64,000 bases of DNA, taken from IMG/VR virus record IMGVR_UViG_3300045988_163643, positions 64,001 through 128,000 of that record. One strand, written 5' to 3'. How positions within the stretch are numbered: the first letter of the stretch is position 1; each line of letters starts with the position of its first letter. Below the pieces are notes generated by a model. The model saw only the letters and a list, made by a program, of their open reading frames with translations, did no database searches and was not told the DNA's origin. The position numbers were made by a program, and so were the translations under genes. The stretch is from a virus. This document shows, piece after piece, positions 1 to 64,000 of this stretch.

Positions 1-188
1 TATTGTAGTATAGAAAAATCTTTGTATTACCCAATCTACTAAATTTTCATTTTCCATTAACATTTCTTCTATTCTTATTTCATTTTCAAATTTTTCCATC
101 TTTAATTTCCCCCATTCTTTATTATATAATAATTGTATTACATTTTTTATTCATTGTCAACAATTATCACCAACTTTATTTTTATTTT

Positions 189-937
189 TTATTTATCTTC
201 CCACATGAAGTTTATTTTCTTATTCAAAGTTTTACTTTTAGCACTTTTCCTTAATCCTTGACATATTTTCCTAATAGAGTTCTTATCAATACCTAATTCA
301 TCACTAGCCATTTGGAGATTATCATATTTTTTATAAAATTTTTCATCTATAAAAGCTATAACACCACCTTTACTTTTTCTAATTTCATATCTTATATTGA
401 AATTTTCTTTTAAGTTTTCTTTTATAAATAATATTTTTTTATTTATAATACGATAATTCTTATTTAATATTCCACTTATCTCCTTTCCATTGTATCCTCT
501 TAACATATAACAAAATACTATATAATAATCTTCACCTAATTTCTTTACGTATTTTAAATATGCTTCAATATATAAAGTTGTTTCATCGTCATAACTACCT
601 AAAATATCTTCAAGAGTTAATTTTTTATCTTCTTCATTATGTATAACTTCATTAAGTGATAAAATATTTTTACTATTTATTGTATATTTACTTCTAATGT
701 AGGTTATAATAGAATTATAGATACATTTACTACAATAGCAGATAAAGGATTTTTCATTATCTATATTATCAATAGGTTTATAAGAAGTATATGCTTTTAC
801 AATAGCCATTCTACCTTCTTGTAATAAATCATCATAATCATTACTATAAATAAAATTCGAAAAATGCCTTTTAATATTGGATTTAATTAGATATTCATAT
901 TTAATTATAACTTCATTTAAATCAACTGTACTATCCA
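189..937 (-). CDS. sigma-70 family sigma factor-like protein with extra C-terminal NUMOD1-like HTH
   Basis: Region-2-like DDLLQEGRMAIVKAYTSYKP and region-4-like YYIVFCYMLRGYNGKEISGILN. C-terminal LGIDKNSIRKICQGLRKSAKS. Start set to ATG 937 (AGGGGGA SD 6 nt upstream) instead of track start 956. Confidence 0.55.
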
Positions 938-974
938 TTTTCAATCCCCCTATCATTCTTATTTACTTACTTAT

Positions 975-1003
975 ATTATACTATTTTTCTTATTAAAAGT
1001 CAA
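975..1003 (-). promoter_or_regulatory. sigmaA-type promoter TTGACT-17-TATAAT
   Basis: Minus strand reads TTGACTTTTAATAAGAAAAATAGTATAAT. Member of the conserved ~34-nt promoter family. Confidence 0.6.
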
Positions 1004-1004
1004 T

Positions 1005-1038
1005 AATAAAAAATAAAAAAGGAGAAAATTTTCTCCTT
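1005..1038 (-). terminator. rho-independent terminator
   Basis: Hairpin AAGGAGAAAATTTTCTCCTT followed by a T-run on the minus strand. Confidence 0.6.
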
Positions 1039-1044
1039 ATAAAT

Positions 1045-1359
1045 TTATAAATAAGTTATTTCTAATCCTAAATTTTTAGCAACCCCAATAATTTGATAAA
1101 CTTCCTCATCTCTCTCAGGAAGTACATAAACTTCGTCAGCAAAGGTTAATATTTTTAATGAATAATTTATCAATTCATCCTTGTCAATGTCCTTAGAAAG
1201 CCAACCAACGGCTTTCAATGGACTTATATATAATATATGTTTTCTTCCATTTTTCAAATCATCCCTAATCAATTCCCTAATTAAGGATTCTATTGCTTTT
1301 TCTTGTCCCTCAGTATTACTACCCGTAATAAATATAACCTTATAATCATCTAATTTCAT
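1045..1359 (-). CDS. hypothetical protein (weak DUF4406 / nucleoside deoxyribosyltransferase-like resemblance)
   Basis: 104 aa. Start overlaps the upstream stop (TAATG coupling). C-terminal ADEVYVLPERDEEVYQIIGVAKNLGLEI pattern. The function call is weak. Confidence 0.45.
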   Translation of the reverse strand: MKLDDYKVIFITGSNTEGQEKAIESLIRELIRDDLKNGRKHILYISPLKAVGWLSKDIDKDELINYSLKILTFADEVYVLPERDEEVYQIIGVAKNLGLEITYL

Positions 1360-2024
1360 TATTTATCCTCCCCTTGTAAATTATTAGTTTTAAATCTTAT
1401 TAATTTCATTGCCATATTGTCAAGATGTTGAAATGATTCTCTTAATGTTTTAGAAAAATATTGTTCTTTTCCTAATTCTTTTTCTCCTAATTTAACTACA
1501 CTACCAACAAAATCAGTCTCTTCAAGTTTTTCATTTTCATCTAAACAATTTACCATTTTATTATATGAAACATCTGTCATAATTAATACTTCTTTATATT
1601 GTATTTCAAATACTAATTTCCATTTTCTTTTATCTTCAGTTCCATTTTTATTAATTTTAAGAGTTAGATAATCATTTACTTTATCTTTTATAGGTAAAAT
1701 TTCTATTAAACTTCTTTCAACAGATTTTTGTATATTATTATATGTTCTATATATATTACTATCATTTTCCATATTTCTCATTAACCATTTTTCATGAGCC
1801 TTAACATGACAAACACCAAACATTATATTAAGTGAATGGAATAACCATTTATTTTCTTTTTTACTTTGGTTTATTATTATTCTTATTTTAGATTTAAAGC
1901 TATTTTCTTTTGCTATTCTTCTTGTACCTTGATTACCATGTTGTTTATATTCTTCATAACTATCTAATTTTCTATAATCTCTTTCTTCTTTTACATTTAC
2001 ATTAGTTTCTAATTCTTTTTTCAT
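1359..2024 (-). CDS. hypothetical protein
   Basis: 221-aa ORF with SD GGGGAGAA. Co-oriented with and close to the upstream gene. Confidence 0.55.
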   Translation of the reverse strand: MKKELETNVNVKEERDYRKLDSYEEYKQHGNQGTRRIAKENSFKSKIRIIINQSKKENKWLFHSLNIMFGVCHVKAHEKWLMRNMENDSNIYRTYNNIQKSVERSLIEILPIKDKVNDYLTLKINKNGTEDKRKWKLVFEIQYKEVLIMTDVSYNKMVNCLDENEKLEETDFVGSVVKLGEKELGKEQYFSKTLRESFQHLDNMAMKLIRFKTNNLQGEDK

Positions 2025-2053
2025 AACTATTCTCCCCTTTTTATAATTTATTT

Positions 2054-2425
2054 TTATTTTTTACTTTTACTTTTATCCTTTAATTCTGATTCTTTTTCTT
2101 TTTCAGCTTTTTTTGATTTTTTAAGTTCTTCAAAATAAATTGGTAATATTTGTTTCATTTTTTTTCTAAATTCTTTTGCAAAATATTCTTTAATTTCTTT
2201 AACTTCTTTTTCTATTTCTTTAGGTATTTCATCACTTACATCAACATCTTTTAATATATCAAGATGTAATTTTCCAAAGTCATTATTATATCTTGCACTT
2301 TCTGCCCTAGTTTCGCTAAATCTAACTAGGTATTTATTTGTATATTCTTCGTTAAAACAGTATTTATATGCATCGACTTGTCTGTCAACAAAGTTATCTA
2401 ATTTTTCTTTATCACTTTTTTTCAT
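2054..2425 (-). CDS. hypothetical protein, K/E-rich C-terminus
   Basis: 123-aa ORF with SD AGGGAGAGA and a cassette promoter upstream (agtcaa at ~2515). Confidence 0.55.
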   Translation of the reverse strand: MKKSDKEKLDNFVDRQVDAYKYCFNEEYTNKYLVRFSETRAESARYNNDFGKLHLDILKDVDVSDEIPKEIEKEVKEIKEYFAKEFRKKMKQILPIYFEELKKSKKAEKEKESELKDKSKSKK

Positions 2426-2522
2426 AACTATCTCTCCCTTTTTATAATTTATTATATTTTAATTTTATTTTTTTATTTCTTATTTACTTATATTATACTA
2501 TCATTCTTATTAAAAGTCAATA

Positions 2523-3296
2523 TTAATTGTAAAAAAAATCTAATGCATTTATTACTTTTTCTTCGAGATTTTCAACATTATGAAAAGTTTTATGAATTAC
2601 TTCTAATGCTTCTATTTTATTTTTAGAAACTTCCATTATATCATAAATCTTTTTACATGATTTTCTTTTGAAATTTTTTCTTAATAATTTTATAACCAAT
2701 TCACATTTATTTGTTTTCAATTCCATACTATCAAAATAATAATCTAATATTTCATTAATTGCGTTTTTTATATCTATATTCTTGTAATATTTCATTAATT
2801 TCTCATTTGCATCTTTTCTATTTTCAGAATCTTTAATTATTTTCACTACTTTTATGCAAGTTTTTCTTTTATTAGCAACCTTTTTTAAATAATTTATCAT
2901 ATTTTTACTTCTTCTATATTCTTTAGGGTTAATTTTTCTTTCAATAGTTTCAAACAACCCAACACTTCTACCAGTACAGTTATATATAAGATTTATGGCA
3001 CTTAAGAATCCCTTATCTCCACTTATAATGTTATACTCACAATGTTCATTATTACCGATTAATAAACCAAGATAAGATACCAATTGAAAATCTAAACTAT
3101 TTTTTCCTTTTATTTGAGAAGTCATTTTTAATATTTTAGCTTTCGTAATTGATTTCTCAAATTCTAATTCTTTTTCATTAATTACTGAAAACTCACTGTC
3201 AAATAATATTATTACATCATCTTCTTTTAATAATTCACTTCCTAATAATCCACCTTCACTAACATTTTCATAATCAATTAAAAAACATCTTTTCAT
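2523..3296 (-). CDS. NYN/LabA-like (PIN-fold) nuclease domain protein
   Basis: N-terminal CFLIDYENV, then SLDFQLVSYLG and YNIISGDKGF, which match the NYN acidic motifs. Start set to ATG 3296 (GGGAGG SD). Confidence 0.45.
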   Translation of the reverse strand: MKRCFLIDYENVSEGGLLGSELLKEDDVIILFDSEFSVINEKELEFEKSITKAKILKMTSQIKGKNSLDFQLVSYLGLLIGNNEHCEYNIISGDKGFLSAINLIYNCTGRSVGLFETIERKINPKEYRRSKNMINYLKKVANKRKTCIKVVKIIKDSENRKDANEKLMKYYKNIDIKNAINEILDYYFDSMELKTNKCELVIKLLRKNFKRKSCKKIYDIMEVSKNKIEALEVIHKTFHNVENLEEKVINALDFFYN

Positions 3297-3400
3297 AATT
3301 TTAATACCTCCCATTTATTTTTATACTATTATTATAGTATAGTTTTTATATTATGTCAATAAATTTTAAAAAAACTGAGAAGAAAAAAATCTTCTTCTCT

Positions 3401-3688
3401 TTATAGATTTTCATATAGTTCTATGCAAATTCTACTTATTAGATTATCTATTTCTATTAAGTTGTCACTACATACAACATCCGTGTACTTCATTAGGTTA
3501 GTTAATGCATTTAAGACTCCTTTAATTTCTTCTTTTGATTTAAATATTATTCCATTTTTAACTCTATTATAAAGGAATAATAAATAATATTCGTCGTCAC
3601 TACTAAAACCTTTACCATATTTATTTAATGTTTTTCTTATAACATCTCCTAACATTTCACTTTCTACTAAATCTAAATTATATTTCAT
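3401..3688 (-). CDS. hypothetical protein
   Basis: ORF with AAGGAG 11 nt upstream of ATG 3688. The track start is a GTG only 2 nt from the SD. Confidence 0.5.
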   Translation of the reverse strand: MKYNLDLVESEMLGDVIRKTLNKYGKGFSSDDEYYLLFLYNRVKNGIIFKSKEEIKGVLNALTNLMKYTDVVCSDNLIEIDNLISRICIELYENL

Positions 3689-3766
3689 AATCCCCACAAC
3701 TCCTTTTTATTTTATTATTTTTTGTTGCTAACTGAGAAGAAAAATTTTCTTCTCTTTTAATTTAAA

Positions 3767-4066
3767 TTATAAGTTGACCATTTGTAAGAATGTATTAATT
3801 AAAAATATTACCATTATTATCACTCCCACAATCCCTAAAAACGCTCTCATTCTACTAAATTTGATTTGTTCTTCCATTGCCCATATTAATCTTTCTTTAT
3901 CCTCTTGTGCAGTGAATCCATCTTCTCTCATTTCTTCTATAAGAATATCTATATCGGCTGAGTATTCATTGTAGCATCTTCTATCTCTAATGTAATTAAC
4001 AATAGGTGAAAACGCTAAGTAAATACCAAATAATTCTAATGCACTACTTAATAATAATAATTTCAT
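3767..4066 (-). CDS. small membrane protein (2 predicted TM segments)
   Basis: Hydrophobic N- and C-terminal segments, SD GGAGGTA. Preferred over the antisense ORF 3774..3974. Confidence 0.5.
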   Translation of the reverse strand: MKLLLLSSALELFGIYLAFSPIVNYIRDRRCYNEYSADIDILIEEMREDGFTAQEDKERLIWAMEEQIKFSRMRAFLGIVGVIIMVIFLINTFLQMVNL

Positions 4067-4204
4067 ATAAATACCTCCAAGTTTAAAGTCCTATGGACTA
4101 TTTATTTTTTTTATTTTTATTTCTTTTATACTATTATTATATAATAGTTTTTATGTTATGTCAAGTACTTTTGTAAAAAACTGAGAAGAAATTTTTTCTT
4201 CTCT

Positions 4205-4804
4205 TTAAAATTCTAAGTTTAATAAACTTATTTGTTCTATTGTTTCTTTATCGTCAGTTAGGAAAACTTTTTTTCTTCTGTCATACAAAACGACATGACT
4301 ACCACATTTCTTACAACTCGCACCTCTAAATGCTTCTCTTTTACTTTCTGTTAATCTGCTAACTGTTCCTATGATACCATGTTTTGGACATATTACATAA
4401 TATTTATCATTTTTCTCTTTATATTCTACTTTCATTTTTAGGCTATCTGATATCTCTAAATGCTTACATACTTCTTTCCATCTATTATCATGATTACAAT
4501 TATCGTCATGTAATTCATTAGCTATATAATGTGCCAATTCATGTTTTAATACGTACTCAAGTCTTTCATCAGTTGTATTTCTAAAAAATGTTTTAGATAT
4601 TTCTATATCATAAGGTATTATTTTCTTTTCTCTATCTTTTATAAAATAAAATCTGTAACAAGCTATTTTTTTTCTATATCTTCCATTAAGATTTATGTCT
4701 TTTTCAAATAATGGTATTTCATTTCCTGTTTTCTCATTAAACATTTTTATGTTTCTATCTAAGAATTCCTTTACATCATTAACATTTTTTATTCTTCTTT
4801 CCAT
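4205..4804 (-). CDS. SprT-like zinc metallopeptidase with C-terminal zinc ribbon
   Basis: LKHELAHYIANELHDDNCNHDNRWKEVCKHL (HExxH plus a downstream H) and CPKHG...CKKCGSH. Start at the second ATG (SD spacing). Confidence 0.6.
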   Translation of the reverse strand: MERRIKNVNDVKEFLDRNIKMFNEKTGNEIPLFEKDINLNGRYRKKIACYRFYFIKDREKKIIPYDIEISKTFFRNTTDERLEYVLKHELAHYIANELHDDNCNHDNRWKEVCKHLEISDSLKMKVEYKEKNDKYYVICPKHGIIGTVSRLTESKREAFRGASCKKCGSHVVLYDRRKKVFLTDDKETIEQISLLNLEF

Positions 4805-4917
4805 TTTCATTCCCCCTATAAATTTTTTATTTTTATTTCTTTTATACTTATATTATATATTAGAATTTATCTATTGTCAAGTGTTTTTGAAAAAAACTGA
4901 GAAGAAATTTTCTTCTC

Positions 4918-5511
4918 TTATTTAATTCTAACCTCTATTTCTATTTTTATGAAGAGCTCTATTATTTCCTTTTCATATTTGTTGAAAAGTCTAACTGCTT
5001 TTTTATCTGCAATTCTTTCACACTCAATATTTCTATAATGTTCCATTTGCGTTTTACCATTCAACAATTCATTATAATAATATTCGCTTTGACTTTCAAT
5101 ATATATTTTATTATACCCATGAATATCAATAGATTTATTCATTGTTATAATGTGTCCTATCTCGTGTAATATAGATATCATACAATATACTTGATAGAAA
5201 TTCATTTCATATTTTTTCATTACATATAAATAATTGAATCCATAATGTTTTAAATAATCTACAAAATATTCATGACTTTTAACTACATCCCTTTTTTCAC
5301 TATAAACATTTTCAGGAACAAATAATATATTATATCTATTAAGTTCGTTTTGACCGCTACATGCAAATGATTTTCTTGAAAATTTTTTCATACAATAAGG
5401 TATTCCTTTTTTCAATTCCTTTTTTTCTATGAAAAACTTAAATATTGAATTCATAAAATCCTCTGTAATGTTTATATGTTTTTCTTGTTTTATAATTTTT
5501 TTACCTTCCAT
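4918..5511 (-). CDS. HExxH metallopeptidase-like protein
   Basis: Motif ISILHEIGHIITMN; SD AGGGGGAAG. Confidence 0.4.
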   Translation of the reverse strand: MEGKKIIKQEKHINITEDFMNSIFKFFIEKKELKKGIPYCMKKFSRKSFACSGQNELNRYNILFVPENVYSEKRDVVKSHEYFVDYLKHYGFNYLYVMKKYEMNFYQVYCMISILHEIGHIITMNKSIDIHGYNKIYIESQSEYYYNELLNGKTQMEHYRNIECERIADKKAVRLFNKYEKEIIELFIKIEIEVRIK

Positions 5512-5611
5512 TTATCTTCCCCCTTATTTATTTTTATACTATTATTATATAATAGTTTTTATGTTATGTCAATAATTATTGAAAAAAACTGAGAAGAAAT
5601 TTTCTTCTCTT

Positions 5612-5737
5612 TTAGAAAAATTTTTCTTTAATATAATCCTTTATTTCAATTAGTATTACTCCTATTAGTCCTACAGTCAATATTAGTGTTACAACTGCCA
5701 TGCATATCAATATAATATTTATACAAATATTCATCAT
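5612..5737 (-). CDS. 41-aa hydrophobic peptide
   Basis: MMNICINIILICMAVVTLILTVGLIGVILIEIKDYIKEKFF with SD AAGGGAG upstream. Below the ORF-track cutoff. Confidence 0.35.
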   Translation of the reverse strand: MMNICINIILICMAVVTLILTVGLIGVILIEIKDYIKEKFF

Positions 5738-5752
5738 GAGCAACCACTCCCT

Positions 5753-5965
5753 TTATATAAAATTAACTTCAGCATTTAAATCTTTCCACGTATCTAATTG
5801 ATAGGCTACATTATCATATAATTTTCCACTTTCCATTTCGTCCCTTGAATAAACGCAAATTTTATTTTCTAATTTATATGCAACTAAGTCGCATCTTTTT
5901 TCCAAGTATTCAACTAGCATTTTGAAAGTATGTTCATCTTTACATTTTATTTTCATTATATACAT
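5753..5965 (-). CDS. hypothetical protein
   Basis: 70-aa ORF with SD AAGGGAG 8 nt upstream. Confidence 0.5.
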   Translation of the reverse strand: MYIMKIKCKDEHTFKMLVEYLEKRCDLVAYKLENKICVYSRDEMESGKLYDNVAYQLDTWKDLNAEVNFI

Positions 5966-6031
5966 AACAACAACTCCCTTTTATTTCTTATTTACTTATA
6001 TTATACTATTGCTCTTGGTAAAAGTCAAGTA

Positions 6032-6634
6032 CTATTTTTTTAAAGAAATTTTCTTTATAGTATGATTTTTACCTTTCATGTATTCTACTTGTTCTTTAGT
6101 ATCTATTATATGCAATTCTCCATGACATTTATGACAATGGCAATTATGAATCCAATTCTCAAAAGTACTTTTTCTTAATCTATTTCTACGGTATTCGTAT
6201 CCACACTTTTGACATTTGCCAATGTATCTTTCTTCTACTTTAGATTTTGCAGTGAAATAAGTTTCATCTGAGATTCCTAGCATTCTACAATATTGTTTAA
6301 ACATCTTATCATGTCCATGATTTTCTTGTTTGTAAACATTTACTATAAAGTGTACACACTCATGTCTTATAGTTTGGATAATATCTTCATCATGATAATC
6401 ATTTAAAAGAGATTTTGAAATTTTAATTCCAACAGGTTCTATTGTAGTTTTACCTTTTTCCTTTGTAATTCTGAATTCAAATTTACCTTTTGCTACAGTC
6501 ATTCTAGTTGATATTGTTATTTGACAACTTTCTAATTCTCTTGTTGTTTCATATATATCTTTTCCTAATACCTTTCTAGTATGTTGAGCAAATTCATTTA
6601 CTTCTTTTTGTACTCTTTTTAAATTCCATTCCAT
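6032..6634 (-). CDS. SprT-like zinc metallopeptidase with C-terminal zinc ribbons (paralog of 4205..4804)
   Basis: IRHECVHFIVNVYKQENHGHDKMFKQYCRML plus CQKCGYEY...CHCHKCHGEL. Confidence 0.6.
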   Translation of the reverse strand: MEWNLKRVQKEVNEFAQHTRKVLGKDIYETTRELESCQITISTRMTVAKGKFEFRITKEKGKTTIEPVGIKISKSLLNDYHDEDIIQTIRHECVHFIVNVYKQENHGHDKMFKQYCRMLGISDETYFTAKSKVEERYIGKCQKCGYEYRRNRLRKSTFENWIHNCHCHKCHGELHIIDTKEQVEYMKGKNHTIKKISLKK

Positions 6635-6792
6635 TTTTCATTCCCCTTTTCTTTTATTTATACTATAATTATATCATATACTTTATCCATTGTCAAGTAC
6701 TTTTGAAAAAACTGAGAAGAAAAATTTTCTTCTCTTAAAAGTTTTCGCACGATTGTGGGCTACGTCTGTCTAAAAATGGGCGACCCCTATAC

Positions 6793-6809
6793 AATATTCC
6801 AATTTTATT
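6793..6809. repeat. 17-bp direct repeat, copy 1 (AATATTCCAATTTTATT)
   Basis: Identical to 7375..7391. The two copies bracket the HNH gene. Confidence 0.8.
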
Positions 6810-7350
6810 ACAATTTTTTAATCATATAATGCATAATTTTTCTTTTTCCTTTTTTCTTTCTTTTTAAATCATATCCATGCTCTTTTAATATTCTTTCTAA
6901 AGTCGGTAAACCTATTAATCTATTTCTATTATCTCTAAGATTATTTTTAATAATTATATCATTAAAAACAATATCTCTAGTAATCCATTTATTAAGTAGA
7001 TTATCTTCAATAGAAAGGTCAATTTTTATATGTTTATGTTTTCTATGAACAACACTAAGATGACAATGTATACATAATGTTTTATAAGTATAAAACAAGT
7101 GTTTTCCTAATACTTTTTCTTCTATGTTTTTCAACTCTAATTCTGTATAATTATCTATTGTTTTATATTCTTCTAGTCCTAACTCAACTAAAGTATCTTT
7201 TACCATATTAGCAAATGGATAAATGTGATGGACTTGTAAGTCTTCAATTCCACCACATTGTTCACATTTATCCTTCTTAACTAACTTTACAAACTTATGC
7301 CAAATTCTTATCCTTATATAATTATTTAATGTTTGTTTTCTTTTTTTCAT
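6808..7350 (-). CDS. HNH endonuclease
   Basis: CEQCGGIEDLQVHHIYPFANMV ... LCIHCHLSVVH. No promoter of its own. Confidence 0.75.
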   Translation of the reverse strand: MKKRKQTLNNYIRIRIWHKFVKLVKKDKCEQCGGIEDLQVHHIYPFANMVKDTLVELGLEEYKTIDNYTELELKNIEEKVLGKHLFYTYKTLCIHCHLSVVHRKHKHIKIDLSIEDNLLNKWITRDIVFNDIIIKNNLRDNRNRLIGLPTLERILKEHGYDLKRKKKGKRKIMHYMIKKL

Positions 7351-7374
7351 TATTTAACATTCCTTTTTAATCAT

Positions 7375-7391
7375 AATATTCCAATTTTATT
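7375..7391. repeat. 17-bp direct repeat, copy 2
   Basis: Identical to 6793..6809. Confidence 0.8.
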
Positions 7392-8454
7392 CTCTATTAT
7401 AAATATACATTTTATAGAAATTATCCCAAATTTGATAATATTCTTCAGAATATTGAAGTTGTCTTAATCTGCTTTCTTTCATAAGAATAGCATATTCAAC
7501 ATTGAATCCATTTCTAGATTTTATTTTTTCATCAATAGTTTTTTTATTTTTATCTTGTCTTCTTTGTGCTAAAGACTTCCTAATTTCATATATATCATTT
7601 TTAATTATATCTACATCAAAACCATTTAAATAGTTTTCCTTAATATATTCTATATTTTTAGTTAGAAAAATTTGAAATGCTTCATAAGTATATTTATAAC
7701 CTAATTCACAAGTTAATTCAAAACTCAATTCTTTATCAAAATCTTTCAATTTTTGAATATTACATTTTATATTTTCTCTTCTATTACCATATACTAAATC
7801 ATTTCTACTTGTAATATTATATTTTTCACATATTCTATTTTCAATATCTATTACTTTTCTTAATTGTATGGAATTTGTATTAAGATACACTTCGTTATTT
7901 TCCAAATCTACTGCAATTTTCACCTTATACCATTTTATTAAATTATCTTTTTTTTCAAGTTTATTTAAAGCAGATAAAAAATTTGAATATAAAGCAGAAT
8001 TTTCAACAGAGAAAAAATCTTTTTTAATTATATCTTCATCACTTAAGATAGGATATTGATAATTAATATTCTTTTTTTCAATTGGATACAACATTTCTAC
8101 CAAAGCCATACTAGTTAACCAATTGTCAAATGTTCTCACACAATATGTCTCATCCCTAAAATTACAATAACCTATAATAGAATTTAATAAAGTTTGTTTC
8201 ATTAAAAAACTCATACTCTTTTCATCCTCCTTAATATCATATACTTTCCTTTTGGCACTATCGAACTCTATCCCATTGCTCCCCATAAGAGTATAATATA
8301 CTCTATTTCCTATTTTATTTTTTTCCACTGCACATACTTTGGAAAGTTTATTGATTAAAGTTTTTTCTTTTTTTCTAAAATTATTATAACTGTAATCACA
8401 AAGTTCACAAAGTTCTTTTGATGTATAAGTTCCGTCTTGTAATATTACTTTCAT
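7387..8454 (-). CDS. hypothetical protein; N-terminus paralogous to 42281..43684
   Basis: YTSKELCELCDYSYNNF aligns with YTWKQICELTDVPYKTG. Start set to ATG 8454 (AGAGGAGAT SD); the track start is TTG. Confidence 0.5.
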   Translation of the reverse strand: MKVILQDGTYTSKELCELCDYSYNNFRKKEKTLINKLSKVCAVEKNKIGNRVYYTLMGSNGIEFDSAKRKVYDIKEDEKSMSFLMKQTLLNSIIGYCNFRDETYCVRTFDNWLTSMALVEMLYPIEKKNINYQYPILSDEDIIKKDFFSVENSALYSNFLSALNKLEKKDNLIKWYKVKIAVDLENNEVYLNTNSIQLRKVIDIENRICEKYNITSRNDLVYGNRRENIKCNIQKLKDFDKELSFELTCELGYKYTYEAFQIFLTKNIEYIKENYLNGFDVDIIKNDIYEIRKSLAQRRQDKNKKTIDEKIKSRNGFNVEYAILMKESRLRQLQYSEEYYQIWDNFYKMYIYNRE

Positions 8455-8476
8455 ATCATCATCATCTCCTCTTTTG

Positions 8477-8560
8477 TCCCCCAAACAGTTCTCTGTGTGT
8501 TATATATTATATTATTATATATTATATATATATATATATATTATAGAACTGTTTGGGGGA
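8477..8560. repeat. perfect 16-bp inverted repeat flanking a 52-bp TA-rich spacer
   Basis: TCCCCCAAACAGTTCT (8477-8492) and AGAACTGTTTGGGGGA (8545-8560). The spacer contains (TA)n. Confidence 0.85.
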
Positions 8561-8662
8561 CATTATTTTTATATGTTTATATATATTATACTATAAATAT
8601 TATTAAAAGTCAATAGTAAAAAACAAAAGAGAAAGGCTATTTTAAACCTTTCCCTTTTATAA

Positions 8663-9259
8663 TTAAATATTAAATGCTAAGTCACCTAAGCATAAAAGAA
8701 AATCTTTTTCTAATTGCCAATTATCAAATATCATAACGGTTTTATTTTCATTTTCATTTTCATAGCCATATTCATTTTTTGTATATCCTTCATATCCTTT
8801 TTCACAATATAACCAAGTTACTAATTCACCATTTATTTCATAAGTTGAACTATGTGCCACTACTGTTTTTAAATAAGTTGTTTCATGTAAAAAATCTTCA
8901 TTCTTTAAATCTTCTTCAGTTAATTTATCTTTTGCTATTTTTAAAACAAATATATCATTACAGGTTTCTATATCTTCATCTTTATAACCAAAAGTCACTG
9001 TTGCTTCATAGCTATCATCCAATTCTTCTATGTCTACATTAATCTTGTCTATGTCTTTAGCTGAATTTAAATACAATTTTTTGTTATCATTCAATTCATT
9101 ATATTGTGGCTGATATTCTTCAATATTTTTTTCGATTTCATTTTGTATATTTTCTTTTAATAATTCTTCGGCTTGTTCTATTTTGTTAGAGCATCCTATC
9201 ATAGACATAGCCATTAGACCTCCTAAAATCAATCCTAAGCCCTTTCTAAATACTTTCAC
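8663..9259 (-). CDS. lipoprotein
   Basis: GTG start 9259, 7 nt after AAGGAGGAA. Signal peptide with lipobox: VKVFRKGLGLILGGLMAMSMIGCSN. Confidence 0.55.
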   Translation of the reverse strand: MKVFRKGLGLILGGLMAMSMIGCSNKIEQAEELLKENIQNEIEKNIEEYQPQYNELNDNKKLYLNSAKDIDKINVDIEELDDSYEATVTFGYKDEDIETCNDIFVLKIAKDKLTEEDLKNEDFLHETTYLKTVVAHSSTYEINGELVTWLYCEKGYEGYTKNEYGYENENENKTVMIFDNWQLEKDFLLCLGDLAFNI

Positions 9260-9357
9260 GATAAATTCCTCCTTTAACTTTTTAAATTCATTTAAATTCA
9301 TTATATCCCATTATAGGAAATAATATACAACTGAGGAGAATATTCCCCTCTTTTATT

Positions 9358-9999
9358 TTATAAATATTTACTGTATTCTTTTTCAAGTTCTTTAAATGCA
9401 TTATATTTTTCTTCTCTTATTTCTTTTCCTTTTATTCTAGTTTTTTCCATTATTTCATTTTCTTCTATTTGATATTCACGTAATTTGTTTTTAAGTTCTC
9501 CTATTACCATTTTAATACCTTCTATTTGATTTGTTAATTCTTCTATTTTATCTTTTTTTCTTGATAATTTTTTGCGTTTTTCAAAAGCTTTTATTGTATC
9601 TAATAAATGAAGATGGCAATCACATAAATTATTATAATTATATTCTTCTTTTAATTTTTCTATTTGTGTTTTTTCATCATCATATAAATCAACCTTAAAT
9701 TTATCATTTTCATTTGTAACAACTTCTGCCTTAGCAAATAATTCTTCACCTTTAATTTTACAAAAGCTTTTTATTCTTTCTAAATTTTTTCCCATTGTTA
9801 TATAGTAATTAATGTTATCAGTTGTACTCATTAGACTACCACATTGTATTACTTCGCCTTTAGAATTTATTGTTACATTAAATTTATTCCATATAGTTTC
9901 ACTATCATCTATTATAAAAGATAAATCAAGTAAATTTTCATTTGAATTATTCCAACTATTTCTCATATCTCTAATTTCAAAACCATTTAATTTATTCAT
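9358..9999 (-). CDS. hypothetical protein, coiled-coil C-terminal half
   Basis: 213-aa ORF with SD GGAGG. Confidence 0.55.
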   Translation of the reverse strand: MNKLNGFEIRDMRNSWNNSNENLLDLSFIIDDSETIWNKFNVTINSKGEVIQCGSLMSTTDNINYYITMGKNLERIKSFCKIKGEELFAKAEVVTNENDKFKVDLYDDEKTQIEKLKEEYNYNNLCDCHLHLLDTIKAFEKRKKLSRKKDKIEELTNQIEGIKMVIGELKNKLREYQIEENEIMEKTRIKGKEIREEKYNAFKELEKEYSKYL

Positions 10000-10137
10000 A
10001 TAAACCTCCAGTTTAAAGTCCTTAAGACTATTTATTTTTTATATTATTATTATTATATCATGCAGTTTATATTATGTCAAGTGAAAACCTAAAAATAAAT
10101 TTTAAATTTTCATAACTGAGGATATTAAATATCCTCT

Positions 10138-10410
10138 TTATATCATATCTTCTTCATATTCTTTTAAGGTAAAAGGAAAATCATAATTATATGGCTCTTC
10201 TATTATATTCATATATATTTCTTTTTTTAAATTATCTATCACTATTCCATATAAATCTCCGTCTTTATCATAAAGTAAATCAAATTCAGTTTCTCCACAA
10301 GTCCAATTATAAATCTTATTAATATATTCACCATGTAAATATTGATTTAATTCTTTTTCTTTTTTATTTTCATTTATGATAATTCCATTCATTTTCATTA
10401 TTTTTCTCAT
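10138..10410 (-). CDS. hypothetical protein
   Basis: 90-aa ORF with SD GGAGGGTG; stop abuts the GAGGAT hairpin. Confidence 0.5.
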   Translation of the reverse strand: MRKIMKMNGIIINENKKEKELNQYLHGEYINKIYNWTCGETEFDLLYDKDGDLYGIVIDNLKKEIYMNIIEEPYNYDFPFTLKEYEEDMI

Positions 10411-10589
10411 TTATAATCACCCTCCTATATTTTTATACTATTATTATAGTATAGTTTTTATATTATGTCAATAGATTTTAAAAAAATATTTTGAATTTTT
10501 TATTTTATTTTTATGTTAATAACTGAGGATATATTAAATATCCTCTTTACACTATATATTATATATTAGATTATATATTATGTCAATAA

Positions 10590-11042
10590 CTATTTTTCAC
10601 TTTTTATATACAAAATTATAAAATTTTCAAAATTAGTTTCAAAACTGAAACAGAACTTATTTTTAAATGTATTAAATAAATTACTATTTATTGTATCCAA
10701 TTTTTCCATTTTCTCATTCAGTTCCTTATATTTCATAGTATTATTATAATTATCATACATTTCTATTTTTAACATTTCTATTTCATTTTTATTATATGTT
10801 ATTGTTTTCATAAAGTCAATTATAAATAAAAAAGAATCTTCACTTATAATACTTAAATCTTCTATATCTATTTTTAATATGTCATTAGTTAATACTAAGT
10901 TGTAACTTTCAAATATTGTTGTTGTTATTAAATTTATTGGAGTTACTTCTGTTGATATTGAATTAATGTAATAGTCGGCTAAGTTTATTTCTCCTAAGCT
11001 ATCATTATAAACTATTAAATTATGTTTAAAATTTAAAAACAT
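10590..11042 (-). CDS. hypothetical protein
   Basis: 150-aa ORF with SD GAAGGTG. Confidence 0.5.
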   Translation of the reverse strand: MFLNFKHNLIVYNDSLGEINLADYYINSISTEVTPINLITTTIFESYNLVLTNDILKIDIEDLSIISEDSFLFIIDFMKTITYNKNEIEMLKIEMYDNYNNTMKYKELNEKMEKLDTINSNLFNTFKNKFCFSFETNFENFIILYIKSEK

Positions 11043-11153
11043 ATAATCACCTTCTTATTTTATTTGTTATATATATTATATATTATATTATATATATTGT
11101 CAACATAATATTAAAAAATATAGAGAAAAAATTTCTCTATATTTTTCGTGAAC

Positions 11154-11993
11154 TTATGCTAATTGTTGTAAATCAGTTTTATTTATTTCTATTTTTAAAA
11201 TTTTACTTAATGCCATTATGCCTTTAGGAGTGATTTTAAGATTGCTATAATTATGACCTTCTTTCTCTCCGACTAGTATTTTAAACCATGTTTTATCAAC
11301 TTCAGAATAGGGAAGCCAATTTTTGCCTTGCTTGAATATAATTCTATTTTCGTTTAATACTTTGTTAAATTGCTGAGCAGATTTAAATTTAAATAATTTG
11401 GCAACTTGAGTTGATGTATATAATCCATTGCTATTCATAAAATCATCATACCAATTTACTTTTGGTTTTTGTATTTCTATTGTTTCAAGTAGTGGTTTTT
11501 TTTCTAGTTCTGCTAGTTGTTTAGATGCTACTACTCCTTCTTGTCCACCATTATAAATGTCTAATAATAATTTGGCTTTTAATTGTTCATCAGAATTTAT
11601 TACTTCTCTCATTGCAAAATATTCTCTTCTTAATTGTTTTCTTATTTCTTTTGCTTTTTCAGTTTTCATAAAACCAACTAATAACATATATCCTTGTTCA
11701 GATAATAAATAAATATTTTTAGCTCTGTTTAAAGCATTTTGAGTATATAATCCGTTATGGAGAATCTCCATCTCGAAAACTGAATTCCCTTTTAAGTCTA
11801 ATAAATCAACGCCTGTTTCAAACTCGTCTATATGTTCATTTATTTTTCTGTTAATTTCTGATAATTCGGTTTTATGTATTTCAGATATTGTTTTAGCTAA
11901 TACAACCTTTTTGTCTTCACCAAACCCACCTTCTATAATAGGTATTTCTTTACCCATAAAATCTTGTGTGCCATTAATTTTTAATTTATTCAT
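11154..11993 (-). CDS. phage antirepressor-like protein (N-terminal ORF6N/Bro-like domain, C-terminal KilAC-like domain)
   Basis: GYMLLVGFMKTEKAKEIRKQLRREYF, and C-terminal PKVNWYDDFMNSNGLYTSTQVAKLF...ITPKGIMALSKIL. Start at ATG 11993 (AAGGAG SD). Confidence 0.55.
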   Translation of the reverse strand: MNKLKINGTQDFMGKEIPIIEGGFGEDKKVVLAKTISEIHKTELSEINRKINEHIDEFETGVDLLDLKGNSVFEMEILHNGLYTQNALNRAKNIYLLSEQGYMLLVGFMKTEKAKEIRKQLRREYFAMREVINSDEQLKAKLLLDIYNGGQEGVVASKQLAELEKKPLLETIEIQKPKVNWYDDFMNSNGLYTSTQVAKLFKFKSAQQFNKVLNENRIIFKQGKNWLPYSEVDKTWFKILVGEKEGHNYSNLKITPKGIMALSKILKIEINKTDLQQLA

Positions 11994-12027
11994 ATTTACC
12001 AACTCCTTTTATTTCTTATTTACCTAT

Positions 12028-12056
12028 ATTATACTTATACCTTTATTAAAAGTCAA
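12028..12056 (-). promoter_or_regulatory. sigmaA-type promoter TTGACT-17-TATAAT
   Basis: Minus strand reads TTGACTTTTAATAAAGGTATAAGTATAAT. Confidence 0.6.
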
Positions 12057-12060
12057 TAAA

Positions 12061-12111
12061 AACCTAAAAATAAATTTTAGGTTTCCATAACTGAGGATAT
12101 TAAATATCCTC
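12061..12111 (-). terminator. double-hairpin cassette terminator
   Basis: Minus strand: GAGGATATTTAATATCCTC-AGTT, then AACCTAAAATTTATTTTTAGGTTTTT. Confidence 0.6.
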
Positions 12112-12510
12112 TTATTTTACTTTATGTCCATTGATGCTTATTGTATGAGTTTTACCTTTATTATCTATTCCTTTTACTACTACTTTATAAGTTCTATATT
12201 CTTTTAAGTCTTTTTCTATATTTGTTCCATGTAATTTGTTAGCTACTTGTTTTACTATCTTTTTAGTTTTAGAACTACTTAGGTTACTTCTAAATTTAAC
12301 TACATATTGTTTACTATTCATTCTTAAGTTATAACTTGTAATTCCAAAATATTTTAATACTTCTTTATTTTCTCTTTTTTCTATACTGTCAAGTGTTATG
12401 TAAGTTCTTCCTTTAGTTCCTTGAATTACTTTTGCTTGTGTCATACAAGGTACACTTATTAATATACTTGTTACCATAGCAAATACTAAACCTTTAATTA
12501 ATTTTTTCAT
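12112..12510 (-). CDS. secreted protein (signal peptide)
   Basis: MKKLIKGLVFAMVTSILISVPCMTQAKV. Confidence 0.55.
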   Translation of the reverse strand: MKKLIKGLVFAMVTSILISVPCMTQAKVIQGTKGRTYITLDSIEKRENKEVLKYFGITSYNLRMNSKQYVVKFRSNLSSSKTKKIVKQVANKLHGTNIEKDLKEYRTYKVVVKGIDNKGKTHTISINGHKVK

Positions 12511-12572
12511 AAAAACAACACTCCTTTTTATTTTTAATTATATTTTTCACCCTTTGAGGTGATAACTGAGGA

Positions 12573-12797
12573 TTATGCAATCCTCTTAAAATAGAAGTTG
12601 AAGTTAATTCTATTAATGTCGTCATGTATTATGTCGTCATTGACTTTTACCCATTCAGCTGATACACTATTTAATAAATCTTCTATTCCTTCATTGAAAT
12701 AATTTAAGTAAAAATCATCAAATTTAATCGCATTCATGTCTAGTTCTCTATTGTCGGAAAACATATTATTTTTTGGTTCTATTGTTAATAGTAACAT
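12573..12797 (-). CDS. hypothetical protein
   Basis: 74 aa, SD AAGGGAG. The stop codon lies in the loop of the GAGGAT hairpin. Confidence 0.5.
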   Translation of the reverse strand: MLLLTIEPKNNMFSDNRELDMNAIKFDDFYLNYFNEGIEDLLNSVSAEWVKVNDDIIHDDINRINFNFYFKRIA

Positions 12798-12923
12798 TAT
12801 ACCAACTCCCTTTTATTTATCTTTATATTATCATTATATACTAGTATTTATATATTGTCAATAGAAAACCTAAAAATAATTTTTATTTTTAGGTTTCAGT
12901 AACTGAGGATATTAAATATCCTC

Positions 12924-13178
12924 TTAATACCATTTACCATACCTGCTTTCATATTCAACTAGTGTTATTATACTAAAATCAATCTCTGAATCTACTTCTG
13001 ATATTTCAACTATATAAGGTTTTCTATTGATAAAAACTTTTGTATCTGAAACATATTTTATATTGTCTAAAACCTTTTTTAAATTTTGTTTATTAAGTTT
13101 ATCTAGTATATTATCATATATACCTAATGTATACCCTTCACTTTTTATTTTATTTATTATAACCTCTTTATTTTTCAT
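12924..13178 (-). CDS. hypothetical protein
   Basis: 84 aa, SD TAGGAGGA. Confidence 0.5.
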   Translation of the reverse strand: MKNKEVIINKIKSEGYTLGIYDNILDKLNKQNLKKVLDNIKYVSDTKVFINRKPYIVEISEVDSEIDFSIITLVEYESRYGKWY

Positions 13179-13290
13179 TTTTTAAAATCCTCCTAATTAA
13201 TTTTTATACTATAATTATATCATAGTACTTATCTATTGTCAAGTAAAAATTTAAATTTTATTTTTAAATTTTCATAACTGAGGATTATAA

Positions 13291-13710
13291 TTAATCCTCT
13301 AAAGATATCAATATTTGTTTGAATATATTATTATCATTTAAATCTTTTATTATATTCTTTAAGTTATCATTTTTATTGCTATCTCTTACTATTAATTCTA
13401 TGTCTTCTTCTATGTAGTCAATAGAATCATAAACATATTCTTCATAGTCATATTGTGTATAACTTATTAATTCTCCATTGTCATTAAAATGGAATAAATC
13501 ATCATTAGAATTAAAGTTACCTTTTTCAACTTGTTCTATTAATTCTAATGGGTCTAGTTCTTCCATTAATTCATTGAATTCTTCTATGTCATGAACCATT
13601 AACCAATCTAAGTAAAAACTATTATAACTTATAACTTCAACAAGTTCTAATAAATCAGTATAATTATTTCTATCCTCTAAAGTTTTTCTTAAAGATTCAA
13701 ATTTATTCAT
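13291..13710 (-). CDS. hypothetical strongly acidic protein
   Basis: 139 aa, D/E-rich. The C-terminal LED* is encoded by the hairpin arm GAGGATTAA. Confidence 0.5.
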   Translation of the reverse strand: MNKFESLRKTLEDRNNYTDLLELVEVISYNSFYLDWLMVHDIEEFNELMEELDPLELIEQVEKGNFNSNDDLFHFNDNGELISYTQYDYEEYVYDSIDYIEEDIELIVRDSNKNDNLKNIIKDLNDNNIFKQILISLED

Positions 13711-13869
13711 AATAACAACTCCCTTTTATTTATTTTTTTTATTTATCTTTATACTATGTATTATATACTAGTGATTATATTATGTCAAGTGAAAATCTAA
13801 ATTTTATTTTTAAATTTTCATAAAAGTATTTGACTTTCAGTAACTGAGAATATAAAATTATATTCTCTT

Positions 13870-14199
13870 TTATATATTTAAAAATTCATTATCTTCTAAC
13901 ATTGTTACTTTATAATCATAATATTTTTTTATGACATCAATATCTTTTTCATCATATGCTATTATATAAGTATTACCTTCTACTTCTGCAACTTCTCCAA
14001 TGATAAAATTATTAAATCGTTCCAATGTTAAATCTTCCAATACAGAATCATCTTCTTCAAATAATTTTTCTTTTTCTTTTTCATCTTTTGCTAATAAATC
14101 AACTAAACATTCAAAATGTAAACTATTTTCTATGAGTTTTCCATTAGCTATGACAAAAGCATTTTTTCTATATAATTCATAATCATATTCTATTTTCAT
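13870..14199 (-). CDS. hypothetical acidic protein
   Basis: Start at ATG 14199 (AAGGGGA SD). Confidence 0.5.
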   Translation of the reverse strand: MKIEYDYELYRKNAFVIANGKLIENSLHFECLVDLLAKDEKEKEKLFEEDDSVLEDLTLERFNNFIIGEVAEVEGNTYIIAYDEKDIDVIKKYYDYKVTMLEDNEFLNI

Positions 14200-14314
14200 A
14201 TTTATCAATCCCCTTTTATTTATCTTTATACTATGATTATATATAGATAATTATATATTGTCAATAGAAAATAAAAAAATCCATATATTTTTACATATAT
14301 GGATTTTAAATATT

Positions 14315-15247
14315 TTATTTAAAATAATAATTCATATTATTTACAATTAAATCGGTAACATATAATAAGCCTTTTTTAGTTATGTAGATACCCTTAGAAT
14401 TATTATTTTTTTCATACATAAATAAATTTTTCTTTTTATTTCTATCTGTTAACCTTTCACTTGTTTTAAATTGCTTTTGTTTTATCATAAATTTATTAAA
14501 TAATGTTATCCCTATTTTCTTATGATAAAATTCATATTTATTAAATAAGTCTATATATTCTTTTTTACTCATAGTTGTATTATCATCTAAACTATTTAAA
14601 TAGGTTTTAAACTTATCTAAGTTAGTTATATTAATTATTGTTACATCATTATTTTTAGTGGTTAGATTTTTAGAGTTCTTATTTAAATCATCAATTTTAT
14701 CAGATAAATCTTTTATTATTTTAGATAATTCATTTATTGTTTTATTTTGTTCTTCTATTTTATTGAATAATTCTGTATTGTTTATTATTAGTGTTTCATT
14801 ATCAGAATTTTCATTTAAAATTATGCTAAGTATTTTACCTCTTATTTCTTGAGCAACTTTACTATCTCTTAATAACATAGCTATATTTAAAAAACATCTT
14901 TTATTTACTAATGTATTACTTTTATTGGCAAATCTTCTATCATCTGATATAAAATAACCTCTGTAGTTAGTAAGGAGTATTTTGTTCTCTACTAAAATTT
15001 TTCTTGTTTTATTGCCATTTAATATTAATAAACCATTATTAATTAATTCTTCTTTATGTCTTTGTATTAATCTTTTTATGCAATCATAATCGACTTCAAA
15101 ATATTCAGCCACTCTGTCAAGTGTTTCATATTCCATATTATTAATTGTAGTTATAGTTTTATATTTATTCATTATATTTAAACTTTTATTGTTATTTAAT
15201 ATCTCTCGTCTTAATTCTTCTTTTTCTAAAATATCATTTAATACCAT
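14315..15247 (-). CDS. ORF6N-like DNA-binding domain protein
   Basis: MEYETLDRVAEYFEVDYDCIKRLIQRHKEEL ... CFLNIAMLLRDSKVAQEIRGKIL. Start at ATG 15247 (AAGGAG SD). Confidence 0.45.
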   Translation of the reverse strand: MVLNDILEKEELRREILNNNKSLNIMNKYKTITTINNMEYETLDRVAEYFEVDYDCIKRLIQRHKEELINNGLLILNGNKTRKILVENKILLTNYRGYFISDDRRFANKSNTLVNKRCFLNIAMLLRDSKVAQEIRGKILSIILNENSDNETLIINNTELFNKIEEQNKTINELSKIIKDLSDKIDDLNKNSKNLTTKNNDVTIINITNLDKFKTYLNSLDDNTTMSKKEYIDLFNKYEFYHKKIGITLFNKFMIKQKQFKTSERLTDRNKKKNLFMYEKNNNSKGIYITKKGLLYVTDLIVNNMNYYFK

Positions 15248-15308
15248 TATTACCAACTCCTTTTATATATTTGCTTATATTATACTTAATGTTTTATTAA
15301 AAGTCAAT

Positions 15309-15489
15309 AAATACTCATAAAAATATTTAATTTTCCATAAATATTTAGAGGTTTCCCTTTTTAAAAGGGAAAACAAAATATCTTTAGCTTTAATTAATGT
15401 TTTATTATATATTATTCCCTTCCCTTTTTAAAGGGAGGCAAAATATATTAACATAAAAATACTCATAAAAATATTTAATTTTCCATAAA
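15309..15489. repeat. 33-bp perfect direct repeat pair, each followed by a CCCTTTTTAAA(A)GGG palindrome
   Basis: AAATACTCATAAAAATATTTAATTTTCCATAAA at 15309-15341 and 15457-15489. No ORF lies between them. Confidence 0.8.
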
Positions 15490-15671
15490 AATATACTTCT
15501 CTAAGCTATTTAAATGGATTCTAAGGCAGTTGTAACTGTTCAATGGATAAGTTATTCATTGAACTACAAACTCATATTTAAAATTAACTTTTGTCAAATT
15601 TTGTCGATTAATACCAAATAAAAAAACCCAAAGTTAAATTTAATTTTAACTTTGGGTTAACTGAGGATTAA

Positions 15672-16019
15672 TTAAAACCCTCTATTTGGGAAGGATAGAC
15701 TTCTACAGCCTATTATTCTTCCCTTTTCGTCACGTACTGATTGATTAACAAGTGCTAAATCAGTTCTAGTTTTACAAGCATTGGCAACCATAGCTGATAC
15801 AATTAATATAGTGTCGTCTTGTTGTGGAGGTAATCCTACAACATCACCAAAAGTATTATCAGTTATTGGAATTGATATTCCATTTACTAATAATGAACCA
15901 GCATCAGTTGTTGTTTGTGATACTCTTATAAGAGTGTTAGAAGATGGTACAGTAAGTATAATATTATTATCACTATCCATTATATTTATGTCATGTGGTG
16001 TACAGTTTAATATTTTCAT
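15672..16019 (-). CDS. hypothetical protein
   Basis: Start MKILNCTPHD at 16019, after the conserved TAGGAGGG leader. The track extension MKIFRRVLY is leader-derived. Confidence 0.5.
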   Translation of the reverse strand: MKILNCTPHDINIMDSDNNIILTVPSSNTLIRVSQTTTDAGSLLVNGISIPITDNTFGDVVGLPPQQDDTILIVSAMVANACKTRTDLALVNQSVRDEKGRIIGCRSLSFPNRGF

Positions 16020-16135
16020 ATATAAAACCCTCCTAAATATTTTCATTTTTAAATTTAATTATCATGAAAGTTTTTAACTTTCACGATTACTGAAGAAGAA
16101 ACTTATTTCCTTCTTCTTAAACTTCTATTTTATCC

Positions 16136-16459
16136 TTATAATTCAAAATATCCTTGTTGTATTCTTTCATTTAGAAGTTTTAAACCATCCGTTAATATTT
16201 TTTTACTTCTTGTGCTTCTTTTTAATACATTTACTTTTTTTATGTTGTCTATATTAGCCACATATATATCTCCATCAGCTTTTTTATATTCAAGTTTCAT
16301 ATAATGTTCATAAGTTCTTCCACAACGTTCTGCATATCTTATAGCATTCATTTTACCTTCAACTATTTGTCCATCTGTAAAAGTTATTTGTATTAAATCA
16401 CCTTTTTTTAATTCCATTTCGTATATATCTTTAACCATTTTATAAAATCTCTCTCTCAT
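16136..16459 (-). CDS. hypothetical protein
   Basis: 107 aa, SD TAGGAGGG. Confidence 0.5.
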   Translation of the reverse strand: MRERFYKMVKDIYEMELKKGDLIQITFTDGQIVEGKMNAIRYAERCGRTYEHYMKLEYKKADGDIYVANIDNIKKVNVLKRSTRSKKILTDGLKLLNERIQQGYFEL

Positions 16460-16594
16460 AATATAAACCCTCCTAAAAATTTAATTTATATTTATTAACT
16501 ATATAATAACATAGTGTTTATATAAAGTCAATAAATATTTTAATTATCATGAAAGTTTTTAACTTTCACGATAACTGAGGATTAATATAATCCT

Positions 16595-16834
16595 CTATAA
16601 ATAATATTTGTAATTAATTTTACTGTTATTATAACAAGCTTTAGCAGTTTTATAAGCTGATAAACTTCTACTTATATGTATACCAAAAGTTTTATTTGCT
16701 ATTTTAACCGCTTGATTAAGACTTAATATTTTGTTGTTTACTGCAAAGTATAAACAAGGATATAATGTAACTATTGCCCATTTATTACTCTTAGCATTAA
16801 CCTTTTTACCATTAACAATATATATTTTATTCAT
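16595..16834 (-). CDS. hypothetical protein
   Basis: Start MNKIYIV at 16834, after the conserved leader. Confidence 0.5.
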   Translation of the reverse strand: MNKIYIVNGKKVNAKSNKWAIVTLYPCLYFAVNNKILSLNQAVKIANKTFGIHISRSLSAYKTAKACYNNSKINYKYYL

Positions 16835-16919
16835 ATATAAAACCCTCCTAAATATTTTCATTTTTCTAATTAATTTTCACAAAACCTTTTAACTTTCAGC
16901 AATAACTGAGGATTTATAA

Positions 16920-17099
16920 TTAATCCTCTACAAATATTTCTAAGATATCCTCTTTAAAATCCCACGCTTCAAGATGCTTATAGCTTACATTATGCTCTTT
17001 TGCCTCTTCTCCAACGTCTAAATCGGATATTCCTTTTATACTGTATCTATCTACTAAATTTTTAAATGTTTCAGTTACTTTAAATTGATATCTTTTCAT
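16920..17099 (-). CDS. hypothetical 59-aa protein
   Basis: MKRYQFKVTE...ILEIFVED, SD TAGGAGGA. The final ED* is encoded in the hairpin arm. Below the track cutoff. Confidence 0.45.
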   Translation of the reverse strand: MKRYQFKVTETFKNLVDRYSIKGISDLDVGEEAKEHNVSYKHLEAWDFKEDILEIFVED

Positions 17100-17242
17100 A
17101 ATATAAAATCCTCCTAAATTTTCATTTTTTTATTTAACTTTCATTTATATTATATATCAGCTTTTATATAAAGTCAATAAATGATATAAATGAAATTCCA
17201 AAGTTAGATTTAATTTTAACTTTGGAAATAACTGAAAAAGGA

Positions 17243-17509
17243 TTAATAAGTTAAAAATCCCTTTTCTTTATAACTTGTCATTTTAAAACCTAATTTTTCA
17301 TTTAATGTTTCTATATTGTCTAATATAAAAATTTTATCATTATGATTTAAATAAGATATTTCATACTCTTTTTCATTGTTTATACTCCAAGATAATATTA
17401 TATTATGTTCTTCCAGAGCATTTAATATAATATTAATATCCTTATAATCCTTTTCCTCTGCATAAAATACTTTTAAGTCTATTTTATTTATATTTATTTC
17501 TTTTTTCAT
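17243..17509 (-). CDS. hypothetical protein
   Basis: 88 aa, SD TAGGAGGG. Confidence 0.5.
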   Translation of the reverse strand: MKKEININKIDLKVFYAEEKDYKDINIILNALEEHNIILSWSINNEKEYEISYLNHNDKIFILDNIETLNEKLGFKMTSYKEKGFLTY

Positions 17510-17587
17510 ATATAACCCTCCTAAATAATTTCATTTTTTTAATTAATTTTCACAAAAGTTTTTAATTTTTGCTAACTGAGGATTATA

Positions 17588-17953
17588 TTAATCCTCTTCT
17601 ATTATTTCTTCATATTCTGCAATTGTAACTTCATTGTATATTTCATTTACCATGTACTCAAAAGCTAACCAACTTAGGTTATTAGCATCTACTTCAAAGT
17701 TAGGACTTAAGTTGTCTTTTACATTATTATATATTTCAAATATTTCTTCCATATGTTTAATAAAAAAGCATTTAGTTTCAGATAAGTAAATTAACTCTGA
17801 AACCATACCACTTGAACAACCATATTGAAGAACTTCTTCTAAAAATGCCATTGGATTTTCATAATCATCAATATGATTAAGAATTATATCAATAACATTA
17901 TCCTTTAGTTCGTTTTCTCCATACATATTTTCTAAAAAAGTATTTAATTTCAT
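17588..17953 (-). CDS. YGC(S/I)SG-motif acidic protein, paralog family member
   Basis: About 60% identical by eye to 21777..22133 (LQYGCSSGMVSELIY...NNLSWLAFEYM). Confidence 0.55.
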   Translation of the reverse strand: MKLNTFLENMYGENELKDNVIDIILNHIDDYENPMAFLEEVLQYGCSSGMVSELIYLSETKCFFIKHMEEIFEIYNNVKDNLSPNFEVDANNLSWLAFEYMVNEIYNEVTIAEYEEIIEED

Positions 17954-18034
17954 ATAAAACCCTCCTAAATATTTTCATTTTTTTATTTAATTTTCATAAA
18001 AGTAATTAACTTCTATGAGCAACTGAGGATTATA

Positions 18035-18385
18035 TTAATCCTCTATGCTATACGCCATGCACATATTAAAATCATCTTTACTGAAATCTATTATTATAAA
18101 ACTACCATTTTTATTATTATGTTTATACCATGTTGTGCCTGTTAGTCCATTTAGCCATGATTTTTTACCTTTTTTTTCGCCTTCTAATATTTCAAATACT
18201 ACTTCATTGTTACTGTATCGAATTCCTTTTCTCTTGCATATGTTTTTAGTTAATGAAACATATTTTTCATTTTCCATATTTAATAAACTTTCAGCTTTTT
18301 CTAGGTTAACATATCCATTTAAAACTAATTTTGATATACTCTCTCTTAATTCTATCATACCTTGTTTTTTAGTTATTTTATTCAT
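18035..18385 (-). CDS. hypothetical protein
   Basis: 116 aa, SD TAGGAGGG. Preferred over the antisense ORF 18045..18431. Confidence 0.5.
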   Translation of the reverse strand: MNKITKKQGMIELRESISKLVLNGYVNLEKAESLLNMENEKYVSLTKNICKRKGIRYSNNEVVFEILEGEKKGKKSWLNGLTGTTWYKHNNKNGSFIIIDFSKDDFNMCMAYSIED

Positions 18386-18532
18386 ATTATACCCTCCTAA
18401 AATTTTAATTATTAACTATATTATAGTTTAAGAGCTATATAAAGTCAATAAATATTTTAATTTTCATGAAAGTTTTTAACTTTCAGGAATAACTGAGGAT
18501 TAATTAAAACCCTCTATATTAGATAATACTAT

Positions 18533-18730
18533 TTAAAAGTTTACATTTATAACCTTATATTCTAGTATTAAACCTTTTCTACTTGTTATTTCAGCATGTA
18601 CTTTATAACCTTTTCTCTCTATTATAAAGCTTTTAGAAAAATTACTATCTTTAGTTTTTCCACTCATAGAAATTAACTTGAAACCGTCATTTTGTAATTC
18701 TTTAAAAAAATCATTTTCTTTCATTATCAT
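18533..18730 (-). CDS. hypothetical protein
   Basis: 65 aa, SD TAGGAGGG. Confidence 0.45.
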   Translation of the reverse strand: MIMKENDFFKELQNDGFKLISMSGKTKDSNFSKSFIIERKGYKVHAEITSRKGLILEYKVINVNF

Positions 18731-18846
18731 ATTATACCCTCCTAAATTTTATTTATTAACTATATTATAATATAATGCTTATATAAAGTCAATAAATATT
18801 TTAATTCTCATGAAAAATTTTAACTCTGAGCAACTGAAGAAGGATT

Positions 18847-19182
18847 TTATTTTCCTTCTTCTACTTCTTTATTAAATAAGCTTTTTATTTTTTTAGAAAA
18901 CTTTTTATCCTTTGTCACGTCATAAAATCTAAATTCATTATAAAAAGTATATTCTTTTATAGCTTCTAAATGCGAATTAATCGCTTGAGTTGTAGAACTT
19001 GTATCATAATTACAATTATCAACTATTATTTTATTTTCAAGAGTATCAATAATCATAATGATATTTCCATGATATGTTAAATAGTAACTATCTTGAAGTT
19101 TTTCCATTTTATGATTACCTACTTTAATCATAATATCACCATTCATAATAGATTTAAATATTTTTTCACTATATTTTCTCAT
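18847..19182 (-). CDS. hypothetical protein
   Basis: 111 aa. The C-terminal EEGK* is encoded by the hairpin arm GAAGAAGGAAAATAA. Confidence 0.5.
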   Translation of the reverse strand: MRKYSEKIFKSIMNGDIMIKVGNHKMEKLQDSYYLTYHGNIIMIIDTLENKIIVDNCNYDTSSTTQAINSHLEAIKEYTFYNEFRFYDVTKDKKFSKKIKSLFNKEVEEGK

Positions 19183-19304
19183 AATAAAAACCCTCCTAAA
19201 TATTCATTTATTAACTTCATTGTAACATAATGTTTATATAAAGTCAATAAATATTTTAATTTTTACCAAAAGTTTTTTAAACTTTCAGTTACTGAAGAAG
19301 GATT

Positions 19305-19523
19305 TTATTTTCCTTCTTCTAATTTTTCATTTATATTATTCAACCAATCAAATATTTTGTCTTGTTGGTCGTATAAATCATTATTGAAAGGGTACTGCTC
19401 TGTAATTAATTCATTTATATTAATATTGTTTTCCCTTTCAGCTTTTTCTAATTGCATTGTAAAAATATATAAACTTTCCTTCAATTCTGAAATACTATTC
19501 ATTAATTCTTTTTTATTTTTCAT
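19305..19523 (-). CDS. hypothetical protein
   Basis: 72 aa with the same EEGK* hairpin-encoded tail. Confidence 0.5.
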   Translation of the reverse strand: MKNKKELMNSISELKESLYIFTMQLEKAERENNININELITEQYPFNNDLYDQQDKIFDWLNNINEKLEEGK

Positions 19524-19640
19524 ATTATACCCTCCTAAAACTCATTTATTAACTTTATTGTAGTATAACTATTATATAAAGTCAATAAATATTTTAATTT
19601 TCACAAAAGTTTTTTTAACTTTTGTTACTGAAAAAGAGAA

Positions 19641-19961
19641 TTAATTCTCTTTTTCTTTTCTAAAACGGAATTCAATTATATTTTTATCTCTATGATTTTT
19701 TATTAGATTTATTTCAGCTTCAGCTTGTTGGTCGTTGTCATACATGAATAACTTGTCAATGTCTGTTCTGTGGTTTAAACAATAAACTAAAAAACCGACT
19801 CTTGTTGCACCTTCATATTGAAAATAAATTAATTCATTTTCAAGATTAATTCTAACTTTAGTTATCCATATTTTTTCATTTATTTTCTTTTCATATTTTA
19901 TCATGTCGATTATTTTATCCATATTCTTTAATAATTCACTTCTTATTTCTTTTTTATTCAT
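19641..19961 (-). CDS. hypothetical protein
   Basis: Start MNKKEIRS at 19961, after the TAGGAGGG leader. Confidence 0.5.
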   Translation of the reverse strand: MNKKEIRSELLKNMDKIIDMIKYEKKINEKIWITKVRINLENELIYFQYEGATRVGFLVYCLNHRTDIDKLFMYDNDQQAEAEINLIKNHRDKNIIEFRFRKEKEN

Positions 19962-20047
19962 ACAAAACCCTCCTAAAAATTTCATTTTCAAGATTAATTT
20001 TAATTTTAATCTTGTAACTGAAAAGGGGAAACTTAATTCCCCTTTTC

Positions 20048-20230
20048 TTAAAGTGTATCTAAAAAATCATTAACCATTGTAACTTCTTCAGGAGATAATA
20101 ATATCTCCATATGGCAATAATTAGAGTTAATATAACTATTTTCAAAAGTTATATTAATTTCATGTAAAAAGTTCATTAATAAATTAGCTTCTTTTTTACT
20201 TAATTCAATATTATAATATTTTTTATTCAT
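20048..20230 (-). CDS. hypothetical protein
   Basis: 60 aa, SD TAGGAGGG. Confidence 0.45.
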   Translation of the reverse strand: MNKKYYNIELSKKEANLLMNFLHEINITFENSYINSNYCHMEILLSPEEVTMVNDFLDTL

Positions 20231-20355
20231 ATATAAAACCCTCCTAAAATTTTAATTATTAACTATAATATAATCATTATATAAAGTCAATAAATATTTT
20301 AATTCTCATGAAAAATTTTAATTCTGAGCAACTGAAGAAGGAAAAACCCTTCTTC

Positions 20356-20595
20356 TTATAAATTTTCAACTTCTATGCTTATAATTGTATTACAGTTACA
20401 AGTTATTAAGAATCCTACTTTACTTTTTAAAGACTTTACAAATAGTCCTTGAAAATAATCACCTTTACAATATGAATTTTTAGGACTATAGCCTATAGTA
20501 TTCATAAAAGGTATTATTCTTTTTTCACCTTTTGCAATATTTATTTCTTTTATTTCCTCTTCATTAAATTTTTCCATTAATTCATAATTTTTCAT
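20356..20595 (-). CDS. hypothetical protein
   Basis: 79 aa, SD TAGGAGGG. Confidence 0.45.
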   Translation of the reverse strand: MKNYELMEKFNEEEIKEINIAKGEKRIIPFMNTIGYSPKNSYCKGDYFQGLFVKSLKSKVGFLITCNCNTIISIEVENL

Positions 20596-20673
20596 ATATA
20601 AAACCCTCCTAAATTTTTAATTATCATGAAAGTAATTAACTTTCAGCAACTGAAGAAGGAAAAACCTTTCTTC

Positions 20674-20853
20674 TTAGTCAATGAAAAAATCAATTGAATT
20701 TTTAGAAAATAATACATTAAATTTATGAAAAAATTCAATATCTATTTGAGAATTTTTTTCATTGAAAAATGATTGAATATTATAATCTTCAAAATATACT
20801 TTTGTATTTACTACTATTGTTAATAATAATATTATATTTATTATTTTTTTCAT
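20674..20853 (-). CDS. 59-aa protein with N-terminal hydrophobic segment
   Basis: MKKIINIILLLLTIVVNTKV..., SD TAGGAGGG. Below the track cutoff. Confidence 0.4.
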   Translation of the reverse strand: MKKIINIILLLTIVVNTKVYFEDYNIQSFFNEKNSQIDIEFFHKFNVLFSKNSIDFFID

Positions 20854-20918
20854 ATATAAAACCCTCCTAAAATTTTAATTTATTCAGTAATTTAAATTAC
20901 TGTAACTGAAGAAGAAAA

Positions 20919-21713
20919 TTAAATTTCTTCTTCTTCCATACTTTCTATATTATTTACTTTATTTTCAATAATCAAAAAGAATTCGTTTGCTATTGATTCA
21001 AAAGTTGCCCATACTATTTCAGTATAATTGAATTTATTGATAGATATTTCATCTTTTTCAATTAATGTATTAAAGTAATTTTGTATTTCATCTAAATTAT
21101 TTATGAAGAATTTTTTTATATTAGTATTATATTTTAACTCAAATATTGCTTCAGAGCAACCATTTTTTCTAAATTCATCTATGAATTCTTTAACATGATT
21201 TAAGCATTCAAAAGTCTTAATATATTTTTCTAATATATCTAATACTTCATTTTTTAAATTACTTTTACTTCTTAATTCTTCTTCCATTGTAATTAATAAA
21301 GTGTCCATTTTTTTATTATTGTCTATGTCTTCTTCCATGCTCTCGACAAAATTTATTTCATCTTCTATTTCATAGAAAAATTCTTTTGCTATGAATTCAA
21401 AAGTTACGGAAGCTATTTCAGTATAATTGAATTCATAGATAGATATTTCACCTTTTTCAATTAATGTATTAAAGTAATTTTGTATTTCATCTAAATTATT
21501 TATGAAGAATTCTTTTCTATTATTATAACGCATTAATTCAGGTATTACACCTATTAAGCTGACACCTTCCATAAAGTCCCTAACTTCTTCTAAATCTTTA
21601 CATTCTTTAATATGATTTATTAACATATCTAATACTTCATTTTTCAAATTACTTTCTTCCTTCATGTCTTCTATACCATTTAATAACATTTCTATTTTTT
21701 CACTATTTCTCAT
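20919..21713 (-). CDS. tandemly duplicated YGC-family-related protein
   Basis: Two internal repeats (NEVLDM/ILINHIKE...FFINNLDEIQNYFNTLIEK(G/D)EISI) related to 17588 and 21777. Confidence 0.55.
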   Translation of the reverse strand: MRNSEKIEMLLNGIEDMKEESNLKNEVLDMLINHIKECKDLEEVRDFMEGVSLIGVIPELMRYNNRKEFFINNLDEIQNYFNTLIEKGEISIYEFNYTEIASVTFEFIAKEFFYEIEDEINFVESMEEDIDNNKKMDTLLITMEEELRSKSNLKNEVLDILEKYIKTFECLNHVKEFIDEFRKNGCSEAIFELKYNTNIKKFFINNLDEIQNYFNTLIEKDEISINKFNYTEIVWATFESIANEFFLIIENKVNNIESMEEEEI

Positions 21714-21776
21714 ATAAAACCCTCCTAAAAATTTAATTTATTCAGTAATTTAAATTACTGTTACTGAAGAAGAAAA

Positions 21777-22133
21777 TTAAACTTCTTCTTCTTCCATTGT
21801 TTCAACTTCATTATATATTATACTTGTCATATATTCAAAAGCTAACCAACTTAAATTATTTGCGTTTACTTCAAAATCAGGACTTAAATTATCTTTAAGT
21901 TGATTGTAAATGTCGAATATTTCTTCTATATGTTTAATGAAGAAACATTTTGTTTCATTAAAGTATATTAATTCAGGCACTGTACCACTAATACAACCGT
22001 AATTCATAACATCTTCTAAAAATCCTTTTTCTACTTCATAATTTTCTATATTGTTTAAGATTATATCAATAACACTATCCTTTAATTCGCTTTCTCCATA
22101 TAAATTATTTAATAATTCACTATATTTTTTCAT
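21777..22133 (-). CDS. YGC(S/I)SG-motif acidic protein, paralog family member
   Basis: MNYGCISGTVPELIYFNETKCFFIKHIEEIF...NNLSWLAFEYM. Confidence 0.55.
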   Translation of the reverse strand: MKKYSELLNNLYGESELKDSVIDIILNNIENYEVEKGFLEDVMNYGCISGTVPELIYFNETKCFFIKHIEEIFDIYNQLKDNLSPDFEVNANNLSWLAFEYMTSIIYNEVETMEEEEV

Positions 22134-22249
22134 AATAAAAACCCTCCTAAAAATTATAAATTTTATTCAGAGCAACTCAAATATCAATTTTGAATTACTG
22201 TTACTGAAAAAGTATAGGACTTATAAAATCCCTTGTTTTTTCTATATTC

Positions 22250-22582
22250 TTATTCTTCAATTTTAAAATTCTTTATCTCAAGTCCATAATTGACTTGAGA
22301 CTTTCTATTTGTGTATTTTTTAACTTTTGCCCTAAATGTCAACTTTTGTCCTTCTTTAATGTTTTCCTTAAATATTTTCTTTGTAACACTACTTATCATG
22401 TCACAAAGACAATGACAACATATAAAATCATTGTTTTGATATATATTGTTTATCAATGCAACTTTTCTACACCCTCTTTTTTCAATTCGGTTAAAAGTTC
22501 CTTTGAATTCGACAATACTATCATTTAGTTTTTCAAGTTCTTTTCTATATTCATATCTTCCGTTTTTAGAATTAATATACAT
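22250..22582 (-). CDS. hypothetical protein (first gene of the leftward arm)
   Basis: 110 aa, SD AAGGGGGA. Confidence 0.5.
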   Translation of the reverse strand: MYINSKNGRYEYRKELEKLNDSIVEFKGTFNRIEKRGCRKVALINNIYQNNDFICCHCLCDMISSVTKKIFKENIKEGQKLTFRAKVKKYTNRKSQVNYGLEIKNFKIEE

Positions 22583-22599
22583 TTAAAATCCCCCTTTTT

Positions 22600-23040
22600 T
22601 TAACAAACAAGGGATTTTATAATTCCTATACCTTTTCCTATAACTGAAAAGGAAAAAATCCTTTTCCGTTTTTTTTAGGAGGAGGGAACATATTTAATTA
22701 TATAATAGGATTTTTATCATTGACCTCCTATGCCCTTGTAAATAGTCAATGACTGTTAAGTACTAAAACCTAACTTTTGATTATTACCTTATAACCCTCT
22801 GAGCACTTTTCAAAAGTTCCGACTTAAAAAGTATGAGTTCGTAAGTACTTATTAGAATTAATCTAACAGTTTACCTATATAACCTTTGATAATAGGGTTT
22901 TTATCAAAAGCACCTTTTAAGTTTTCCCTTTTGCCAGTTACCTAAAAGTTGTAAGATAATGCTTAATTCTATCAGGTGATATATTAAGCTTCTATTATAT
23001 ACCCTAAGCGTATAGCTTAAGGATTTTTTATTTCTTTTAT
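22600..23040 (-). other. ~0.4-kb untranslated leader / candidate structured RNA downstream of the triple promoter
   Basis: No ORF on either strand. Visibly higher GC than its surroundings. Several local hairpins (CCTTAAGC..GCTTAGGG, CTTTGATAATAGGGTTTTTATCAAAG, GGAGG..CCTCC). Confidence 0.3.
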
Positions 23041-23047
23041 TACCTTA

Positions 23048-23076
23048 ATTGTATCAGGTCTTTTATTTAATGTCAA
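23048..23076 (-). promoter_or_regulatory. early promoter P1, TTGACA-17-TACAAT
   Basis: Exact -35; part of a ~100-bp module repeated three times. Confidence 0.6.
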
Positions 23077-23150
23077 GTACTTTTTAAAAATCTTTTAAAA
23101 CTTTTTAAGTAGCTCCTAAGTTGTTTTCCTAAGTTGTTATTTATACTTAT

Positions 23151-23179
23151 ATATTATCATGTCTTTTATCTAATGTCAA
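23151..23179 (-). promoter_or_regulatory. early promoter P2, TTGACA-17-TAATAT
   Basis: Same module, including the AAACTTTTAAAACTTTTTAAGT...CCTAAGTTGTT repeat. Confidence 0.55.
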
Positions 23180-23249
23180 CTATTTTTTTTAAAAAACTTT
23201 TAAAACTTTTTAAGTGCTTTCCTAAGTTGTTATTTATTTTATTAACTTA

Positions 23250-23278
23250 ATTGTATTTAACCTCTTATCTAATGTCAA
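23250..23278 (-). promoter_or_regulatory. early promoter P3, TTGACA-17-TACAAT
   Basis: Third copy of the module. Confidence 0.6.
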
Positions 23279-23299
23279 CTATTTTTTTTATGTTTTTTT

Positions 23300-23420
23300 A
23301 TGTTTTTTGTATACATTAAAATGAATATTGTATTTTTTATATTGTATACATTATTTTGTATATTGTATTTTGAATAATGAATTTTGTATATTGTTTAATG
23401 TATACAGTATACCTATACTC
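23300..23420. repeat. TGTATA(C/T)-type short-motif array, block 1
   Basis: TGTATACA, TGTATATTGTAT and ATGTATACAGTATAC motifs, closely spaced. Confidence 0.7.
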
Positions 23421-23596
23421 TTTTATATTGATTTTCAAAATTCATATTTCTATTTTATTTTTTTCTAATATTGCCGTGTGACGTGATATAAGGCAATTTA
23501 AGGATTTTCAGAGCAGTTACTGTATAATTTATTCAATTGATTAATATATCCTCTTATATTGCCTTATATGGATACATGAAAACTTTTAAAAAATTA

Positions 23597-23624
23597 TTGA
23601 CATTAAATAAAGTTATGCTATCAT
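23597..23624 (+). promoter_or_regulatory. candidate promoter TTGACA-16-TATCAT
   Basis: Exact -35, imperfect -10. About 45 nt upstream of the small ORF. Confidence 0.4.
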
Positions 23625-23667
23625 TATATTAAATATTAATAAAATTAAATAAAGGTGGTTGATTGAA

Positions 23668-23865
23668 TTGAAGAAATATAGTATAGAAATAAAAGGCAAT
23701 ATATGGACAAGAGAATTAATTATAAATATATGCAGGGAAAAATCAATTAAATATAATGTAACAGAGTTATTAAGTGGATTAAAATATTGTATGCAATTAA
23801 ATGATTTAGGCTTTTGGGACTATCATTATTTCAATAGACTTAAAAAAATAGAAGAGAAAAAATAG
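23668..23865 (+). CDS. 65-aa hypothetical protein (TTG start)
   Basis: GGTGG SD 9 nt upstream of TTG 23668. Followed directly by a terminator. Confidence 0.4.
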   Translation: MKKYSIEIKGNIWTRELIINICREKSIKYNVTELLSGLKYCMQLNDLGFWDYHYFNRLKKIEEKK

Positions 23866-23891
23866 TAGAGACTGCTCTGCTATTTTTTTTA
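23865..23891 (+). terminator. rho-independent terminator
   Basis: AGTAGAG-ACTG-CTCTGCT stem followed by a T8 run. Confidence 0.6.
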
Positions 23892-24090
23892 TTGTATATA
23901 TGAATAACTGTTCATATGTTTATATGTTTAATTGTATGCAATATACTATATAATGCATCATGTATACAATATAATATATCATGTATTGTTTATTATGTAT
24001 AGTGTATAATGTATGCAATATTATGCATATTGTATCTTGTATGCAATATATAATATACTGTATGTAATATTATGTATATTGTATTATATT
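23890..24090. repeat. TGTAT(A/G)CAATAT array, block 2
   Basis: TGTATACAATATAAT at 23961. TGTATGCAATAT at 23933, 24010 and 24040. Confidence 0.75.
23897..23916. promoter_or_regulatory. palindrome ATATGAA-TAACTG-TTCATAT (SOS-box-like)
   Basis: 7-bp perfect arms. Related copies at 24528-24549, 24602-24622, 24662-24681 and 24929-24948. Confidence 0.5.
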
Positions 24091-24424
24091 AGTTAACTTG
24101 TAAACTATTATCATATTGATAATAAATAATACTTGACAAATAAACAGTTGTTCTGTAATCGAACGTAGCATATTTTATAATGTTTGTCAACAGTTATTTT
24201 TAGCTAAAAAGTTTAGTATAAGTAAACAATGCAAGTGTGAAACCATTGAAAATACTATATTATCATATTGATAAATTTACAAATACTAAGAAAAAATCAT
24301 GACCCATTTAAATCGATTCTAAGAGGGCGAACAAAATCCCTCTTTATAGTTAATCCTTTATATGAAGTCACTCTATACAGAGCTTTAAAATCGACGGTAA
24401 AAGGTCGGTATATATTTTTAAAAA

Positions 24425-24900
24425 GGTGACTATACATTTTATTGTATGTAATATATTGTATACAATTTATTATCATAATGATAATATATGAATAGATATT
24501 CAGGTATTCATATATAGAATTGTATAACATATGAATAACTGTTCATATGTTTAATTATTCAATCGTATTAGTTGATTTGTGAACTACTATCAATATGATA
24601 ACATATGAGTGATTGTTCATATAATATGTATAATGTATACAATATAATGTACTATGTATACGTATGAGTAACTGTTCATATATTCATATATATACTGTAT
24701 AGTGTATAATGTTTATTGTATACAATATAATATACTATGTATGATATATTATGTATGTTGTACTATGTATACAATATAATGTATAGTGTACTATGTACTA
24801 TGTATGGTGCATGATATGTAGTGTACTATGTATGGTGTATACAATATAATGTACTATGTATGATATACTATGTATGTTGTACTATGTATACAATATAGTT
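24425..24900. repeat. TGTATACAATATA array with ~115-bp tandem duplication, block 3
   Basis: TGTATACAATATA at 24634, 24717, 24766, 24836 and 24886. Long repeat GTACTATGTATGATATA(T/C)TATGTATGTTGTACTATGTATACAATATA occurs twice. Confidence 0.8.
24528..24549. promoter_or_regulatory. palindrome CATATGAA-TAACTG-TTCATATG
   Basis: 8-bp perfect arms. Confidence 0.5.
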
Positions 24901-24969
24901 GATAAGTGAACTATTATCAATATGATAACATATGAGTTACTGTTCATACGTTCATATGATAGTATGATA

Positions 24970-24981
24970 GAACAACTGTTC
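24970..24981. promoter_or_regulatory. perfect GAAC-N4-GTTC (Cheo/LexA-box-like)
   Basis: Reads GAACAACTGTTC. A reverse-orientation GAACAACTGTTT lies at ~24145-24156. Confidence 0.4.
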
Positions 24982-25173
24982 CTATGATGTTCTATGTTAG
25001 TAGAACATATGGTACAATAATCGAACTGCATAGAATTGATTGTAAGGCGTTTGCGTGATGTTCTTCTTATGTTACATCGTTGATAGTGTTCCTTCTCTTA
25101 TATTGCCTTGTATTGCCTCATAAGGTTACATTGAAAAAATTAGTGTATTAGAGAAAAAATTTTCATAGGATTG

Positions 25174-25202
25174 TTGACACGGAAAAGGGTAACTGCTATA
25201 AT
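25174..25202 (+). promoter_or_regulatory. consensus sigmaA promoter TTGACA-17-TATAAT
   Basis: Both hexamers perfect, 17-nt spacer. Confidence 0.7.
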
Positions 25203-25239
25203 TATGTTAATAAAAGATAAATAAAAGGGAGTTGATAGT

Positions 25240-25401
25240 ATGAAGAAGTTATTATTTGTTTTGGTGATTTTAGGAGTTATGGTGATTTTTAAGGACTGCT
25301 TATTAATAGGTTTAATGGATATTGTTGATTTTGTGGGTAACTTGTTTAACTTGAATACCGTTGTATTAATTGACTTCTTAAATAATTTATATTATTTATA
25401 A
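25240..25401 (+). CDS. 53-aa hydrophobic peptide
   Basis: MKKLLFVLVILGVMVIFKDCLLIGLMDIVDFVGNLFNLNTVVLIDFLNNLYYL. SD AAGGGAG. Perfect promoter and strong terminator. Below the track cutoff. Confidence 0.5.
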   Translation: MKKLLFVLVILGVMVIFKDCLLIGLMDIVDFVGNLFNLNTVVLIDFLNNLYYL

Positions 25402-25408
25402 GAGGAAT

Positions 25409-25441
25409 AAGTGGGATATATTTTATCCCACTTATTTTTTT
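25409..25441 (+). terminator. rho-independent terminator
   Basis: AAGTGGGA...TCCCACTT stem followed by a T-run. Confidence 0.7.
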
Positions 25442-25464
25442 ATGAAATATGCTCAGGTGATTTT

Positions 25465-25615
25465 ATGTATATTGTATGGTGTGTGGTGAATAGTGTATAC
25501 AGTATTTTTTATTATGTATAATGTATTGTTTATTGTATTGTATATTGTATTATGTATTGTATTATGTTTATTGTATAATGTATTGTATAATGTATAATGT
25601 ATATTATGTATATAT
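25465..25615. repeat. TGTAT-type array, block 4
   Basis: Runs of ATTGTAT, ATGTATAATG and TTGTATAATG. Confidence 0.7.
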
Positions 25616-25685
25616 GGTGATATAAAAGAATTTTATATATTTTTATAAAATATTATATTTTAAAAAGCCAGTGCTCTGTATAAAA

Positions 25686-25770
25686 TTTTAGGGAATTTTG
25701 TGGGGAATTTTAGGGAATTTTAGGGAATTTTAAGGATTTTATAGGGGGACTCTGAAAATTTTGTGGGATA
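25686..25770. repeat. helically phased GGGAATTTT(A/G) repeats
   Basis: Six to seven units at 10-12 bp spacing (TAGGGAATTTT, GTGGGGAATTTT, ...). Confidence 0.75.
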
Positions 25771-26160
25771 TATAATAGGGGGTGGGTCGGGAAAAATCCC
25801 ACCAAGGATTTTATATGTACAGGATTTTAAAAAACAGTTCTTAGAGAACTATTTACAAATTCGACACGAAGGGGGTAGTTTATGTATAATTCGACAAAAT
25901 TCTACACAAATATGAGTCTAGTCCCTTTATCTACACACTATTAAATTTCATCAAAATATTATTAAATTTCACTAATATTTCATCAATATTAAATTTACAA
26001 GATTAATCATATATAAAAATAATACTCTAAAACGCACTATAAAAATACATCACATTGTATACACAACATTGTATACACGATTGTACATTACCACACCACC
26101 ATCCATACACCACCTATTCCCCTATAACAAGCAATGAAATAAAAAGGAGGGGGGTACTTT

Positions 26161-26271
26161 ATGATAATATCAATTATCAAATCAATAATATCACTTCCCC
26201 TTATATACACTATCCCAATAAAATCCAATAAAAATAACTTAAAAATAACTATAAAAAACGTACTATTTTAA
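26161..26271 (+). CDS. candidate 36-aa peptide
   Basis: Strong AGGAGGGGGG SD ~10 nt upstream of the ATG. No promoter identified. Confidence 0.25.
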   Translation: MIISIIKSIISLPLIYTIPIKSNKNNLKITIKNVLF

Positions 26272-26409
26272 ATCAATTTCAGTATATTTTTAATCAAAAA
26301 CATACCATTTTCGACCAATTTTGTTACATTTTTGTACCATTTTAACCTAAAATAATCATAAAATATACGATATACCATATAAAAAGTAATGTATCAAAAT
26401 CATATAAAG

Positions 26410-26454
26410 TTATCCACAATTTCAACAAAGTTATCCACAGAATAATGTGGATTA
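26410..26454. promoter_or_regulatory. DnaA-box cluster
   Basis: Two perfect TTATCCACA boxes (26410-26418, 26431-26439) and one inverted 8/9 box, TGTGGATTA (26446-26454). Confidence 0.6.
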
Positions 26455-26538
26455 AAAATAACGATAAATCACGAAAATATTAATATGTCTATTTTTATAA
26501 TCCCTCAAATCTCATTTTTTAAAGGTAAATAAAAAAAA

Positions 26539-26592
26539 TGTACGGTTAACCGAATAAGAAAAAATCCTACAAAAAATACATGGTTAACCGTA
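26539..26592. repeat. 12-bp inverted repeat GTACGGTTAACC / GGTTAACCGTAC
   Basis: Perfect arms, 30-bp spacer. Each arm contains the palindrome GGTTAACC. Confidence 0.8.
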
Positions 26593-26667
26593 CTCAAGAA
26601 ATTAAAACAAATAAAATACATGATTAATGATATATAAAAACGATATAACATTATTGATGCTTAAAAA

Positions 26668-26700
26668 GAGTAAAAAAATAACCTACTTATAATAGTAGGC
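26668..26700 (-). terminator. terminator downstream of the fibre operon
   Basis: CCTACT...AGTAGG stem with a T-run on the minus strand. Similar to the hairpin at 36962. Confidence 0.55.
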
Positions 26701-26749
26701 TATCTTAATTTATCTTTTTTCTTACGCAATTGATTCATATTGTGTAAAT

Positions 26750-29700
26750 TTATTCACTTGTTGTAAAATCACCTGTTCCTAAATTATTATAATAAATCTT
26801 ATTTACAGTATCATACATACAAATAACATTAGCTTTAGTCTTTACAGGTATTAAGTCTAATATCTGTTGCCCATTTCTAGTTATTGTACAAGCATATAAT
26901 TTCATTGCACATTTTGTACTATTTTCACAACTTCCATTACTTGAATGTTGTCCGAATAAATATAAAGATAGTGTATTGTTGTCATTAAGTAATTGACAGT
27001 TATAAGTTTGACCATTGAATGATATTACTCTATTATTTAATGAATACTCATCAATATCATTAGAAATAGTTTCATCATAAGTGTTTGTGCTTACCATATC
27101 AATTCTATATTTATTATTAATAACTACTAATTGGCATCCCTGGTTCTCAAGACCATTACCATAAGCATCACCAAAAGGTATTGACGTTTTTATAAAGTTT
27201 AAAGGTTTAAATTTCACATACAAGCTATCTGTGTCAAAATTCAAAGTAACTCCAGTATCTATATATTGATTTCCATCACTTTGAATATAATTTAATTGAG
27301 TAAAATCATCTGATGTAATAGTACTTTTACAAGACACATTTATTACTATATCTCCGGTAACATTATTTATATTAATATTTCCTTGTGAATAAACTGTACT
27401 TGTAATATCAGTTCCACCCATAGTTACTGTTACTGTGTCATAAGTGCATCCACTGACAGGTGTGATTGTTGCACTATAAGACCCCCCTATTTTACAATAA
27501 GTACTATTGTTACTTGTTGTACATTTATTTAAAGTATTAACTACTTTTGCAAAAGTACCGTTTTTACTTGTTTCATATAAATACATTTTATTTAATTCTT
27601 CACTAGTTAAAACCCTATTATATATTTCATGTGAATAATAAATAAAGTTTACCCCTTCTCCTATTTTACCAATTATAAAATCAAGAGTGTTATCTGTAGT
27701 TAATGAATATCTATCATTTGTTCCTTCGTATTTTAATTCGCCATTCACATACACTTTACCACTATTCCCTTGTCTAGTCATTGCAATACTCATAAATCTA
27801 TCATATTTCATATCGCTTAAAGGATTATTACCCTCGTTTTCTCCATTTATGAACACAGGAGAAGTGACGCCGGTTTGCATAGCTTTCAATGACCATCCTG
27901 ATTCCGAAGCAGATTGATTAGCTCTTTTACCACATATAATGTGAGTAGCATTACTAAAACCGTGTACATTTATAATTACTGTAAAATCATTAGTTCCAAA
28001 ATTAAAATTATCACCAAAATTAATAGTTGCACTTGAATTTGTTAAATCTAAACCTCCCTTAGTCAATGTAGTTCCTATATAAGAACCTGTTCCAACAATT
28101 GAAGAATTTACTTTATCAACAATTTTATTTGTACTGAAATCATAATCTTCAACATCACAATGTCCTATTAGCCCTTGCGATACAAAACTATTAGATATTC
28201 CACTAACAGTAATATTACAAGTTGCACTTTGACTTCCACAAGTTGCAGTAATAGTACATTGTCCATTTGATGTAGGTGTCACAACTCCATTTTCAACAGT
28301 ACATATACCAGTAGGATTTGCTGACCAAATAACTTCGTCTGTAGTATCACTAGGAGTTAATGTAGCAGTTATCGTTTGTGGTGTTGTATCAGTAAATGTT
28401 AAAGTATTATTATTTAATACAATATTAGTACAAGGCTTATCTTCTTTAACTCCACTTACAGTAACATTACAAGTAGCAGTTTTAGTTCCACAAGTAGCAG
28501 TAATAGTACAATTTCCATCTTTAATCGGTGTTACAACACCTTTATTGACAGTTACTATACCAGTAGGAGTTACACTCCATGTAACTGTATCTGTTGTATT
28601 AGTAGGAGCTAATGTAGCGGTTAATGTTTGACTGTCTGTTGTTGTAAATGATAATGTTGTATTATTTAAAGTTATATTAGTACAAGCTACAGTTTCTTTA
28701 TATTTATTGTCTAAATAAGATATTCTTTGTTTAATCCACGTATACATACTATCAATATCATCTGTTTTATTAATTCTATTTGACCATTTACTTCTTTCTT
28801 TGGTTATATTTTCAGTCCCCCAAATTGATTGAAATGCTCTAAATTGATTTATAATCCTACTTACATTTATTGTCCCATTATTTCTTAATTCCCAATATCT
28901 TTGGCTTATTTCATTAAAATAATTACTATATAATTTATTCCATACTGGATTAGTCTTAGTATATTGACAATTAAGTAAATCTGTTGTAGGTTTGCTTGGA
29001 TGATAAGATATACCAGCATTTTGGAATAACCCAAATATTATGTCTAAATCATACCAGCACATATACCATTTTGACCCATCCCATGTAGCAATAGTCCAAT
29101 TGTTAATCATACTATCAGTTGCACAAGCTAAATCTGCAAATACCCAATAATTAATCGCATTTTGTAAAATTAGATGTTCCTCAAAATGTGCTTTAAAATC
29201 ACTATCACTTGAATTATTTATAAAATTTAGCAAATCAGTTAATTTACCTTGAATTTCTGATGTTTCAGTTCCATCACTTCTATATTCAAAATTAGATAAT
29301 ACTAGACTTCCTAAACCACTTCTATATACTATATTTGTTAATGGATTTTTTTTACTGTTCATTCCAAATAAATCATCATCCTGTTTTATATTAAGAGTAT
29401 AACACCCATTAAATTCTCCGTTTAAATATAAAATAACAGGCTTAGATTTTACTGTAATCGGAGCGTCTACTGGAAATGTAGTATTATCAAAATCCCACAC
29501 CATTTGTGCTCCTACAGAATTTCTTACCATTGAATAATCAGCATAATTACATTTTAAATGGTATGTGCTTGTAGCATAATCAAATATTTTTATTTTTTTC
29601 TTATTTCCTTCAACGTCTTTAAGTTTTAAACTTAAATTTTTATTAGGATATTGTAAACTTCCGCTACCTTGCCATGTGGTTGTTGATTTTCCTTGAAATA

Positions 29701-29989
29701 CTGTAGAACCATATTCATCAACATACAAAATATCTAATTGTACTGGATTAGTTTTGCTTATACCTGTAGTATCACCATCTAAATAAATTATTCCACATGG
29801 ATATGATTGAATTTTAGGTACTATACCATTCTCAACTTTCTTCGCAATATCTTTATATTGCGTATTAAGTTTGTCAACATCACTTTTAATATTATTTATG
29901 TCAGTTTTAATATTATCTAATCCTTCAATATTATTATTTGAATTCTCATTATTATTAATAAAACCAAATTTATTATCTTTATCAAACAT
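26750..29989 (-). CDS. tail fibre / receptor-binding protein with CotH-like, 2x Big_2 and LamG-like domains
   Basis: CotH-like KNLSLKLKD...YHLKCNYADYSMVRNSVGAQM...ILYLNGEFNGCY...WYDLDIIFG. Two TxTATLxPxxTTDxVxWS...TITATCG Ig-like repeats. LamG-like FTVIINVHG...VYVNGELKYEG...IYNRVLTSEELNKMY. N-terminal MFDKDNKFGFI shared with 30011..31654. Confidence 0.7.
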   Translation of the reverse strand: MFDKDNKFGFINNNENSNNNIEGLDNIKTDINNIKSDVDKLNTQYKDIAKKVENGIVPKIQSYPCGIIYLDGDTTGISKTNPVQLDILYVDEYGSTVFQGKSTTTWQGSGSLQYPNKNLSLKLKDVEGNKKKIKIFDYATSTYHLKCNYADYSMVRNSVGAQMVWDFDNTTFPVDAPITVKSKPVILYLNGEFNGCYTLNIKQDDDLFGMNSKKNPLTNIVYRSGLGSLVLSNFEYRSDGTETSEIQGKLTDLLNFINNSSDSDFKAHFEEHLILQNAINYWVFADLACATDSMINNWTIATWDGSKWYMCWYDLDIIFGLFQNAGISYHPSKPTTDLLNCQYTKTNPVWNKLYSNYFNEISQRYWELRNNGTINVSRIINQFRAFQSIWGTENITKERSKWSNRINKTDDIDSMYTWIKQRISYLDNKYKETVACTNITLNNTTLSFTTTDSQTLTATLAPTNTTDTVTWSVTPTGIVTVNKGVVTPIKDGNCTITATCGTKTATCNVTVSGVKEDKPCTNIVLNNNTLTFTDTTPQTITATLTPSDTTDEVIWSANPTGICTVENGVVTPTSNGQCTITATCGSQSATCNITVSGISNSFVSQGLIGHCDVEDYDFSTNKIVDKVNSSIVGTGSYIGTTLTKGGLDLTNSSATINFGDNFNFGTNDFTVIINVHGFSNATHIICGKRANQSASESGWSLKAMQTGVTSPVFINGENEGNNPLSDMKYDRFMSIAMTRQGNSGKVYVNGELKYEGTNDRYSLTTDNTLDFIIGKIGEGVNFIYYSHEIYNRVLTSEELNKMYLYETSKNGTFAKVVNTLNKCTTSNNSTYCKIGGSYSATITPVSGCTYDTVTVTMGGTDITSTVYSQGNININNVTGDIVINVSCKSTITSDDFTQLNYIQSDGNQYIDTGVTLNFDTDSLYVKFKPLNFIKTSIPFGDAYGNGLENQGCQLVVINNKYRIDMVSTNTYDETISNDIDEYSLNNRVISFNGQTYNCQLLNDNNTLSLYLFGQHSSNGSCENSTKCAMKLYACTITRNGQQILDLIPVKTKANVICMYDTVNKIYYNNLGTGDFTTSE

Positions 29990-30010
29990 TCTATTTCTCC
30001 TTTCTGTTTA

Positions 30011-31654
30011 TTATTCTTTAGGAACAAAAGTTTTACTAACTCCATTGATAGTAACTACTAGTTCTCCACTTTCATTAAAGGTAAACTGAGGTAAATTAGA
30101 AACTTTATCATCTACGTATTTTTTATGGGCTGGATTATAATCATTGGTTACATCGTATTCATATGTATTATCTGGACTAATTGAACTTAATTTTGTTTGC
30201 ATTAATTTCCATTTACCATTTTCTTTAGTTATACTTAAATATTTGCAATAATTGTTTATACAATTCATATTAATTGCTATAAATGTATCACTTTTTAATT
30301 GAATACATATTGAAGTACTAAGCATACTACTCCAACCAATTGTATTTGACCCATCGTCAACAGTGAACCAAGTTCCATCATCATTAGGTGCTTTTAAACT
30401 AACTTTAAAGAATCCACTAACTATTGATGAATTTACTCTATAATTAGTTCCCTTTTCTAAAGTTGTTATATCCACATATCCTTTAGGTAGATTTGGGTCA
30501 TCATATAATATAGTAGGTGTTTTAAAATAATAATCTCTACTATCATCTACATATTTTTTAGTAGTTAAATCTTTATCTTCAGTAGGAGTACCTTCTTGAG
30601 ATAATTTACCTGCATACCAAGCATTACCTTGCCAGTCTAAAGTATGAGCATTAGCTCTTTTCTTATCACTACTACCATTACCTACTATATGTGCATATTT
30701 ACCTTCAGTATCTTCTATATTATATTTACCTTGTACATGCTGGTTGATAGAAGAAGCTTTAGTATATTTACCTTCTGCATGAGAATTTTCACCTGAAGCT
30801 GTTGTACCATTACCTTCTGCATGTGAATACAAACCTGAAGATATTGCATTAAAACCTTCTGCATGTGAACAATAACTTGAAGCTACTGTATACCAACCTT
30901 CAGCGTGTGAAGAAGTACCTGAAGCTTTTGTTTTATGACCTTCTGCATGTGAATTATCAGCTGATGCAGTTGTATATTTACCTTCTGCATGTGAACCATA
31001 ATCACCTGAAGCTGTTGTATTCAGACCTTCAGCATGTGAACAGTTACCTGAAGCTATTGTAAAACATCCCATAGCAGTAGAATATTCACCTATTTTACTA
31101 TTAGGGTCACGTCGTATACTTAAACTATTATAAATATCAACATCTTTTCCAAGTAATAATGTATTAAATTTATTAATAGATATTTCAAATAATTTAATTC
31201 CTCCAGTAAATACAGGTGGTTTATTATCATTAATTCTATTTAGTACCATTAATGCTACATTCTCATTATACTCTTCTGTTTTATCATAAAAAGTCTGTAC
31301 ATCCCCTCCACCTATATTATTAACAGTATCATTTATGCCAAAAAATTCCATAATTACTCTAGTTTTATTTTGCTTAGTTAATTCTTTAGTATATACTGAA
31401 TCTAATCTGTAACGTTTATTATTAATTTCAATAAAAAACAAAGTATCGTCTTTAATTGTAAAATTAGGAATTTCAATATACATAGATGTATCATCACTAG
31501 CTTGGCACTCAGCCCATGCTTTATTTAATTGGTCTACTGTTATATTTAATAGTGCAGTTTCTGATTTAATATATGGTAAATCGGTATTCTTTATATTATT
31601 TGATTCATTATTGTTGTTAATAATAAATCCAAATTTATTATCTTTATCAAACAT
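30011..31654 (-). CDS. tail fibre protein with 7 SHAEG repeats
   Basis: SHAEGxxTxASGxx period of 13-14 aa. The block QHVQGKYNIEDT..NAHTLDWQGNAWYAGKLSQEGTPTEDKDLTTKKYVDD is shared with 38199..39476. Confidence 0.7.
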   Translation of the reverse strand: MFDKDNKFGFIINNNNESNNIKNTDLPYIKSETALLNITVDQLNKAWAECQASDDTSMYIEIPNFTIKDDTLFFIEINNKRYRLDSVYTKELTKQNKTRVIMEFFGINDTVNNIGGGDVQTFYDKTEEYNENVALMVLNRINDNKPPVFTGGIKLFEISINKFNTLLLGKDVDIYNSLSIRRDPNSKIGEYSTAMGCFTIASGNCSHAEGLNTTASGDYGSHAEGKYTTASADNSHAEGHKTKASGTSSHAEGWYTVASSYCSHAEGFNAISSGLYSHAEGNGTTASGENSHAEGKYTKASSINQHVQGKYNIEDTEGKYAHIVGNGSSDKKRANAHTLDWQGNAWYAGKLSQEGTPTEDKDLTTKKYVDDSRDYYFKTPTILYDDPNLPKGYVDITTLEKGTNYRVNSSIVSGFFKVSLKAPNDDGTWFTVDDGSNTIGWSSMLSTSICIQLKSDTFIAINMNCINNYCKYLSITKENGKWKLMQTKLSSISPDNTYEYDVTNDYNPAHKKYVDDKVSNLPQFTFNESGELVVTINGVSKTFVPKE

Positions 31655-31673
31655 TTTATTTTCTCCTTTCTAT

Positions 31674-31723
31674 ATAAAAAAAATAAAGGGAAATATATAG
31701 AATTATATCTATTATTTCCCTTT
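31674..31723 (-). terminator. hairpin terminator/attenuator
   Basis: AAAGGGAAATA...TATTTCCCTTT stem plus a T8 run on the minus strand, only ~20 nt upstream of the fibre gene start. Confidence 0.55.
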
Positions 31724-31731
31724 ATATAAAA

Positions 31732-31995
31732 TTAATTTAACCCTATATATCTAACTTTTGAACCACTTTCAACAACAACTATTGATTCTATTACTACATT
31801 TCCTAAACTTAAAGTTTCATTAGCACGTATTAATATTTTATCTCCATCGTTAAATACAACGTTTATTTCTCCTTCGCCCATATTTTGGACTTGAACATTA
31901 GTTATTGATTCTATAGTTCCTTCGTTACCATCAGATAATACTTCTTGATATTCTCTTTCAGTTGTAACTACTTTACCTCTAACTTTAACTGCCAT
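31732..31995 (-). CDS. small beta-rich protein (paralog of 49672..49941)
   Basis: Start MAVKVRGK at 31995 (GAGGAGGTG SD). NMGEGEINVVFNDGD aligns with NLGEADVEIQFNEEGD. Confidence 0.5.
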   Translation of the reverse strand: MAVKVRGKVVTTEREYQEVLSDGNEGTIESITNVQVQNMGEGEINVVFNDGDKILIRANETLSLGNVVIESIVVVESGSKVRYIGLN

Positions 31996-32039
31996 TATAA
32001 TCACCTCCTCATTTACATTATACATATATAATATAATAC

Positions 32040-32068
32040 TTGACTTTTAATATTTTTATTAGTATAAT
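32040..32068 (+). promoter_or_regulatory. sigmaA-type promoter TTGACT-17-TATAAT
   Basis: TTGACTTTTAATATTTTTATTAGTATAAT. Confidence 0.65.
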
Positions 32069-32089
32069 AAATATAAAAGGAGAAAATTA

Positions 32090-32257
32090 ATGAAAGAAAA
32101 GAAAGTAAGTTGTGGATTTTGCAAATATTTCAGAGTAAAAGATTTAGGCAATGGATTTTGTGAAATCCTATGTGATAAAGATGAAGTAAATTTACCTTAT
32201 AAACCTTGTGAAGTTTATGAAGAAAAAATAAAAAACAATGAACAGAATGGAGAATAA
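32090..32257 (+). CDS. 55-aa Cys-rich protein
   Basis: MKEKKVSCGFCKYFRV...GFCEILCD...KPCEVYEE, SD AAAGGAG. Below the track cutoff. Confidence 0.45.
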   Translation: MKEKKVSCGFCKYFRVKDLGNGFCEILCDKDEVNLPYKPCEVYEEKIKNNEQNGE

Positions 32258-32259
32258 AC

Positions 32260-32502
32260 ATGGATAAAAAATATGACGGAATAGATATGGAAATGTTAAA
32301 TCTACCTTGTGGTAGTGTTACTATGGAATTTGAAAAAGATGGAAAAGAATATAAAGCTGAGATAATAAAAATACCTATTAAATATTTTTTAATAACAGAT
32401 ATGTTAGATGGATTTATGAAAAGAATTATAGAAGATTTATATGAACAAGGTTGGGATTTTTCTAAAGAAATAGATTTTACAGAAATAGTTAATGAAGATT
32501 AG
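32260..32502 (+). CDS. hypothetical protein
   Basis: 80 aa, tightly coupled to the upstream ORF. Confidence 0.5.
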   Translation: MDKKYDGIDMEMLNLPCGSVTMEFEKDGKEYKAEIIKIPIKYFLITDMLDGFMKRIIEDLYEQGWDFSKEIDFTEIVNED

Positions 32503-32526
32503 AGAGGATACATCCTCTCTTTTTAT
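32501..32526. terminator. bidirectional hairpin
   Basis: AGAGAGGA-TACA-TCCTCTCT between convergent genes. Confidence 0.55.
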
Positions 32527-33473
32527 TTATAATCTCTAAATACCATAATGATACCATTATTTCTTAAGACTACATAACCTGTTTTTACAGTAAAAGAATA
32601 TTCATATCTACTTCTAAATAATCTCATGTCTTTTACATCAGTTCTAAGACCTAAGTTATTCATCTTTAAAAGATAATCTTCATGTTTATGACAAGGAATA
32701 CCATATAATGTATATGCCATTTGAATGAAATCTAAACTATCTTTATCTTTAGGTATTATTTTATTCTTCATATCATTTAATCTATCTAATTTATCAACTA
32801 TAAATCTTATTTCATCATAGGAATAATTAAGTATACTCTTAAGAAATACATCTTTATCTCTGGGCAAACTAAAACTTAATGTTCTCCAACGAACATCTTT
32901 TTTATATCTTACCTTACATTTATTTAATAAAACTTCCCAAGGTTTCATAGTTTTTTCAAATTTTTCAATAGGTTCATCTCTCATATCTAAAGTACATACA
33001 TTAGATTTATCTATATCTCCATACATTATACTTCTTAACATTAGTTCCATTTTATTTTCTGTTAATTGGCTATTGTTATTAGAAATATAAGTAAAAGTAT
33101 TTATAAATAAAAAATGAGAAAATATTGATTTTTTAAGTGGAATATCTTTAGTCATAATATCCATATATCTATTGTCATGTCTAAATATCACATCTCCATA
33201 TTCATTCATACAAGTATCTCTATATTTGCCAAAGAATATTCCTTCATCATTTATTAATATATCTAATTTTCTTTGAAAGATAACTCTATTTAATCCTTTA
33301 GATTTTCTTTTAATATAATTAAGTGGTAATAATAATTCAACATGTTTATCTTTAGGAAAATATGTTAATATCTTTTCTCCTTTTTTATAATCTTTTATAT
33401 ATTTCCATTCTTGCCCGTTAAAATATTCCATATTTTCTCCAAAGAAAGTATTTCTTGTTTCTAATCTTGGCAT
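32523..33473 (-). CDS. hypothetical protein, possibly Hint/intein-like with LAGLIDADG-like segments
   Basis: N-terminal FNGQEWKYIKDYKKGEKILTY, C-terminal YSFTVKTGYVVLRNNGIIM. Central MLRSIMYGDID and FLKSILNYSYDEI. Weak motif-level call only. Confidence 0.45.
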   Translation of the reverse strand: MPRLETRNTFFGENMEYFNGQEWKYIKDYKKGEKILTYFPKDKHVELLLPLNYIKRKSKGLNRVIFQRKLDILINDEGIFFGKYRDTCMNEYGDVIFRHDNRYMDIMTKDIPLKKSIFSHFLFINTFTYISNNNSQLTENKMELMLRSIMYGDIDKSNVCTLDMRDEPIEKFEKTMKPWEVLLNKCKVRYKKDVRWRTLSFSLPRDKDVFLKSILNYSYDEIRFIVDKLDRLNDMKNKIIPKDKDSLDFIQMAYTLYGIPCHKHEDYLLKMNNLGLRTDVKDMRLFRSRYEYSFTVKTGYVVLRNNGIIMVFRDYK

Positions 33474-33551
33474 TAATATCAATCCTTTCTATTTTATTTA
33501 CATATATTTAATAAGACAATAAAATTTTATACGATTTTTCAAGTAATTTAT

Positions 33552-33580
33552 TTTACTTTTAATAAAATTCTAAGTATAAT
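33552..33580 (+). promoter_or_regulatory. phage-family promoter TTTACT-17-TATAAT upstream of tnpB
   Basis: TTTACTTTTAATAAAATTCTAAGTATAAT, the same module as other early promoters. Confidence 0.6.
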
Positions 33581-33618
33581 ATATATAAAATAAATAAAAT
33601 AAAGGGGGTGATGAATGA

Positions 33619-34725
33619 ATGTTAAAAGCATATAAATTTAGATTATATCCAAATAAAGAACAAGAAGAACTAATTCAAAAAACTTTTGGTTGTTGTAGAT
33701 TTGTCTATAATCAAACATTATCTTATAGAAAAGAAATATATGAAACACAAAAAAAATCTATGAATAAAACTTCTTGTAACGATTATTGCAATCAAGTTCT
33801 TAAAAAGGAATATAAATGGTTAAAAGAAGTTGATAAATTTGCTCTTACAAATGCAATTTATAATATGAATTCTGCATATCAAAGATTTTTCAAAGGATAT
33901 TCTAATTATCCAAAATTCAAAAGTAAACGAAATAATAAAAAATCATATTCTACTAATTTTACTAATAACAATATTGAAATATCCTTTGAGAGCAATAAAA
34001 TCAAACTTCCAAAACTTAAATGGGTTAAAACTAAAATTCATCGTGAGTTTGTAGGTAAAATTAAATCAGCAACTGTTTCACAAGTTTCTAGTGGTAAATA
34101 TTATATATCTATATTAGTAGAGCAAGAAATAAAAGAATTACCTAAAAATGAATTTACAGTTGGTATAGATTTAGGATTGACTGATTTTGCTATAACTAGC
34201 GATGGAGTTAAGTATAGTAATCCTAGATATTTACGAAAATCATTAAATAAATTAGCTAAAGAACAAAGAAAATTATCTAGGAAGAAAAAAGGTAGTAAAA
34301 ATAGAAATAAACAAAGAATAAAAGTTGCTAGGGTGCATGAGAAAATAACTAATCAAAGAAAAGATTTCTTACATAAATTATCTTCTGAACTTATAAACGA
34401 AAACCAAGTAATATGTTTAGAAGATTTACAAGTAAAAGAGATACAACAAAATAAATATTTATCTCAATCTGTATCAGATGTTGGTTGGTATGAATTTAGA
34501 AGACAATTAGAGTATAAAGCTAAATGGTATGGTAGAACAATATCTTTTGTTGATAAATGGTATCCTTCTAGTCAAATATGTAGTAATTGTGGAAATAATA
34601 CTGGTAAAAAAACATTAGATATAAGAGAATTTGATTGTCCATATTGCGGAAGACATCATGATAGAGATATAAATGCAAGTATTAATATATTAAATGAAGG
34701 ATTGAGAATATTAAATAATAAATAA
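33619..34725 (+). CDS. tnpB: TnpB (IS200/IS605-family OrfB, RuvC-like RNA-guided nuclease)
   Basis: MLKAYKFRLYPNKEQEELI N-terminus. RuvC D (GIDLGLTDFA), E (ICLEDLQV), zinc finger CSNCG...CPYCG, and D (HDRDINASINI). Confidence 0.85.
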   Translation: MLKAYKFRLYPNKEQEELIQKTFGCCRFVYNQTLSYRKEIYETQKKSMNKTSCNDYCNQVLKKEYKWLKEVDKFALTNAIYNMNSAYQRFFKGYSNYPKFKSKRNNKKSYSTNFTNNNIEISFESNKIKLPKLKWVKTKIHREFVGKIKSATVSQVSSGKYYISILVEQEIKELPKNEFTVGIDLGLTDFAITSDGVKYSNPRYLRKSLNKLAKEQRKLSRKKKGSKNRNKQRIKVARVHEKITNQRKDFLHKLSSELINENQVICLEDLQVKEIQQNKYLSQSVSDVGWYEFRRQLEYKAKWYGRTISFVDKWYPSSQICSNCGNNTGKKTLDIREFDCPYCGRHHDRDINASINILNEGLRILNNK

Positions 34726-34830
34726 AACAATTAGAGGTTGGAACAACCTTATAAGCCTAGTAAATTAGTTGCAATAGTAACCTTACCTAGGAAGCACATA
34801 GCTTTAGCCTATGTGTAGTTCACGACCAAC
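34600..34830 (+). ncRNA. candidate omega/reRNA scaffold overlapping the tnpB 3' end and right end
   Basis: GC-richer tail with hairpins AGGTTG-GAA-CAACCT and CACATAG-CTTTAGC-CTATGTG just after the stop. Boundaries not determined. Confidence 0.35.
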
Positions 34831-35023
34831 TTAAAGAAATAAGAAGAAAACAAAGGTAATAGTTAAAAATAAAGTATTTGCTAAAGCATTTGCTGATGGA
34901 ATAGAGGATGCAGGGTTATATCCATTCAAGGTAAATTTATTGTAATTAGATTAGATAAAATGATTGATAAAATTAATAACCTGCATACGAAAAATGGGGG
35001 TAAAAAGTAAGGAGGATAACACA

Positions 35024-35485
35024 ATGAGTTTTTTCAAAGAAAAAAAAGATAGAAAAAATGAAGAAAAAAGAATGAAAGAATATATTAGGGAATATATAAA
35101 AGTATGTGATACAATATGTTATGAAGATATTTATATGAAAGAAATTATTATACAATATGATGAATTAATACCTGATATGTTTATTAGTATACCTGTTGAT
35201 AGTAAAACAATAGATAAAGTTTTATATGATATATACAATAGGAGATTACATAAAGTTTTATTAAAGTTCCCAAATGGACTTGAAGAAAAATGCAAGGTTG
35301 ATGGAAAAATAGAGAAACGTATTGTTGATGAATTAAATGAAATAACATGGGAAGAACCTTTAGTGAAATTAAAACATTATAAAATAGATATATCATTATT
35401 TGATTTAATAGCTCAAGATGTTAAAGTATATATATTAGATTATGATTTGGAGGGAATAGATATAGATGAAGACACAAGAAGATAG
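35024..35485 (+). CDS. hypothetical protein
   Basis: Start at ATG 35024, 8 nt after AAGGAGGA. Confidence 0.5.
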   Translation: MSFFKEKKDRKNEEKRMKEYIREYIKVCDTICYEDIYMKEIIIQYDELIPDMFISIPVDSKTIDKVLYDIYNRRLHKVLLKFPNGLEEKCKVDGKIEKRIVDELNEITWEEPLVKLKHYKIDISLFDLIAQDVKVYILDYDLEGIDIDEDTRR

Positions 35486-35975
35486 AAGTATATGTTCAAC
35501 TTGTAAACATTTAAAAGGAATATTTACTTATACCGAAGAAGGTATTAAACCTAGTTATATATGTATGGCTAATGATGACTGTTGGATAACAATAACAGAA
35601 TTATGTACTAATAAAGATTTTGCTGAATGTGAAGATTATGAAAGTTTTGATAGATTACTAACAGAAGATGTGTCAATATGTGCAATTAAATATGATTATA
35701 ATGGTGAGATTAACTCAACTGATTGTACTAATTGTGCATATTTTTTAACTACACCAATTCAATTTCCTTGTGGACATTGTATGATAAAACCTGACTTAAA
35801 TATTGGTAGCTTTAGATTTTGTGAACACTTTACAACAGAAAGACCAAAAATGCAATTACGAATTGAAGCAAATGATATGGATTTACAAAAACTTTATATA
35901 CAAAGAAATCAATTAATATTAAAGAAAATAACTGAAAATAAAAGAAAGGATAATGAAGATGATGGAAGTAACTAA
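35466..35975 (+). CDS. Cys-rich protein (two CxxC...C modules)
   Basis: CSTCKHLKG...ICMANDDC...CEDYE and CTNCAYF...CGHCMI...FCEHF, related to 32090..32257. Confidence 0.5.
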   Translation: MKTQEDRSICSTCKHLKGIFTYTEEGIKPSYICMANDDCWITITELCTNKDFAECEDYESFDRLLTEDVSICAIKYDYNGEINSTDCTNCAYFLTTPIQFPCGHCMIKPDLNIGSFRFCEHFTTERPKMQLRIEANDMDLQKLYIQRNQLILKKITENKRKDNEDDGSN

Positions 35976-36438
35976 TGTAGATAAATATTATTCATTGTTA
36001 GGCATAAGACCTTCAATGATAAGCGATTCAATATTTGGAAATGTATATGTATTAGCAAATTTAGATAAGTCAAATTATCCTAAAGTATTCATAGGATATT
36101 CAACTAAAAAAGAAAAATTTTATTTATTTAACTGTATATATCTTGAAGAGGCTATTTATCCTTTTGGGAAATTAGTAGAATATATAGTAGTTGATTTAAC
36201 ATCAGAAGATTTATTTGAGATAAAAAATGAAGGAATGAAAATGGAAGAATTATATAATAATAAAACAATATTTTCATATGTAATAGATGATACAGATGGC
36301 GATTTAGAACAAGTGCAAATAAGTTATTTGTCTAAAGAAGAAGATATATCAAATGTAGATTTTTATGATACTTTAGAAATGGAACTTAAATTAACAAGTG
36401 AACAATTTAATGAAATTATCTTATTATATACTCTTTAG
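35953..36438 (+). CDS. hypothetical protein
   Basis: 161-aa ORF overlapping the upstream stop. Confidence 0.5.
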   Translation: MKMMEVTNVDKYYSLLGIRPSMISDSIFGNVYVLANLDKSNYPKVFIGYSTKKEKFYLFNCIYLEEAIYPFGKLVEYIVVDLTSEDLFEIKNEGMKMEELYNNKTIFSYVIDDTDGDLEQVQISYLSKEEDISNVDFYDTLEMELKLTSEQFNEIILLYTL

Positions 36439-36448
36439 AAAATAAAAA

Positions 36449-36478
36449 AAAGAAGAGATTAATCCTCTTCTTTTTTAT
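36449..36478. terminator. bidirectional hairpin
   Basis: AGAAGAG...CTCTTCT stem with flanking A- and T-runs. Confidence 0.55.
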
Positions 36479-36647
36479 CTAAACATTCTCCAAAAACTAA
36501 TAAAGGATAAATAAAAATCATAACAACATTACTAAGTAAATCTAATAAATTTAGATATATATTATGTATGTTTTTTATAATATCTTTTAATAAATTTAAA
36601 ATAATTTCAAAATGAAAATTTTTAATATAATTTTTTATAAACTTCAT
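36459..36647 (-). CDS. 62-aa hydrophobic protein
   Basis: SD AAGGAG and its own promoter at 36676..36704. Confidence 0.45.
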   Translation of the reverse strand: MKFIKNYIKNFHFEIILNLLKDIIKNIHNIYLNLLDLLSNVVMIFIYPLLVFGECLDKKEED

Positions 36648-36675
36648 TTTATCAACTCCTTTGGATTTTATATAA

Positions 36676-36704
36676 ATTATACTAGAAATTTTATTAGAAG
36701 TAAA
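36676..36704 (-). promoter_or_regulatory. promoter TTTACT-17-TATAAT
   Basis: Minus strand reads TTTACTTCTAATAAAATTTCTAGTATAAT. Confidence 0.55.
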
Positions 36705-36743
36705 TAAAAATAAATTAAAAAAAATAAAGAAAGGTGAAATAAT

Positions 36744-36950
36744 ATGAGAAAATTTTTAGAAAAAATAGGAAAGAAATTATGTAAGGATTATTTACAGACT
36801 GTGAATGCAGAATCAGAAAACTTAAAAATGATGTTAGAAAAAACTAATAAAGATTTTGAGATGTTACATAAAGAAATAGAAGAATTAAGATGTGAATTAA
36901 ACGTAGAAGAACCTAAAGAAATAATTGAAAAATTAGATAAAGAAGAATAA
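36744..36950 (+). CDS. small coiled-coil protein
   Basis: 68 aa, SD AAAGGTGA. Confidence 0.45.
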   Translation: MRKFLEKIGKKLCKDYLQTVNAESENLKMMLEKTNKDFEMLHKEIEELRCELNVEEPKEIIEKLDKEE

Positions 36951-36961
36951 TAATAATTAAA

Positions 36962-36988
36962 ATAGCCTACTATTAAGTAGGCTATTTT
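36962..36988. terminator. 10-bp-stem bidirectional terminator
   Basis: ATAGCCTACT-ATTA-AGTAGGCTAT. Confidence 0.65.
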
Positions 36989-37004
36989 AATTTATCTTTA
37001 AAAC

Positions 37005-37139
37005 TTATACTAAGGGGTCTCCATATCCATCATACCCATCTTGTTCTAATATCTTAAGAGTTTCATCTTTAAACATTTTAGGTACTTGTTCTATTGTTCT
37101 ACGTTTCTTTATAATTAAATTAGCATATATTCTTGCCAT
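37005..37139 (-). CDS. 44-aa tail-module protein (XkdX-like position and size)
   Basis: MARIYANLIIKKRRTIEQVPKMFKDETLKILEQDGYDGYGDPLV. TAATG overlap with the upstream gene. Below the track cutoff. Confidence 0.4.
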   Translation of the reverse strand: MARIYANLIIKKRRTIEQVPKMFKDETLKILEQDGYDGYGDPLV

Positions 37140-37504
37140 TATTTAACGCCTCCTTCTTGCAAAGCTATTATCATATCAGTTAGTTGTGCCATTGCTTCCT
37201 CGTGTTCTGTGTCAACTTGTTTTAGTTGAGCTATTTTATCATCTATAGTTAATTCTTGTTCTACTAAATCCATTTGTTTTACTGCGTACACAATTGTTAT
37301 TACTGTGTCCTGTTCTGTATATCCAGTTATAATAAGATATTCAGTTTCTGTGTTGTATGTAGGTTGTTGGTCTACAACCTCTTTAAATCCATATCTAGTC
37401 ATTAGTGCAATAGACTTATTAAATCCCACTATTGTTCTTCCATCATTTAATTTATAATTTTGTGGAGCGTATTCTAATACCCCATTATTTAATTTTGCAT
37501 ACAT
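37139..37504 (-). CDS. tail-fibre-associated protein (possible assembly factor)
   Basis: 121 aa, immediately downstream of the fibre/LamG genes. MYAKLNNGVLEYAP N-terminus. Confidence 0.45.
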   Translation of the reverse strand: MYAKLNNGVLEYAPQNYKLNDGRTIVGFNKSIALMTRYGFKEVVDQQPTYNTETEYLIITGYTEQDTVITIVYAVKQMDLVEQELTIDDKIAQLKQVDTEHEEAMAQLTDMIIALQEGGVK

Positions 37505-37525
37505 TTATTTATCACTCCTATTAAT

Positions 37526-38206
37526 TTATATTTTATATCTTAATTTGTCATTATTGTAATTTTGTAATAACTCATTTTGTGTTAACTTCCCTTGATATAA
37601 TCGAATTGCTTTTATATTACCCTGATAAAAATTAGAGTTCGACCCATTTCTACCTATATATGAACCTTTTGTATTATCAAAATAGTCTATAGTTTGGCTG
37701 TTTTTAGGTATGGACTCCATATTTATGTATAAACTATTATTATATTTATGCGTTTCGTCATAAACTTCAGCTGTTATGATTCTATTATGTCCCTGGAACG
37801 GACTTATTTCAAAACCGTTATCGTTATAGGATGATATAAAAGCCTTAAAAGTATAATACCCAAAACTAGCACAACTAATGAAAATTGGTTTAACCATTGT
37901 ATTACCTTCATTTGTTACATCAGCTATTATTTGTAAGGTCATACATTCTTTGTTAGTAATACAACTACTAAATTTATCTAAATCTATTAGAGTTAGACAT
38001 CCACCCTGTTTAATGTGTACATTACCAGCAGTAAATATAATATTATCATTATCAACAGAAAAATCGTTATTATTACCGGAAATATCTTCCCATATTTTTG
38101 TATTTGCATTAAACCCATTTCTCGTATTATATAAACTGTCCAAATTTAAGATTAAATTTTCTTGTACATATCCCAAAGAATTATTCATTAATAATTTTTT
38201 ACTCAT
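37526..38206 (-). CDS. LamG/concanavalin-like lectin domain protein
   Basis: NFYQGNIKAIRLYQGKLTQNELLQNY. Start at ATG 38206 (GGGTGGTG SD), overlapping the fibre stop. Confidence 0.55.
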   Translation of the reverse strand: MSKKLLMNNSLGYVQENLILNLDSLYNTRNGFNANTKIWEDISGNNNDFSVDNDNIIFTAGNVHIKQGGCLTLIDLDKFSSCITNKECMTLQIIADVTNEGNTMVKPIFISCASFGYYTFKAFISSYNDNGFEISPFQGHNRIITAEVYDETHKYNNSLYINMESIPKNSQTIDYFDNTKGSYIGRNGSNSNFYQGNIKAIRLYQGKLTQNELLQNYNNDKLRYKI

Positions 38207-39476
38207 ACTGTATAACACCACCCAACCATTCTGTTACATATGTGAAAATAAATTCATATGTTTTATTAGCTAATATAGTTGGTGTATTCCCATTTTGCCA
38301 TTTGCAAGCTGGTAGTGTTAATATTAAATCTGTTGTTGTACTAAAAAATAAATGAATTTCTGTAAAATAAGTAACTGTTGGTAATGTAATTTCAGTACCA
38401 TCTACAATAGTAGTAGTTTGATATTTATCTTTTGTTAATGTTAAAGTAGTACCTACTATATTAGTAGTTAATAGAGTATCTTTAACTTTATCATCTACAT
38501 ATTTTTTAGTAGTTAAATCTTTATCTTCAGTAGGTGTACCTTCTTGAGATAATTTACCTGCAAACCAAGCATTACCATTCCAATCCAAAGTATGTGCATT
38601 AGACCTTTTATTATATTCCCCATTACCTACTATGTGAGCATATTTATTAGCAGTATCTTCTATATTATATTTACCTTGCACATGTTGATTTTCAGAAGAA
38701 GCTTTAGTATTATAACCTTCTGCATGTGAAGTTTCACCTGAAGCTGTTGTACCACCACCTTCTGCATGTGAACCGTCACCTGAAGCTGTTGTATAATCAC
38801 CTTCTGCATGTGAAGATTCACCTGAAGCTACTGACTGACTACCTTCAGCGTGTGAACCGTCACCTGAAGCTGTTGTGCTAGCACCTTCCGCATGTGAATC
38901 ATTACCTGAAGCTGTTGTGCCTCCACCTTCCGCATGTGAATACCCACCTGAAGCTGTTGTACCACCACCTTCTGCATGTGAACAATCACCTGAAGCTATT
39001 ACACTACTACCTATAGCACTACTTCCTGCACCTATATCTCCTGCTCTTCCTAAACTTATACTATTTTGCAATACTAAATCAGTTTCTAAATACTTATTAT
39101 CTAAATATTTAACTTCTTCTTCATAAATAACTAAATCAGTAAAAGTATCTGTAGTATCAGTTGTATTTATTTTATCGATAACTAATATCATATTAGTTGA
39201 ATCATTATATGCTTGTATAATATAATTACCTATACCGCATGCAATACCATTGCCCAGTCCTTCACTTATTAATAAACTACATAATTTCTTACTACCTAAA
39301 AATTCTATATAATATCTTCTATCTTTATTAATAGAAGCATTATTTACAGTAATTTCATCATCTATTACTACATTACTAGCAGGTATAGTAGCTAATACTT
39401 TACTAGAAATAGTTTTTATTTCACTATTATTATTATTATTTCCATTGGTTTTATTATCTTCTCTAATAAACCCCAT
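38199..39476 (-). CDS. tail fibre protein with 7 SHAEG repeats
   Basis: Seven SHAEGxxTTASG units. Conserved NAHTLDWNGNAWFAGKLSQEGTPTEDKDLTTKKYVDD. Start MGFIREDNK at 39476 (AAGGAG 9 nt upstream). Confidence 0.7.
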   Translation of the reverse strand: MGFIREDNKTNGNNNNNSEIKTISSKVLATIPASNVVIDDEITVNNASINKDRRYYIEFLGSKKLCSLLISEGLGNGIACGIGNYIIQAYNDSTNMILVIDKINTTDTTDTFTDLVIYEEEVKYLDNKYLETDLVLQNSISLGRAGDIGAGSSAIGSSVIASGDCSHAEGGGTTASGGYSHAEGGGTTASGNDSHAEGASTTASGDGSHAEGSQSVASGESSHAEGDYTTASGDGSHAEGGGTTASGETSHAEGYNTKASSENQHVQGKYNIEDTANKYAHIVGNGEYNKRSNAHTLDWNGNAWFAGKLSQEGTPTEDKDLTTKKYVDDKVKDTLLTTNIVGTTLTLTKDKYQTTTIVDGTEITLPTVTYFTEIHLFFSTTTDLILTLPACKWQNGNTPTILANKTYEFIFTYVTEWLGGVIQYE

Positions 39477-39497
39477 TAAATTCATCTCCTTCAAAGA

Positions 39498-39509
39498 TAT
39501 TTTACATAT
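39498..39509 (-). promoter_or_regulatory. candidate late-promoter motif ATATGTAAAATA
   Basis: 12/12 identical to 46055..46066. Lies ~21 nt upstream of the fibre start. Confidence 0.35.
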
Positions 39510-39586
39510 CTTAATTTTTTTATAATCTACATTACGATTATAAGACCAACCTATTATATTAAATTATGATTTATCATACATTTTAT

Positions 39587-39615
39587 TTGACTTTTAATAA
39601 TCGCCTTAGTATAAT
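39587..39615 (+). promoter_or_regulatory. promoter TTGACT-17-TATAAT
   Basis: TTGACTTTTAATAATCGCCTTAGTATAAT. Confidence 0.65.
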
Positions 39616-39645
39616 TTATATAAAATATAATTTGGTGGTGATGGA

Positions 39646-41958
39646 ATGGGTAAACTTATAAGATTAGATAATCCTATTGAAATAGAATTTACTTTGGATA
39701 AAAAGGTATATAAAAGTCCTAATAGTAACTTTATGATATTAAGAGTATTTAGTGATACAATGGAAATTAAACCTTACTTAAACCCTATATATAATAATGT
39801 TAGTATGAAAGTAAATACAGTAGGTGAAATAAAATATAAAGTAAAATATAAAGCTAAAGTAACTGAATTAGAATATGATGGAAAATGGGGATATTCAATC
39901 AAAGGACAAGAGATAATACCTTCTGACTTTTCAGCAGATTCCATTAATGATGATAACACAATGTTAAATTTTATAGAATTATTTATCGGTGAAAGCATAG
40001 CAGATAAATTAAAAAATGTAATTGGCATATGTGATATAATAAAAAATAAAAATACCGATGAACTATTAAAAGTACGTGGAATAGGAGAAAAGACAGTAAA
40101 TAAAATATATAATTCTTATCAAGAGAATGTTGAAAATGCACATTATCTTATAACATTAAAACAATTAGGATTTACAGATAATGCTATAAATAAATTAAAC
40201 TCAGTATATGATAAAAACTTATATGAAGCATGTCAACAAATAAAAGAGAATATATTTGAATTAGTGTTTAAAGGATTTAGATTAGATATTATAGACAATA
40301 TATTCTTAAGCAAAATGGAGGGCGACAAAAGAGATGAAAGAAGATTAGAATGTTATACTTATAAAGCTATTAATGATGTATTATATGAAGACTTTGAAAG
40401 TTTTATAAGTATTAGTAGATTTATGAGATTACCAATAATAGAGAATACAGTAGATAATGTCGGAGATGAAATATTTAATAAATGTATAAACAAATTAATA
40501 AAAGATAGAAAAATTTATATCATAGAAGATAAATATATAACAACTTATGGTATTTATAATTGTGATGTTAATCTATATAGAAATTTAAGAAGATTAATAA
40601 ATGGAGATAACAAAAGTAATGTAGACATAGATATAGATAAAGAAATAGATTATGAAGAAGAAAGATTGGGAGTAAAATTAAACAAAGGACAAAGAAATTG
40701 TGTTAAATCTGTATTAACTCATAACATATCTTTATTAACAGGTGGTGGAGGTGTTGGTAAGACTTTCACATTAAACATAATATTAAACATAATGGATAGA
40801 TTATATGAACCATTCTTCCCTACTTTAGTAGCTTTAAGTGGTAAAGCTAGTGGAGTATTAGCTGAATCAACTAATAGAGAAGCAAGTACAATTCATAGAG
40901 CATTAGGTTTCTCAGGTGGATTTTTTATGTATGATGCAACCAATCCATTAAAAACTGATATGTTAGTTATAGATGAAGTTTCTATGGTATCAAATGGATT
41001 AATGTTAAGTTTATTAAGTGCTATTGAAACTGGAACTAAAATATTATTTATAGGAGATGAAAAACAATTAACTAGTATTGGACATTCTAATACTATAAAT
41101 GATTTAAATAAATTACCAATAAATAAATGTCAATTAAATGAACCTATGAGACAAGCGATGAAAAGTGGTATATTAAATGTATGTACTGATATAAGAAATG
41201 ATAAGAATCCATTTGTAAATAAAAAATTTGCATTATATGGTGAATTAAAAGATATGTCAGTTACTATAGGTGATGATAAATATTGGGAAATGATTAATGA
41301 TTATGTAGAAAATTTTGATGTTAATAATAAATTAGATTATACAGTTTTAGCTTGTACTAAAAAAGAAACAAGTAGAATAAATATAGATATTCAAAACGAA
41401 TTAATAAAAAAAGGTAAACTTAATAAAGACAGTAATTATATAGAAATTAGTACTGACCTTAAGGAAGATGATAAGAAAGTTAAAATGAAAGTATATCCAG
41501 GAAGTGTATTACTTATAACAACAAATAAATATAACTTATTATCTGAAGAAGATTATTATAATAATAGAAAAGACGGAAAAAAATGTTTATTCAATGGTAA
41601 CACAGTAATAGTAAAAGAAATATATTCTGATGCAATTAAAGTTAGTTTCAATAATGAAAACTTTATAATTCTTAGTGAATTTTATGATATATTAAGTGGT
41701 GGCTATAGCTACTCAATACATCGTTCTCAAGGAAGTACTATAAAATATTTATATATCTACTTAAGCAACACATATGTTGTAAAAGAAATGCTATTAGTAA
41801 ATGAAGCATTATATACTGCTGTATCAAGAGGGAAAACAAGTTGTAAATTATATGCAGAAAATTATATTATATTGACAAAAGCAATAAACAACAGAGAGAT
41901 AAACAAAAGACAAACAGTATTAGAATTATTAATAGATGGAAAAATAGCTCTTAAATAA
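39646..41958 (+). CDS. RecD-like SF1B DNA helicase
   Basis: HhH LLKVRGIGEKTVNKIY. Walker A LTGGGGVGKTFTL. Walker B MLVIDEVSMV. YSIHRSQGSTIKY, and C-terminal ALYTAVSRGK. Confidence 0.8.
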   Translation: MGKLIRLDNPIEIEFTLDKKVYKSPNSNFMILRVFSDTMEIKPYLNPIYNNVSMKVNTVGEIKYKVKYKAKVTELEYDGKWGYSIKGQEIIPSDFSADSINDDNTMLNFIELFIGESIADKLKNVIGICDIIKNKNTDELLKVRGIGEKTVNKIYNSYQENVENAHYLITLKQLGFTDNAINKLNSVYDKNLYEACQQIKENIFELVFKGFRLDIIDNIFLSKMEGDKRDERRLECYTYKAINDVLYEDFESFISISRFMRLPIIENTVDNVGDEIFNKCINKLIKDRKIYIIEDKYITTYGIYNCDVNLYRNLRRLINGDNKSNVDIDIDKEIDYEEERLGVKLNKGQRNCVKSVLTHNISLLTGGGGVGKTFTLNIILNIMDRLYEPFFPTLVALSGKASGVLAESTNREASTIHRALGFSGGFFMYDATNPLKTDMLVIDEVSMVSNGLMLSLLSAIETGTKILFIGDEKQLTSIGHSNTINDLNKLPINKCQLNEPMRQAMKSGILNVCTDIRNDKNPFVNKKFALYGELKDMSVTIGDDKYWEMINDYVENFDVNNKLDYTVLACTKKETSRINIDIQNELIKKGKLNKDSNYIEISTDLKEDDKKVKMKVYPGSVLLITTNKYNLLSEEDYYNNRKDGKKCLFNGNTVIVKEIYSDAIKVSFNNENFIILSEFYDILSGGYSYSIHRSQGSTIKYLYIYLSNTYVVKEMLLVNEALYTAVSRGKTSCKLYAENYIILTKAINNREINKRQTVLELLIDGKIALK

Positions 41959-41996
41959 TTATCTTATTGTATTTGCTTTAGGCATTATTCATTAAA

Positions 41997-42023
41997 AAGG
42001 AGAGTAAAATACTCTTCTTTTTT
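41997..42023 (+). terminator. rho-independent terminator
   Basis: AGAGTA-AAA-TACTCT stem plus a T-run. Confidence 0.55.
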
Positions 42024-42195
42024 AAAAGAAAATTAAATAACTTTATGGGCTTAAGCAATAGAAAAAATTTTATAAGACTGTCAGTATGAATTGTACATAA
42101 TCTAAAGAAAACTCGTACATCTTTTAAAAAATGTAAAAAAAATAATTACTAATGTCTTATAATATATATGAAAACAAATAAAGGTAGGTGAAAAA

Positions 42196-42270
42196 TTTGT
42201 ACAGAAACTAAAATCTTTATATATATAGTATATATATAATAATATATAGAGAAATTAGTTTCTGTACAAA
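42196..42270. repeat. perfect 16-bp inverted repeat flanking a 43-bp TA-rich spacer
   Basis: TTTGTACAGAAACTAA and TTAGTTTCTGTACAAA. The right arm ends 10 nt before the ATG at 42281. Confidence 0.85.
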
Positions 42271-42280
42271 AATAATAAAT

Positions 42281-43684
42281 ATGAATATAGAAAATCTAGA
42301 GCTAAATAAGGAATATACATGGAAACAAATTTGTGAATTAACAGATGTGCCATATAAAACAGGCAATACAAAAATAAAACAAATGAAACAGTTTGAAAGT
42401 CTATGTAGGTTTACTAAAGAAAAAACTAAATTTACAATACATGAGATATATAATAAACCTAAAGAAATAGAAGATGGTAGAAAAAATAATAGGGGTTCTG
42501 ATATTCGTTTATCTAAATATGAACCACTAGATGACCAATTGTTTGCAATGTTTGATGATATACTTGAGAATAATTCCAATTTACCTGTTATAGAAGACAA
42601 AACAAATGAATTATATAAAGTGTATCTTTGGACGAGTGAAATGAAGAAAGTGACTGGAATGGTTAATAGTGAATTTAAAGGAAATAAAAATGATAATACT
42701 ACAAGAACACATATTAAAGAAAGTGTAAAAAATATTACTCCTTATGAAAAATATAAAAAAAATGTTAAAGAAGATATAAAAAAAGAGGAGGAGATACTTA
42801 TAAAAGAATATGAAAAATATGTTGATGAGAGTGTTGATTTAATATTTAATGATATATTTCCAACTTGCAAACAAAGAACTGATGAGATGTTACATGGAGC
42901 TTTAGGGAGATTAGAAAAACAACATATAATATTTGTAAATAGAGCTTATATGTTGCAGTTTAAATATGAGACTGGAGAATATGATGAAGATGGAAATGAA
43001 ATAGTTTTATATTATCAACAATATACAAATGGAACAAAAGAAACAGCTGTAATAGATAACATAAAATTATCTGTAATTGAAGATTGGAATAAAATACTTG
43101 ATAGAAAAAAATTTTTTAAAGGAACTGAATTAAAAATATATAAATATTTTAAAAATAAAAAAGATGAGAATGGTAATATAAAAAAAATATCTAATATGAA
43201 TGATATACCTAATGATTTATTAGGTATATTTAATAGATGCTTTAAAGAAAAAATGATAAAAAAATTTGGAGATTCTGCAATGTATTTTGATTGTGCTTTT
43301 GCTTGTAATGAAGTATTAATTAATAAAAAAATGATGAATTTCAAATATGATGATAGCAAAAGAAAACAAATAATAACTTGTAAAAAAGATTTAACTAATA
43401 AAAAGAAAATTAATCAATTAGTTACAGCTAGTTTAGTTAATACCTTCAAAAAGAAAATAAAAAACTCTAAAAATGATACCTCATCTTTTAGTAATAAAAA
43501 ATACGATAAGGTAAGAAATGATTTTGAAGAAATATATCTAACAACAGTTGAAGATAAAGTAAGAATAGATTTTAAGAAAGATAATTCAGAAATACTTAGA
43601 TTGTCATCACCAAAAATAAAAAATGAAAATGATACAATAATTAATTTACTTAAAGATGATGATGATAGTAAAAATACTAAATAA
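42281..43684 (+). CDS. hypothetical protein; N-terminus paralogous to 7387..8454
   Basis: 467-aa K-rich ORF with no obvious SD. Confidence 0.5.
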   Translation: MNIENLELNKEYTWKQICELTDVPYKTGNTKIKQMKQFESLCRFTKEKTKFTIHEIYNKPKEIEDGRKNNRGSDIRLSKYEPLDDQLFAMFDDILENNSNLPVIEDKTNELYKVYLWTSEMKKVTGMVNSEFKGNKNDNTTRTHIKESVKNITPYEKYKKNVKEDIKKEEEILIKEYEKYVDESVDLIFNDIFPTCKQRTDEMLHGALGRLEKQHIIFVNRAYMLQFKYETGEYDEDGNEIVLYYQQYTNGTKETAVIDNIKLSVIEDWNKILDRKKFFKGTELKIYKYFKNKKDENGNIKKISNMNDIPNDLLGIFNRCFKEKMIKKFGDSAMYFDCAFACNEVLINKKMMNFKYDDSKRKQIITCKKDLTNKKKINQLVTASLVNTFKKKIKNSKNDTSSFSNKKYDKVRNDFEEIYLTTVEDKVRIDFKKDNSEILRLSSPKIKNENDTIINLLKDDDDSKNTK

Positions 43685-43696
43685 ATTATTAATAAA

Positions 43697-43760
43697 AAGG
43701 GGACAGAAATTGTATGTAAGCTATAAAGGAAGGGGACAGAAATTGTATGTAAGCTATAAA
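43697..43760. repeat. 31-bp tandem direct repeat (period 33)
   Basis: AAGGGGACAGAAATTGTATGTAAGCTATAAA twice. A third partial copy (AAGGAACAGAAAATT) forms the terminator arm. Confidence 0.85.
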
Positions 43761-43763
43761 AAA

Positions 43764-43793
43764 AGGAACAGAAAATTAATCTGTTCCTTTTTT
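43764..43793. terminator. bidirectional terminator
   Basis: AGGAACAG...CTGTTCCT stem plus a T-run. The stop codon of 43776..44519 lies in the loop. Confidence 0.6.
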
Positions 43794-44519
43794 ATTATCT
43801 AAAACCTTATTAATTATATTCATTCCATTTTTCTCTTTATGTTTATTAAATGATAAGAGATAATCTTTGGCACTTTGTTTTTTAGGTTTTTTTAATAACT
43901 TATCAATTATTCTTTTATTTGTTTTTTTAGTGTTTGTTTTTTTAACAGTGACACTCGCATGTTTTTCTTTTTTAGATTTTTTTTCTTTAGGAGTTTTATC
44001 TTCTATTGATGTAATTCTATGCATTTGCTTTAACAACATATGATAATATCCGTGGTCACATCCATTTTCTACCCAGTACATATCTCCTAAATCTTGTATA
44101 TAATAACACGAATTAAAATAATAAGTGTTGGATTTTCTAACGCCAGACATTACAGCAAGTTTATCAATCATTGCTTTATAACCATCTTTGATGTTTTTAA
44201 ATCTCATCCAACCATGTTTGGCTTTTAAACCTCCAGGGTTGTTATAGCTTCTAAAAAGATGACTTTTACCATAGCCTGTTTCTATACTTGTCATTGCTAT
44301 AACTAATGTTGCATTTACTCCTACTTCATCACAGTATTCGTAGATATAGTCAACACAACCCATTAATTTTTTACTAGTATTTCTATTGTATAAAAATACT
44401 TTAGCTTGATAAGGTGTTGATGTATTATCGGTTGCTATTATTGGTTTACTCGCATAACTGGAGCAAGGAAGTAAAACCATTAACATACATAAGAATAAAG
44501 TAAATATTTTCTTTTTCAT
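43776..44519 (-). CDS. secreted N-acetylglucosaminidase-domain peptidoglycan hydrolase
   Basis: Signal peptide MKKKIFTLFLCMLMVLLPCSSYA. VIAMTSIETGYGKSHLFRSYNNPGGLKA. Confidence 0.65.
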   Translation of the reverse strand: MKKKIFTLFLCMLMVLLPCSSYASKPIIATDNTSTPYQAKVFLYNRNTSKKLMGCVDYIYEYCDEVGVNATLVIAMTSIETGYGKSHLFRSYNNPGGLKAKHGWMRFKNIKDGYKAMIDKLAVMSGVRKSNTYYFNSCYYIQDLGDMYWVENGCDHGYYHMLLKQMHRITSIEDKTPKEKKSKKEKHASVTVKKTNTKKTNKRIIDKLLKKPKKQSAKDYLLSFNKHKEKNGMNIINKVLDNKKGTD

Positions 44520-45406
44520 TATTTATCATCTCGATAAAAAATATTCATATCAACTTTACCTATACCATCAATATAACCCTTATCAGTGTATTGCCACATT
44601 CTAAATTTACCTAGTTTTATACATTTTCCATTCCATGAAGCAATCCATGTATAATGACTATTCAATAAATCTTCTGTAAAATAATTATCACTAAAATCTA
44701 AATTTGTATATATACCACTATCGTATCCATCTTTTTCTACTATTCTACAAAATTCGTTTCCAAGAGATGTAACTAACTTTTTAGTGGGTCTAACTCCAAA
44801 TTGAGTAGAATATCGTACTGAATCATATTCATAATCAAACCATACTCCTAATGTTATATGCTTTCTGTATGGTTCAATTAATTTTAAACAGAAATTTGTC
44901 TCTTTCTTGACATCATTTAAATCCATAGCATAACTAAAATGATATACACCTATTTCCATATCATTTTTTATAGCTTGTTCTATATTATATTTAAATTTAT
45001 AATCTTCTGTTTTAGCATATCCAGTTCTTATTATACAAAAGTCTATCCCTGCCTTTTTAACTCTCTTCCAATCTATAGTCCCATTCCATTTAGAAACATC
45101 TATTCCTTTAAGTTGTTTCTTGTCTGATTTTATATTACCCTTCTTTTTAGATTCTTTCTTTATCTCTTTTTCCAATTCTATATTGTTGCTTATTACTTTA
45201 GTTTTCTCTTCTTTGTTTTTTCTACTTTCTTCAACTTTAGAATTCTTTCCGATAAGAGAATTTATCAAATCTAAACCATTATTTTTTGGTCTTTGATTAC
45301 TGTTGTCTAAAATATTGTAAATAATGTCAGTTGGTTGGGCATTAATTGTTTGTATTGGGAAAGTTAATACACATAATGCAATTAAAAAAGACAGTATCTT
45401 TTTCAA
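44519..45406 (-). CDS. secreted GH25 muramidase (lysozyme)
   Basis: Signal peptide MKKILSFLIALCVLTFPIQTINA. GIDVSKWNGTIDWKRVKKAGIDFCIIRTGY. Confidence 0.7.
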   Translation of the reverse strand: MKKILSFLIALCVLTFPIQTINAQPTDIIYNILDNSNQRPKNNGLDLINSLIGKNSKVEESRKNKEEKTKVISNNIELEKEIKKESKKKGNIKSDKKQLKGIDVSKWNGTIDWKRVKKAGIDFCIIRTGYAKTEDYKFKYNIEQAIKNDMEIGVYHFSYAMDLNDVKKETNFCLKLIEPYRKHITLGVWFDYEYDSVRYSTQFGVRPTKKLVTSLGNEFCRIVEKDGYDSGIYTNLDFSDNYFTEDLLNSHYTWIASWNGKCIKLGKFRMWQYTDKGYIDGIGKVDMNIFYRDDK

Positions 45407-45407
45407 T

Positions 45408-46019
45408 CTAGTCGTCTTCTTTATCTTTTGGTATTATTACTCTGAAAGTTAATACACCAGCAACAACAAATAATCCCATTTTAAACAAATCAACCAAAAT
45501 ATTAACAAAGCTTTCTTGTAAAGTTGTAAACCATGCTCCTTGTGGTGATATGCCTAAAGCTAAAATGAACATAATTATCCACATTATTCCTACTGCTAGT
45601 TTTTGTTTGTTTCTTTGAAACCAAGTTTTTTTAGGATTAGGACAACATTTTTCACAATGGCATCCTGTTGGATGTTGTTCAGTTTTAGGGGATTCAACAA
45701 CCATTTTCTTTTCCACAATACAAGATTCAACACCTTTGCAAGTAAGATGCTCATATTGTTCTTGTTGAATTTCACCATTAATAGGACAACCTATTCCATT
45801 TTTACTTGTGCTATTTAAGATGTTGTTTATTTCATCTAGTTTTTTCATTTCAGCACATAACTCATCTTTTTTCAATCTTATGTCTAAATTTTGAGTTTCT
45901 CTTATTCTTTTTTCTTCTAAAGCTTCTTTAATCTCACGAATGTTTTCATTTCTATCTTTCTCATTCATAGTAATTTTTTCAGCTCCTTCTAACATGTTTT
46001 TGATTTTTAGAGATTTCAT
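45408..46019 (-). CDS. holin-like membrane protein (coiled-coil, Cys-rich region, two C-terminal TM segments)
   Basis: C-terminal AVGIMWIIMFILALGI...GLFVVAGVLTFRVII. First gene of the lysis cassette. Confidence 0.4.
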   Translation of the reverse strand: MKSLKIKNMLEGAEKITMNEKDRNENIREIKEALEEKRIRETQNLDIRLKKDELCAEMKKLDEINNILNSTSKNGIGCPINGEIQQEQYEHLTCKGVESCIVEKKMVVESPKTEQHPTGCHCEKCCPNPKKTWFQRNKQKLAVGIMWIIMFILALGISPQGAWFTTLQESFVNILVDLFKMGLFVVAGVLTFRVIIPKDKEDD

Positions 46020-46054
46020 GCTTCCACCTCACAATCTCTTATTTTTTTGATAAT

Positions 46055-46066
46055 TATTTTACATAT
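46055..46066 (-). promoter_or_regulatory. candidate late-promoter motif ATATGTAAAATA
   Basis: Identical 12-mer to 39498..39509. Lies ~37 nt upstream of the lysis cassette start. Confidence 0.35.
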
Positions 46067-46103
46067 ATTTAATAATACATTTTTATTAATTTTATTAAAA
46101 CTA

Positions 46104-46132
46104 TTTACTTTTAATAAAAGTTTTAGTATATT
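46104..46132 (+). promoter_or_regulatory. promoter TTTACT-17-TATATT
   Basis: First of two tandem copies of the promoter module. Confidence 0.55.
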
Positions 46133-46157
46133 ATATATATAAAATTTTTTAAATATG

Positions 46158-46186
46158 TTTACTTTTAACAAAAGTATTAGTATAAT
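46158..46186 (+). promoter_or_regulatory. promoter TTTACT-17-TATAAT
   Basis: Second tandem copy. Confidence 0.6.
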
Positions 46187-46212
46187 ATATATAAAAGGAA
46201 GGAGATGAAGGT

Positions 46213-46536
46213 ATGAAGAATCCAGTTAATCAAATTCACAAAAAAATGTTAGAAGAATTTGAAAGTAAAAGAAAATATAATAAAAGAATGATAGAAGAAG
46301 ATGTATCATGGAGAAAAGTACCGTTTGAAATAAAAAAAATATTTTACGAAGCATACGATTTAACAAATGAATTATCAGATGAATTGTTAATAAAAATAGA
46401 AGATAGTAAAGAAGAATTTGATTATGAGATAGATGAATACTTTAATTATATTATGTTGGAGGAAGAATGGTATAATTTAATATTTTTCTCATTATGCAAA
46501 AAATATGGAATAGATAAAAATGTTCTATCAATTTAG
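46213..46536 (+). CDS. hypothetical protein
   Basis: 107 aa, SD GGAAGGAG. Confidence 0.5.
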   Translation: MKNPVNQIHKKMLEEFESKRKYNKRMIEEDVSWRKVPFEIKKIFYEAYDLTNELSDELLIKIEDSKEEFDYEIDEYFNYIMLEEEWYNLIFFSLCKKYGIDKNVLSI

Positions 46537-46590
46537 TGAAATATAAAATAAAAATAAAGTAAATATAGTTAAAAAATGGAGAGATAATGA

Positions 46591-47616
46591 ATGGAAGAAA
46601 AAGAAAAAAGAGCAATAGATATAGAAGATATGTTTGAAGTCTGTACTATAAAAGATGAACATGGGGAAGACGGTTATAGTTTAGGAACATATAAGGACAG
46701 ACAAGCTTTAAGTGGTTTTTATATAAAAGCTAAAAGAGATAGCTTATTAGAGAGAGTAGAAGGTTTCTTTTGTGGTAAATTTAAATTAGAAAATGACCCT
46801 GAAAATTATAGACAAGAAGCGAGGATAGAGCTTTGGTTATCAATAGATAAATATTATAATAAACTTGGCTATGATGATAGTGTTAAAGGAGATGGATTAA
46901 TATTTACAAATTGCAAATATAAAGCAATGGATATGGCTAAATTGGCAAAGGGAAATGTATCTGTTTGTGATAGAACAACTGGCAAATATTATATAAATAA
47001 AATAGAATCATTTGAACAGAAGTTCATTGAAGAAAATGATAAAATGAGAAATCAAAAAGATGAGAAATATTTAAGTGAAAAATATAATATTGAAGATTTT
47101 AATAAAGTATTTACTGGAGAATATGAAACAACAAATGAATTTATTCGATGGTTTGAAAAAAATAAAAGTTATATATTAACAAAAAAACAAATAGATTATT
47201 TAAATGGAGATGCAATAATAAAAAACGCAAGTGGCGTTTGGATAATAAATAAAAATATAAGAAAAAGAGTAGAAAGTTGTTATGCAAATGATAAATTAAA
47301 AAAAGAAAGAATTAAGAAATTAAATAAAAAATTAAAGAGTGTAAATTATTTATTAGAATTTAGTGATGAAGAAGATTTGATTAATAGACTTAAAAGAATG
47401 TCAAAAAGAAAAGATGATAGAATTTTAATGAAATTATTTGAATATCTAAGTAAAGATGAATGTATTCTATTAACTAGAATATTAAATGATAAAGATTATG
47501 AAGTTGAAAGTAAAAAGTTTTATTATAACATAATAGAAATATTAATAAATGAAGAAGTATACATAAATAATTTAATTGAAAACATGAAAAAGGAAGGTGA
47601 AATCCCTTGGGATTAA
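46591..47616 (+). CDS. possible second sigma-70-like / transcription factor
   Basis: Region-2-like YRQEARIELWLSIDKYYNK...FTNCKYKAMDMAKLA. Possible region-4-like ILTKKQIDYLNG. Weak. Confidence 0.35.
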   Translation: MEEKEKRAIDIEDMFEVCTIKDEHGEDGYSLGTYKDRQALSGFYIKAKRDSLLERVEGFFCGKFKLENDPENYRQEARIELWLSIDKYYNKLGYDDSVKGDGLIFTNCKYKAMDMAKLAKGNVSVCDRTTGKYYINKIESFEQKFIEENDKMRNQKDEKYLSEKYNIEDFNKVFTGEYETTNEFIRWFEKNKSYILTKKQIDYLNGDAIIKNASGVWIINKNIRKRVESCYANDKLKKERIKKLNKKLKSVNYLLEFSDEEDLINRLKRMSKRKDDRILMKLFEYLSKDECILLTRILNDKDYEVESKKFYYNIIEILINEEVYINNLIENMKKEGEIPWD

Positions 47617-48062
47617 AAAGAAGAAATGTTAGAAGCATTAATGAAAAAGAAAATAATAAAATAGAGATATGTGCTTCAGAGGAAAATAAAGAAGATGTAA
47701 AGGAAGTTACTACTGAAAAGGTAGAATTAGCTAACGATATGATTAAAACTCCAATAGAGCCAATTAACGAGCTTACAGATACAATTGAAGAAGATACTAA
47801 TGTTGCAGAAGAAAAAGAAGTAGAAAATTCAAATGTAGAAAAAGAAGATATAGCAAAAATAATAGAAGAAGAAAATAATAAATCTGAAGAAGATAAAAAA
47901 GTTATATGTTTGGATACTGGAATAGTATATGAAAACAGTAAAGATGCAGAAAGTAAAACTGTTGCTAAATCCAATGCTATAACTAGGTGTTGTAATGGAA
48001 ATTGTAAAAAAGCTGGTAAATTAAGATGGCAATATTATAAAGATTATTTACTTGAAAAATAA
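47607..48062 (+). CDS. acidic protein with C-terminal NUMOD1-like DNA-binding motif
   Basis: TTG start after GGAAGGTGA. VICLDTGIVYENSKDAESKTVAKSNAITRCCNGNCKKAGKLRWQYY. Confidence 0.45.
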   Translation: MGLKRRNVRSINEKENNKIEICASEENKEDVKEVTTEKVELANDMIKTPIEPINELTDTIEEDTNVAEEKEVENSNVEKEDIAKIIEEENNKSEEDKKVICLDTGIVYENSKDAESKTVAKSNAITRCCNGNCKKAGKLRWQYYKDYLLEK

Positions 48063-48073
48063 AATAAAAATAT

Positions 48074-48102
48074 TTGACTTTTAATGAAAATATTAGTATT
48101 AT
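48074..48102 (+). promoter_or_regulatory. promoter TTGACT-17-TATTAT
   Basis: TTGACTTTTAATGAAAATATTAGTATTAT. Confidence 0.55.
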
Positions 48103-48221
48103 ATAAGTAAAGCTACGATAAATCAATAAAAAACATATATAGTTGTCTTACATAAAAAATGTAATATTTCAATTAATGCACCATAAACGGTATATTAATT
48201 AATATGTAAGGAGAGATAACA

Positions 48222-49010
48222 ATGACTGAAAAAGAATTTGTAAGGGCATTGGTAGCAGAATGTAAAAGGAATGGATATAGAATATCGCAACCTAATGTTA
48301 AAAAAGTAATAAAATCTTTAAGAAATTTGACATTTAAAACTTGTTTAGAAGGAGAAGAAGTTAGATTGTTAGGGTTTTGCACATTTACACCTGAAGAAAC
48401 AAGAGATGTAATCCTACCAAATGGAGAACACAATAAAAAGAGAACTGTCATAAGAGTAAAATTAACAGAAGTATTTAAAAGAAGGTTTAGAGATACAGCA
48501 GTATTAGTAAGAGATGGAGCTATGGATATATCAGATATTCATTATAATATGTTCTTTGAAGATGATGAGGAATATGATGATTTGTTTGATGATTTAGATG
48601 AAGAAATAGAGGAAATAGAAGAACAGATAGCAGAACTAGAAGATGAAGACGAAGAAGATGAAATTGACGACGACGACGATGATGAAGACGATAATATAGA
48701 AGATGATGAAGATGAAGAATTGGATAGCGAAGAAGATGAAGATGATACTGATGATGACAATATAGACAATGAAGAAACTGTTGTTGATGAGGAAGAAGAT
48801 GACAACTTAAACACAGAAGAAATGGAAGAAAATAACGATGATGAAGATACAGATGATGATACTGATTCTGAAGACGAGGAAGAAGATGAAACCGACGATG
48901 AAGATGATGAATCAGATGAAGAAGAAGAAAATTCTGAAACAGAAGAACTAATAGAAAAATTAAATAGTTTGTATGAAGAATTTAAAAGTAATTTAAGAGG
49001 TGGAAAATAG
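48222..49010 (+). CDS. HU/IHF-fold DNA-binding protein fused to a ~170-aa poly-D/E tail
   Basis: N-terminal ~90 aa align to the HU pattern (EFVRALVAE...VRLLGFCTFTPEETRD...IRVKLTEVFKRRF). Residues ~110-250 are almost entirely D/E. Confidence 0.6.
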   Translation: MTEKEFVRALVAECKRNGYRISQPNVKKVIKSLRNLTFKTCLEGEEVRLLGFCTFTPEETRDVILPNGEHNKKRTVIRVKLTEVFKRRFRDTAVLVRDGAMDISDIHYNMFFEDDEEYDDLFDDLDEEIEEIEEQIAELEDEDEEDEIDDDDDDEDDNIEDDEDEELDSEEDEDDTDDDNIDNEETVVDEEEDDNLNTEEMEENNDDEDTDDDTDSEDEEEDETDDEDDESDEEEENSETEELIEKLNSLYEEFKSNLRGGK

Positions 49011-49402
49011 TGGAATTAAGGGCTATAAACAATATTAGTGCTGTAATTATAAGTACCGAAAATTGTAGTGAATATTTATTAAAAACAATTAACTTTATAA
49101 AATTAATTTATTACAATAATGAAATCTATATTAAACTATCTATTGAAGTATTTTCAGAAAAAGAAATAGAATTATATAAAAAGTTCATACAAAAAACAAT
49201 AGAAAAAGAAAAAAGTGAAGTATTTATAGATTTTTGTATAAAGGAAATAGATGCAAATGGTAAAAACCATAATAAATATAATCATTTAAGTTGTTCTTAT
49301 GGTATACCAAATAATATATGTTTATTAGAATTAAATTACACTGAAATTACATCAATAGATTATTATTTTAAAATTAATGATATTAATGAATTAAATTTAT
49401 AA
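49010..49402 (+). CDS. hypothetical protein (GTG start overlapping the upstream stop)
   Basis: 130 aa, SD AAGAGGTGGA. Confidence 0.45.
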   Translation: MELRAINNISAVIISTENCSEYLLKTINFIKLIYYNNEIYIKLSIEVFSEKEIELYKKFIQKTIEKEKSEVFIDFCIKEIDANGKNHNKYNHLSCSYGIPNNICLLELNYTEITSIDYYFKINDINELNL

Positions 49403-49424
49403 TTAAAAAAGGAGAGATGTTATT

Positions 49425-49634
49425 ATGGCAAAAATTTCAAAGAGTATGAGTTTTAAAAATTTTAGTTTTCGTATTAATAAAGATGAAGTGTTAAATAAAG
49501 ATGTTATATATTTAGTTGAAGAAACTAAAGATGACCAATTATTCCATTCATTAGATGAAATATTAGAATATTTTGCTGATGAAGATGGATTATCAATGAC
49601 TATAAAAATAGAAAAGAACCTTGGCGAAGAATAG
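49425..49634 (+). CDS. hypothetical protein
   Basis: 69 aa, SD AAGGAGAG. Confidence 0.5.
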   Translation: MAKISKSMSFKNFSFRINKDEVLNKDVIYLVEETKDDQLFHSLDEILEYFADEDGLSMTIKIEKNLGEE

Positions 49635-49671
49635 TAATTAAAAAAGAAAAAATAATCGAGGTGAAATAATA

Positions 49672-49941
49672 GTGATAACAAGTCCAAAAAGATTAAGAAG
49701 TAAACATGGGGTATTTAAAAAAGAATATGATATGATAGAATATCCTGAAGGTGTAGATATACAATTAGCTTATGAATTTAATGTTTATAACTTAGGTGAA
49801 GCAGATGTAGAAATACAATTTAATGAAGAAGGAGATTTCTTAACCTTAGAACCAGGTGAAGGATTTGAAGTTTCTCTACCTATAACTCATGCTGTAGTTA
49901 AAACAGATAATAGTAGGTTAAAATATTCTTATTGGTTTTGA
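49672..49941 (+). CDS. small beta-rich protein (paralog of 31732..31995), GTG start
   Basis: GAGGTG SD 8 nt upstream. Confidence 0.45.
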   Translation: MITSPKRLRSKHGVFKKEYDMIEYPEGVDIQLAYEFNVYNLGEADVEIQFNEEGDFLTLEPGEGFEVSLPITHAVVKTDNSRLKYSYWF

Positions 49942-49958
49942 TTTTTTCAAAAAAAGAG

Positions 49959-49987
49959 TTTACAAAAGTGGGTAAAAATGTTATATT
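49959..49987 (+). promoter_or_regulatory. candidate promoter TTTACA-17-TATATT
   Basis: Immediately upstream of the tandem RNA units. Confidence 0.45.
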
Positions 49988-50013
49988 ATATATATAAGAT
50001 AAAATTAAAATAA

Positions 50014-50110
50014 GGCTAAAACAATTATTCCTTCTATATATCAAAAAACAATTAAAATTAGATTTTTCACCGTCTTACGGTGAAGTTAAAAAGTATAATT
50101 GTTAATCCCC
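50014..50110 (+). ncRNA. structured RNA unit 1 (GGCTA-stem-TCCTTCT-loop-stem-TCC)
   Basis: Stem AACAATTAT / ATAATTGTT. Inner hairpin CACCG-TCTTA-CGGTG. Confidence 0.45.
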
Positions 50111-50134
50111 TTATTAATAAATAAAATTATGTTT

Positions 50135-50206
50135 GGCTATATTAATTATTCCTTCTAATTGGTGATAATAAAGGTATCGATTGTAAAAGTATAATTAATG
50201 ATTTCC
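50135..50206 (+). ncRNA. structured RNA unit 2
   Basis: Stem ATTAATTAT / ATAATTAAT, which covaries with unit 1. Confidence 0.45.
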
Positions 50207-50261
50207 AAACAATATAATTTTATAATAAATATTTCATATACATCACCCCCTTTTATATATT

Positions 50262-50294
50262 ATATCCACTCAGTTCGTTTGAGTGGATATTTTT
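50262..50294 (+). terminator. rho-independent terminator between units 2 and 3
   Basis: ATATCCACTC...GAGTGGATAT stem followed by TTTT. Confidence 0.6.
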
Positions 50295-50299
50295 CGAAA

Positions 50300-50360
50300 G
50301 GCTATAATCAGTTTTCCTTCTATATATAATACATGTGGATGATTTAAATTGATTAATTCC
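50300..50360 (+). ncRNA. structured RNA unit 3
   Basis: Stem TAATCA / TGATTA. Confidence 0.4.
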
Positions 50361-50386
50361 TTTTGATAGTATGTCGCATTATATAT

Positions 50387-50443
50387 GGCTATGTTTACTC
50401 TTCCTTCTTTTCTATTGGCTGAGATTTAGAATAAACAATTTCC
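50387..50443 (+). ncRNA. structured RNA unit 4
   Basis: Stem TGTTTA / TAAACA. The unit is enclosed by the 13-bp helix ATGTCGCATTATA (50371-83) / TATAATGCGACAT (50450-62). Confidence 0.4.
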
Positions 50444-50554
50444 ATTAATTATAATGCGACATTTTATTATTTATATGTTGAATAGATGGTTATAATAATC
50501 TTTATCTCCATGTATTGAATATATAAAATATTAAAATTAAGGAGTTGGTATTTA

Positions 50555-52660
50555 ATGAAAGAAATGAACACTATATATTTAAGAAGAAGAAATAAGGTAA
50601 TAGTTAATCTTAATAGTGATGATAGTGAAAAAGTGAGCGAACAAATAATAGCAACTTCATTAGTAAATTTAGAAAGTTATGGGTATACATTTTCAGAAAA
50701 ACTTATGGAAGAATTAAAATTATTATCTGTTGAACAATATATGGATTTTTATAATATGATAACATCAATAATTAAAGAATTAGTAGGAGTAGATAAAATT
50801 ACAGAACCTATGTATCCTAATTTTCCACAGCAAGTAATGGAAATGGATGAAGTTGAATTATATCTTAATGCAATAATTCATTATATTACTGATGGTCAAT
50901 TAGTTCCTGAGTATGAGAAAAAAGAAAGATTTCCTTTAATAGGAAATTATGACTTAACTGTTATAGACTTAGGAAGTGTTGAAGATTTCAATACAATATT
51001 TACTAATTTAGTATCATCTAAAGTAAGTATATCTGCTTCAGATAAATTAGATGTATCATGGTTTTTAAAAAAATTCAATAAAGAGTATTTAAAAGAAATC
51101 ATGCCTAAAGAAATTCCATTTAAAGAAATATTAAGTTATGTTACTATGGAATTATGGTATGGTGAATATGATAGTGACATTAAAGAAATATTAATACCTT
51201 ATTATAAAACAGCAACAGATGTCTTAAGATTAGCAACAGCTTTAAGCGATGGAGATGAAAGTCTATCAGAGTCTTGTTGTTATAATTCATTTAAAAGAAA
51301 AGATAGAAGAATACTATTAACAATGTTAGAAAATGCAAACAACATAGAAGAAGATATGCTTAGATATAAAGACAGATGGATAAGATTAGGAGAAGTATTG
51401 CATCCAGGTGAATATAAGAAATTTAAAAAAGTTAATAGAGCATTTGACAAAATAAGAAATGGTAAAAAAATAGATACATTTAATAGCAATATAGAAAAGG
51501 CATTTGAAGAAGAAGATTTAGATAAAGTTCTTGAATTATTAACTAGTAGACCTGGTGAATTTGCTAGAAGATTAGACAGGACTCTTAGATTAGCAATAAA
51601 TAAAGATGAAAGCAACAAAATAGTATTAGCATTTAGTCAAATAGCTGAAAAAATTCCTACACCTCTTTTATTACAGATTAGAAGTTATTTCATAAAAAGA
51701 AAAGAAAATAACAGCTTAAGAGTTTTCTCAATAAAAGGTTCAGGAAAATTATATGGTAAAGAAAATGACTTAAAAGAATTAGATGAAGTTACTTGTACTA
51801 GAATAGAAAACATTTGTAATCTTAGATTAATGAATGAATATTCTAAAAGAGATTATTTGGGTAAAGTTTATATAGATGAAGAATTAAAAGATTATATAGC
51901 TCCAATGTCTCAAAGAAATTCCAGTAAAGCATTAAAATCAGTTGCAAAAGGTAGTAAGATGAAAATAAAAGATGGAGCAAAATTTTTAAGAAATTTTGTA
52001 TATTGGAAACAAAAAGACGGCTATAGAGTAGATTTAGACTTGAGTGCAGTGTGTTTTGATAATGAATTAGAAGTTATTGATGAAATATGGTATCGTAATT
52101 TAAGAGGTTACAAAACAAATATTTGTCATAGTGGAGATTTTGTATCAGCCAAAGATGGAGCAAGTGAATTCATTGACATTGATATTGAAAAACCTAAAGA
52201 TTGTGGAGTTAGATACATCTTAGTTTCAATAAATAGTTTTACAGAATATCGCTTTAGCGAATTAGAAGATTGTTTTATGGGTTATATGGAATTAGACAAT
52301 AATACAACTGGTGAAGTATTTGAACCAAAAGCAGTAGCAAATAAATCTGATTTAAGTTCTGATTGTGAACAAGTAATTGCTAATATAATAGATTTAGAAG
52401 AAATGTGTATTTATTGGGCAGATGTCCCAGTAACAAAGAGTTTTGGATGTAACGACATAAAATTTAATAGAAAAAATTTAACATATACTTTAGAATCAAT
52501 AATAAACATATGCAAACCTAATTTATACGATGTAATATTTATGAATGCAATTGCTAGAGGAGAAATAGTAGATAATAAAGAAGAAGCAGAAGTAGTCTAT
52601 TCAATAGATGGAGACGTTACACCATTCGATGTAGATATAATTGTCGGAGAATATATATAA
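50555..52660 (+). CDS. large protein with C-terminal TerD-like domain
   Basis: RVDLDLSAVCFD...ICHSGDFVSAKDGASEFIDIDIEK...VRYILVSINSFT...FMGYMELDN matches TerD-family motifs. The N-terminal ~480 aa are unassigned. Confidence 0.55.
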   Translation: MKEMNTIYLRRRNKVIVNLNSDDSEKVSEQIIATSLVNLESYGYTFSEKLMEELKLLSVEQYMDFYNMITSIIKELVGVDKITEPMYPNFPQQVMEMDEVELYLNAIIHYITDGQLVPEYEKKERFPLIGNYDLTVIDLGSVEDFNTIFTNLVSSKVSISASDKLDVSWFLKKFNKEYLKEIMPKEIPFKEILSYVTMELWYGEYDSDIKEILIPYYKTATDVLRLATALSDGDESLSESCCYNSFKRKDRRILLTMLENANNIEEDMLRYKDRWIRLGEVLHPGEYKKFKKVNRAFDKIRNGKKIDTFNSNIEKAFEEEDLDKVLELLTSRPGEFARRLDRTLRLAINKDESNKIVLAFSQIAEKIPTPLLLQIRSYFIKRKENNSLRVFSIKGSGKLYGKENDLKELDEVTCTRIENICNLRLMNEYSKRDYLGKVYIDEELKDYIAPMSQRNSSKALKSVAKGSKMKIKDGAKFLRNFVYWKQKDGYRVDLDLSAVCFDNELEVIDEIWYRNLRGYKTNICHSGDFVSAKDGASEFIDIDIEKPKDCGVRYILVSINSFTEYRFSELEDCFMGYMELDNNTTGEVFEPKAVANKSDLSSDCEQVIANIIDLEEMCIYWADVPVTKSFGCNDIKFNRKNLTYTLESIINICKPNLYDVIFMNAIARGEIVDNKEEAEVVYSIDGDVTPFDVDIIVGEYI

Positions 52661-52668
52661 TAATTTAT

Positions 52669-52698
52669 GGTAGAAAAGTAATTTTCTACCTTTTTTTT
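52669..52698 (+). terminator. rho-independent terminator
   Basis: GGTAGAAAA...TTTTCTACC stem plus a T8 run. Confidence 0.7.
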
Positions 52699-52699
52699 A

Positions 52700-52728
52700 T
52701 TTACTTTTAATAAGAGTTTTAGTATAAT
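52700..52728 (+). promoter_or_regulatory. promoter TTTACT-17-TATAAT
   Basis: TTTACTTTTAATAAGAGTTTTAGTATAAT. Confidence 0.6.
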
Positions 52729-52770
52729 ATAAGTAAAGGATAATAGTAGATATAAAAGGAGAGATTGTAT

Positions 52771-54018
52771 ATGTTAGATGAAAAGTTCTTAAAAAGAGAA
52801 GATGAAACATTAGAAGAATATCAACTGAGATTATCCGTAATGAAACTAAAAGATGGAGAAGACATAGAATGGCAAGATATTAAAGAATTATTAAACAGTG
52901 ATGAACATAGAGATACGCTTAGAAGAAAAGGAAAAGGTCTTGTCATGGCTTATGATATATATGAAGAAAAGATAGCAAAATTAGAAGATGAATATTATTA
53001 TAAACTTAAAAAAATGAAAGAAAAAGTCGATGAAGAAATAGAAGATAAAAGATTGAGAGACATACAAAATAAAGTAAATCAATTGCAAAAAGAAAAACAA
53101 AAACTTAAAGATGAAAGAAATCATATAAATGCAGAAAGAAGAATAGTAGCTAGAGTAGAGCATTTAATTGAATGCACTAAAGATGAAATAGAAGAATTAA
53201 ATAAAACTAAACCATTACTTGGAAATATTGATTTAGTAAAAACAGTTTCAGAAAAAGAAGGAGTAGTTTTATTATCAGATATACATTATGGAGCTGAAAC
53301 AGATAATATATTAGATTGTTATAATCCACAAATATGTGAAAAGAAATTAAATTATTATTGTAAAAAAGTAATAGAATATGGAGAGTTAAACAATCTTTCT
53401 ACAATTCATATGTTGGGATTAGGTGATTTTATATCAGGATTAATACATAATGTAAATAGATTTGATTCAAGACTATTAATAACAGAACAAGTTGTAAAAA
53501 TAAGTGAGCTTATAGCAGAATTTATAAATGAATTAAGTAAACATTTTTATGTTAAATATGCAATAATAAATGGTAATCATAGTAGAATAGTTGCTGAAAA
53601 AGATAATAGTAGAGAAGAAGAGAATTTTACAGAATTTATTAGACCATTTGTAATGAATAGATTAGCTGAAAATAAAAATGTAGAATATATAAATCATAAA
53701 GATTGTGGAATTATTGAAGTGGATGTTTTAGGAAATAAATGTTTAGCAATACATGGAGATAATGATAGAGATAGAAATTTAGATAGATTAATACAAATGT
53801 ATGATTATCCTATTGATTATATATTTAGAGGACATTTCCACCAATCAAAACAATTTGATGTTAATAATACTACAGTTGTTTGTTCAGGTGCATTCGGAAG
53901 TGAGGGTTATGCAAAGAAAGGAAGACTTTATAATAAACCTATTCAAAAATTCCTAGTATTCAATAAAGAAGGAATGATATGTTCTTATGACATAAATTTA
54001 AATAATTATAAAAAATAA
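52771..54018 (+). CDS. calcineurin-like metallophosphoesterase with N-terminal coiled coil
   Basis: LLSDIHYG, GLGDFISG, INGNHS, AIHGDND and RGHFHQ motifs in canonical order. Start at ATG 52771 (AAAGGAGAG SD). Confidence 0.7.
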   Translation: MLDEKFLKREDETLEEYQLRLSVMKLKDGEDIEWQDIKELLNSDEHRDTLRRKGKGLVMAYDIYEEKIAKLEDEYYYKLKKMKEKVDEEIEDKRLRDIQNKVNQLQKEKQKLKDERNHINAERRIVARVEHLIECTKDEIEELNKTKPLLGNIDLVKTVSEKEGVVLLSDIHYGAETDNILDCYNPQICEKKLNYYCKKVIEYGELNNLSTIHMLGLGDFISGLIHNVNRFDSRLLITEQVVKISELIAEFINELSKHFYVKYAIINGNHSRIVAEKDNSREEENFTEFIRPFVMNRLAENKNVEYINHKDCGIIEVDVLGNKCLAIHGDNDRDRNLDRLIQMYDYPIDYIFRGHFHQSKQFDVNNTTVVCSGAFGSEGYAKKGRLYNKPIQKFLVFNKEGMICSYDINLNNYKK

Positions 54019-54096
54019 ATATTATATAGTGAGAGATTAATCAAAAATATTAAAAATGTAAAAAGTAGTCTTATAAAAATAGTGTAAGTTAATGTG

Positions 54097-54134
54097 GAAG
54101 GACGGTTTCACAGCTTACAATTTCCTTCTTTTTT
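54097..54134 (+). terminator. hairpin GAAGGA...TCCTTC plus T-run
   Basis: 6-bp stem, 20-nt loop, T6. Confidence 0.4.
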
Positions 54135-54185
54135 ACTATACTATTCTTATAATAATCTATATTTACTTTAATATCTCTCCGATTT

Positions 54186-54223
54186 GGGTATCATAGTCCT
54201 TTCAACTATGATACCCTTTTTTT
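54186..54223 (+). terminator. 11-bp-stem terminator just upstream of terS
   Basis: GGGTATCATAG...CTATGATACCC stem plus a T7 run. Confidence 0.65.
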
Positions 54224-54250
54224 ATTATATAAAACAGAAAGGAGAAAAAT

Positions 54251-54733
54251 ATGGCAAAAGCAAAAAAAGAAATAAAGAAAATAATATGTACTACTTGTGG
54301 AAGAGAATTGCCTGAAAAAGATTTTGGTAAATCTTACTCATTTAGAGACAAACTAAATGGAAGGTTACCAATTTGCAAAGACTGTTGTGCTAGTTTATAT
54401 GATAAGCTAATGGTAGATTATCAAGATGAAATGAAAGCATTATATAGATTTTGTATGATATTAGATTTATATTTTTCTAAGGATACAGTTATGGGATTAA
54501 TAAGTAAGAATAGAAATTCCGAAAGTAATCTTGGATATTTATATGTATTAAAATATAACTTAGTACAATATAAAAATAAAACATTCCAAGATACAACGGC
54601 ATTTGTAAATATATTTGGTATGACTGAAGAAGAAATGGAAGAAGCATTATATTTGAATACTGAAAAAACAAAAGAAGAAATAGAAAGAAAAACTAAAAAA
54701 ATAGTTACACCAGAAGTAATCAAACGTTGGGGT
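54251..54733 (+). CDS. terS: putative terminase small subunit, exon 1
   Basis: Lies directly upstream of and overlaps terL after splicing. N-terminal CTTCG...CKDCC zinc ribbon. The ORF ends a few codons into intron sequence. Confidence 0.45.
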
Positions 54734-55072
54734 AATTGCCCCCTATGTTTATAAAAAACATAGCAAACCTTTTGAATTGCTGGAAACCCCTAAAGCTTAA
54801 CACACTACAACGTGGCTAGAAATGGCGAACGTGAATGTTACGAAAGTAGAAAAAAGTTGTTAAGATGATATATGGTTAAATCCTAAGTATCTACAATAAT
54901 GGGCAATCAGCAACTAAGATTCTAAGTGATGATTTGTCATATGAATAAAGTCCAACGACTAGATAGGAATATCGTACACTCAAGCGAGTGGAAGTGGAAG
55001 GTATCCTATAAATATAGGATAATGATATAGTCTAATCTCATATGAAAGTATGAGCAGTCGAAAGACGGTATG
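54734..55072 (+). mobile_element. group I-like intron A (ORF-less, ~339 nt)
   Basis: P1 hairpin GGGGU|AAUU-GCCCC with U.G at the 5' splice site. Core-like ACTACAACG and GATATAGTCT. Homologous to intron D. The 3' end ..GGTATG restores the frame. Confidence 0.65.
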
Positions 55073-55618
55073 TATGTAGCGAATACATATGAATATAAAT
55101 GTTCTGATTTAGAGTTAGACGATTATATTTTTCTCGAAGATAGATATAATCAGATGCTTTTAGCCTATGATGATAAGAATCCTTCATCCCTGTGGTCATA
55201 TCAAGAAATATGTATGAATTATTTACTCCTTAGAAAAGATAGGGGAAATGTTCAACTTCAAAAAAGTATCCAAGAAATTAATAGTAAATTACAAGCAGAT
55301 TGTAAAATGAAGTTATCGCAAATAGATAATGATGATGATGATAATGCTTGTTTTGGAAAGTTTATAGATAAAATAGAATTATATGAACCATGTAATAAAA
55401 AATTACCATTCTTTGAAGATATAGATGGAATAAGACAATACTTAAAAAGATGGTTCGTTTTGCCTTTTGCGAAACAGTGGAAACTAGCTAAAAATGATGT
55501 ATTAGAAGGAGAGGAAGGAATAGAAGATTATGAGGATGTAGATAAAATATATAATGAACAAAATAAGAATAAAGCTGAAGTAGAGAATGAAGTAGGTGAG
55601 GAAGACAATGACAAGTAG
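55073..55618 (+). CDS. terS: putative terminase small subunit, exon 2
   Basis: Frame is open from 55046. Junction gives ..VIKRWG|YVANTYEYKCSDLELDDY. The exact 3' splice site is uncertain by up to 9 nt. Confidence 0.45.
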   Translation, partial: YVANTYEYKCSDLELDDYIFLEDRYNQMLLAYDDKNPSSLWSYQEICMNYLLLRKDRGNVQLQKSIQEINSKLQADCKMKLSQIDNDDDDNACFGKFIDKIELYEPCNKKLPFFEDIDGIRQYLKRWFVLPFAKQWKLAKNDVLEGEEGIEDYEDVDKIYNEQNKNKAEVENEVGEEDNDK

Positions 55619-56158
55619 TGTAAAAGAAAATATTGAAGAAGAAAAAATACTTTCTGACGAAGTCATGAAAAGTCCTCATAAAAAAAGAAGAAATTTATCC
55701 CAAAGAAAAAAAGATAGATTAAATGAAGGTATGAAAATATGGACTGCATTTTATCGTTTGAATATCCATAGATTCGCACTGGATTTTTTGGGACTTAATT
55801 TATATCCGTTCCAAATTATATTGCTTTATATGATGAATATAATGTATAGCACTTGCCTAATATGTGCCAGAGGGTTATCGAAATCATATATGACAGCAAT
55901 ATTTCTTTGTTGTAAAGCAATATTATATCCAAATAGTTTAATTGTAGTTTCTTGTTCAACTAAGGAACAAGCCAGAAATCTTATAAAGGAGAAGATAGCT
56001 AAAGAACTATGTTCTCAGTCGAAAATGTTAAATAGAGAAATTGCTAAAGTAGTCACCGGTACTAATGAAACAGTGGTAATCTTCAATAACGGTAGTACTA
56101 TTCAAGCAGTAAATGCTTCTCAAAATACAAGAGGTCTTCGTTGCCATGTACTCGTGGT
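55608..56158 (+). CDS. terL: terminase large subunit, exon 1
   Basis: YPFQIILLYMM...ICARGLSKSYMTAIF (Walker A-like) ... NTRGLRCHVLVV. Start at ATG 55608 (GGTGAGGAAG SD). Confidence 0.75.
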
Positions 56159-56481
56159 AGTTATCTGCCTAGATATACATATATATAAAAGTATATCCGT
56201 AATTGGGTAAAATCGGTAAAAGCTAAGTTCTTATAGAATATGCCAATACCGAGTTAACTGATAAAATTAAAAAGTTATCAGCAATGTAGAGCATAGTAGG
56301 TGAACCTTGCGAACTATTATTAGATAGTTCTTTTTAATTGCAAGAATATAATCTTACCAAGAGTACCCAACACCTTATTGTATAAGGTGAAAATGTATGC
56401 CAAGCTTGTAGGAAACTATAAGAGGTGGATGTGTGAATTGACACACTATTAATAGATAAAAAGCTCCACGATAAAACTTTG
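56159..56481 (+). mobile_element. group I-like intron B (ORF-less, ~323 nt)
   Basis: P1 GGU|AG-UUAU-CUGCC with U.G at the splice site. Ends ..CTTTG. Splicing joins HVLVV|DEYRMI, restoring Walker B DE. Homologous to intron C. Confidence 0.65.
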
Positions 56482-56645
56482 AGATGAGTACAGAATGATA
56501 CAAGGAGGTTTTGATACTTTAAACTCAGTATTAAGACCATTCTTAAACTGTGTTAGAATACCAAAATTTAAAAATAGAGATGATGGAAAATACGCAGATT
56601 ATCCAACTGAGGAAAACCAAGAAATTTACTTAAGTAGTGCGTGGT
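56482..56645 (+). CDS. terL: terminase large subunit, exon 2
   Basis: DEYRMIQGGFDTLNSVLRPFLNCVRIPKFKNRDDGKYADYPTEENQEIYLSSAW. Not reported as an ORF because it is only 54 codons. Confidence 0.7.
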
Positions 56646-56751
56646 AAATTCGTGCCACTTTATATAGCGATATATAAAACAAATTGGGCAAAATCGGTCA
56701 TAGTAAATCGTGAGATTAAGCTGATAAGAGAGACTAAGTATTGTTTAAAAT

Positions 56752-56780
56752 TTTACTTTTAATAAAAAATATAGTATAAT
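56752..56780 (+). promoter_or_regulatory. phage-family promoter TTTACT-17-TATAAT inside intron C
   Basis: TTTACTTTTAATAAAAAATATAGTATAAT, upstream of the endonuclease ORF. Confidence 0.55.
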
Positions 56781-56805
56781 ATAAGTAATGGGGGTGAATA
56801 TTAAA

Positions 56806-57537
56806 ATGAATAAAATAACTACAGAAATAGCATTAAAACGAATTAATGATAAAATAAAAGAAACTAATACAACATTATATGTTGTTAATTTTGAATATGT
56901 AAAAAAGAAAAGTATAATTTATATGAAATGTAGAGTATGTGGAAAAGAAGTTGAAAGAGATTATTGGAGATTTATTCATGCAGGTGGAAAATGTGAATGC
57001 CAATATAAATATAGAAGATGGACTGAAGAAAGATGCATAGAATTAATAAAAAATAATGATTATAATGATGAATATGAATTTGTAAATTTCAATACAGGAG
57101 CTAATATTACAATAAAACATAACATATGTAATCATGAATTTACTAGAGCTTCTTGGAATATAAAAGACAATGGTTTAAAATGTCCATCATGTTATCCACT
57201 TGATAGTGCAGGAGAATTGAATATTGAGAATTATTTAAAATCAAAAAATATTTTATATCAAAAACAGAAAAGATTTAAAGGATGTAAAAATAAAAAGACA
57301 TTACCATTTGATTTTTATTTACCACAATATAATTGTTGTATAGAATTCGATGGCGAACAACATTTTAAACCTGTCGAACACTTAGGTGGAGAAAAACACT
57401 ATAATAATACAGTCATAAATGATGGAATAAAAAATGAATTTTGTAGAAAAAATAATATACTTTTATTAAGAGTACCTTTTTATAAAATAAATGATGTAAA
57501 TGATATTATTGAAAATTTTTTAAACAATATAAGTTAA
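56806..57537 (+). CDS. intron-encoded endonuclease, Vsr/PD-(D/E)xK-like C-terminal domain with zinc-ribbon repeats
   Basis: LPFDFYLPQYNCCIEFDGEQHFKP...NNILLLRVPFYK. CRVCGKEV and CPSCY modules. Start at ATG 56806 (GGGGGTG SD). Confidence 0.55.
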   Translation: MNKITTEIALKRINDKIKETNTTLYVVNFEYVKKKSIIYMKCRVCGKEVERDYWRFIHAGGKCECQYKYRRWTEERCIELIKNNDYNDEYEFVNFNTGANITIKHNICNHEFTRASWNIKDNGLKCPSCYPLDSAGELNIENYLKSKNILYQKQKRFKGCKNKKTLPFDFYLPQYNCCIEFDGEQHFKPVEHLGGEKHYNNTVINDGIKNEFCRKNNILLLRVPFYKINDVNDIIENFLNNIS

Positions 57538-57777
57538 TACCGAGGTAAGATAGAAAATTAAAAAGTTCTATCCACCGTAACGCATAGAGATTGAACCTTT
57601 GTAAGAACTATTATATAATAGTTCTTTTTTGATTACAAAGAATAAAATATCTCCAAGAGTGCCCACTTCTATATTGTATAGAAGAAAATATATGCTGGAC
57701 TGGGTATGAATCGACATACCATAATGCGAGGAAACTCCCAGAACTAGAGGATAAAAAGCCTTTAGGGTAACAAAACG

Positions 57778-58862
57778 TTGAGAATCATTGGAGTTACGAC
57801 CTTTATTCTTCTCATGTTAAGAAAATGTTAGCAGGTGATGATTATTTTGTATGTAATCTACCTTATCAATTATCTGCCTATCATGGAATATTAACTAAAA
57901 AAAGAATACAAGATATTTTATCAGATGAGAATATGTCGGAAATATCATTTACAATGGAATTTGAAGCATTATTTTATTCTGATAAAGATACTAGTTATTT
58001 TAAATCAAGTGATATATTACCTTGTAGAACATTGGAATATGCATGGTATCCTCCAACACCAGAGGAATATTATAGAAATAAAAATAAAGAGAAAAAGAGT
58101 TATTATTTAAAGAGATTAAATGATAAAGAACTTAGAGTAATCAGTTGTGATATAGCTTTAATGAACAGTAAAAATGGGCATGACAATGATAATGCCGTAT
58201 TTACTTTTATAAGAAGTATTCCAAAGAATCAAAATTATATATCACAAGTTTTATGGCAACAGACTCACGAAGGATATAAAGCTAAGCAATTAGCATTAAA
58301 TATAAAAAGATTATATTTTGATACTCAAAGTGATTATATAGTACTAGATACTGCCGGTAGTGGTATATCTGTATTAGATGAGTTAGGTGAATACACAACT
58401 GATGTAGAAAGAGGAATAGTTTATCCTCCATTAAAAGCAATGAATGATGAAAAATATGAAGAACGTTGTGGTTATTCAGAAGCACAAAAATCTATATTTT
58501 GTGTTAATGGTAGTACAAAGTTTAACCATGAAATTGCAGTAACTCTTAAAACAGCATTCCAAAATAAAACCATTAGATTATTAAAAACACAATTTGAAGC
58601 AGATGATTTTATAGAGGGATATAATAAAATGTCTCCTAAAGAACAAGCTGATAAATTGATGCCTTATGTTCAAACTTCTTTAATGCAAGATGAAATAACT
58701 CAATTGGAATATGAAGTAAAAGATTCTTATATTAAACTTTATGAAACAACAGGTAAACGTAAAGATAGATATTCAAGTTTAGCTTATGGTAATTATTTTA
58801 TAAGAGAAAGAGAAAAAAAATTAAAGAAAAAGAAAAAAGGTGGATTAGCTAATCTATGGTAG
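57778..58862 (+). CDS. terL: terminase large subunit, exon 3 (nuclease half)
   Basis: Junction ..SSAW|FENHWSYDLYSSHVKKM. Frame is open only from 57771. Continues to ISCDIALMNS...YIVLDTAGSG. Confidence 0.7.
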
Positions 58863-58899
58863 TCTTATTAAAATATTGAGAAAGAAAGGGATGATATAA

Positions 58900-60360
58900 G
58901 TGAGTGAAGAAAAAAAGCAAAAGAAGTTATTTGCCGAAACTTCTGTAGCTAACAATGCACAAAAATATACAACTAAACCAGTTAAATATAGTGCTAGTGA
59001 AATAATGGGATTCTTAGAAGACCCACAATCAAATGCACTTAACTTACAAAAAGCTAGTATTTGGTTGTATTATAATAGTGGTATCTATAATAGATTAATT
59101 AATAATTATGCTGGTATGAATATCTATGATTTATATTTGTATCCAACTACAATTAGTAAATTTTCTAAATCAAAAAGAAAAATAACTCCTGAAAAATTAT
59201 ATAAAGATTATTTAGATATAAGTAATTTATTAGAAAGAATTAGTTGGAAGTCTAATTATCGTAATATAGGAATTAATCTTATGATACAAGGAGAAGTTTT
59301 CTTATATGATGTATCTGATAATCAAGGTACTATATTAAAAGAGATACCAACAGAAATATGTAAAATATGCAAGGTTATAAATGATAATTTATATAAATAT
59401 GCAATTAATGTTAATAAATTAGGTACAGTTGATTATTATTCAATGATGCCTATAGGATTACAAAGATTATATGACCAACATAAGGCAGGTACATTACTAC
59501 CTGAACAATATTTAGGAACTGCTGGTTCTGGTTATGTAATAGTAGATGACCCTGAAGCAATATGTTTAAGTTTAAATAATATGACTTCAACAAAATCTGT
59601 TCCACCTTTATCTTATTTATTTCCTTCATTATTAAGATTAATGGAAGAAGAAGAAAATGAAGTTGTGGAAAATAAAGCTAATAACTTAAAAATGATACAT
59701 ATGCAATATGATGTAGATGATGAAGGTGAGTCAAAAATAGCAGAAGCAGACCTTATAAAAATGCATAATTCAGCTAAAGCTAATTTGCCAGTAGGAGTTT
59801 GTGTGAATACCAATCCTTTAAAAGTACAAGCGTTAACATTACAAAGAACTGGTAATGTAAATGCAAGTAATAGACAAACATTAACTGAATTAGTTTATAA
59901 TAATTCAGGTGTTAATAGTGAAATATTCAATGGTAATCAAAGTAATAACCAAGCTATTCTTACTGGAGTAACAGCAGATGAAATATATTGTGATACTTTA
60001 AATAATATATTTGAAAACTATACTAAATATAGAATAAAACAATTAAAAAGAAATCCTTTATGGATGGTTAGATTTGTAAGAAATACTCAATACAATAAAC
60101 AAATTTTAATAACTGAATCAATGCAAGGTTGTACCGTAGGATTATCAAGAATGAAATTTTTAGCTTGTAATCATTATGCACCATTAGAAGCATTATCATT
60201 ACTTGAATTTGAAACTGAAAATGGTATAGATGAATTTTTTGTACCTCTAGCTACTTCTTATACTCAAAGTGGAGATGAGGAAGATTTAGGTAGACCTAAA
60301 AATTCAGATAACCCTGATAATCAAAAAGATGTTGGTGAGAATCCTGATAGCACTAAATAA
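58900..60360 (+). CDS. portal protein (putative)
   Basis: 486 aa, immediately after terL, GTG start after AAAGGGA. Called from size and position. Confidence 0.55.
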   Translation: MSEEKKQKKLFAETSVANNAQKYTTKPVKYSASEIMGFLEDPQSNALNLQKASIWLYYNSGIYNRLINNYAGMNIYDLYLYPTTISKFSKSKRKITPEKLYKDYLDISNLLERISWKSNYRNIGINLMIQGEVFLYDVSDNQGTILKEIPTEICKICKVINDNLYKYAINVNKLGTVDYYSMMPIGLQRLYDQHKAGTLLPEQYLGTAGSGYVIVDDPEAICLSLNNMTSTKSVPPLSYLFPSLLRLMEEEENEVVENKANNLKMIHMQYDVDDEGESKIAEADLIKMHNSAKANLPVGVCVNTNPLKVQALTLQRTGNVNASNRQTLTELVYNNSGVNSEIFNGNQSNNQAILTGVTADEIYCDTLNNIFENYTKYRIKQLKRNPLWMVRFVRNTQYNKQILITESMQGCTVGLSRMKFLACNHYAPLEALSLLEFETENGIDEFFVPLATSYTQSGDEEDLGRPKNSDNPDNQKDVGENPDSTK

Positions 60361-60372
60361 TACTTCGTTTTT

Positions 60373-60400
60373 CGATATTTTATTAAAAATATCGTCTTAT
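60373..60400 (+). terminator. hairpin CGATATTT..AAATATCG
   Basis: 8-bp stem with a weak T tract. Confidence 0.35.
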
Positions 60401-60405
60401 AAATA

Positions 60406-60416
60406 ATATGTAAGAT
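60406..60416 (+). promoter_or_regulatory. candidate late-promoter motif ATATGTAAGAT
   Basis: Related to the ATATGTAAAATA 12-mers. Lies ~30 nt upstream of the 60447 start. Confidence 0.3.
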
Positions 60417-60446
60417 TGACATTTTTCAAAGGAGAGTGTTGCTTTT

Positions 60447-60641
60447 ATGCTTGTTTATACGACTGATGAAAGTATAAAAGATAAATTGTTAGATAATAAA
60501 CAAGTCTTAAGAAAACAAAAAGAAGTTAATGGAGAAATGATTTATGTATTCTTTATTAATGATATGAGTTTATTAAATAGAAAATTTAGTAAAGAAGAAA
60601 ATAGTAAAATAATATTAGTAAATAACAAATTTACCTTCTAA
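60447..60641 (+). CDS. hypothetical head-module protein
   Basis: 64 aa, SD AAAGGAGAG. Confidence 0.45.
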   Translation: MLVYTTDESIKDKLLDNKQVLRKQKEVNGEMIYVFFINDMSLLNRKFSKEENSKIILVNNKFTF

Positions 60642-60660
60642 TTTGAAAGGAGGTGTAATT

Positions 60661-61217
60661 ATGGATAACAAGCTTAGACTACCTATTAAAAGATTTGAAA
60701 GTACAGATGAAGTTTTAGCTAATACAAATTTTAAAAAAGTTAAAATATACATTATGCATACAGGTGAAAATCTTAATCATTCTGTATTTTCATTAGATAG
60801 TATAAATGATTCAATAGATACACTTGCAAACATTCCAATATTGGCATTTGTTGAAAAAACTGATGGACAAGATAATAAAGATTTTGCAGGACATGAAACT
60901 GATTTAGATATATTCACAGATAAAGATGGAACAATTAAAGTAAGAGAATATTATAAAGAAGTACCTATTGGAGTAATACCTGAAAGTAATGAATATTTCT
61001 TTGAAGAAAAAGATGGAGAAACATACTTAGGGTGTTATGGTTACATATGGAAATGTTATTCTAATGATGCTTATGACATATTAGAAGAAGACCAAGAAAA
61101 AGAAGTTTCTATGGAAATTTATATAAATAATTGTTCTTATGATAGAAAACAAAGATGTAATATTAATAAATTTGAATTTCTTGGAGTAACAGTTTTAGGT
61201 GCAAAATATCCAGGAGT
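60661..61217 (+). CDS. head scaffold/maturation-protease-like protein, exon 1
   Basis: Start at ATG 60661 (GAAAGGAGGTG SD). Lies between the portal and capsid genes. The ORF runs 6 codons into the intron before a stop. Confidence 0.45.
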
Positions 61218-61612
61218 AATTAGCTCCCTATATTAAGTGATTAGTATAGAAAATTCTCTGAATTGCTTGTAATCCCTAAAGTCAACTAAACTACAACGTG
61301 ATTGGAAACGATGAGCGTGAACGTGGCGAAAGCAGAAAAAATTAGTTGAATGGTATATGGTTAAACCCTAAGTACCATTGCAATGGGTGTCTAGCAGGTA
61401 AGATTCTAAGTTACTATATAAGTAATATGAATAAACTTCAACGACTATTGAAATAATTGTAAGAACCTTATTACAATTAAAGTAAAGTACTCTTAAGTAA
61501 GAGGAAGTAGAGAATGTCTTATTTAGTTAATGTAAGATAATGATATAGTCTCAACGTTTAGCGAAAGCTAAAGAAGTTCATAAGAGAACTGCGTAAGAAT
61601 AACGAACTTATG
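61218..61612 (+). mobile_element. group I-like intron D (ORF-less, ~395 nt), paralog of intron A
   Basis: P1 GGAGU|AAUUA-GCUCC, covarying with intron A. Shared blocks CCCTAAAG, ACTACAACGTG, ATGGTATATGGTTAAA, TAAGATTCTAAGT and TAATGATATAGTCT. Ends ..CTTATG. Confidence 0.6.
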
Positions 61613-62837
61613 TGAAGATATTGCTATGGGGGAAGATTGTATACTTAGTATGAATTTTTCCAAAGAAGATGGTGAATATAAAGAATATTTATCTTCTGTT
61701 GAAAAATTAAATAAATTATTAAAATGTCAAAGAGAGGAGGGATTAAGTGTGGATGTAAATAAAGAAACTTCTACTGTTGAAAACAAAGAAGAATTTGCTG
61801 AAGAAAATAAAGACGAAGAAGTTTGTCCTACTTGTGGAAAAAATCCTTGCGAATGCAAAAAAGAAAATCATGCAGTTAATGATGATGAAGAAGATAAAGC
61901 AGATGACAAAGTAGATGATGATGAAGAAGATAAAGACAAGGATAAAGAAGATGAATCTTGCAAAAAGAAAAATCATGCAACTGAAGATAAAGCAGATGAT
62001 GATAAAAAAGAAGATAAAGAAGATGATGAATCTGACGATGACAAAGATAAAGAAGAAGATGATGATGATAAGTCAGATGAAGATGACAAAGATAAAGAAG
62101 ATGAATCTTGCAAAAAGAAAAATCATACAGTAGAAGATGACAAAGCAGACTTTGGACTTTCTTTAAATAATACATTTAAAGCCATAAGAAAGCAATTAGA
62201 ATCTTACACTTACGAATATGTGAGCTATTGGGGTGACACTTATACTTGGAGAAAATATTATGTAGTAGAATTAATCCCTGAAGATTCAGTTGTTGTTATA
62301 GAAGATGAAGAAGAAAATGAATTCTATGGAATAACTTATTCTATAAATAATGATGATGTTGCTTTAGATTTGGATAATAAAGTATTATATATTCAAGAAT
62401 GGAGAGCCAAAGAAACCAGTTCTGCTAGATTTGAAAATACTGATAAAAAAGAAAAATATACTACTAAAGATGAAGTATATCAAGCAGTTGGAAAAGAATT
62501 AAAAGAACTTAGACAATTTAAAGCTGATATAGAAGCTCAAGAAGAAAAAGCTCAATTCGATGAAAAAGTTAATACTATTTTATCACAATTTGAATTTAGT
62601 GAAGAAGAAACTTCTGATTTAGTAGAAAAAGTTTATAACAAATCAATTAATTTAGATATGTTTGAAACTTGCTTATTTGCTTTAGAAGCTAAAAAGAATA
62701 GAGCTGAAAAAGAAAAATTTGCTAAAATAGAAAAAGAAAACAGTTTAAATATAGTTGATTCTAAAAAAGAAGAACCAGCAAAACCAAAATCAAGATTTGA
62801 TTATCTATTAAAAGAATTTGGAAACAAAAATAAATAA
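61613..62837 (+). CDS. head scaffold-like protein, exon 2 (acidic repeats plus coiled-coil C-terminus)
   Basis: Junction ..LGAKYPGV|EDIAMGEDC. Three C(E/K)KK(E/K)NH(A/T) repeats in a D/E/K-rich region. Scaffold-like helical C-terminal part. Confidence 0.45.
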
Positions 62838-62856
62838 TAAAAGGAGCATGAAAAAC

Positions 62857-63381
62857 ATGGATGTAAAAAATATAGTTAGATTAGACATAATCGAAGGTAA
62901 ACCAAGAACTTTCGTTTATGACAAAAACTTAGAAAATGGATTTTTCCTAGAAATAGATGGAAAAGCTGAAAATGCTGTACTAGGAGTTCAAGCTGATTAC
63001 GAAGCTTATAAAGTTAAATTAGCTACTGCTGATACTAAAAGAGCTAATTTATTATTCCATTGCAGTGTTGCAAACCAATATGATGAAAGAAAATTACCTT
63101 GTGAATTTGAATTAGAAGCAGGTAGACCAGGAAGAGGATATCAACCAGTTTTAGGTGATATAGTTACAATACCAGCAAAATTAGTTGCTGACGAAGTAGT
63201 TGAAAAAGACGAATTAAAATTAGGAGCAGATGGTAAATTAGCTAAAGCTACTACTGGTGACACTGTATTAGCTGTTGTTGAAGCTAAAGAAGACATAGTA
63301 ATACCTATGTATAAATATGAATTTGGAAAACAAGGTGTAGACGATACAGTACAAAAATCATTAGTAATAAGATTTGTATAA
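62857..63381 (+). CDS. head-module protein (decoration or scaffold-associated?)
   Basis: Start at ATG 62857 (AAGGAG 10 nt upstream). GC-richer, biased codon use typical of highly expressed late genes. Confidence 0.5.
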   Translation: MDVKNIVRLDIIEGKPRTFVYDKNLENGFFLEIDGKAENAVLGVQADYEAYKVKLATADTKRANLLFHCSVANQYDERKLPCEFELEAGRPGRGYQPVLGDIVTIPAKLVADEVVEKDELKLGADGKLAKATTGDTVLAVVEAKEDIVIPMYKYEFGKQGVDDTVQKSLVIRFV

Positions 63382-63426
63382 AATATAAAATAAATAAAAT
63401 ATAAGATAAAAAGGAGAATGAGACGA

Positions 63427-64000
63427 ATGTCAGAATTAAATATAACTGATGTAAGAGATATGGCTTACAGTCTATATAAAGGTAAAACTGCTAATTTCGA
63501 TGCAGAATCTGCAAATGAAGCTATAAAAAATATAATACTTAAAACAGCTGGATGTGAAGATGGTTGGGATATGTATAAATTCATGGATAACAAATACAAA
63601 GTATTTGCTATAATGAGAGAAATATTAACTCCAGTTGTAGCTGAAAATGTTTTAGCTAGATTTGAATCTTGGGTAGACATAGAAGATATAGCTTTAGGTG
63701 ACACTAAAGACTTTGAAGTTATGAACCAAGAATTATTTGAAATAGGATATGTAGCTGATGGTACTTCTGAATTAAGAAGACAAAACTTAACTCATGGTAA
63801 AATTACTATGACTGGTTTCCAATTAGGTGCTAAATTATATACTGAATTTGACGATTTTAGAAGAGGTAGAACTGATTTTGCTGAATGGATAAGCAGATTA
63901 GGAAAATCTTTTGAAGTTAAAATAGGTGAATATATAGTTAGAGGTATAGAAGATGCTTACACTAGCTTAGGTGCTAAATTTGGTGTAACTGGTGCATACC
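63427..64000 (+). CDS. major capsid protein (putative), 5' partial - runs off the window
   Basis: Open frame from ATG 63427 (AAGGAG SD) to the window end with no stop. Called from position after the scaffold and from biased codon usage. Confidence 0.5.
   Translation, partial: MSELNITDVRDMAYSLYKGKTANFDAESANEAIKNIILKTAGCEDGWDMYKFMDNKYKVFAIMREILTPVVAENVLARFESWVDIEDIALGDTKDFEVMNQELFEIGYVADGTSELRRQNLTHGKITMTGFQLGAKLYTEFDDFRRGRTDFAEWISRLGKSFEVKIGEYIVRGIEDAYTSLGAKFGVTGAY

What the first reader, a model, noticed from the sequence alone, without database searches (positions are those of the whole stretch)
50014..50462. Four tandem copies of a covarying structured RNA unit upstream of the TerD-domain gene
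The 600-bp ORF-free gap holds four units with the same plan: GGCTA, 1-3 nt, 5' stem arm, an invariant TCCTTCT, a variable 20-55 nt loop, the 3' stem arm, 2-4 nt, then TCC. The stem sequence differs in every unit but stays complementary: AACAATTAT/ATAATTGTT, ATTAATTAT/ATAATTAAT, TAATCA/TGATTA and TGTTTA/TAAACA. That is compensatory covariation, which is the signature of a selected RNA fold. A TTTACA-17-TATATT promoter precedes unit 1 and a strong terminator separates units 2 and 3. Unit 4 is additionally clamped by a 13-bp long-range helix about 90 nt before the ATG at 50555. The exposed CU-rich 7-mer is anti-SD-like. On the opposite strand it would present AGAAGGA (GGA) in a loop, as in CsrA-type sponges. 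I could not match the units to any RNA family I know.
Basis: seen in the sequence. Interest (0 to 1): 0.78.

Follow-up and report, generated by a model that had tools for sequence, protein, structure and literature searches.

The report
Conserved RNA modules partnering a TerD-domain protein
The four repeats are real copies of a widespread, apparently uncatalogued structured RNA that always sits next to one ~700-residue protein of unknown function in bacteria and large phages, most likely as that protein's RNA partner in the manner of Y RNAs and Ro60.

Summary
GGCTA-N9-TTCCTTCT occurs four times in the window, all between 50014 and 50408 on the + strand, against 0.01 expected by chance. Each copy folds as outer helix P1, a pyrimidine internal loop (CUA / NUUU), a 9-bp helix P2, and an apical region that starts UUCCUUCUA and ends UA. 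A covariance model built from 27 diverse copies scores the window units at 31.6 to 60.4 bits.

The module is not specific to this phage. Loci were fetched by similarity to the downstream 701-aa TerD-domain protein alone. The module lies beside that gene, always on its strand, in 80 of 81 bacterial loci from many phyla (152 copies) and in 72 of 77 phage loci (235 copies). Both helices covary heavily, and G-U pairs fix the RNA strand as the gene strand.

About 5-9% of copies carry a permuted tRNA-like domain, as bacterial Y RNAs (YrlA) do. No Rfam family reaches threshold on the module itself, and no paper describing it was found.

Best reading: a protein-binding RNA module. Units 1-2 form a free small RNA with their own promoter and terminator. 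Units 3-4 are leader copies, and they are decayed in close relatives. The anti-SD and CsrA-sponge ideas are not supported. The function remains inferred.

The parts
49959..49987 (+). Sigma-70-like promoter candidate (TTTACA, 17 nt, TATATT with an upstream TG) about 20 nt before unit 1
   Evidence: It is the top promoter-like match in the region (10 of 12 positions). It is conserved in the close relatives L001-L003. This is a consensus match only. No transcript data were available.
50008..50116 (+). Unit 1. P1 is 50009-50015 with 50109-50115. P2 is 50020-50028 with 50095-50103. The UUCCUUCU box is 50028-50035. The apical region contains its own hairpin at about 50065-50085.
   Evidence: Model R1 scores it 31.6 bits, E = 4.5e-07. 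The fold has z = -4.8. Relatives keep P2 through two compensatory changes, AACAATTAT/ATAATTGTT to GATAATTAT/ATAATTATC.
50129..50212 (+). Unit 2. It starts GGCUA at 50135, and the first pair of P2 is U-G. The apical region contains AUUGGUGA.
   Evidence: R1 scores it 57.0 bits, E = 6.9e-15. The fold has z = -3.2. It is conserved in L001-L003.
50262..50295 (+). Terminator-like hairpin (12-bp stem, 5-nt loop, then UUUU) that ends the unit 1-2 transcript
   Evidence: It folds at -16 kcal/mol with z = -5.6. Relatives show a compensatory A-U to G-C change. The consensus terminator scan did not call it.
50294..50366 (+). Unit 3, a leader copy. Its core is removed by a deletion in all three close relatives.
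   Evidence: R1 scores it 51.5 bits. The fold has z = -4.7. The deletion in L001-L003 is seen.
50371..50462 (+). Unit 4. The core is 50381-50449. Its P1 is extended by a 13-bp clamp, 50371-50383 with 50450-50462.
   Evidence: R1 scores it 60.4 bits, E = 6.1e-16. The fold has z = -6.5. The core is deleted in L001 and mutated to CTTTCTTCT in L002 and L003.
50555..52660 (+). Gene for the 701-aa protein. It has a helical N-terminal domain of unknown fold, a TerD beta-sandwich at about residues 462-625, and a small C-terminal domain. This is the proposed protein partner of the units.
   Evidence: Matches: Pfam TerD, E = 1.6e-06. phrog_33734, E = 4e-88. NCBIfam NF041916 below its cut-off. The AF2 model has pLDDT 85.5, and only the TerD domain matches PDB folds. 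The family has 1469 clusters at 50% identity with E <= 1e-30.

Best explanation
Each unit is one copy of a modular structured RNA, transcribed from the + strand.

Anatomy:
- An outer helix P1, whose innermost pairs are the invariant GG/CC.
- A pyrimidine-rich internal loop, 5' CUA opposite 3' NUUU.
- A helix P2 of fixed length (9 bp) but free sequence.
- An apical region that opens with the invariant UCCUUCUA and closes with UA. This region tolerates anything from 11 nt to a whole tRNA-like domain.

Proposed function (inferred):
- The two conserved loops, held 9 bp apart, form the binding site for the adjacent ~700-aa TerD-domain protein.
- The protein and the RNA form a ribonucleoprotein comparable in layout to Ro60 with Y RNA.
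- The apical insert is the variable 'effector' end.

In this window:
- Units 1 and 2 would be made as a free small RNA of about 290 nt, from their own promoter to the hairpin terminator.
- Units 3 and 4 lie in the leader of the protein's mRNA. They would act as operator copies through which surplus protein could feed back on its own expression.
- That feedback is likelier in the many bacteria where the last unit's P1 contains or abuts the Shine-Dalgarno sequence and start codon.

Shown: the fold, its covariation, its strand, and its near-obligate linkage to the gene.
Inferred: direct binding, autoregulation, and any downstream role such as tRNA or RNA surveillance during infection.
For: 1. The fold is real.
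- On 27 diverse seed copies, 91.7% of cells pair, against 55.6% in shuffles and 38-45% when partners are slid.
- 14 of 17 pairs show changes on both sides.
- P1 was not used to pick the seeds. It still pairs at 85.6%, with 6 of 8 pairs changed on both sides.
- The same holds on 135 distinct bacterial copies.

2. The linkage was found without reference to the RNA.
- Loci were fetched by protein similarity alone.
- 80 of 81 bacterial loci carry copies (152 hits, E from 1e-5 to 1e-18, all on the gene strand).
- These span Bacillota, Acidobacteriota, Armatimonadota, Bacteroidota and others.
- 72 of 77 phage loci carry copies (235 hits, all on the gene strand, up to about 10 per locus).
- Xanthomonas phage XacN1, at 25% protein identity, still has three copies upstream.

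3. Nothing else is conserved around the gene in bacteria. The RNA is therefore the gene's only constant neighbour.

4. Position argues for a trans-acting RNA and against a purely cis-acting leader.
- Copies lie after the stop codon and before a terminator in Niallia.
- They lie on both sides of the gene in phages.
- They sit between sigma-70-like promoters in L006.
- They alternate with tRNAs in phage tRNA arrays.

5. Some copies carry a permuted tRNA-like domain.
- 24 of 269 distinct copies have a T-loop motif in the apical region. At least 11 have the full T-arm, closed acceptor hairpin and D-arm.
- Those copies hit Rfam YrlA at 31-38 bits, local E = 2e-07.

6. P2 is 9 nt long in 126 of 132 scorable bacterial copies (135 distinct, 3 not scorable) and in 73 of 93 scorable phage copies. 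About 20 loop nucleotides are invariant across phyla. This fits a protein that measures the distance between two loops.

7. In diverged protein clades (Weasels2, LpeD) the loop boxes change together, to UUACUUCU and GCUCACC, while the architecture stays.

8. In close relatives of this phage the promoter, units 1-2 and the terminator are kept, while the cores of units 3 and 4 are lost.

9. In Paenibacillus the GGAG of the ribosome-binding site lies in the 3' strand of the last unit's P1, 6-10 nt before the start codon.
Against: - No binding, transcript or phenotype data exist. Adjacency does not prove contact.
- The protein has no recognisable RNA-binding domain. Its helical domain matches no solved fold, including Ro60.
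- Invariance of about 20 loop nucleotides across phyla is also what a small-molecule aptamer or a ribozyme core would show.
- Two tandem copies in a 5' UTR, with the SD in P1 and a U-run after it, is the classic riboswitch layout.
- In this window unit 4 ends about 90 nt before the start codon, and the AAGGAG site at 50539 is outside it. Direct occlusion is therefore not evident here.
- One bacterial locus (L180) and five phage loci show no copy within the flanks held.
Confidence: 0.55

Rival explanations
1. Tandem riboswitch aptamers. Each unit binds a small molecule or ion related to the (unknown) job of the TerD-domain protein. Ligand-stabilised P1 hides the ribosome-binding site or forms a terminator.
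For: About 20 loop nucleotides are invariant while the stems vary. In most bacteria there are two tandem copies in the 5' UTR. In Paenibacillus the SD lies inside P1 and a U-run follows it. TerD domains are thought to bind Ca2+ or nucleotide-like ligands (PMC7159879).
Against: Copies lie after the stop codon and before a terminator. Phages carry arrays of up to about 10 copies on both sides of the gene. Copies alternate with tRNAs far from any start codon. Some copies have their own promoters. Some carry whole tRNA-like domains in the apical region. Only one gene family is ever associated. In the window, units 1 and 2 are cut off from the gene by a terminator.
Confidence: 0.13
2. A purely cis-acting leader or operator or mRNA-stability element of the TerD-family gene, with no independent small RNA.
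For: Most bacterial copies are in the 5' UTR, ending 0-15 nt before the start codon in roughly 40% of the sampled loci.
Against: Units 1 and 2 of the window have their own promoter-like site and terminator, and they are the copies conserved in relatives. The leader copies, units 3 and 4, have decayed. Copies also occur downstream of the gene, in tRNA arrays, and remote from the gene on the same 463-kb contig (L044 and L293).
Confidence: 0.1
3. A base-pairing regulatory RNA or sponge. The exposed UCCUUCU acts as an anti-SD-like seed that occludes purine-rich ribosome-binding sites of host or phage mRNAs, as the CU-rich loops of LhrC or RsaE do. The reader's alternative was a GGA-presenting CsrA sponge on the other strand.
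For: CCUUC can pair with GGAGG through one G-U. The box is single-stranded in the predicted folds.
Against: The box is invariant across phyla that differ in SD usage, whereas a seed would track its targets. It becomes UUACUUCU in the Weasels2 and LpeD systems. A seed model explains neither the second conserved loop nor the fixed 9-bp P2 nor the strict gene linkage. The opposite strand is excluded by the G-U pairs and the strand bias.
Confidence: 0.07
4. A new self-cleaving ribozyme, or an RNA-processing signal that helps release neighbouring tRNAs from phage tRNA arrays, as theta (HDV-like) ribozymes do.
For: Copies directly flank tRNAs with gaps of 3-5 nt in L055. The loop nucleotides are highly conserved. 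Gut phages do use small ribozymes next to tRNAs (PMC10879173).
Against: No ribozyme family in Rfam matches. The HDV-like topology fails, because there is no conserved 3' strand for a P1 formed by GGCUA. Most copies, including all four here, are nowhere near a tRNA. Strict linkage to one protein family is not a ribozyme trait.
Confidence: 0.05

Closest known systems
Bacterial Y RNAs (YrlA, Rfam RF02553) with Ro60/Rsr
   Same: These are small RNAs encoded beside their protein partner, often in several copies. The 5' and 3' ends pair into a long stem carrying a conserved bulged or loop site. The apical end is a module that can be a tRNA-like domain in the same permuted order, T-arm then closed acceptor hairpin then D-arm (PMC4201824). 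They are also found in phages.
   Different: The partner is not a TROVE/Ro60 protein. No Pfam TROVE hit was found in the 20 ORFs scanned, and the model shows no fold similarity to Ro60. The Rsr-binding motif GNCGAAN0-1G is absent. The conserved boxes are GGCUA, UCCUUCUA and UUUCC instead. Most copies, including all four here, have no tRNA-like domain. The Rfam YrlA score stays below the gathering threshold, and only insert-bearing copies hit at all.
Autoregulatory mRNA leaders of RNA-binding proteins (ribosomal-protein leaders; T4 RegA/gp32-type operators)
   Same: A copy of the protein's RNA target lies in its own 5' UTR and overlaps the ribosome-binding site.
   Different: Here the 'true' target would itself be a dedicated small RNA, not rRNA. 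Binding is untested.
Tandem riboswitches (for example glycine)
   Same: Two adjacent aptamer-like units have invariant loops and covarying stems, and P1 is coupled to the SD or a terminator.
   Different: Copies also occur in 3' UTRs, in tRNA arrays, with their own promoters, and with tRNA-like inserts. Only a single gene family is associated.
Theta / minimal HDV-like ribozymes of gut phages (PMC10879173)
   Same: These are small structured RNAs embedded in phage tRNA clusters, with a pyrimidine-rich UCC-containing loop.
   Different: There is no nested double pseudoknot, no match to any model, and most copies are not adjacent to a tRNA.

Membership tests
Bacterial Y RNA / YrlA (RF02553) | Reaches the Rfam gathering score (69 bits) | tested here: not met
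   The window units give no YrlA hit even at E <= 10. Related copies that carry a tRNA-like insert reach only 31-38 bits.
Bacterial Y RNA / YrlA (RF02553) | Encoded next to a Ro60/Rsr (TROVE-domain) gene | tested here: not met
   The neighbour is the TerD-domain protein. No TROVE hit was found in 20 window ORFs, namely the 10 flanking ones and the 10 largest. The AF2 model shows no Ro60-like fold match in the PDB.
Bacterial Y RNA / YrlA (RF02553) | Rsr-binding motif GNCGAAN0-1G in the stem (PMC4201824) | tested here: not met
   The conserved stem and loop boxes are GGCUA / NUUUCC and UCCUUCUA..UA.
Bacterial Y RNA / YrlA (RF02553) | tRNA-like domain (T-arm, closed acceptor stem-loop, D-arm) on top of the stem | tested here: not met
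   It is absent from all four window units. It is present in at least 11, and possibly 24, of 269 related copies.
Riboswitch (tandem aptamers) | Always in the 5' UTR with an expression platform acting on the downstream gene | tested here: not met
   Many copies lie downstream of the gene, in tRNA arrays, or behind a terminator. Some bacterial copies do overlap the SD.
Riboswitch (tandem aptamers) | Specific binding of a small ligand | not testable with these tools
   This needs in-line probing, ITC or similar.
CsrA/RsmA-sequestering sponge RNA | Multiple GGA motifs presented in hairpin loops of the transcribed strand | tested here: not met
   GGA would appear only on the - strand. G-U pairs and a 277:0 strand bias put the RNA on the + strand.
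HDV-like / theta ribozyme | Nested double pseudoknot with P1 formed by the 5' end, P1.1, and a catalytic C in J4/2. Match to the Rfam HDV-like models. | tested here: not met
   No Rfam hit. No conserved complement to GGCUA is found inside the units.
Type III toxin-antitoxin antitoxin repeats (ToxI-like) | Near-identical short direct repeats next to a ToxN-type endoribonuclease | tested here: not met
   The units share only the loop boxes and their stems all differ. The neighbouring protein gives no PADLOC hit.
The new module defined here (model R1) | P1 ending in GG/CC. CUA/NUUU loop. 9-bp P2. UCCUUCUA..UA apical junction. Same strand as, and adjacent to, a TerD-family ~700-aa gene. | tested here: met
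   All four window units score 31.6-60.4 bits and lie directly upstream of the gene.

The most novel reading that the evidence does not exclude
A previously unrecognised ribonucleoprotein that is widespread in bacteria and phages. An uncharacterised ~700-aa protein (helical domain plus TerD domain) would work with dedicated modular small RNAs. It would be functionally analogous to Ro60 with Y RNA but built from unrelated parts. Large phages would have expanded the RNAs into arrays embedded in their tRNA clusters, some copies carrying tRNA mimics. The function could be tRNA or RNA surveillance, repair, or counter-defence during infection.
Probability: 0.45. Interest if true: 0.92.

Novelty: new variant of a known kind. 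Interest (0 to 1): 0.86.

Why it matters
If the reading is right, three things follow.

- It gives a first functional handle, an RNA ligand, to a large protein family of unknown function. That family has about 1,500 clusters at 50% identity and is present in many bacterial phyla and in large and jumbo phages.
- It adds a second, independently evolved example of the Y-RNA design: a protein-binding stem plus an exchangeable effector domain that includes tRNA mimics.
- It explains part of the 'dark' non-coding DNA in phage tRNA regions.

Even on the minimal reading, this is a well-supported new RNA family with strong covariation and a ready covariance model. It is directly testable by pull-down, gel shift and reporter assays in culturable Paenibacillus or Niallia.

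Tried and rejected
- **Rfam.** Searched the window, the region at E <= 10, phage loci and bacterial loci. The only hits were sub-threshold YrlA on copies bearing a tRNA-like insert, plus chance hits.
- **tRNA search of the window.** None found.
- **DNA similarity to GenBank phages.** None.
- **HDV-like or theta ribozyme reading.** Checked against the published description and the drz-Mtgn-1 sequence. Rejected because no 3' partner for a P1 formed by GGCUA is conserved.
- **Ro60-like fold for the protein.** The AF2 model (pLDDT 85.5) matches only TerD domains in the PDB, and only uncharacterised homologues in BFVD. A profile search against PDB sequences found nothing further.
- **Defence-system membership.** No PADLOC hit.
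- **Conserved gene neighbourhood in bacteria.** None found.
- **Kissing-loop pairing between the apical regions of tandem units.** The observed mean complementary run is 3.94, against 3.98 in shuffles. Rejected.
- **Extra copies elsewhere in the window.** Only a 19.5-bit hit on the - strand inside an ORF, judged to be chance.
- **Literature searches.** Terms used were TerD with Y RNA, tRNA-like or structured ncRNA, SCO0854/MXAN_6230, YrlA with phage, and the box sequence. Nothing relevant was found. The library lacks most subscription journals, so a prior description cannot be excluded.
- **One look-up failed.** P0067 was not on record.

Full report
**1. The observation**

The 600-bp ORF-free gap between 49941 and 50555 holds four matches to GGCTA-N9-TTCCTTCT. 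They start at 50014, 50135, 50300 and 50387, all on the + strand. They are the only matches in the 64-kb window, against 0.01 expected by chance.

The 9 nt between the two boxes pair with 9 nt further downstream. That 3' arm is followed by (N)UUUCC. The CC of that tail pairs with the GG of GGCUA, and the pairing runs outwards for 3-7 more variable base pairs.

Each unit therefore has these parts:
- P1, the outer helix;
- an internal loop, 5' CUA opposite 3' NUUU;
- P2, 9 bp;
- an apical region of 20-60 nt that opens UUCCUUCUA and closes UA.

Thermodynamic folding recovers this plan for all four units, with z-scores of -3.2 to -6.5.

The promoter-like TTTACA-17-TATATT site is the best match in the region, but such matches are no commoner there than in shuffles. 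The hairpin between units 2 and 3 is strong, at -16 kcal/mol with z = -5.6, and is followed by UUUU. The simple terminator scan missed it. The 13-bp clamp around unit 4 is real.

**2. The family**

The window is an AT-rich (22-28% GC) large phage. It has no tRNA genes and no DNA-level relative among GenBank phages. Three IMG/VR contigs encode the downstream 701-aa protein at about 90% identity. In them, unit 1 keeps its P2 through two compensatory changes.

A pattern scan of viral contigs returned many chance hits. It also returned clusters of two to five true copies whose stems are entirely different yet still complementary.

I aligned 27 diverse copies (A2). The named structure pairs in 91.7% of cells, against 55.6% in shuffles and 38-45% when partners are slid. 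Fourteen of 17 pairs show changes on both sides. The seeds had been chosen for P2 pairing, so the P2 figure is partly circular. P1 was not used in the choice. It still pairs at 85.6%, with 6 of 8 pairs changed on both sides.

The covariance model R1 finds exactly the four units in the window, at 60.4, 57.0, 51.5 and 31.6 bits. Nothing else there is credible.

**3. Linkage to the protein**

The downstream gene (50555-52660) encodes a protein with one weak Pfam hit, TerD, over residues 462-583. It matches phrog_33734. It also matches NCBIfam NF041916, 'MXAN_6230/SCO0854 family', below that model's cut-off.

Homologues at 40-49% identity are common in bacterial chromosomes. The family comprises 1469 clusters at 50% identity with E <= 1e-30.

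In Niallia circulans two units lie immediately after the stop codon and are followed by a terminator.

I then fetched loci by protein similarity alone, without reference to the RNA.
- Bacteria: 80 loci from many phyla. R1 finds 152 copies in 80 of the 81 loci searched. All are on the gene strand and all lie directly next to the gene. A plain regex finds copies in 78 of the 82 loci it was run on.
- Phages: 77 further loci give 235 copies in 72 loci. All are on the gene strand, on either side of the gene, with up to about ten per locus.
- Xanthomonas phage XacN1, at 25% protein identity, has three copies upstream. A 485-kb uncultured phage has three copies downstream.
- Rhodococcus phage Weasels2 and Lactobacillus phage LpeD have units of the same architecture with altered boxes, UUACUUCU and GCUCACC.

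Apart from the RNA, the bacterial gene has no conserved neighbours.

**4. Strand and conservation**

The first pair of P2 is U-G in 98 of 135 distinct bacterial copies, and another P2 pair is U-G in 99. These would be A-C mismatches on the other strand. The RNA is therefore read from the gene strand. This agrees with the 277:0 strand bias of regex-defined copies.

About 20 nucleotides are invariant or nearly so across phyla. They are G7, G8, C9, U10, A11, U12, the closing C-G pair of P2, UCCUUCUA, the UA before the 3' arm, the UUU, and the CC.

The 5' arm of P2 is 9 nt long in 126 of 132 scorable bacterial copies and in 73 of 93 scorable phage copies.

**5. Context beyond the 5' UTR**

In phages the gene and its units sit in or beside tRNA clusters. 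In L055 units and tRNAs alternate, with gaps of 3-5 nt. In L006 sigma-70-like promoters separate groups of units.

Units also occur remote from the gene on the same contig. L044 and L293 both come from one 463-kb contig.

Of 269 distinct copies the apical region has a median length of 24 nt (range 11-227). Twenty-four contain a T-loop motif. At least 11 contain a complete permuted tRNA body, that is T-arm, acceptor stem closed by a loop, then D-arm. This is the layout of the bacterial Y RNA YrlA. These copies, and only these, hit Rfam YrlA at 31-38 bits, below the gathering score of 69.

The published Rsr-binding motif, GNCGAAN0-1G (PMC4201824), is absent from the units.

**6. The protein**

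An AlphaFold2 model built from 40 homologues is confident, with pLDDT 85.5 and pTM 0.82. It shows a helical N-terminal region of about 430 residues, a TerD beta-sandwich, and a small C-terminal domain.

Foldseek against the PDB matches only TerD domains. Against BFVD it matches only uncharacterised phage homologues. A profile search of PDB sequences adds nothing.

So the protein is not a Ro60 relative by any test available here, and its activity is unknown. No TROVE protein was found among the 20 window ORFs scanned.

**7. How it most likely works**

These facts are best explained by direct recognition of the RNA by the protein:
- near-obligate adjacency with a single protein family across bacteria and phages;
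- two invariant loops held a fixed 9 bp apart;
- tolerance of any apical insert, including a tRNA mimic;
- occurrence as free-standing genes as well as leader copies;
- joint change of the loop boxes in diverged protein clades.

The result would be an RNP of the Y RNA type. In many bacteria the last unit ends 0-15 nt before the start codon. In Paenibacillus the GGAG lies inside the 3' strand of P1. Leader copies could therefore let the protein repress its own translation. This step is inferred.

In this window units 1 and 2 look like a separate small RNA, with a promoter-like site and then a hairpin plus U-run. They are conserved in the three close relatives together with that promoter and terminator. 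The cores of units 3 and 4 are deleted or mutated in those relatives.

I put 0.55 on protein binding as the mechanism, and above 0.95 on the units being a genuine, selected RNA family tied to this gene.

**8. Rivals**

- A tandem riboswitch fits the bacterial 5' UTR layout. It does not fit the downstream, tRNA-array, own-promoter and tRNA-fused copies.
- A cis-only leader fails for the same reasons, and because the leader copies are the ones that decay.
- An anti-SD seed or sponge explains neither the second loop nor the fixed helix nor the linkage. The box also changes to a non-anti-SD sequence in diverged systems.
- A CsrA sponge on the other strand is excluded by the strand evidence.
- A ribozyme is not excluded, but it has no positive support. 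No known class matches.
- A kissing interaction between tandem units was tested and rejected.

**9. Novelty**

No Rfam 15 family reaches its gathering score on the module. Full-text searches found no paper linking this protein family to an RNA. That library omits most subscription journals, so a prior description cannot be ruled out.

I file the finding as a new RNA family and a new variant of the Y-RNA-like design. It is not a member of the Y RNA family, because it fails every defining test except the optional tRNA-like domain.

Noticed in passing
window 22600-26750: About 4.1 kb without any ORF of 100 aa or more, at the point where gene orientation and GC skew flip. It holds four clusters of 7/14-nt periodic TGTAT-type repeats (about 23264-23410, 23889-24118, 24673-24917, 25460-25625). 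It also holds several copies of a palindromic ATATGAATAACTGTTCATAT box. This could be an origin or iteron region, or a regulatory region.
   Followed up: partly
window 54724-55054 (+): A group I intron (Rfam RF00028, 85 bits) splits a phrog_3314 gene into 54251-54754 and 55070-55618.
   Followed up: no
window 33619-34725 (+): A TnpB / IS605 OrfB-type gene, with HTH_OrfB, OrfB_IS605 and Cas12f1-like TNB domains, inside the phage genome. Its omega-RNA was not looked for.
   Followed up: no
window 26750-29989 (-) and 39646-41958 (+): A 1079-aa protein with CotH kinase, Ig-like and laminin-G domains, and a RecD2-like helicase.
   Followed up: no
window 50279-50308 (+): A second promoter-like site, TTGAGT-18-TATAAT (10 of 12 positions). 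Its -10 hexamer lies inside the GGCTATAAT of unit 3. If it is used, the mRNA for the TerD-family gene would start inside unit 3 and carry only unit 4. This is a consensus match only.
   Followed up: no
L210 4928-5274 (Rhodococcus phage Weasels2) and L211 1920-2080 (Lactobacillus phage LpeD): Diverged homologues of the protein are flanked by units of the same architecture with different loop boxes (GGAUUA or GGCUUA, UUACUUCU, GCUCACC). One Weasels2 copy carries a tRNA-like insert. These units are not annotated in the GenBank records.
   Followed up: partly
L006 4738-5051: A related phage contig encodes a tmRNA (112 bits) next to its tRNAs, the units and the TerD-family gene.
   Followed up: no
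window 58555-58621 (-): A weak hit of the unit model (19.5 bits, E = 0.0024) on the opposite strand inside ORF 57825-58862. It lacks the invariant boxes and is probably chance.
   Followed up: partly

What the first reader, a model, noticed from the sequence alone, without database searches (positions are those of the whole stretch)
56159..57777. terL split into three exons; a 54-codon middle exon carries Walker B and the conserved SSAW block
Joining 56158|56482 gives RGLRCHVLVV-DEYRMI, restoring the ATPase Walker B hhhhDE motif. Joining 56645|57778 gives EIYLSSAW-FENHWSYDLY. The middle exon (56482-56645) is invisible in the ORF track. Both introns follow the same CGTGGT 5' exon hexamer and share long sequence blocks. 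Only intron C carries an ORF, so intron B looks like an ORF-less derivative or an ectopic copy.
Basis: partly seen in the sequence, partly recalled or inferred. Interest (0 to 1): 0.65.

Follow-up and report, generated by a model that had tools for sequence, protein, structure and literature searches.

The report
Phage terminase gene with two introns
The large-terminase (DNA-packaging) gene of this gut phage is interrupted by two related self-splicing group I introns, one carrying its own homing-endonuclease gene; this is real, but the same arrangement has already been described in other phages.

Summary
Joining 55608-56158, 56482-56645 and 57778-58862 gives one 599-aa reading frame. It aligns without a gap at either junction to uninterrupted terminases of SPbeta-like and phiCD211-like phages, and to a 74%-identical intron-less gene in a Bacilli MAG.

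Close relatives supply natural controls. One lacks intron C exactly (exon 2 abuts exon 3). Two lack intron B. One carries intron B with a 249-aa endonuclease gene in the loop where the window's copy has five bases.

Both inserts follow a U that pairs with a G in an internal guide, and both end in G. They belong to a ribozyme family found in about 100 viral contigs. Its P3/P7 pseudoknot, P4, P6, P7.1 and P8 are backed by covariation: 95.7% of cells pair, and 29 of 38 pairs show compensatory changes. Rfam's group I model scores none of them.

Intron C carries a zinc-ribbon plus Vsr-like endonuclease gene with its own promoter-like site and ribosome-binding site.

terL genes split by two or three group I introns are already published, so this is a new member of a known kind. 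The surrounding lineage is more unusual, with up to six introns per terL.

The parts
55608..56158 (+). terL exon 1 (aa 1-184 plus two bases of a Val codon). Holds Walker A (CARGLSKS) and the hydrophobic strand of Walker B (VLVV). The start is ATG 55608, preceded by GGTGAGGA.
56159..56481 (+). Intron B: an ORF-less group I intron of 323 nt. Helices:
- P1: 56156-56160 with 56165-56169 (GGUAG/CUGCC; U56158 pairs with G56167).
- P10: 56161-56166 with 56482-56487.
- P2: 56172-78 with 56191-97.
- P3: 56203-08 with 56365-70.
- P4: 56213-17 with 56248-52.
- P5: 56222-30 with 56236-43.
- P6: 56258-64 with 56275-81.
- P7: 56291-95 with 56396-400.
- P7.1: 56296-300 with 56353-57.
- P8: 56371-78 with 56382-89.
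- P9: 56405-11 with 56416-22 (GAAA loop).
The last base is G56481.
56482..56645 (+). terL exon 2 (164 nt; 54 whole codons, D185-W238). Holds the Walker B acidic pair DE and the YLSSAW block.
   Evidence: Against L123 it shows 8 synonymous and 1 non-synonymous codon differences.
56646..57777 (+). Intron C: a group I intron of 1132 nt with an ORF in loop L5. Helices:
- P1: 56641-46 with 56653-58 (GUGGUA/UGCCAC; U56645 pairs with G56654).
- P2: 56660-65 with 56672-77.
- P3: 56685-89 with 57661-65.
- P4: 56694-98 with 57539-43.
- P5: 56732-39 with 57529-35.
- P6: 57549-55 with 57566-72.
- P7: 57582-86 with 57691-95.
- P7.1: 57587-91 with 57649-53.
- P8: 57666-73 with 57677-84.
- P9: 57700-04 with 57737-41.
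The last base is G57777.
   Evidence: It is exactly absent in L123.
56752..56796 (+). Promoter-like site (TTTACT, 17 nt, TATAAT; 56752-56780) plus a GGGGGTG ribosome-binding site (56790-56796), in front of the intron ORF.
   Evidence: The composite pattern occurs once in the 64-kb window. It precedes all 15 intron ORFs that the search recovered in the window and five relatives.
56806..57537 (+). Homing-endonuclease gene of intron C. It is 243 aa from ATG 56806; the longest ORF starts at 56788 (249 aa), but that ATG overlaps the ribosome-binding site. It has two zinc-ribbon repeat modules followed by a C-terminal Vsr-like (PD-(D/E)XK-type) nuclease domain. Its stop codon overlaps the 3' strand of P5.
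57778..58862 (+). terL exon 3 (last two bases of the F239 codon through aa 599, then the stop): the rest of the ATPase domain and the nuclease domain.

Best explanation
terL is transcribed as one pre-mRNA. Two related group I ribozymes remove themselves from it, and this restores a single 599-aa large terminase.

How each intron is set up:
- Each uses an internal guide sequence to pair with the last bases of its upstream exon. This places a U-G wobble at the 5' splice site.
- Each ends in the G that is needed for the second splicing step.
- For intron B, the same guide also pairs with the first six bases of exon 2 (P10).

The two ribozymes share one family architecture. It has:
- P1 to P9 with a P3/P7 pseudoknot.
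- An extra P7.1 arm between P7 and P3'.
- A CCUAAG..UAUGG-type tetraloop receptor in P5, and a GAAA loop on P9. Intron B carries the variant receptor GCUAAG..UAUGC.

Intron C is the mobile form. Loop L5 holds an endonuclease gene (zinc ribbons plus a Vsr-like nuclease) with its own promoter-like site and ribosome-binding site. The enzyme presumably cuts intron-less terL alleles during co-infection, and repair then copies the intron in.

Intron B is the ORF-less form of an intron that, in a sister genome, carries a different (AP2-type) endonuclease gene in the same loop.

Shown here: exon continuity, exact presence/absence alleles, covariation-supported structure, and purifying selection on the exons. 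Inferred: self-splicing activity, endonuclease activity and target, and the direction of ORF gain or loss.
For: Exon continuity:
- One continuous frame.
- Single-piece alignments to 115 phage terminases.
- No gaps at the junctions.
- An intron-less gene at 74% identity, with one 1803-nt HSP across both junctions.

Natural presence/absence alleles in relatives that are 90-96% identical:
- L123 has intron B but not C.
- L126 and L128 lack B.
- L129 has B with an endonuclease gene.
- Intron C has one possible boundary and it is U|...G. Intron B has three equivalent boundaries, one of which is U|...G.

The P1 guide changes with the exon across family members: GGUAG/CUGCC, GUGGUA/UGCCAC, UGCAUUA/UAGUGCA, GGGGU/GCUCC.

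Family structure on 34 sequences:
- 95.7% of cells pair, against 37-47% when the partners are slid.
- 29 of 38 pairs show changes on both sides.
- 0 of 500 shuffles reach the observed values.

Further points:
- RNAalifold independently recovers P1, P3, P4, P5, P6, P7.1 and P8.
- Intron B folds with z = -5.07.
- The endonuclease matches PHROG 559, 9084 and 7140. Its homologs carry DUF723, zinc-ribbon and DUF2726 domains, and JGI names three of the 120 listed homologs Vsr endonuclease.
- Exons are under purifying selection: 46 synonymous against 15 non-synonymous codon differences; 8 against 1 in exon 2.
Against: - Rfam's Intron_gpI model gives no hit to B or C even at E <= 10, and none to any other member of this family.
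- No RNA data were available, so splicing itself is not shown.
- P7 is nearly invariant within this phage lineage. Its covariation comes only from distant family members.
- I found no convincing P10 for intron C.
- The nuclease fold assignment is weak: Foldseek gives 1vsr at E 0.1, and the Pfam hits are below threshold.
- TerL itself falls just under Pfam's cut-off (21.2 against 22 bits). PHROG 2 (E 1e-21) and tblastn are clear.
Confidence: 0.9

Rival explanations
1. Intron B is a recent ectopic copy of intron C. It would have moved by reverse splicing into a second CGTGGT site in the same gene and then lost, or never had, the ORF.
For: - Both introns follow the same 5'-exon hexamer CGTGGT.
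- Both belong to one ribozyme family.
- In the sister genomes, closely related cores (84-95% identical in the central block) sit at at least five different terL sites. The family has therefore moved between sites at some time.
Against: - B and C are only 63% identical overall, and 44% in P9.
- Only GGU of the hexamer is used in intron B's P1, against GUGGU in C's.
- The intron-less alleles already read CGTGGT (site B, L126) and CCTGGT (site C, L123), so the hexamer is exon sequence.
- The ORF-bearing form of B carries an AP2-type endonuclease, not C's Vsr-like one.
Confidence: 0.12
2. terL is a split gene. Endonuclease-bearing selfish DNA has cut it into separately translated fragments that assemble without RNA splicing.
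For: - Gene callers annotate only fragments of 200 and 345 aa.
- PHROGs contain families that match just the N-terminal or just the C-terminal piece (phrog_15503 and phrog_26582).
Against: - Exon 2 has no ribosome-binding site, and its only ATG lies after the Walker B D-E pair.
- Exon 3 has no start at its 5' end. Its first ATG (57825) would drop 16 conserved residues.
- The inserts have conserved, covarying RNA structure and U/G boundaries.
- The ORF-less intron B would have no reason to persist.
Confidence: 0.03
3. terL here is a decaying pseudogene in a defective prophage, and the inserts are simply insertions.
For: No direct expression data.
Against: - The frame is preserved across both joins.
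- All motifs are intact.
- Synonymous changes outnumber non-synonymous ones 46 to 15 against a relative.
- The same arrangement occurs in several 170-206 kb viral contigs from independent samples.
Confidence: 0.02

Closest known systems
Group I introns in terL of Bastillevirinae (Bacillus) phages and of Jug (jumbo gut) phages
   Same: The large-terminase gene is split into two or three (or more) pieces by group I introns. Many of those introns carry a homing-endonuclease gene in a loop. Splicing was verified experimentally in those systems (PMC11878797; PMC12880540, read).
   Different: The phage lineage differs: this one has an SPbeta/phiCD211-type terminase and comes from gut contigs of 170-206 kb. 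The ribozyme family here is not detected by Rfam RF00028. The insertion sites lie in Walker B and in the SSAW block.
T4 td / Twort orf142-type (IA2) phage introns
   Same: - Self-splicing group I introns in essential phage genes.
- The endonuclease ORF sits in a peripheral loop with its own expression signals.
- There is an extra arm between P7 and P3'.
- The other intron type in this window (54733-55102 and 61221-61620) resembles them, and the first of these is found by Rfam.
   Different: Introns B and C have different core sequences: P7 is GCAUA/UAUGC, not ACUA/UAGU. Their P4-P6 half looks, from my memory of the Azoarcus tRNA-Ile intron sequence, more like subgroup IC3 (CCUAAG..UAUGG receptor with an L9 GAAA loop). 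I did not test the subgroup against GISSD-type models.
I-Bth0305I / Vsr-like ('EDxHD') intron endonucleases
   Same: An intron-encoded nuclease in a phage gene. The C-terminal domain has the pattern D-F...E-F-D-G-x-x-H, with invariant F174 D175 F176 I185 E186 G189 H192. The best relevant fold match is E. coli Vsr (1vsr, prob 0.99).
   Different: No significant sequence match to any PDB chain. The Foldseek E-value is only 0.1. The N-terminal half consists of zinc-ribbon repeats (DUF4379/DUF723 in homologs). Membership is not established.

Membership tests
Group I self-splicing intron | The 5' exon ends in U, and that U pairs with G of an internal guide sequence (P1) | tested here: met
   Intron B: GGU|AG pairs with CUGCC. 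Intron C: GUGGU|A pairs with UGCCAC. The guide changes with the exon in four family members at other sites.
Group I self-splicing intron | The last intron nucleotide is G (omega-G) | tested here: met
   G56481 and G57777. The empty alleles allow one boundary for C and three for B, and the U|...G choice is among them.
Group I self-splicing intron | Core helices P3-P8 with the P3/P7 pseudoknot, supported by covariation | tested here: met
   On 34 sequences, 95.7% of cells pair, 29 of 38 pairs show compensatory changes, slid controls reach 37-47%, and 0 of 500 shuffles match. P7 shows GC-AU and AU-GC exchanges.
Group I self-splicing intron | Match to the curated covariance model (Rfam RF00028) | tested here: not met
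   No hit at gathering score or at E <= 10 for B or C. None for family members in 19 other loci, although neighbouring introns of the other type score 65-93 bits.
Group I self-splicing intron | Exact absence from homologous genes, leaving an intact frame | tested here: met
   L003 is intron-less. L123 lacks C. L126 and L128 lack B.
Group I self-splicing intron | Guanosine-dependent self-splicing | not testable with these tools
   Needs an in vitro transcript or RNA-seq.
Group I subgroup IA | Extra helices (P7.1/P7.2 or P7.1/P7.1a) between P7 and P3' | tested here: met
   The helix at columns 172-176 with 235-239 pairs in 98.8% of cells, and 4 of its 5 pairs covary. I did not test the subgroup with GISSD-type models, and the P4-P6 half looks IC3-like from memory.
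Intron-encoded homing endonuclease | ORF in a peripheral loop of the ribozyme, absent from ORF-less copies of the same intron | tested here: met
   The ORF lies between the P5 strands (56739 and 57529). ORF-less and ORF-bearing forms exist for the B site (window vs L129) and for the C' site (L124-126 vs L128).
Intron-encoded homing endonuclease | Recognisable nuclease domain | tested here: inconclusive
   PHROG 559 at E 4e-50 and PHROG 9084 at E 5e-30. Pfam DUF559 and DUF2726 only at E 0.15-0.19. Model pLDDT 93.7, with Foldseek 1vsr at prob 0.99 but E 0.1.
Intron-encoded homing endonuclease | Cleaves the intron-less allele at or near the insertion site | not testable with these tools
   The candidate target is the L123 allele, AGTGCCTGGT|TTGAGAATC.
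Large terminase (TerL) | N-terminal ATPase with Walker A, Walker B and a coupling motif, plus a C-terminal nuclease, homologous to known TerL | tested here: met
   - tblastn: 38-42% identity over 91-94% of the length to annotated terminases.
- PHROG 2 at E 1e-21.
- Motifs are aligned.
- Pfam Terminase_6N scores 21.2 bits, just below the 22-bit cut-off.

The most novel reading that the evidence does not exclude
Introns B and C may represent a distinct, abundant subclass of group I ribozyme in gut phages that the standard Rfam model does not see. Its features are a P4-P6 half with an 11-nt receptor and an L9 GAAA loop, joined to an IA-like P7.1 arm.

In this phage lineage the subclass would have colonised one gene repeatedly:
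- Together with a Twort-like intron type, it occupies at least nine sites within the first 240 codons of terL, with up to six introns in one gene.
- The same loop accepts interchangeable endonuclease cassettes of different families, all driven by one conserved promoter/ribosome-binding-site module.
- Sequence is exchanged between copies.

The window, with two introns, would be the least-invaded member of an intron swarm.
Probability: 0.35. Interest if true: 0.5.

Novelty: new member of a known kind. Interest (0 to 1): 0.3.

Why it matters
Practical consequences:
- Gene callers see this terminase only as 200-aa and 345-aa fragments of unknown function. Phage classification and packaging-type prediction that rely on TerL will therefore fail on this lineage unless the introns are removed.
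- Rfam gives no hit, so routine screens undercount phage introns. The family alignment made here (A3, A4) could seed a model.

Biological points:
- The insertion sites fall in the most conserved ATPase motifs, namely Walker B and the SSAW block. In relatives there is also a site in Walker A. This is the expected signature of homing endonucleases that target sequences the host cannot change.
- The set of sister genomes offers matched alleles (empty, ORF-less, ORF-bearing) for studying the intron and endonuclease life cycle.

None of this changes current understanding of group I introns.

Tried and rejected
Searches that found nothing useful:
- Megablast of the locus against 50,697 phage records: no match.
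- Rfam at gathering score and at E <= 10: nothing for B or C.
- Pfam on the intron ORF at default threshold: nothing.
- NCBIfam: only a chance zinc-finger hit.
- PDB sequence search: nothing.
- Foldseek against PDB: no match at E <= 0.001, so the Vsr-like fold is only suggested.
- The promoter scan by itself is uninformative in this AT-rich DNA (27 sites found, 23.6 expected). Only the composite promoter + ribosome-binding site + start pattern is specific.

Readings considered and rejected:
- Group II intron: 323 nt is far too short, and there are no domain V/VI features.
- Intein: the inserts are full of stop codons in the terL frame.
- Frameshifting or readthrough: the inserts are 323 and 1132 nt long.

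Things that did not work or were not attempted:
- My automatic split-finder was unreliable for the other (Twort-like) intron type, because it fixed the insert length. I therefore do not rely on its output for those introns.
- I did not build a covariance model. A full-length model (about 330 positions) would exceed the calibration limit, and nhmmer already separated hits cleanly.

Full report
1. THE OBSERVATION

- terL starts at ATG 55608, preceded by GGTGAGGA, and runs to 56158 (...CTCGTGGT).
- A 323-nt insert follows (56159-56481).
- The frame resumes at 56482 for 164 nt, up to 56645 (...GCGTGGT).
- A 1132-nt insert follows (56646-57777).
- The frame resumes at 57778 and runs to the stop at 58862.

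Joining the three pieces gives one open frame of 599 aa. The middle piece is one base, then 54 whole codons (D185-W238), then one base. Both inserts follow CGTGGT.

One nuance: the hydrophobic strand of Walker B (VLVV) is in exon 1. Only the acidic D-E pair is in exon 2.

2. THE JOINED PRODUCT IS A CONTIGUOUS LARGE TERMINASE

- tblastn of the joined product against 50,697 phage records finds 149 records. In 115 of them a single uninterrupted stretch covers at least 80% of the query. The best are phiCD211-like Clostridioides phages (42% identity) and SPbeta-like Bacillus phages (38%; yonF, 'terminase family protein').
- A three-way alignment shows no gap at either junction: LVV|DEYRM against LIVDEFRL/M, and YLSSAW|FENHW against YLSSAWFRMH and YLSSCWYKVHW.
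- PHROG 2 (terminase large subunit) matches at E 1e-21. Two 'unknown function' PHROGs match just the N-terminal and just the C-terminal fragments.
- Pfam Terminase_6N is marginally sub-threshold at 21.2 against 22 bits.
- A Bacilli MAG (L003) encodes a 74%-identical terminase in one uninterrupted ORF. The joined window CDS gives a single 1803-nt blastn HSP across both junctions.

3. NATURAL PRESENCE/ABSENCE ALLELES

IMG/VR and ENA hold sister genomes (contigs of 173-206 kb, several from Hadza gut samples) whose exons are 90-99% identical to the window.
- L123 has intron B (325 nt, 90% identical) but no intron C. Its sequence reads AGTGCCTGGT|TTGAGAATC straight through.
- L126 and L128 have no intron B (…CTCGTGGTTGATGAG…; VLVVDEYRMIQG is contiguous).
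- Comparing occupied and empty alleles leaves one possible boundary for C, and it is U|...G. For B it leaves three equivalent boundaries, one of which is U|...G.
- L129 carries intron B at the same site, with a 249-aa ORF inserted between GCUAAGU and AUAUGCC. That is exactly the P5 loop, which is five bases long in the window.

So the window's intron B is the ORF-less form of an intron that also exists with an endonuclease gene.

Between the window and L123, exon 2 + exon 3 differ at 46 synonymous and 15 non-synonymous codons (8 and 1 in exon 2). The exons therefore evolve as coding sequence in the joined frame.

4. WHAT THE INSERTS ARE

Rfam's group I model finds a different intron at 54724-55054 (85 bits). 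It finds nothing in 56100-57850, even at E <= 10. The case for B and C therefore rests on structure.

(a) Splice-site pairing. The last exon base is U, and it pairs with G in a guide:
- Intron B: GGU|AG with CUGCC (56156-60 with 56165-69).
- Intron C: GUGGU|A with UGCCAC (56641-46 with 56653-58).
- In relatives, family members at other sites have guides that match their own exons: UGCAU|UA with UAGUGCA, and GGGGU with GCUCC.
- For B, the guide also pairs with the first six bases of exon 2 (UUAUCU with AGAUGA), which is a P10.

(b) Both inserts end in G.

(c) Family size. A 17-mer from the P3-J3/4-P4 segment hit at least 119 viral contigs. An nhmmer profile of six lineage copies found about 100 of those loci, many at E below 1e-20 over nearly the full length. 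In the window it found only B and C.

(d) Covariation. On 34 non-redundant cores I imposed the group I topology: P3, P4, P6/P6a, P7 crossing P3 as a pseudoknot, P7.1 and P8. The result:
- 95.7% of cells pair, against 37-47% for slid partners.
- 29 of 38 pairs show changes on both sides.
- No shuffle of 500 reaches the observed values.

RNAalifold on the six lineage copies independently recovered P1, P3, P4, P5, P6, P7.1 and P8. Intron B alone folds with z = -5.07.

The family has an arm between P7 and P3', which is the IA hallmark. It also has a CCUAAG..UAUGG-type receptor in P5 with a GAAA loop on P9. From my memory of the Azoarcus intron, that resembles IC3. I did not test subgroup models, so the subgroup is open.

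No family member in 19 further loci reaches Rfam's threshold, although neighbouring introns of the other type do.

5. THE ORF IN INTRON C

The ORF lies between the two P5 strands, and its stop codon overlaps the 3' strand.
- It matches PHROG 559 ('HNH endonuclease', E 4e-50), PHROG 9084 ('homing endonuclease') and PHROG 7140 ('intron encoded nuclease').
- Its homologs carry DUF723, zinc-ribbon DUF4379, CapR-homology and DUF2726 domains. JGI names three of the 120 listed homologs very-short-patch-repair endonuclease.
- Invariant residues include F174 D175 F176 I185 E186 G189 H192.
- The AlphaFold model is confident (pLDDT 93.7): two three-stranded zinc-ribbon modules, then an alpha/beta domain.
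- Foldseek finds no strong PDB match. E. coli Vsr (1vsr) is the best relevant one (prob 0.99, TM 0.52 on the target, E 0.1), alongside other restriction-endonuclease-like folds.

I therefore call it a zinc-ribbon plus Vsr-like nuclease. The 'HNH' label of the PHROG is probably wrong.

A composite signal precedes the ORF: TT[TG]AC[TA], exactly 17 nt, TATAAT, 8-10 nt, GGAGGTG-like, then the start codon. It occurs once in the whole window. A pattern search recovered the same signal in front of 15 intron ORFs in the window and five relatives, whatever the nuclease family or ribozyme type. It points to ATG 56806 (243 aa) as the real start.

6. ORIGIN OF INTRON B

B and C are 63% identical overall: 76% in the central block and 44% in P9.

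The ORF-bearing form of B encodes an AP2-type protein, like the one in the relatives' Walker A-site intron. It is not C's Vsr-like enzyme.

The empty alleles already carry CGTGGT or CCTGGT. The shared hexamer is therefore exon sequence, of which only GGU (B) or GUGGU (C) pairs with the guide.

A recent C-to-B transposition is thus unlikely. Older movement of the family between sites clearly happened: cores that are 84-95% identical in the central block sit at five or more terL sites in the sister genomes, with mosaic similarity that suggests recombination between copies.

7. CONTEXT

The window has at least four introns in about 7 kb: 54733-55102, B, C, and 61221-61620.

The relatives are far more invaded. 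terL is cut at nine verified sites within codons 1-240:
- codon 50/51
- codon 89/90, inside Walker A
- codon 123
- codon 167
- codon 176
- codon 184 (= intron B)
- codon 192
- a site 3 nt upstream of C
- the C site itself

Introns seen per terL are six in L124, five in L126, at least four in the L128 genome, three in L123 and three in L129.

8. COMPARISON WITH WHAT IS KNOWN

terL genes split by two or three group I introns, with loop-encoded endonucleases, have been reported and experimentally confirmed in Bastillevirinae (PMC11878797) and in Jug gut phages (PMC12880540). The first paper also notes that current models miss phage intron variants.

The finding is therefore correct and well supported, but it is a new member of a known kind. 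The intron density of the lineage, and the Rfam-invisible family, are the only parts a specialist might want to follow up.

Noticed in passing
window 54733-55102: A Twort/td-like group I intron (Rfam RF00028, 85 bits over 54724-55054) splits the gene upstream of terL (ORFs 54251-54754 and 55070-55618). L126 has the uninterrupted gene (…KRWGSDLELDDY…). If the product is colinear with L126, the boundaries can only be G|U…G|U or U|A…U|U. A U before the 5' splice site and a terminal G cannot both hold.
   Followed up: partly
window 61221-61620: A second intron of the same Twort-like type (nhmmer E 1.5e-61), directly after ORF 60643-61236. Rfam missed it at gathering score. Relatives have it at the same place (L124 11239-11636, L126 11238-11635).
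   Followed up: partly
L124 1-6477; L126 2180-6477; L128 6160-9896; L123 1875-5114; L129 1198-3990: In sister genomes terL is interrupted at nine different sites within its first 240 codons, by two ribozyme families. Up to six introns sit in one gene (L124), including one inside Walker A. A tenth site near codon 433 is suggested at a contig end (L127 2-205).
   Followed up: partly
window 56752-56806, and upstream of 14 intron ORFs in L123, L124, L126, L128, L129: A pattern search recovered 15 intron ORFs, all preceded by TT[TG]AC[TA], 17 nt, TATAAT, 8-10 nt, GGAGGTG, start. The ORFs include Vsr-like, AP2-type and LAGLIDADG proteins, in either ribozyme type. The composite occurs only once in the 64-kb window.
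   Followed up: yes
window 59797/59798 and 55453: These are empty sites in the window. All relatives carry a 1310-nt intron with an endonuclease gene in the portal gene at 59797/8. Several carry a 412-1437-nt insert at 55453 in the gene upstream of terL.
   Followed up: partly
L096 1719-3117: An unrelated viral contig has four group I introns within 1.4 kb: three found by Rfam, plus one of the B/C family that Rfam misses.
   Followed up: no
L128 9780-9896 and L127 1-100 (IMGVR_UViG_3300045988_159628): The two ends of this 'complete' contig overlap inside nearly identical intron cores from different terL sites. Repeated intron cores probably break or mis-circularise assemblies of this lineage.
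   Followed up: no
window 56639-56658: The only 'terminator-like' hits in the locus are the P1 hairpin of intron C (GUGGUA-loop-UGCCAC followed by a U-rich run).
   Followed up: yes
phage records CP069348.1 13361-13941, MT774392.1 77040-77231, MZ417338.1 69382-69570, OM634653.1 6131-6209: Members of the B/C ribozyme family lie in unannotated stretches of isolated or curated phage genomes: a Clostridioides phage, a crAss-like phage, Mammaliicoccus phages and a Bacillus phage.
   Followed up: no
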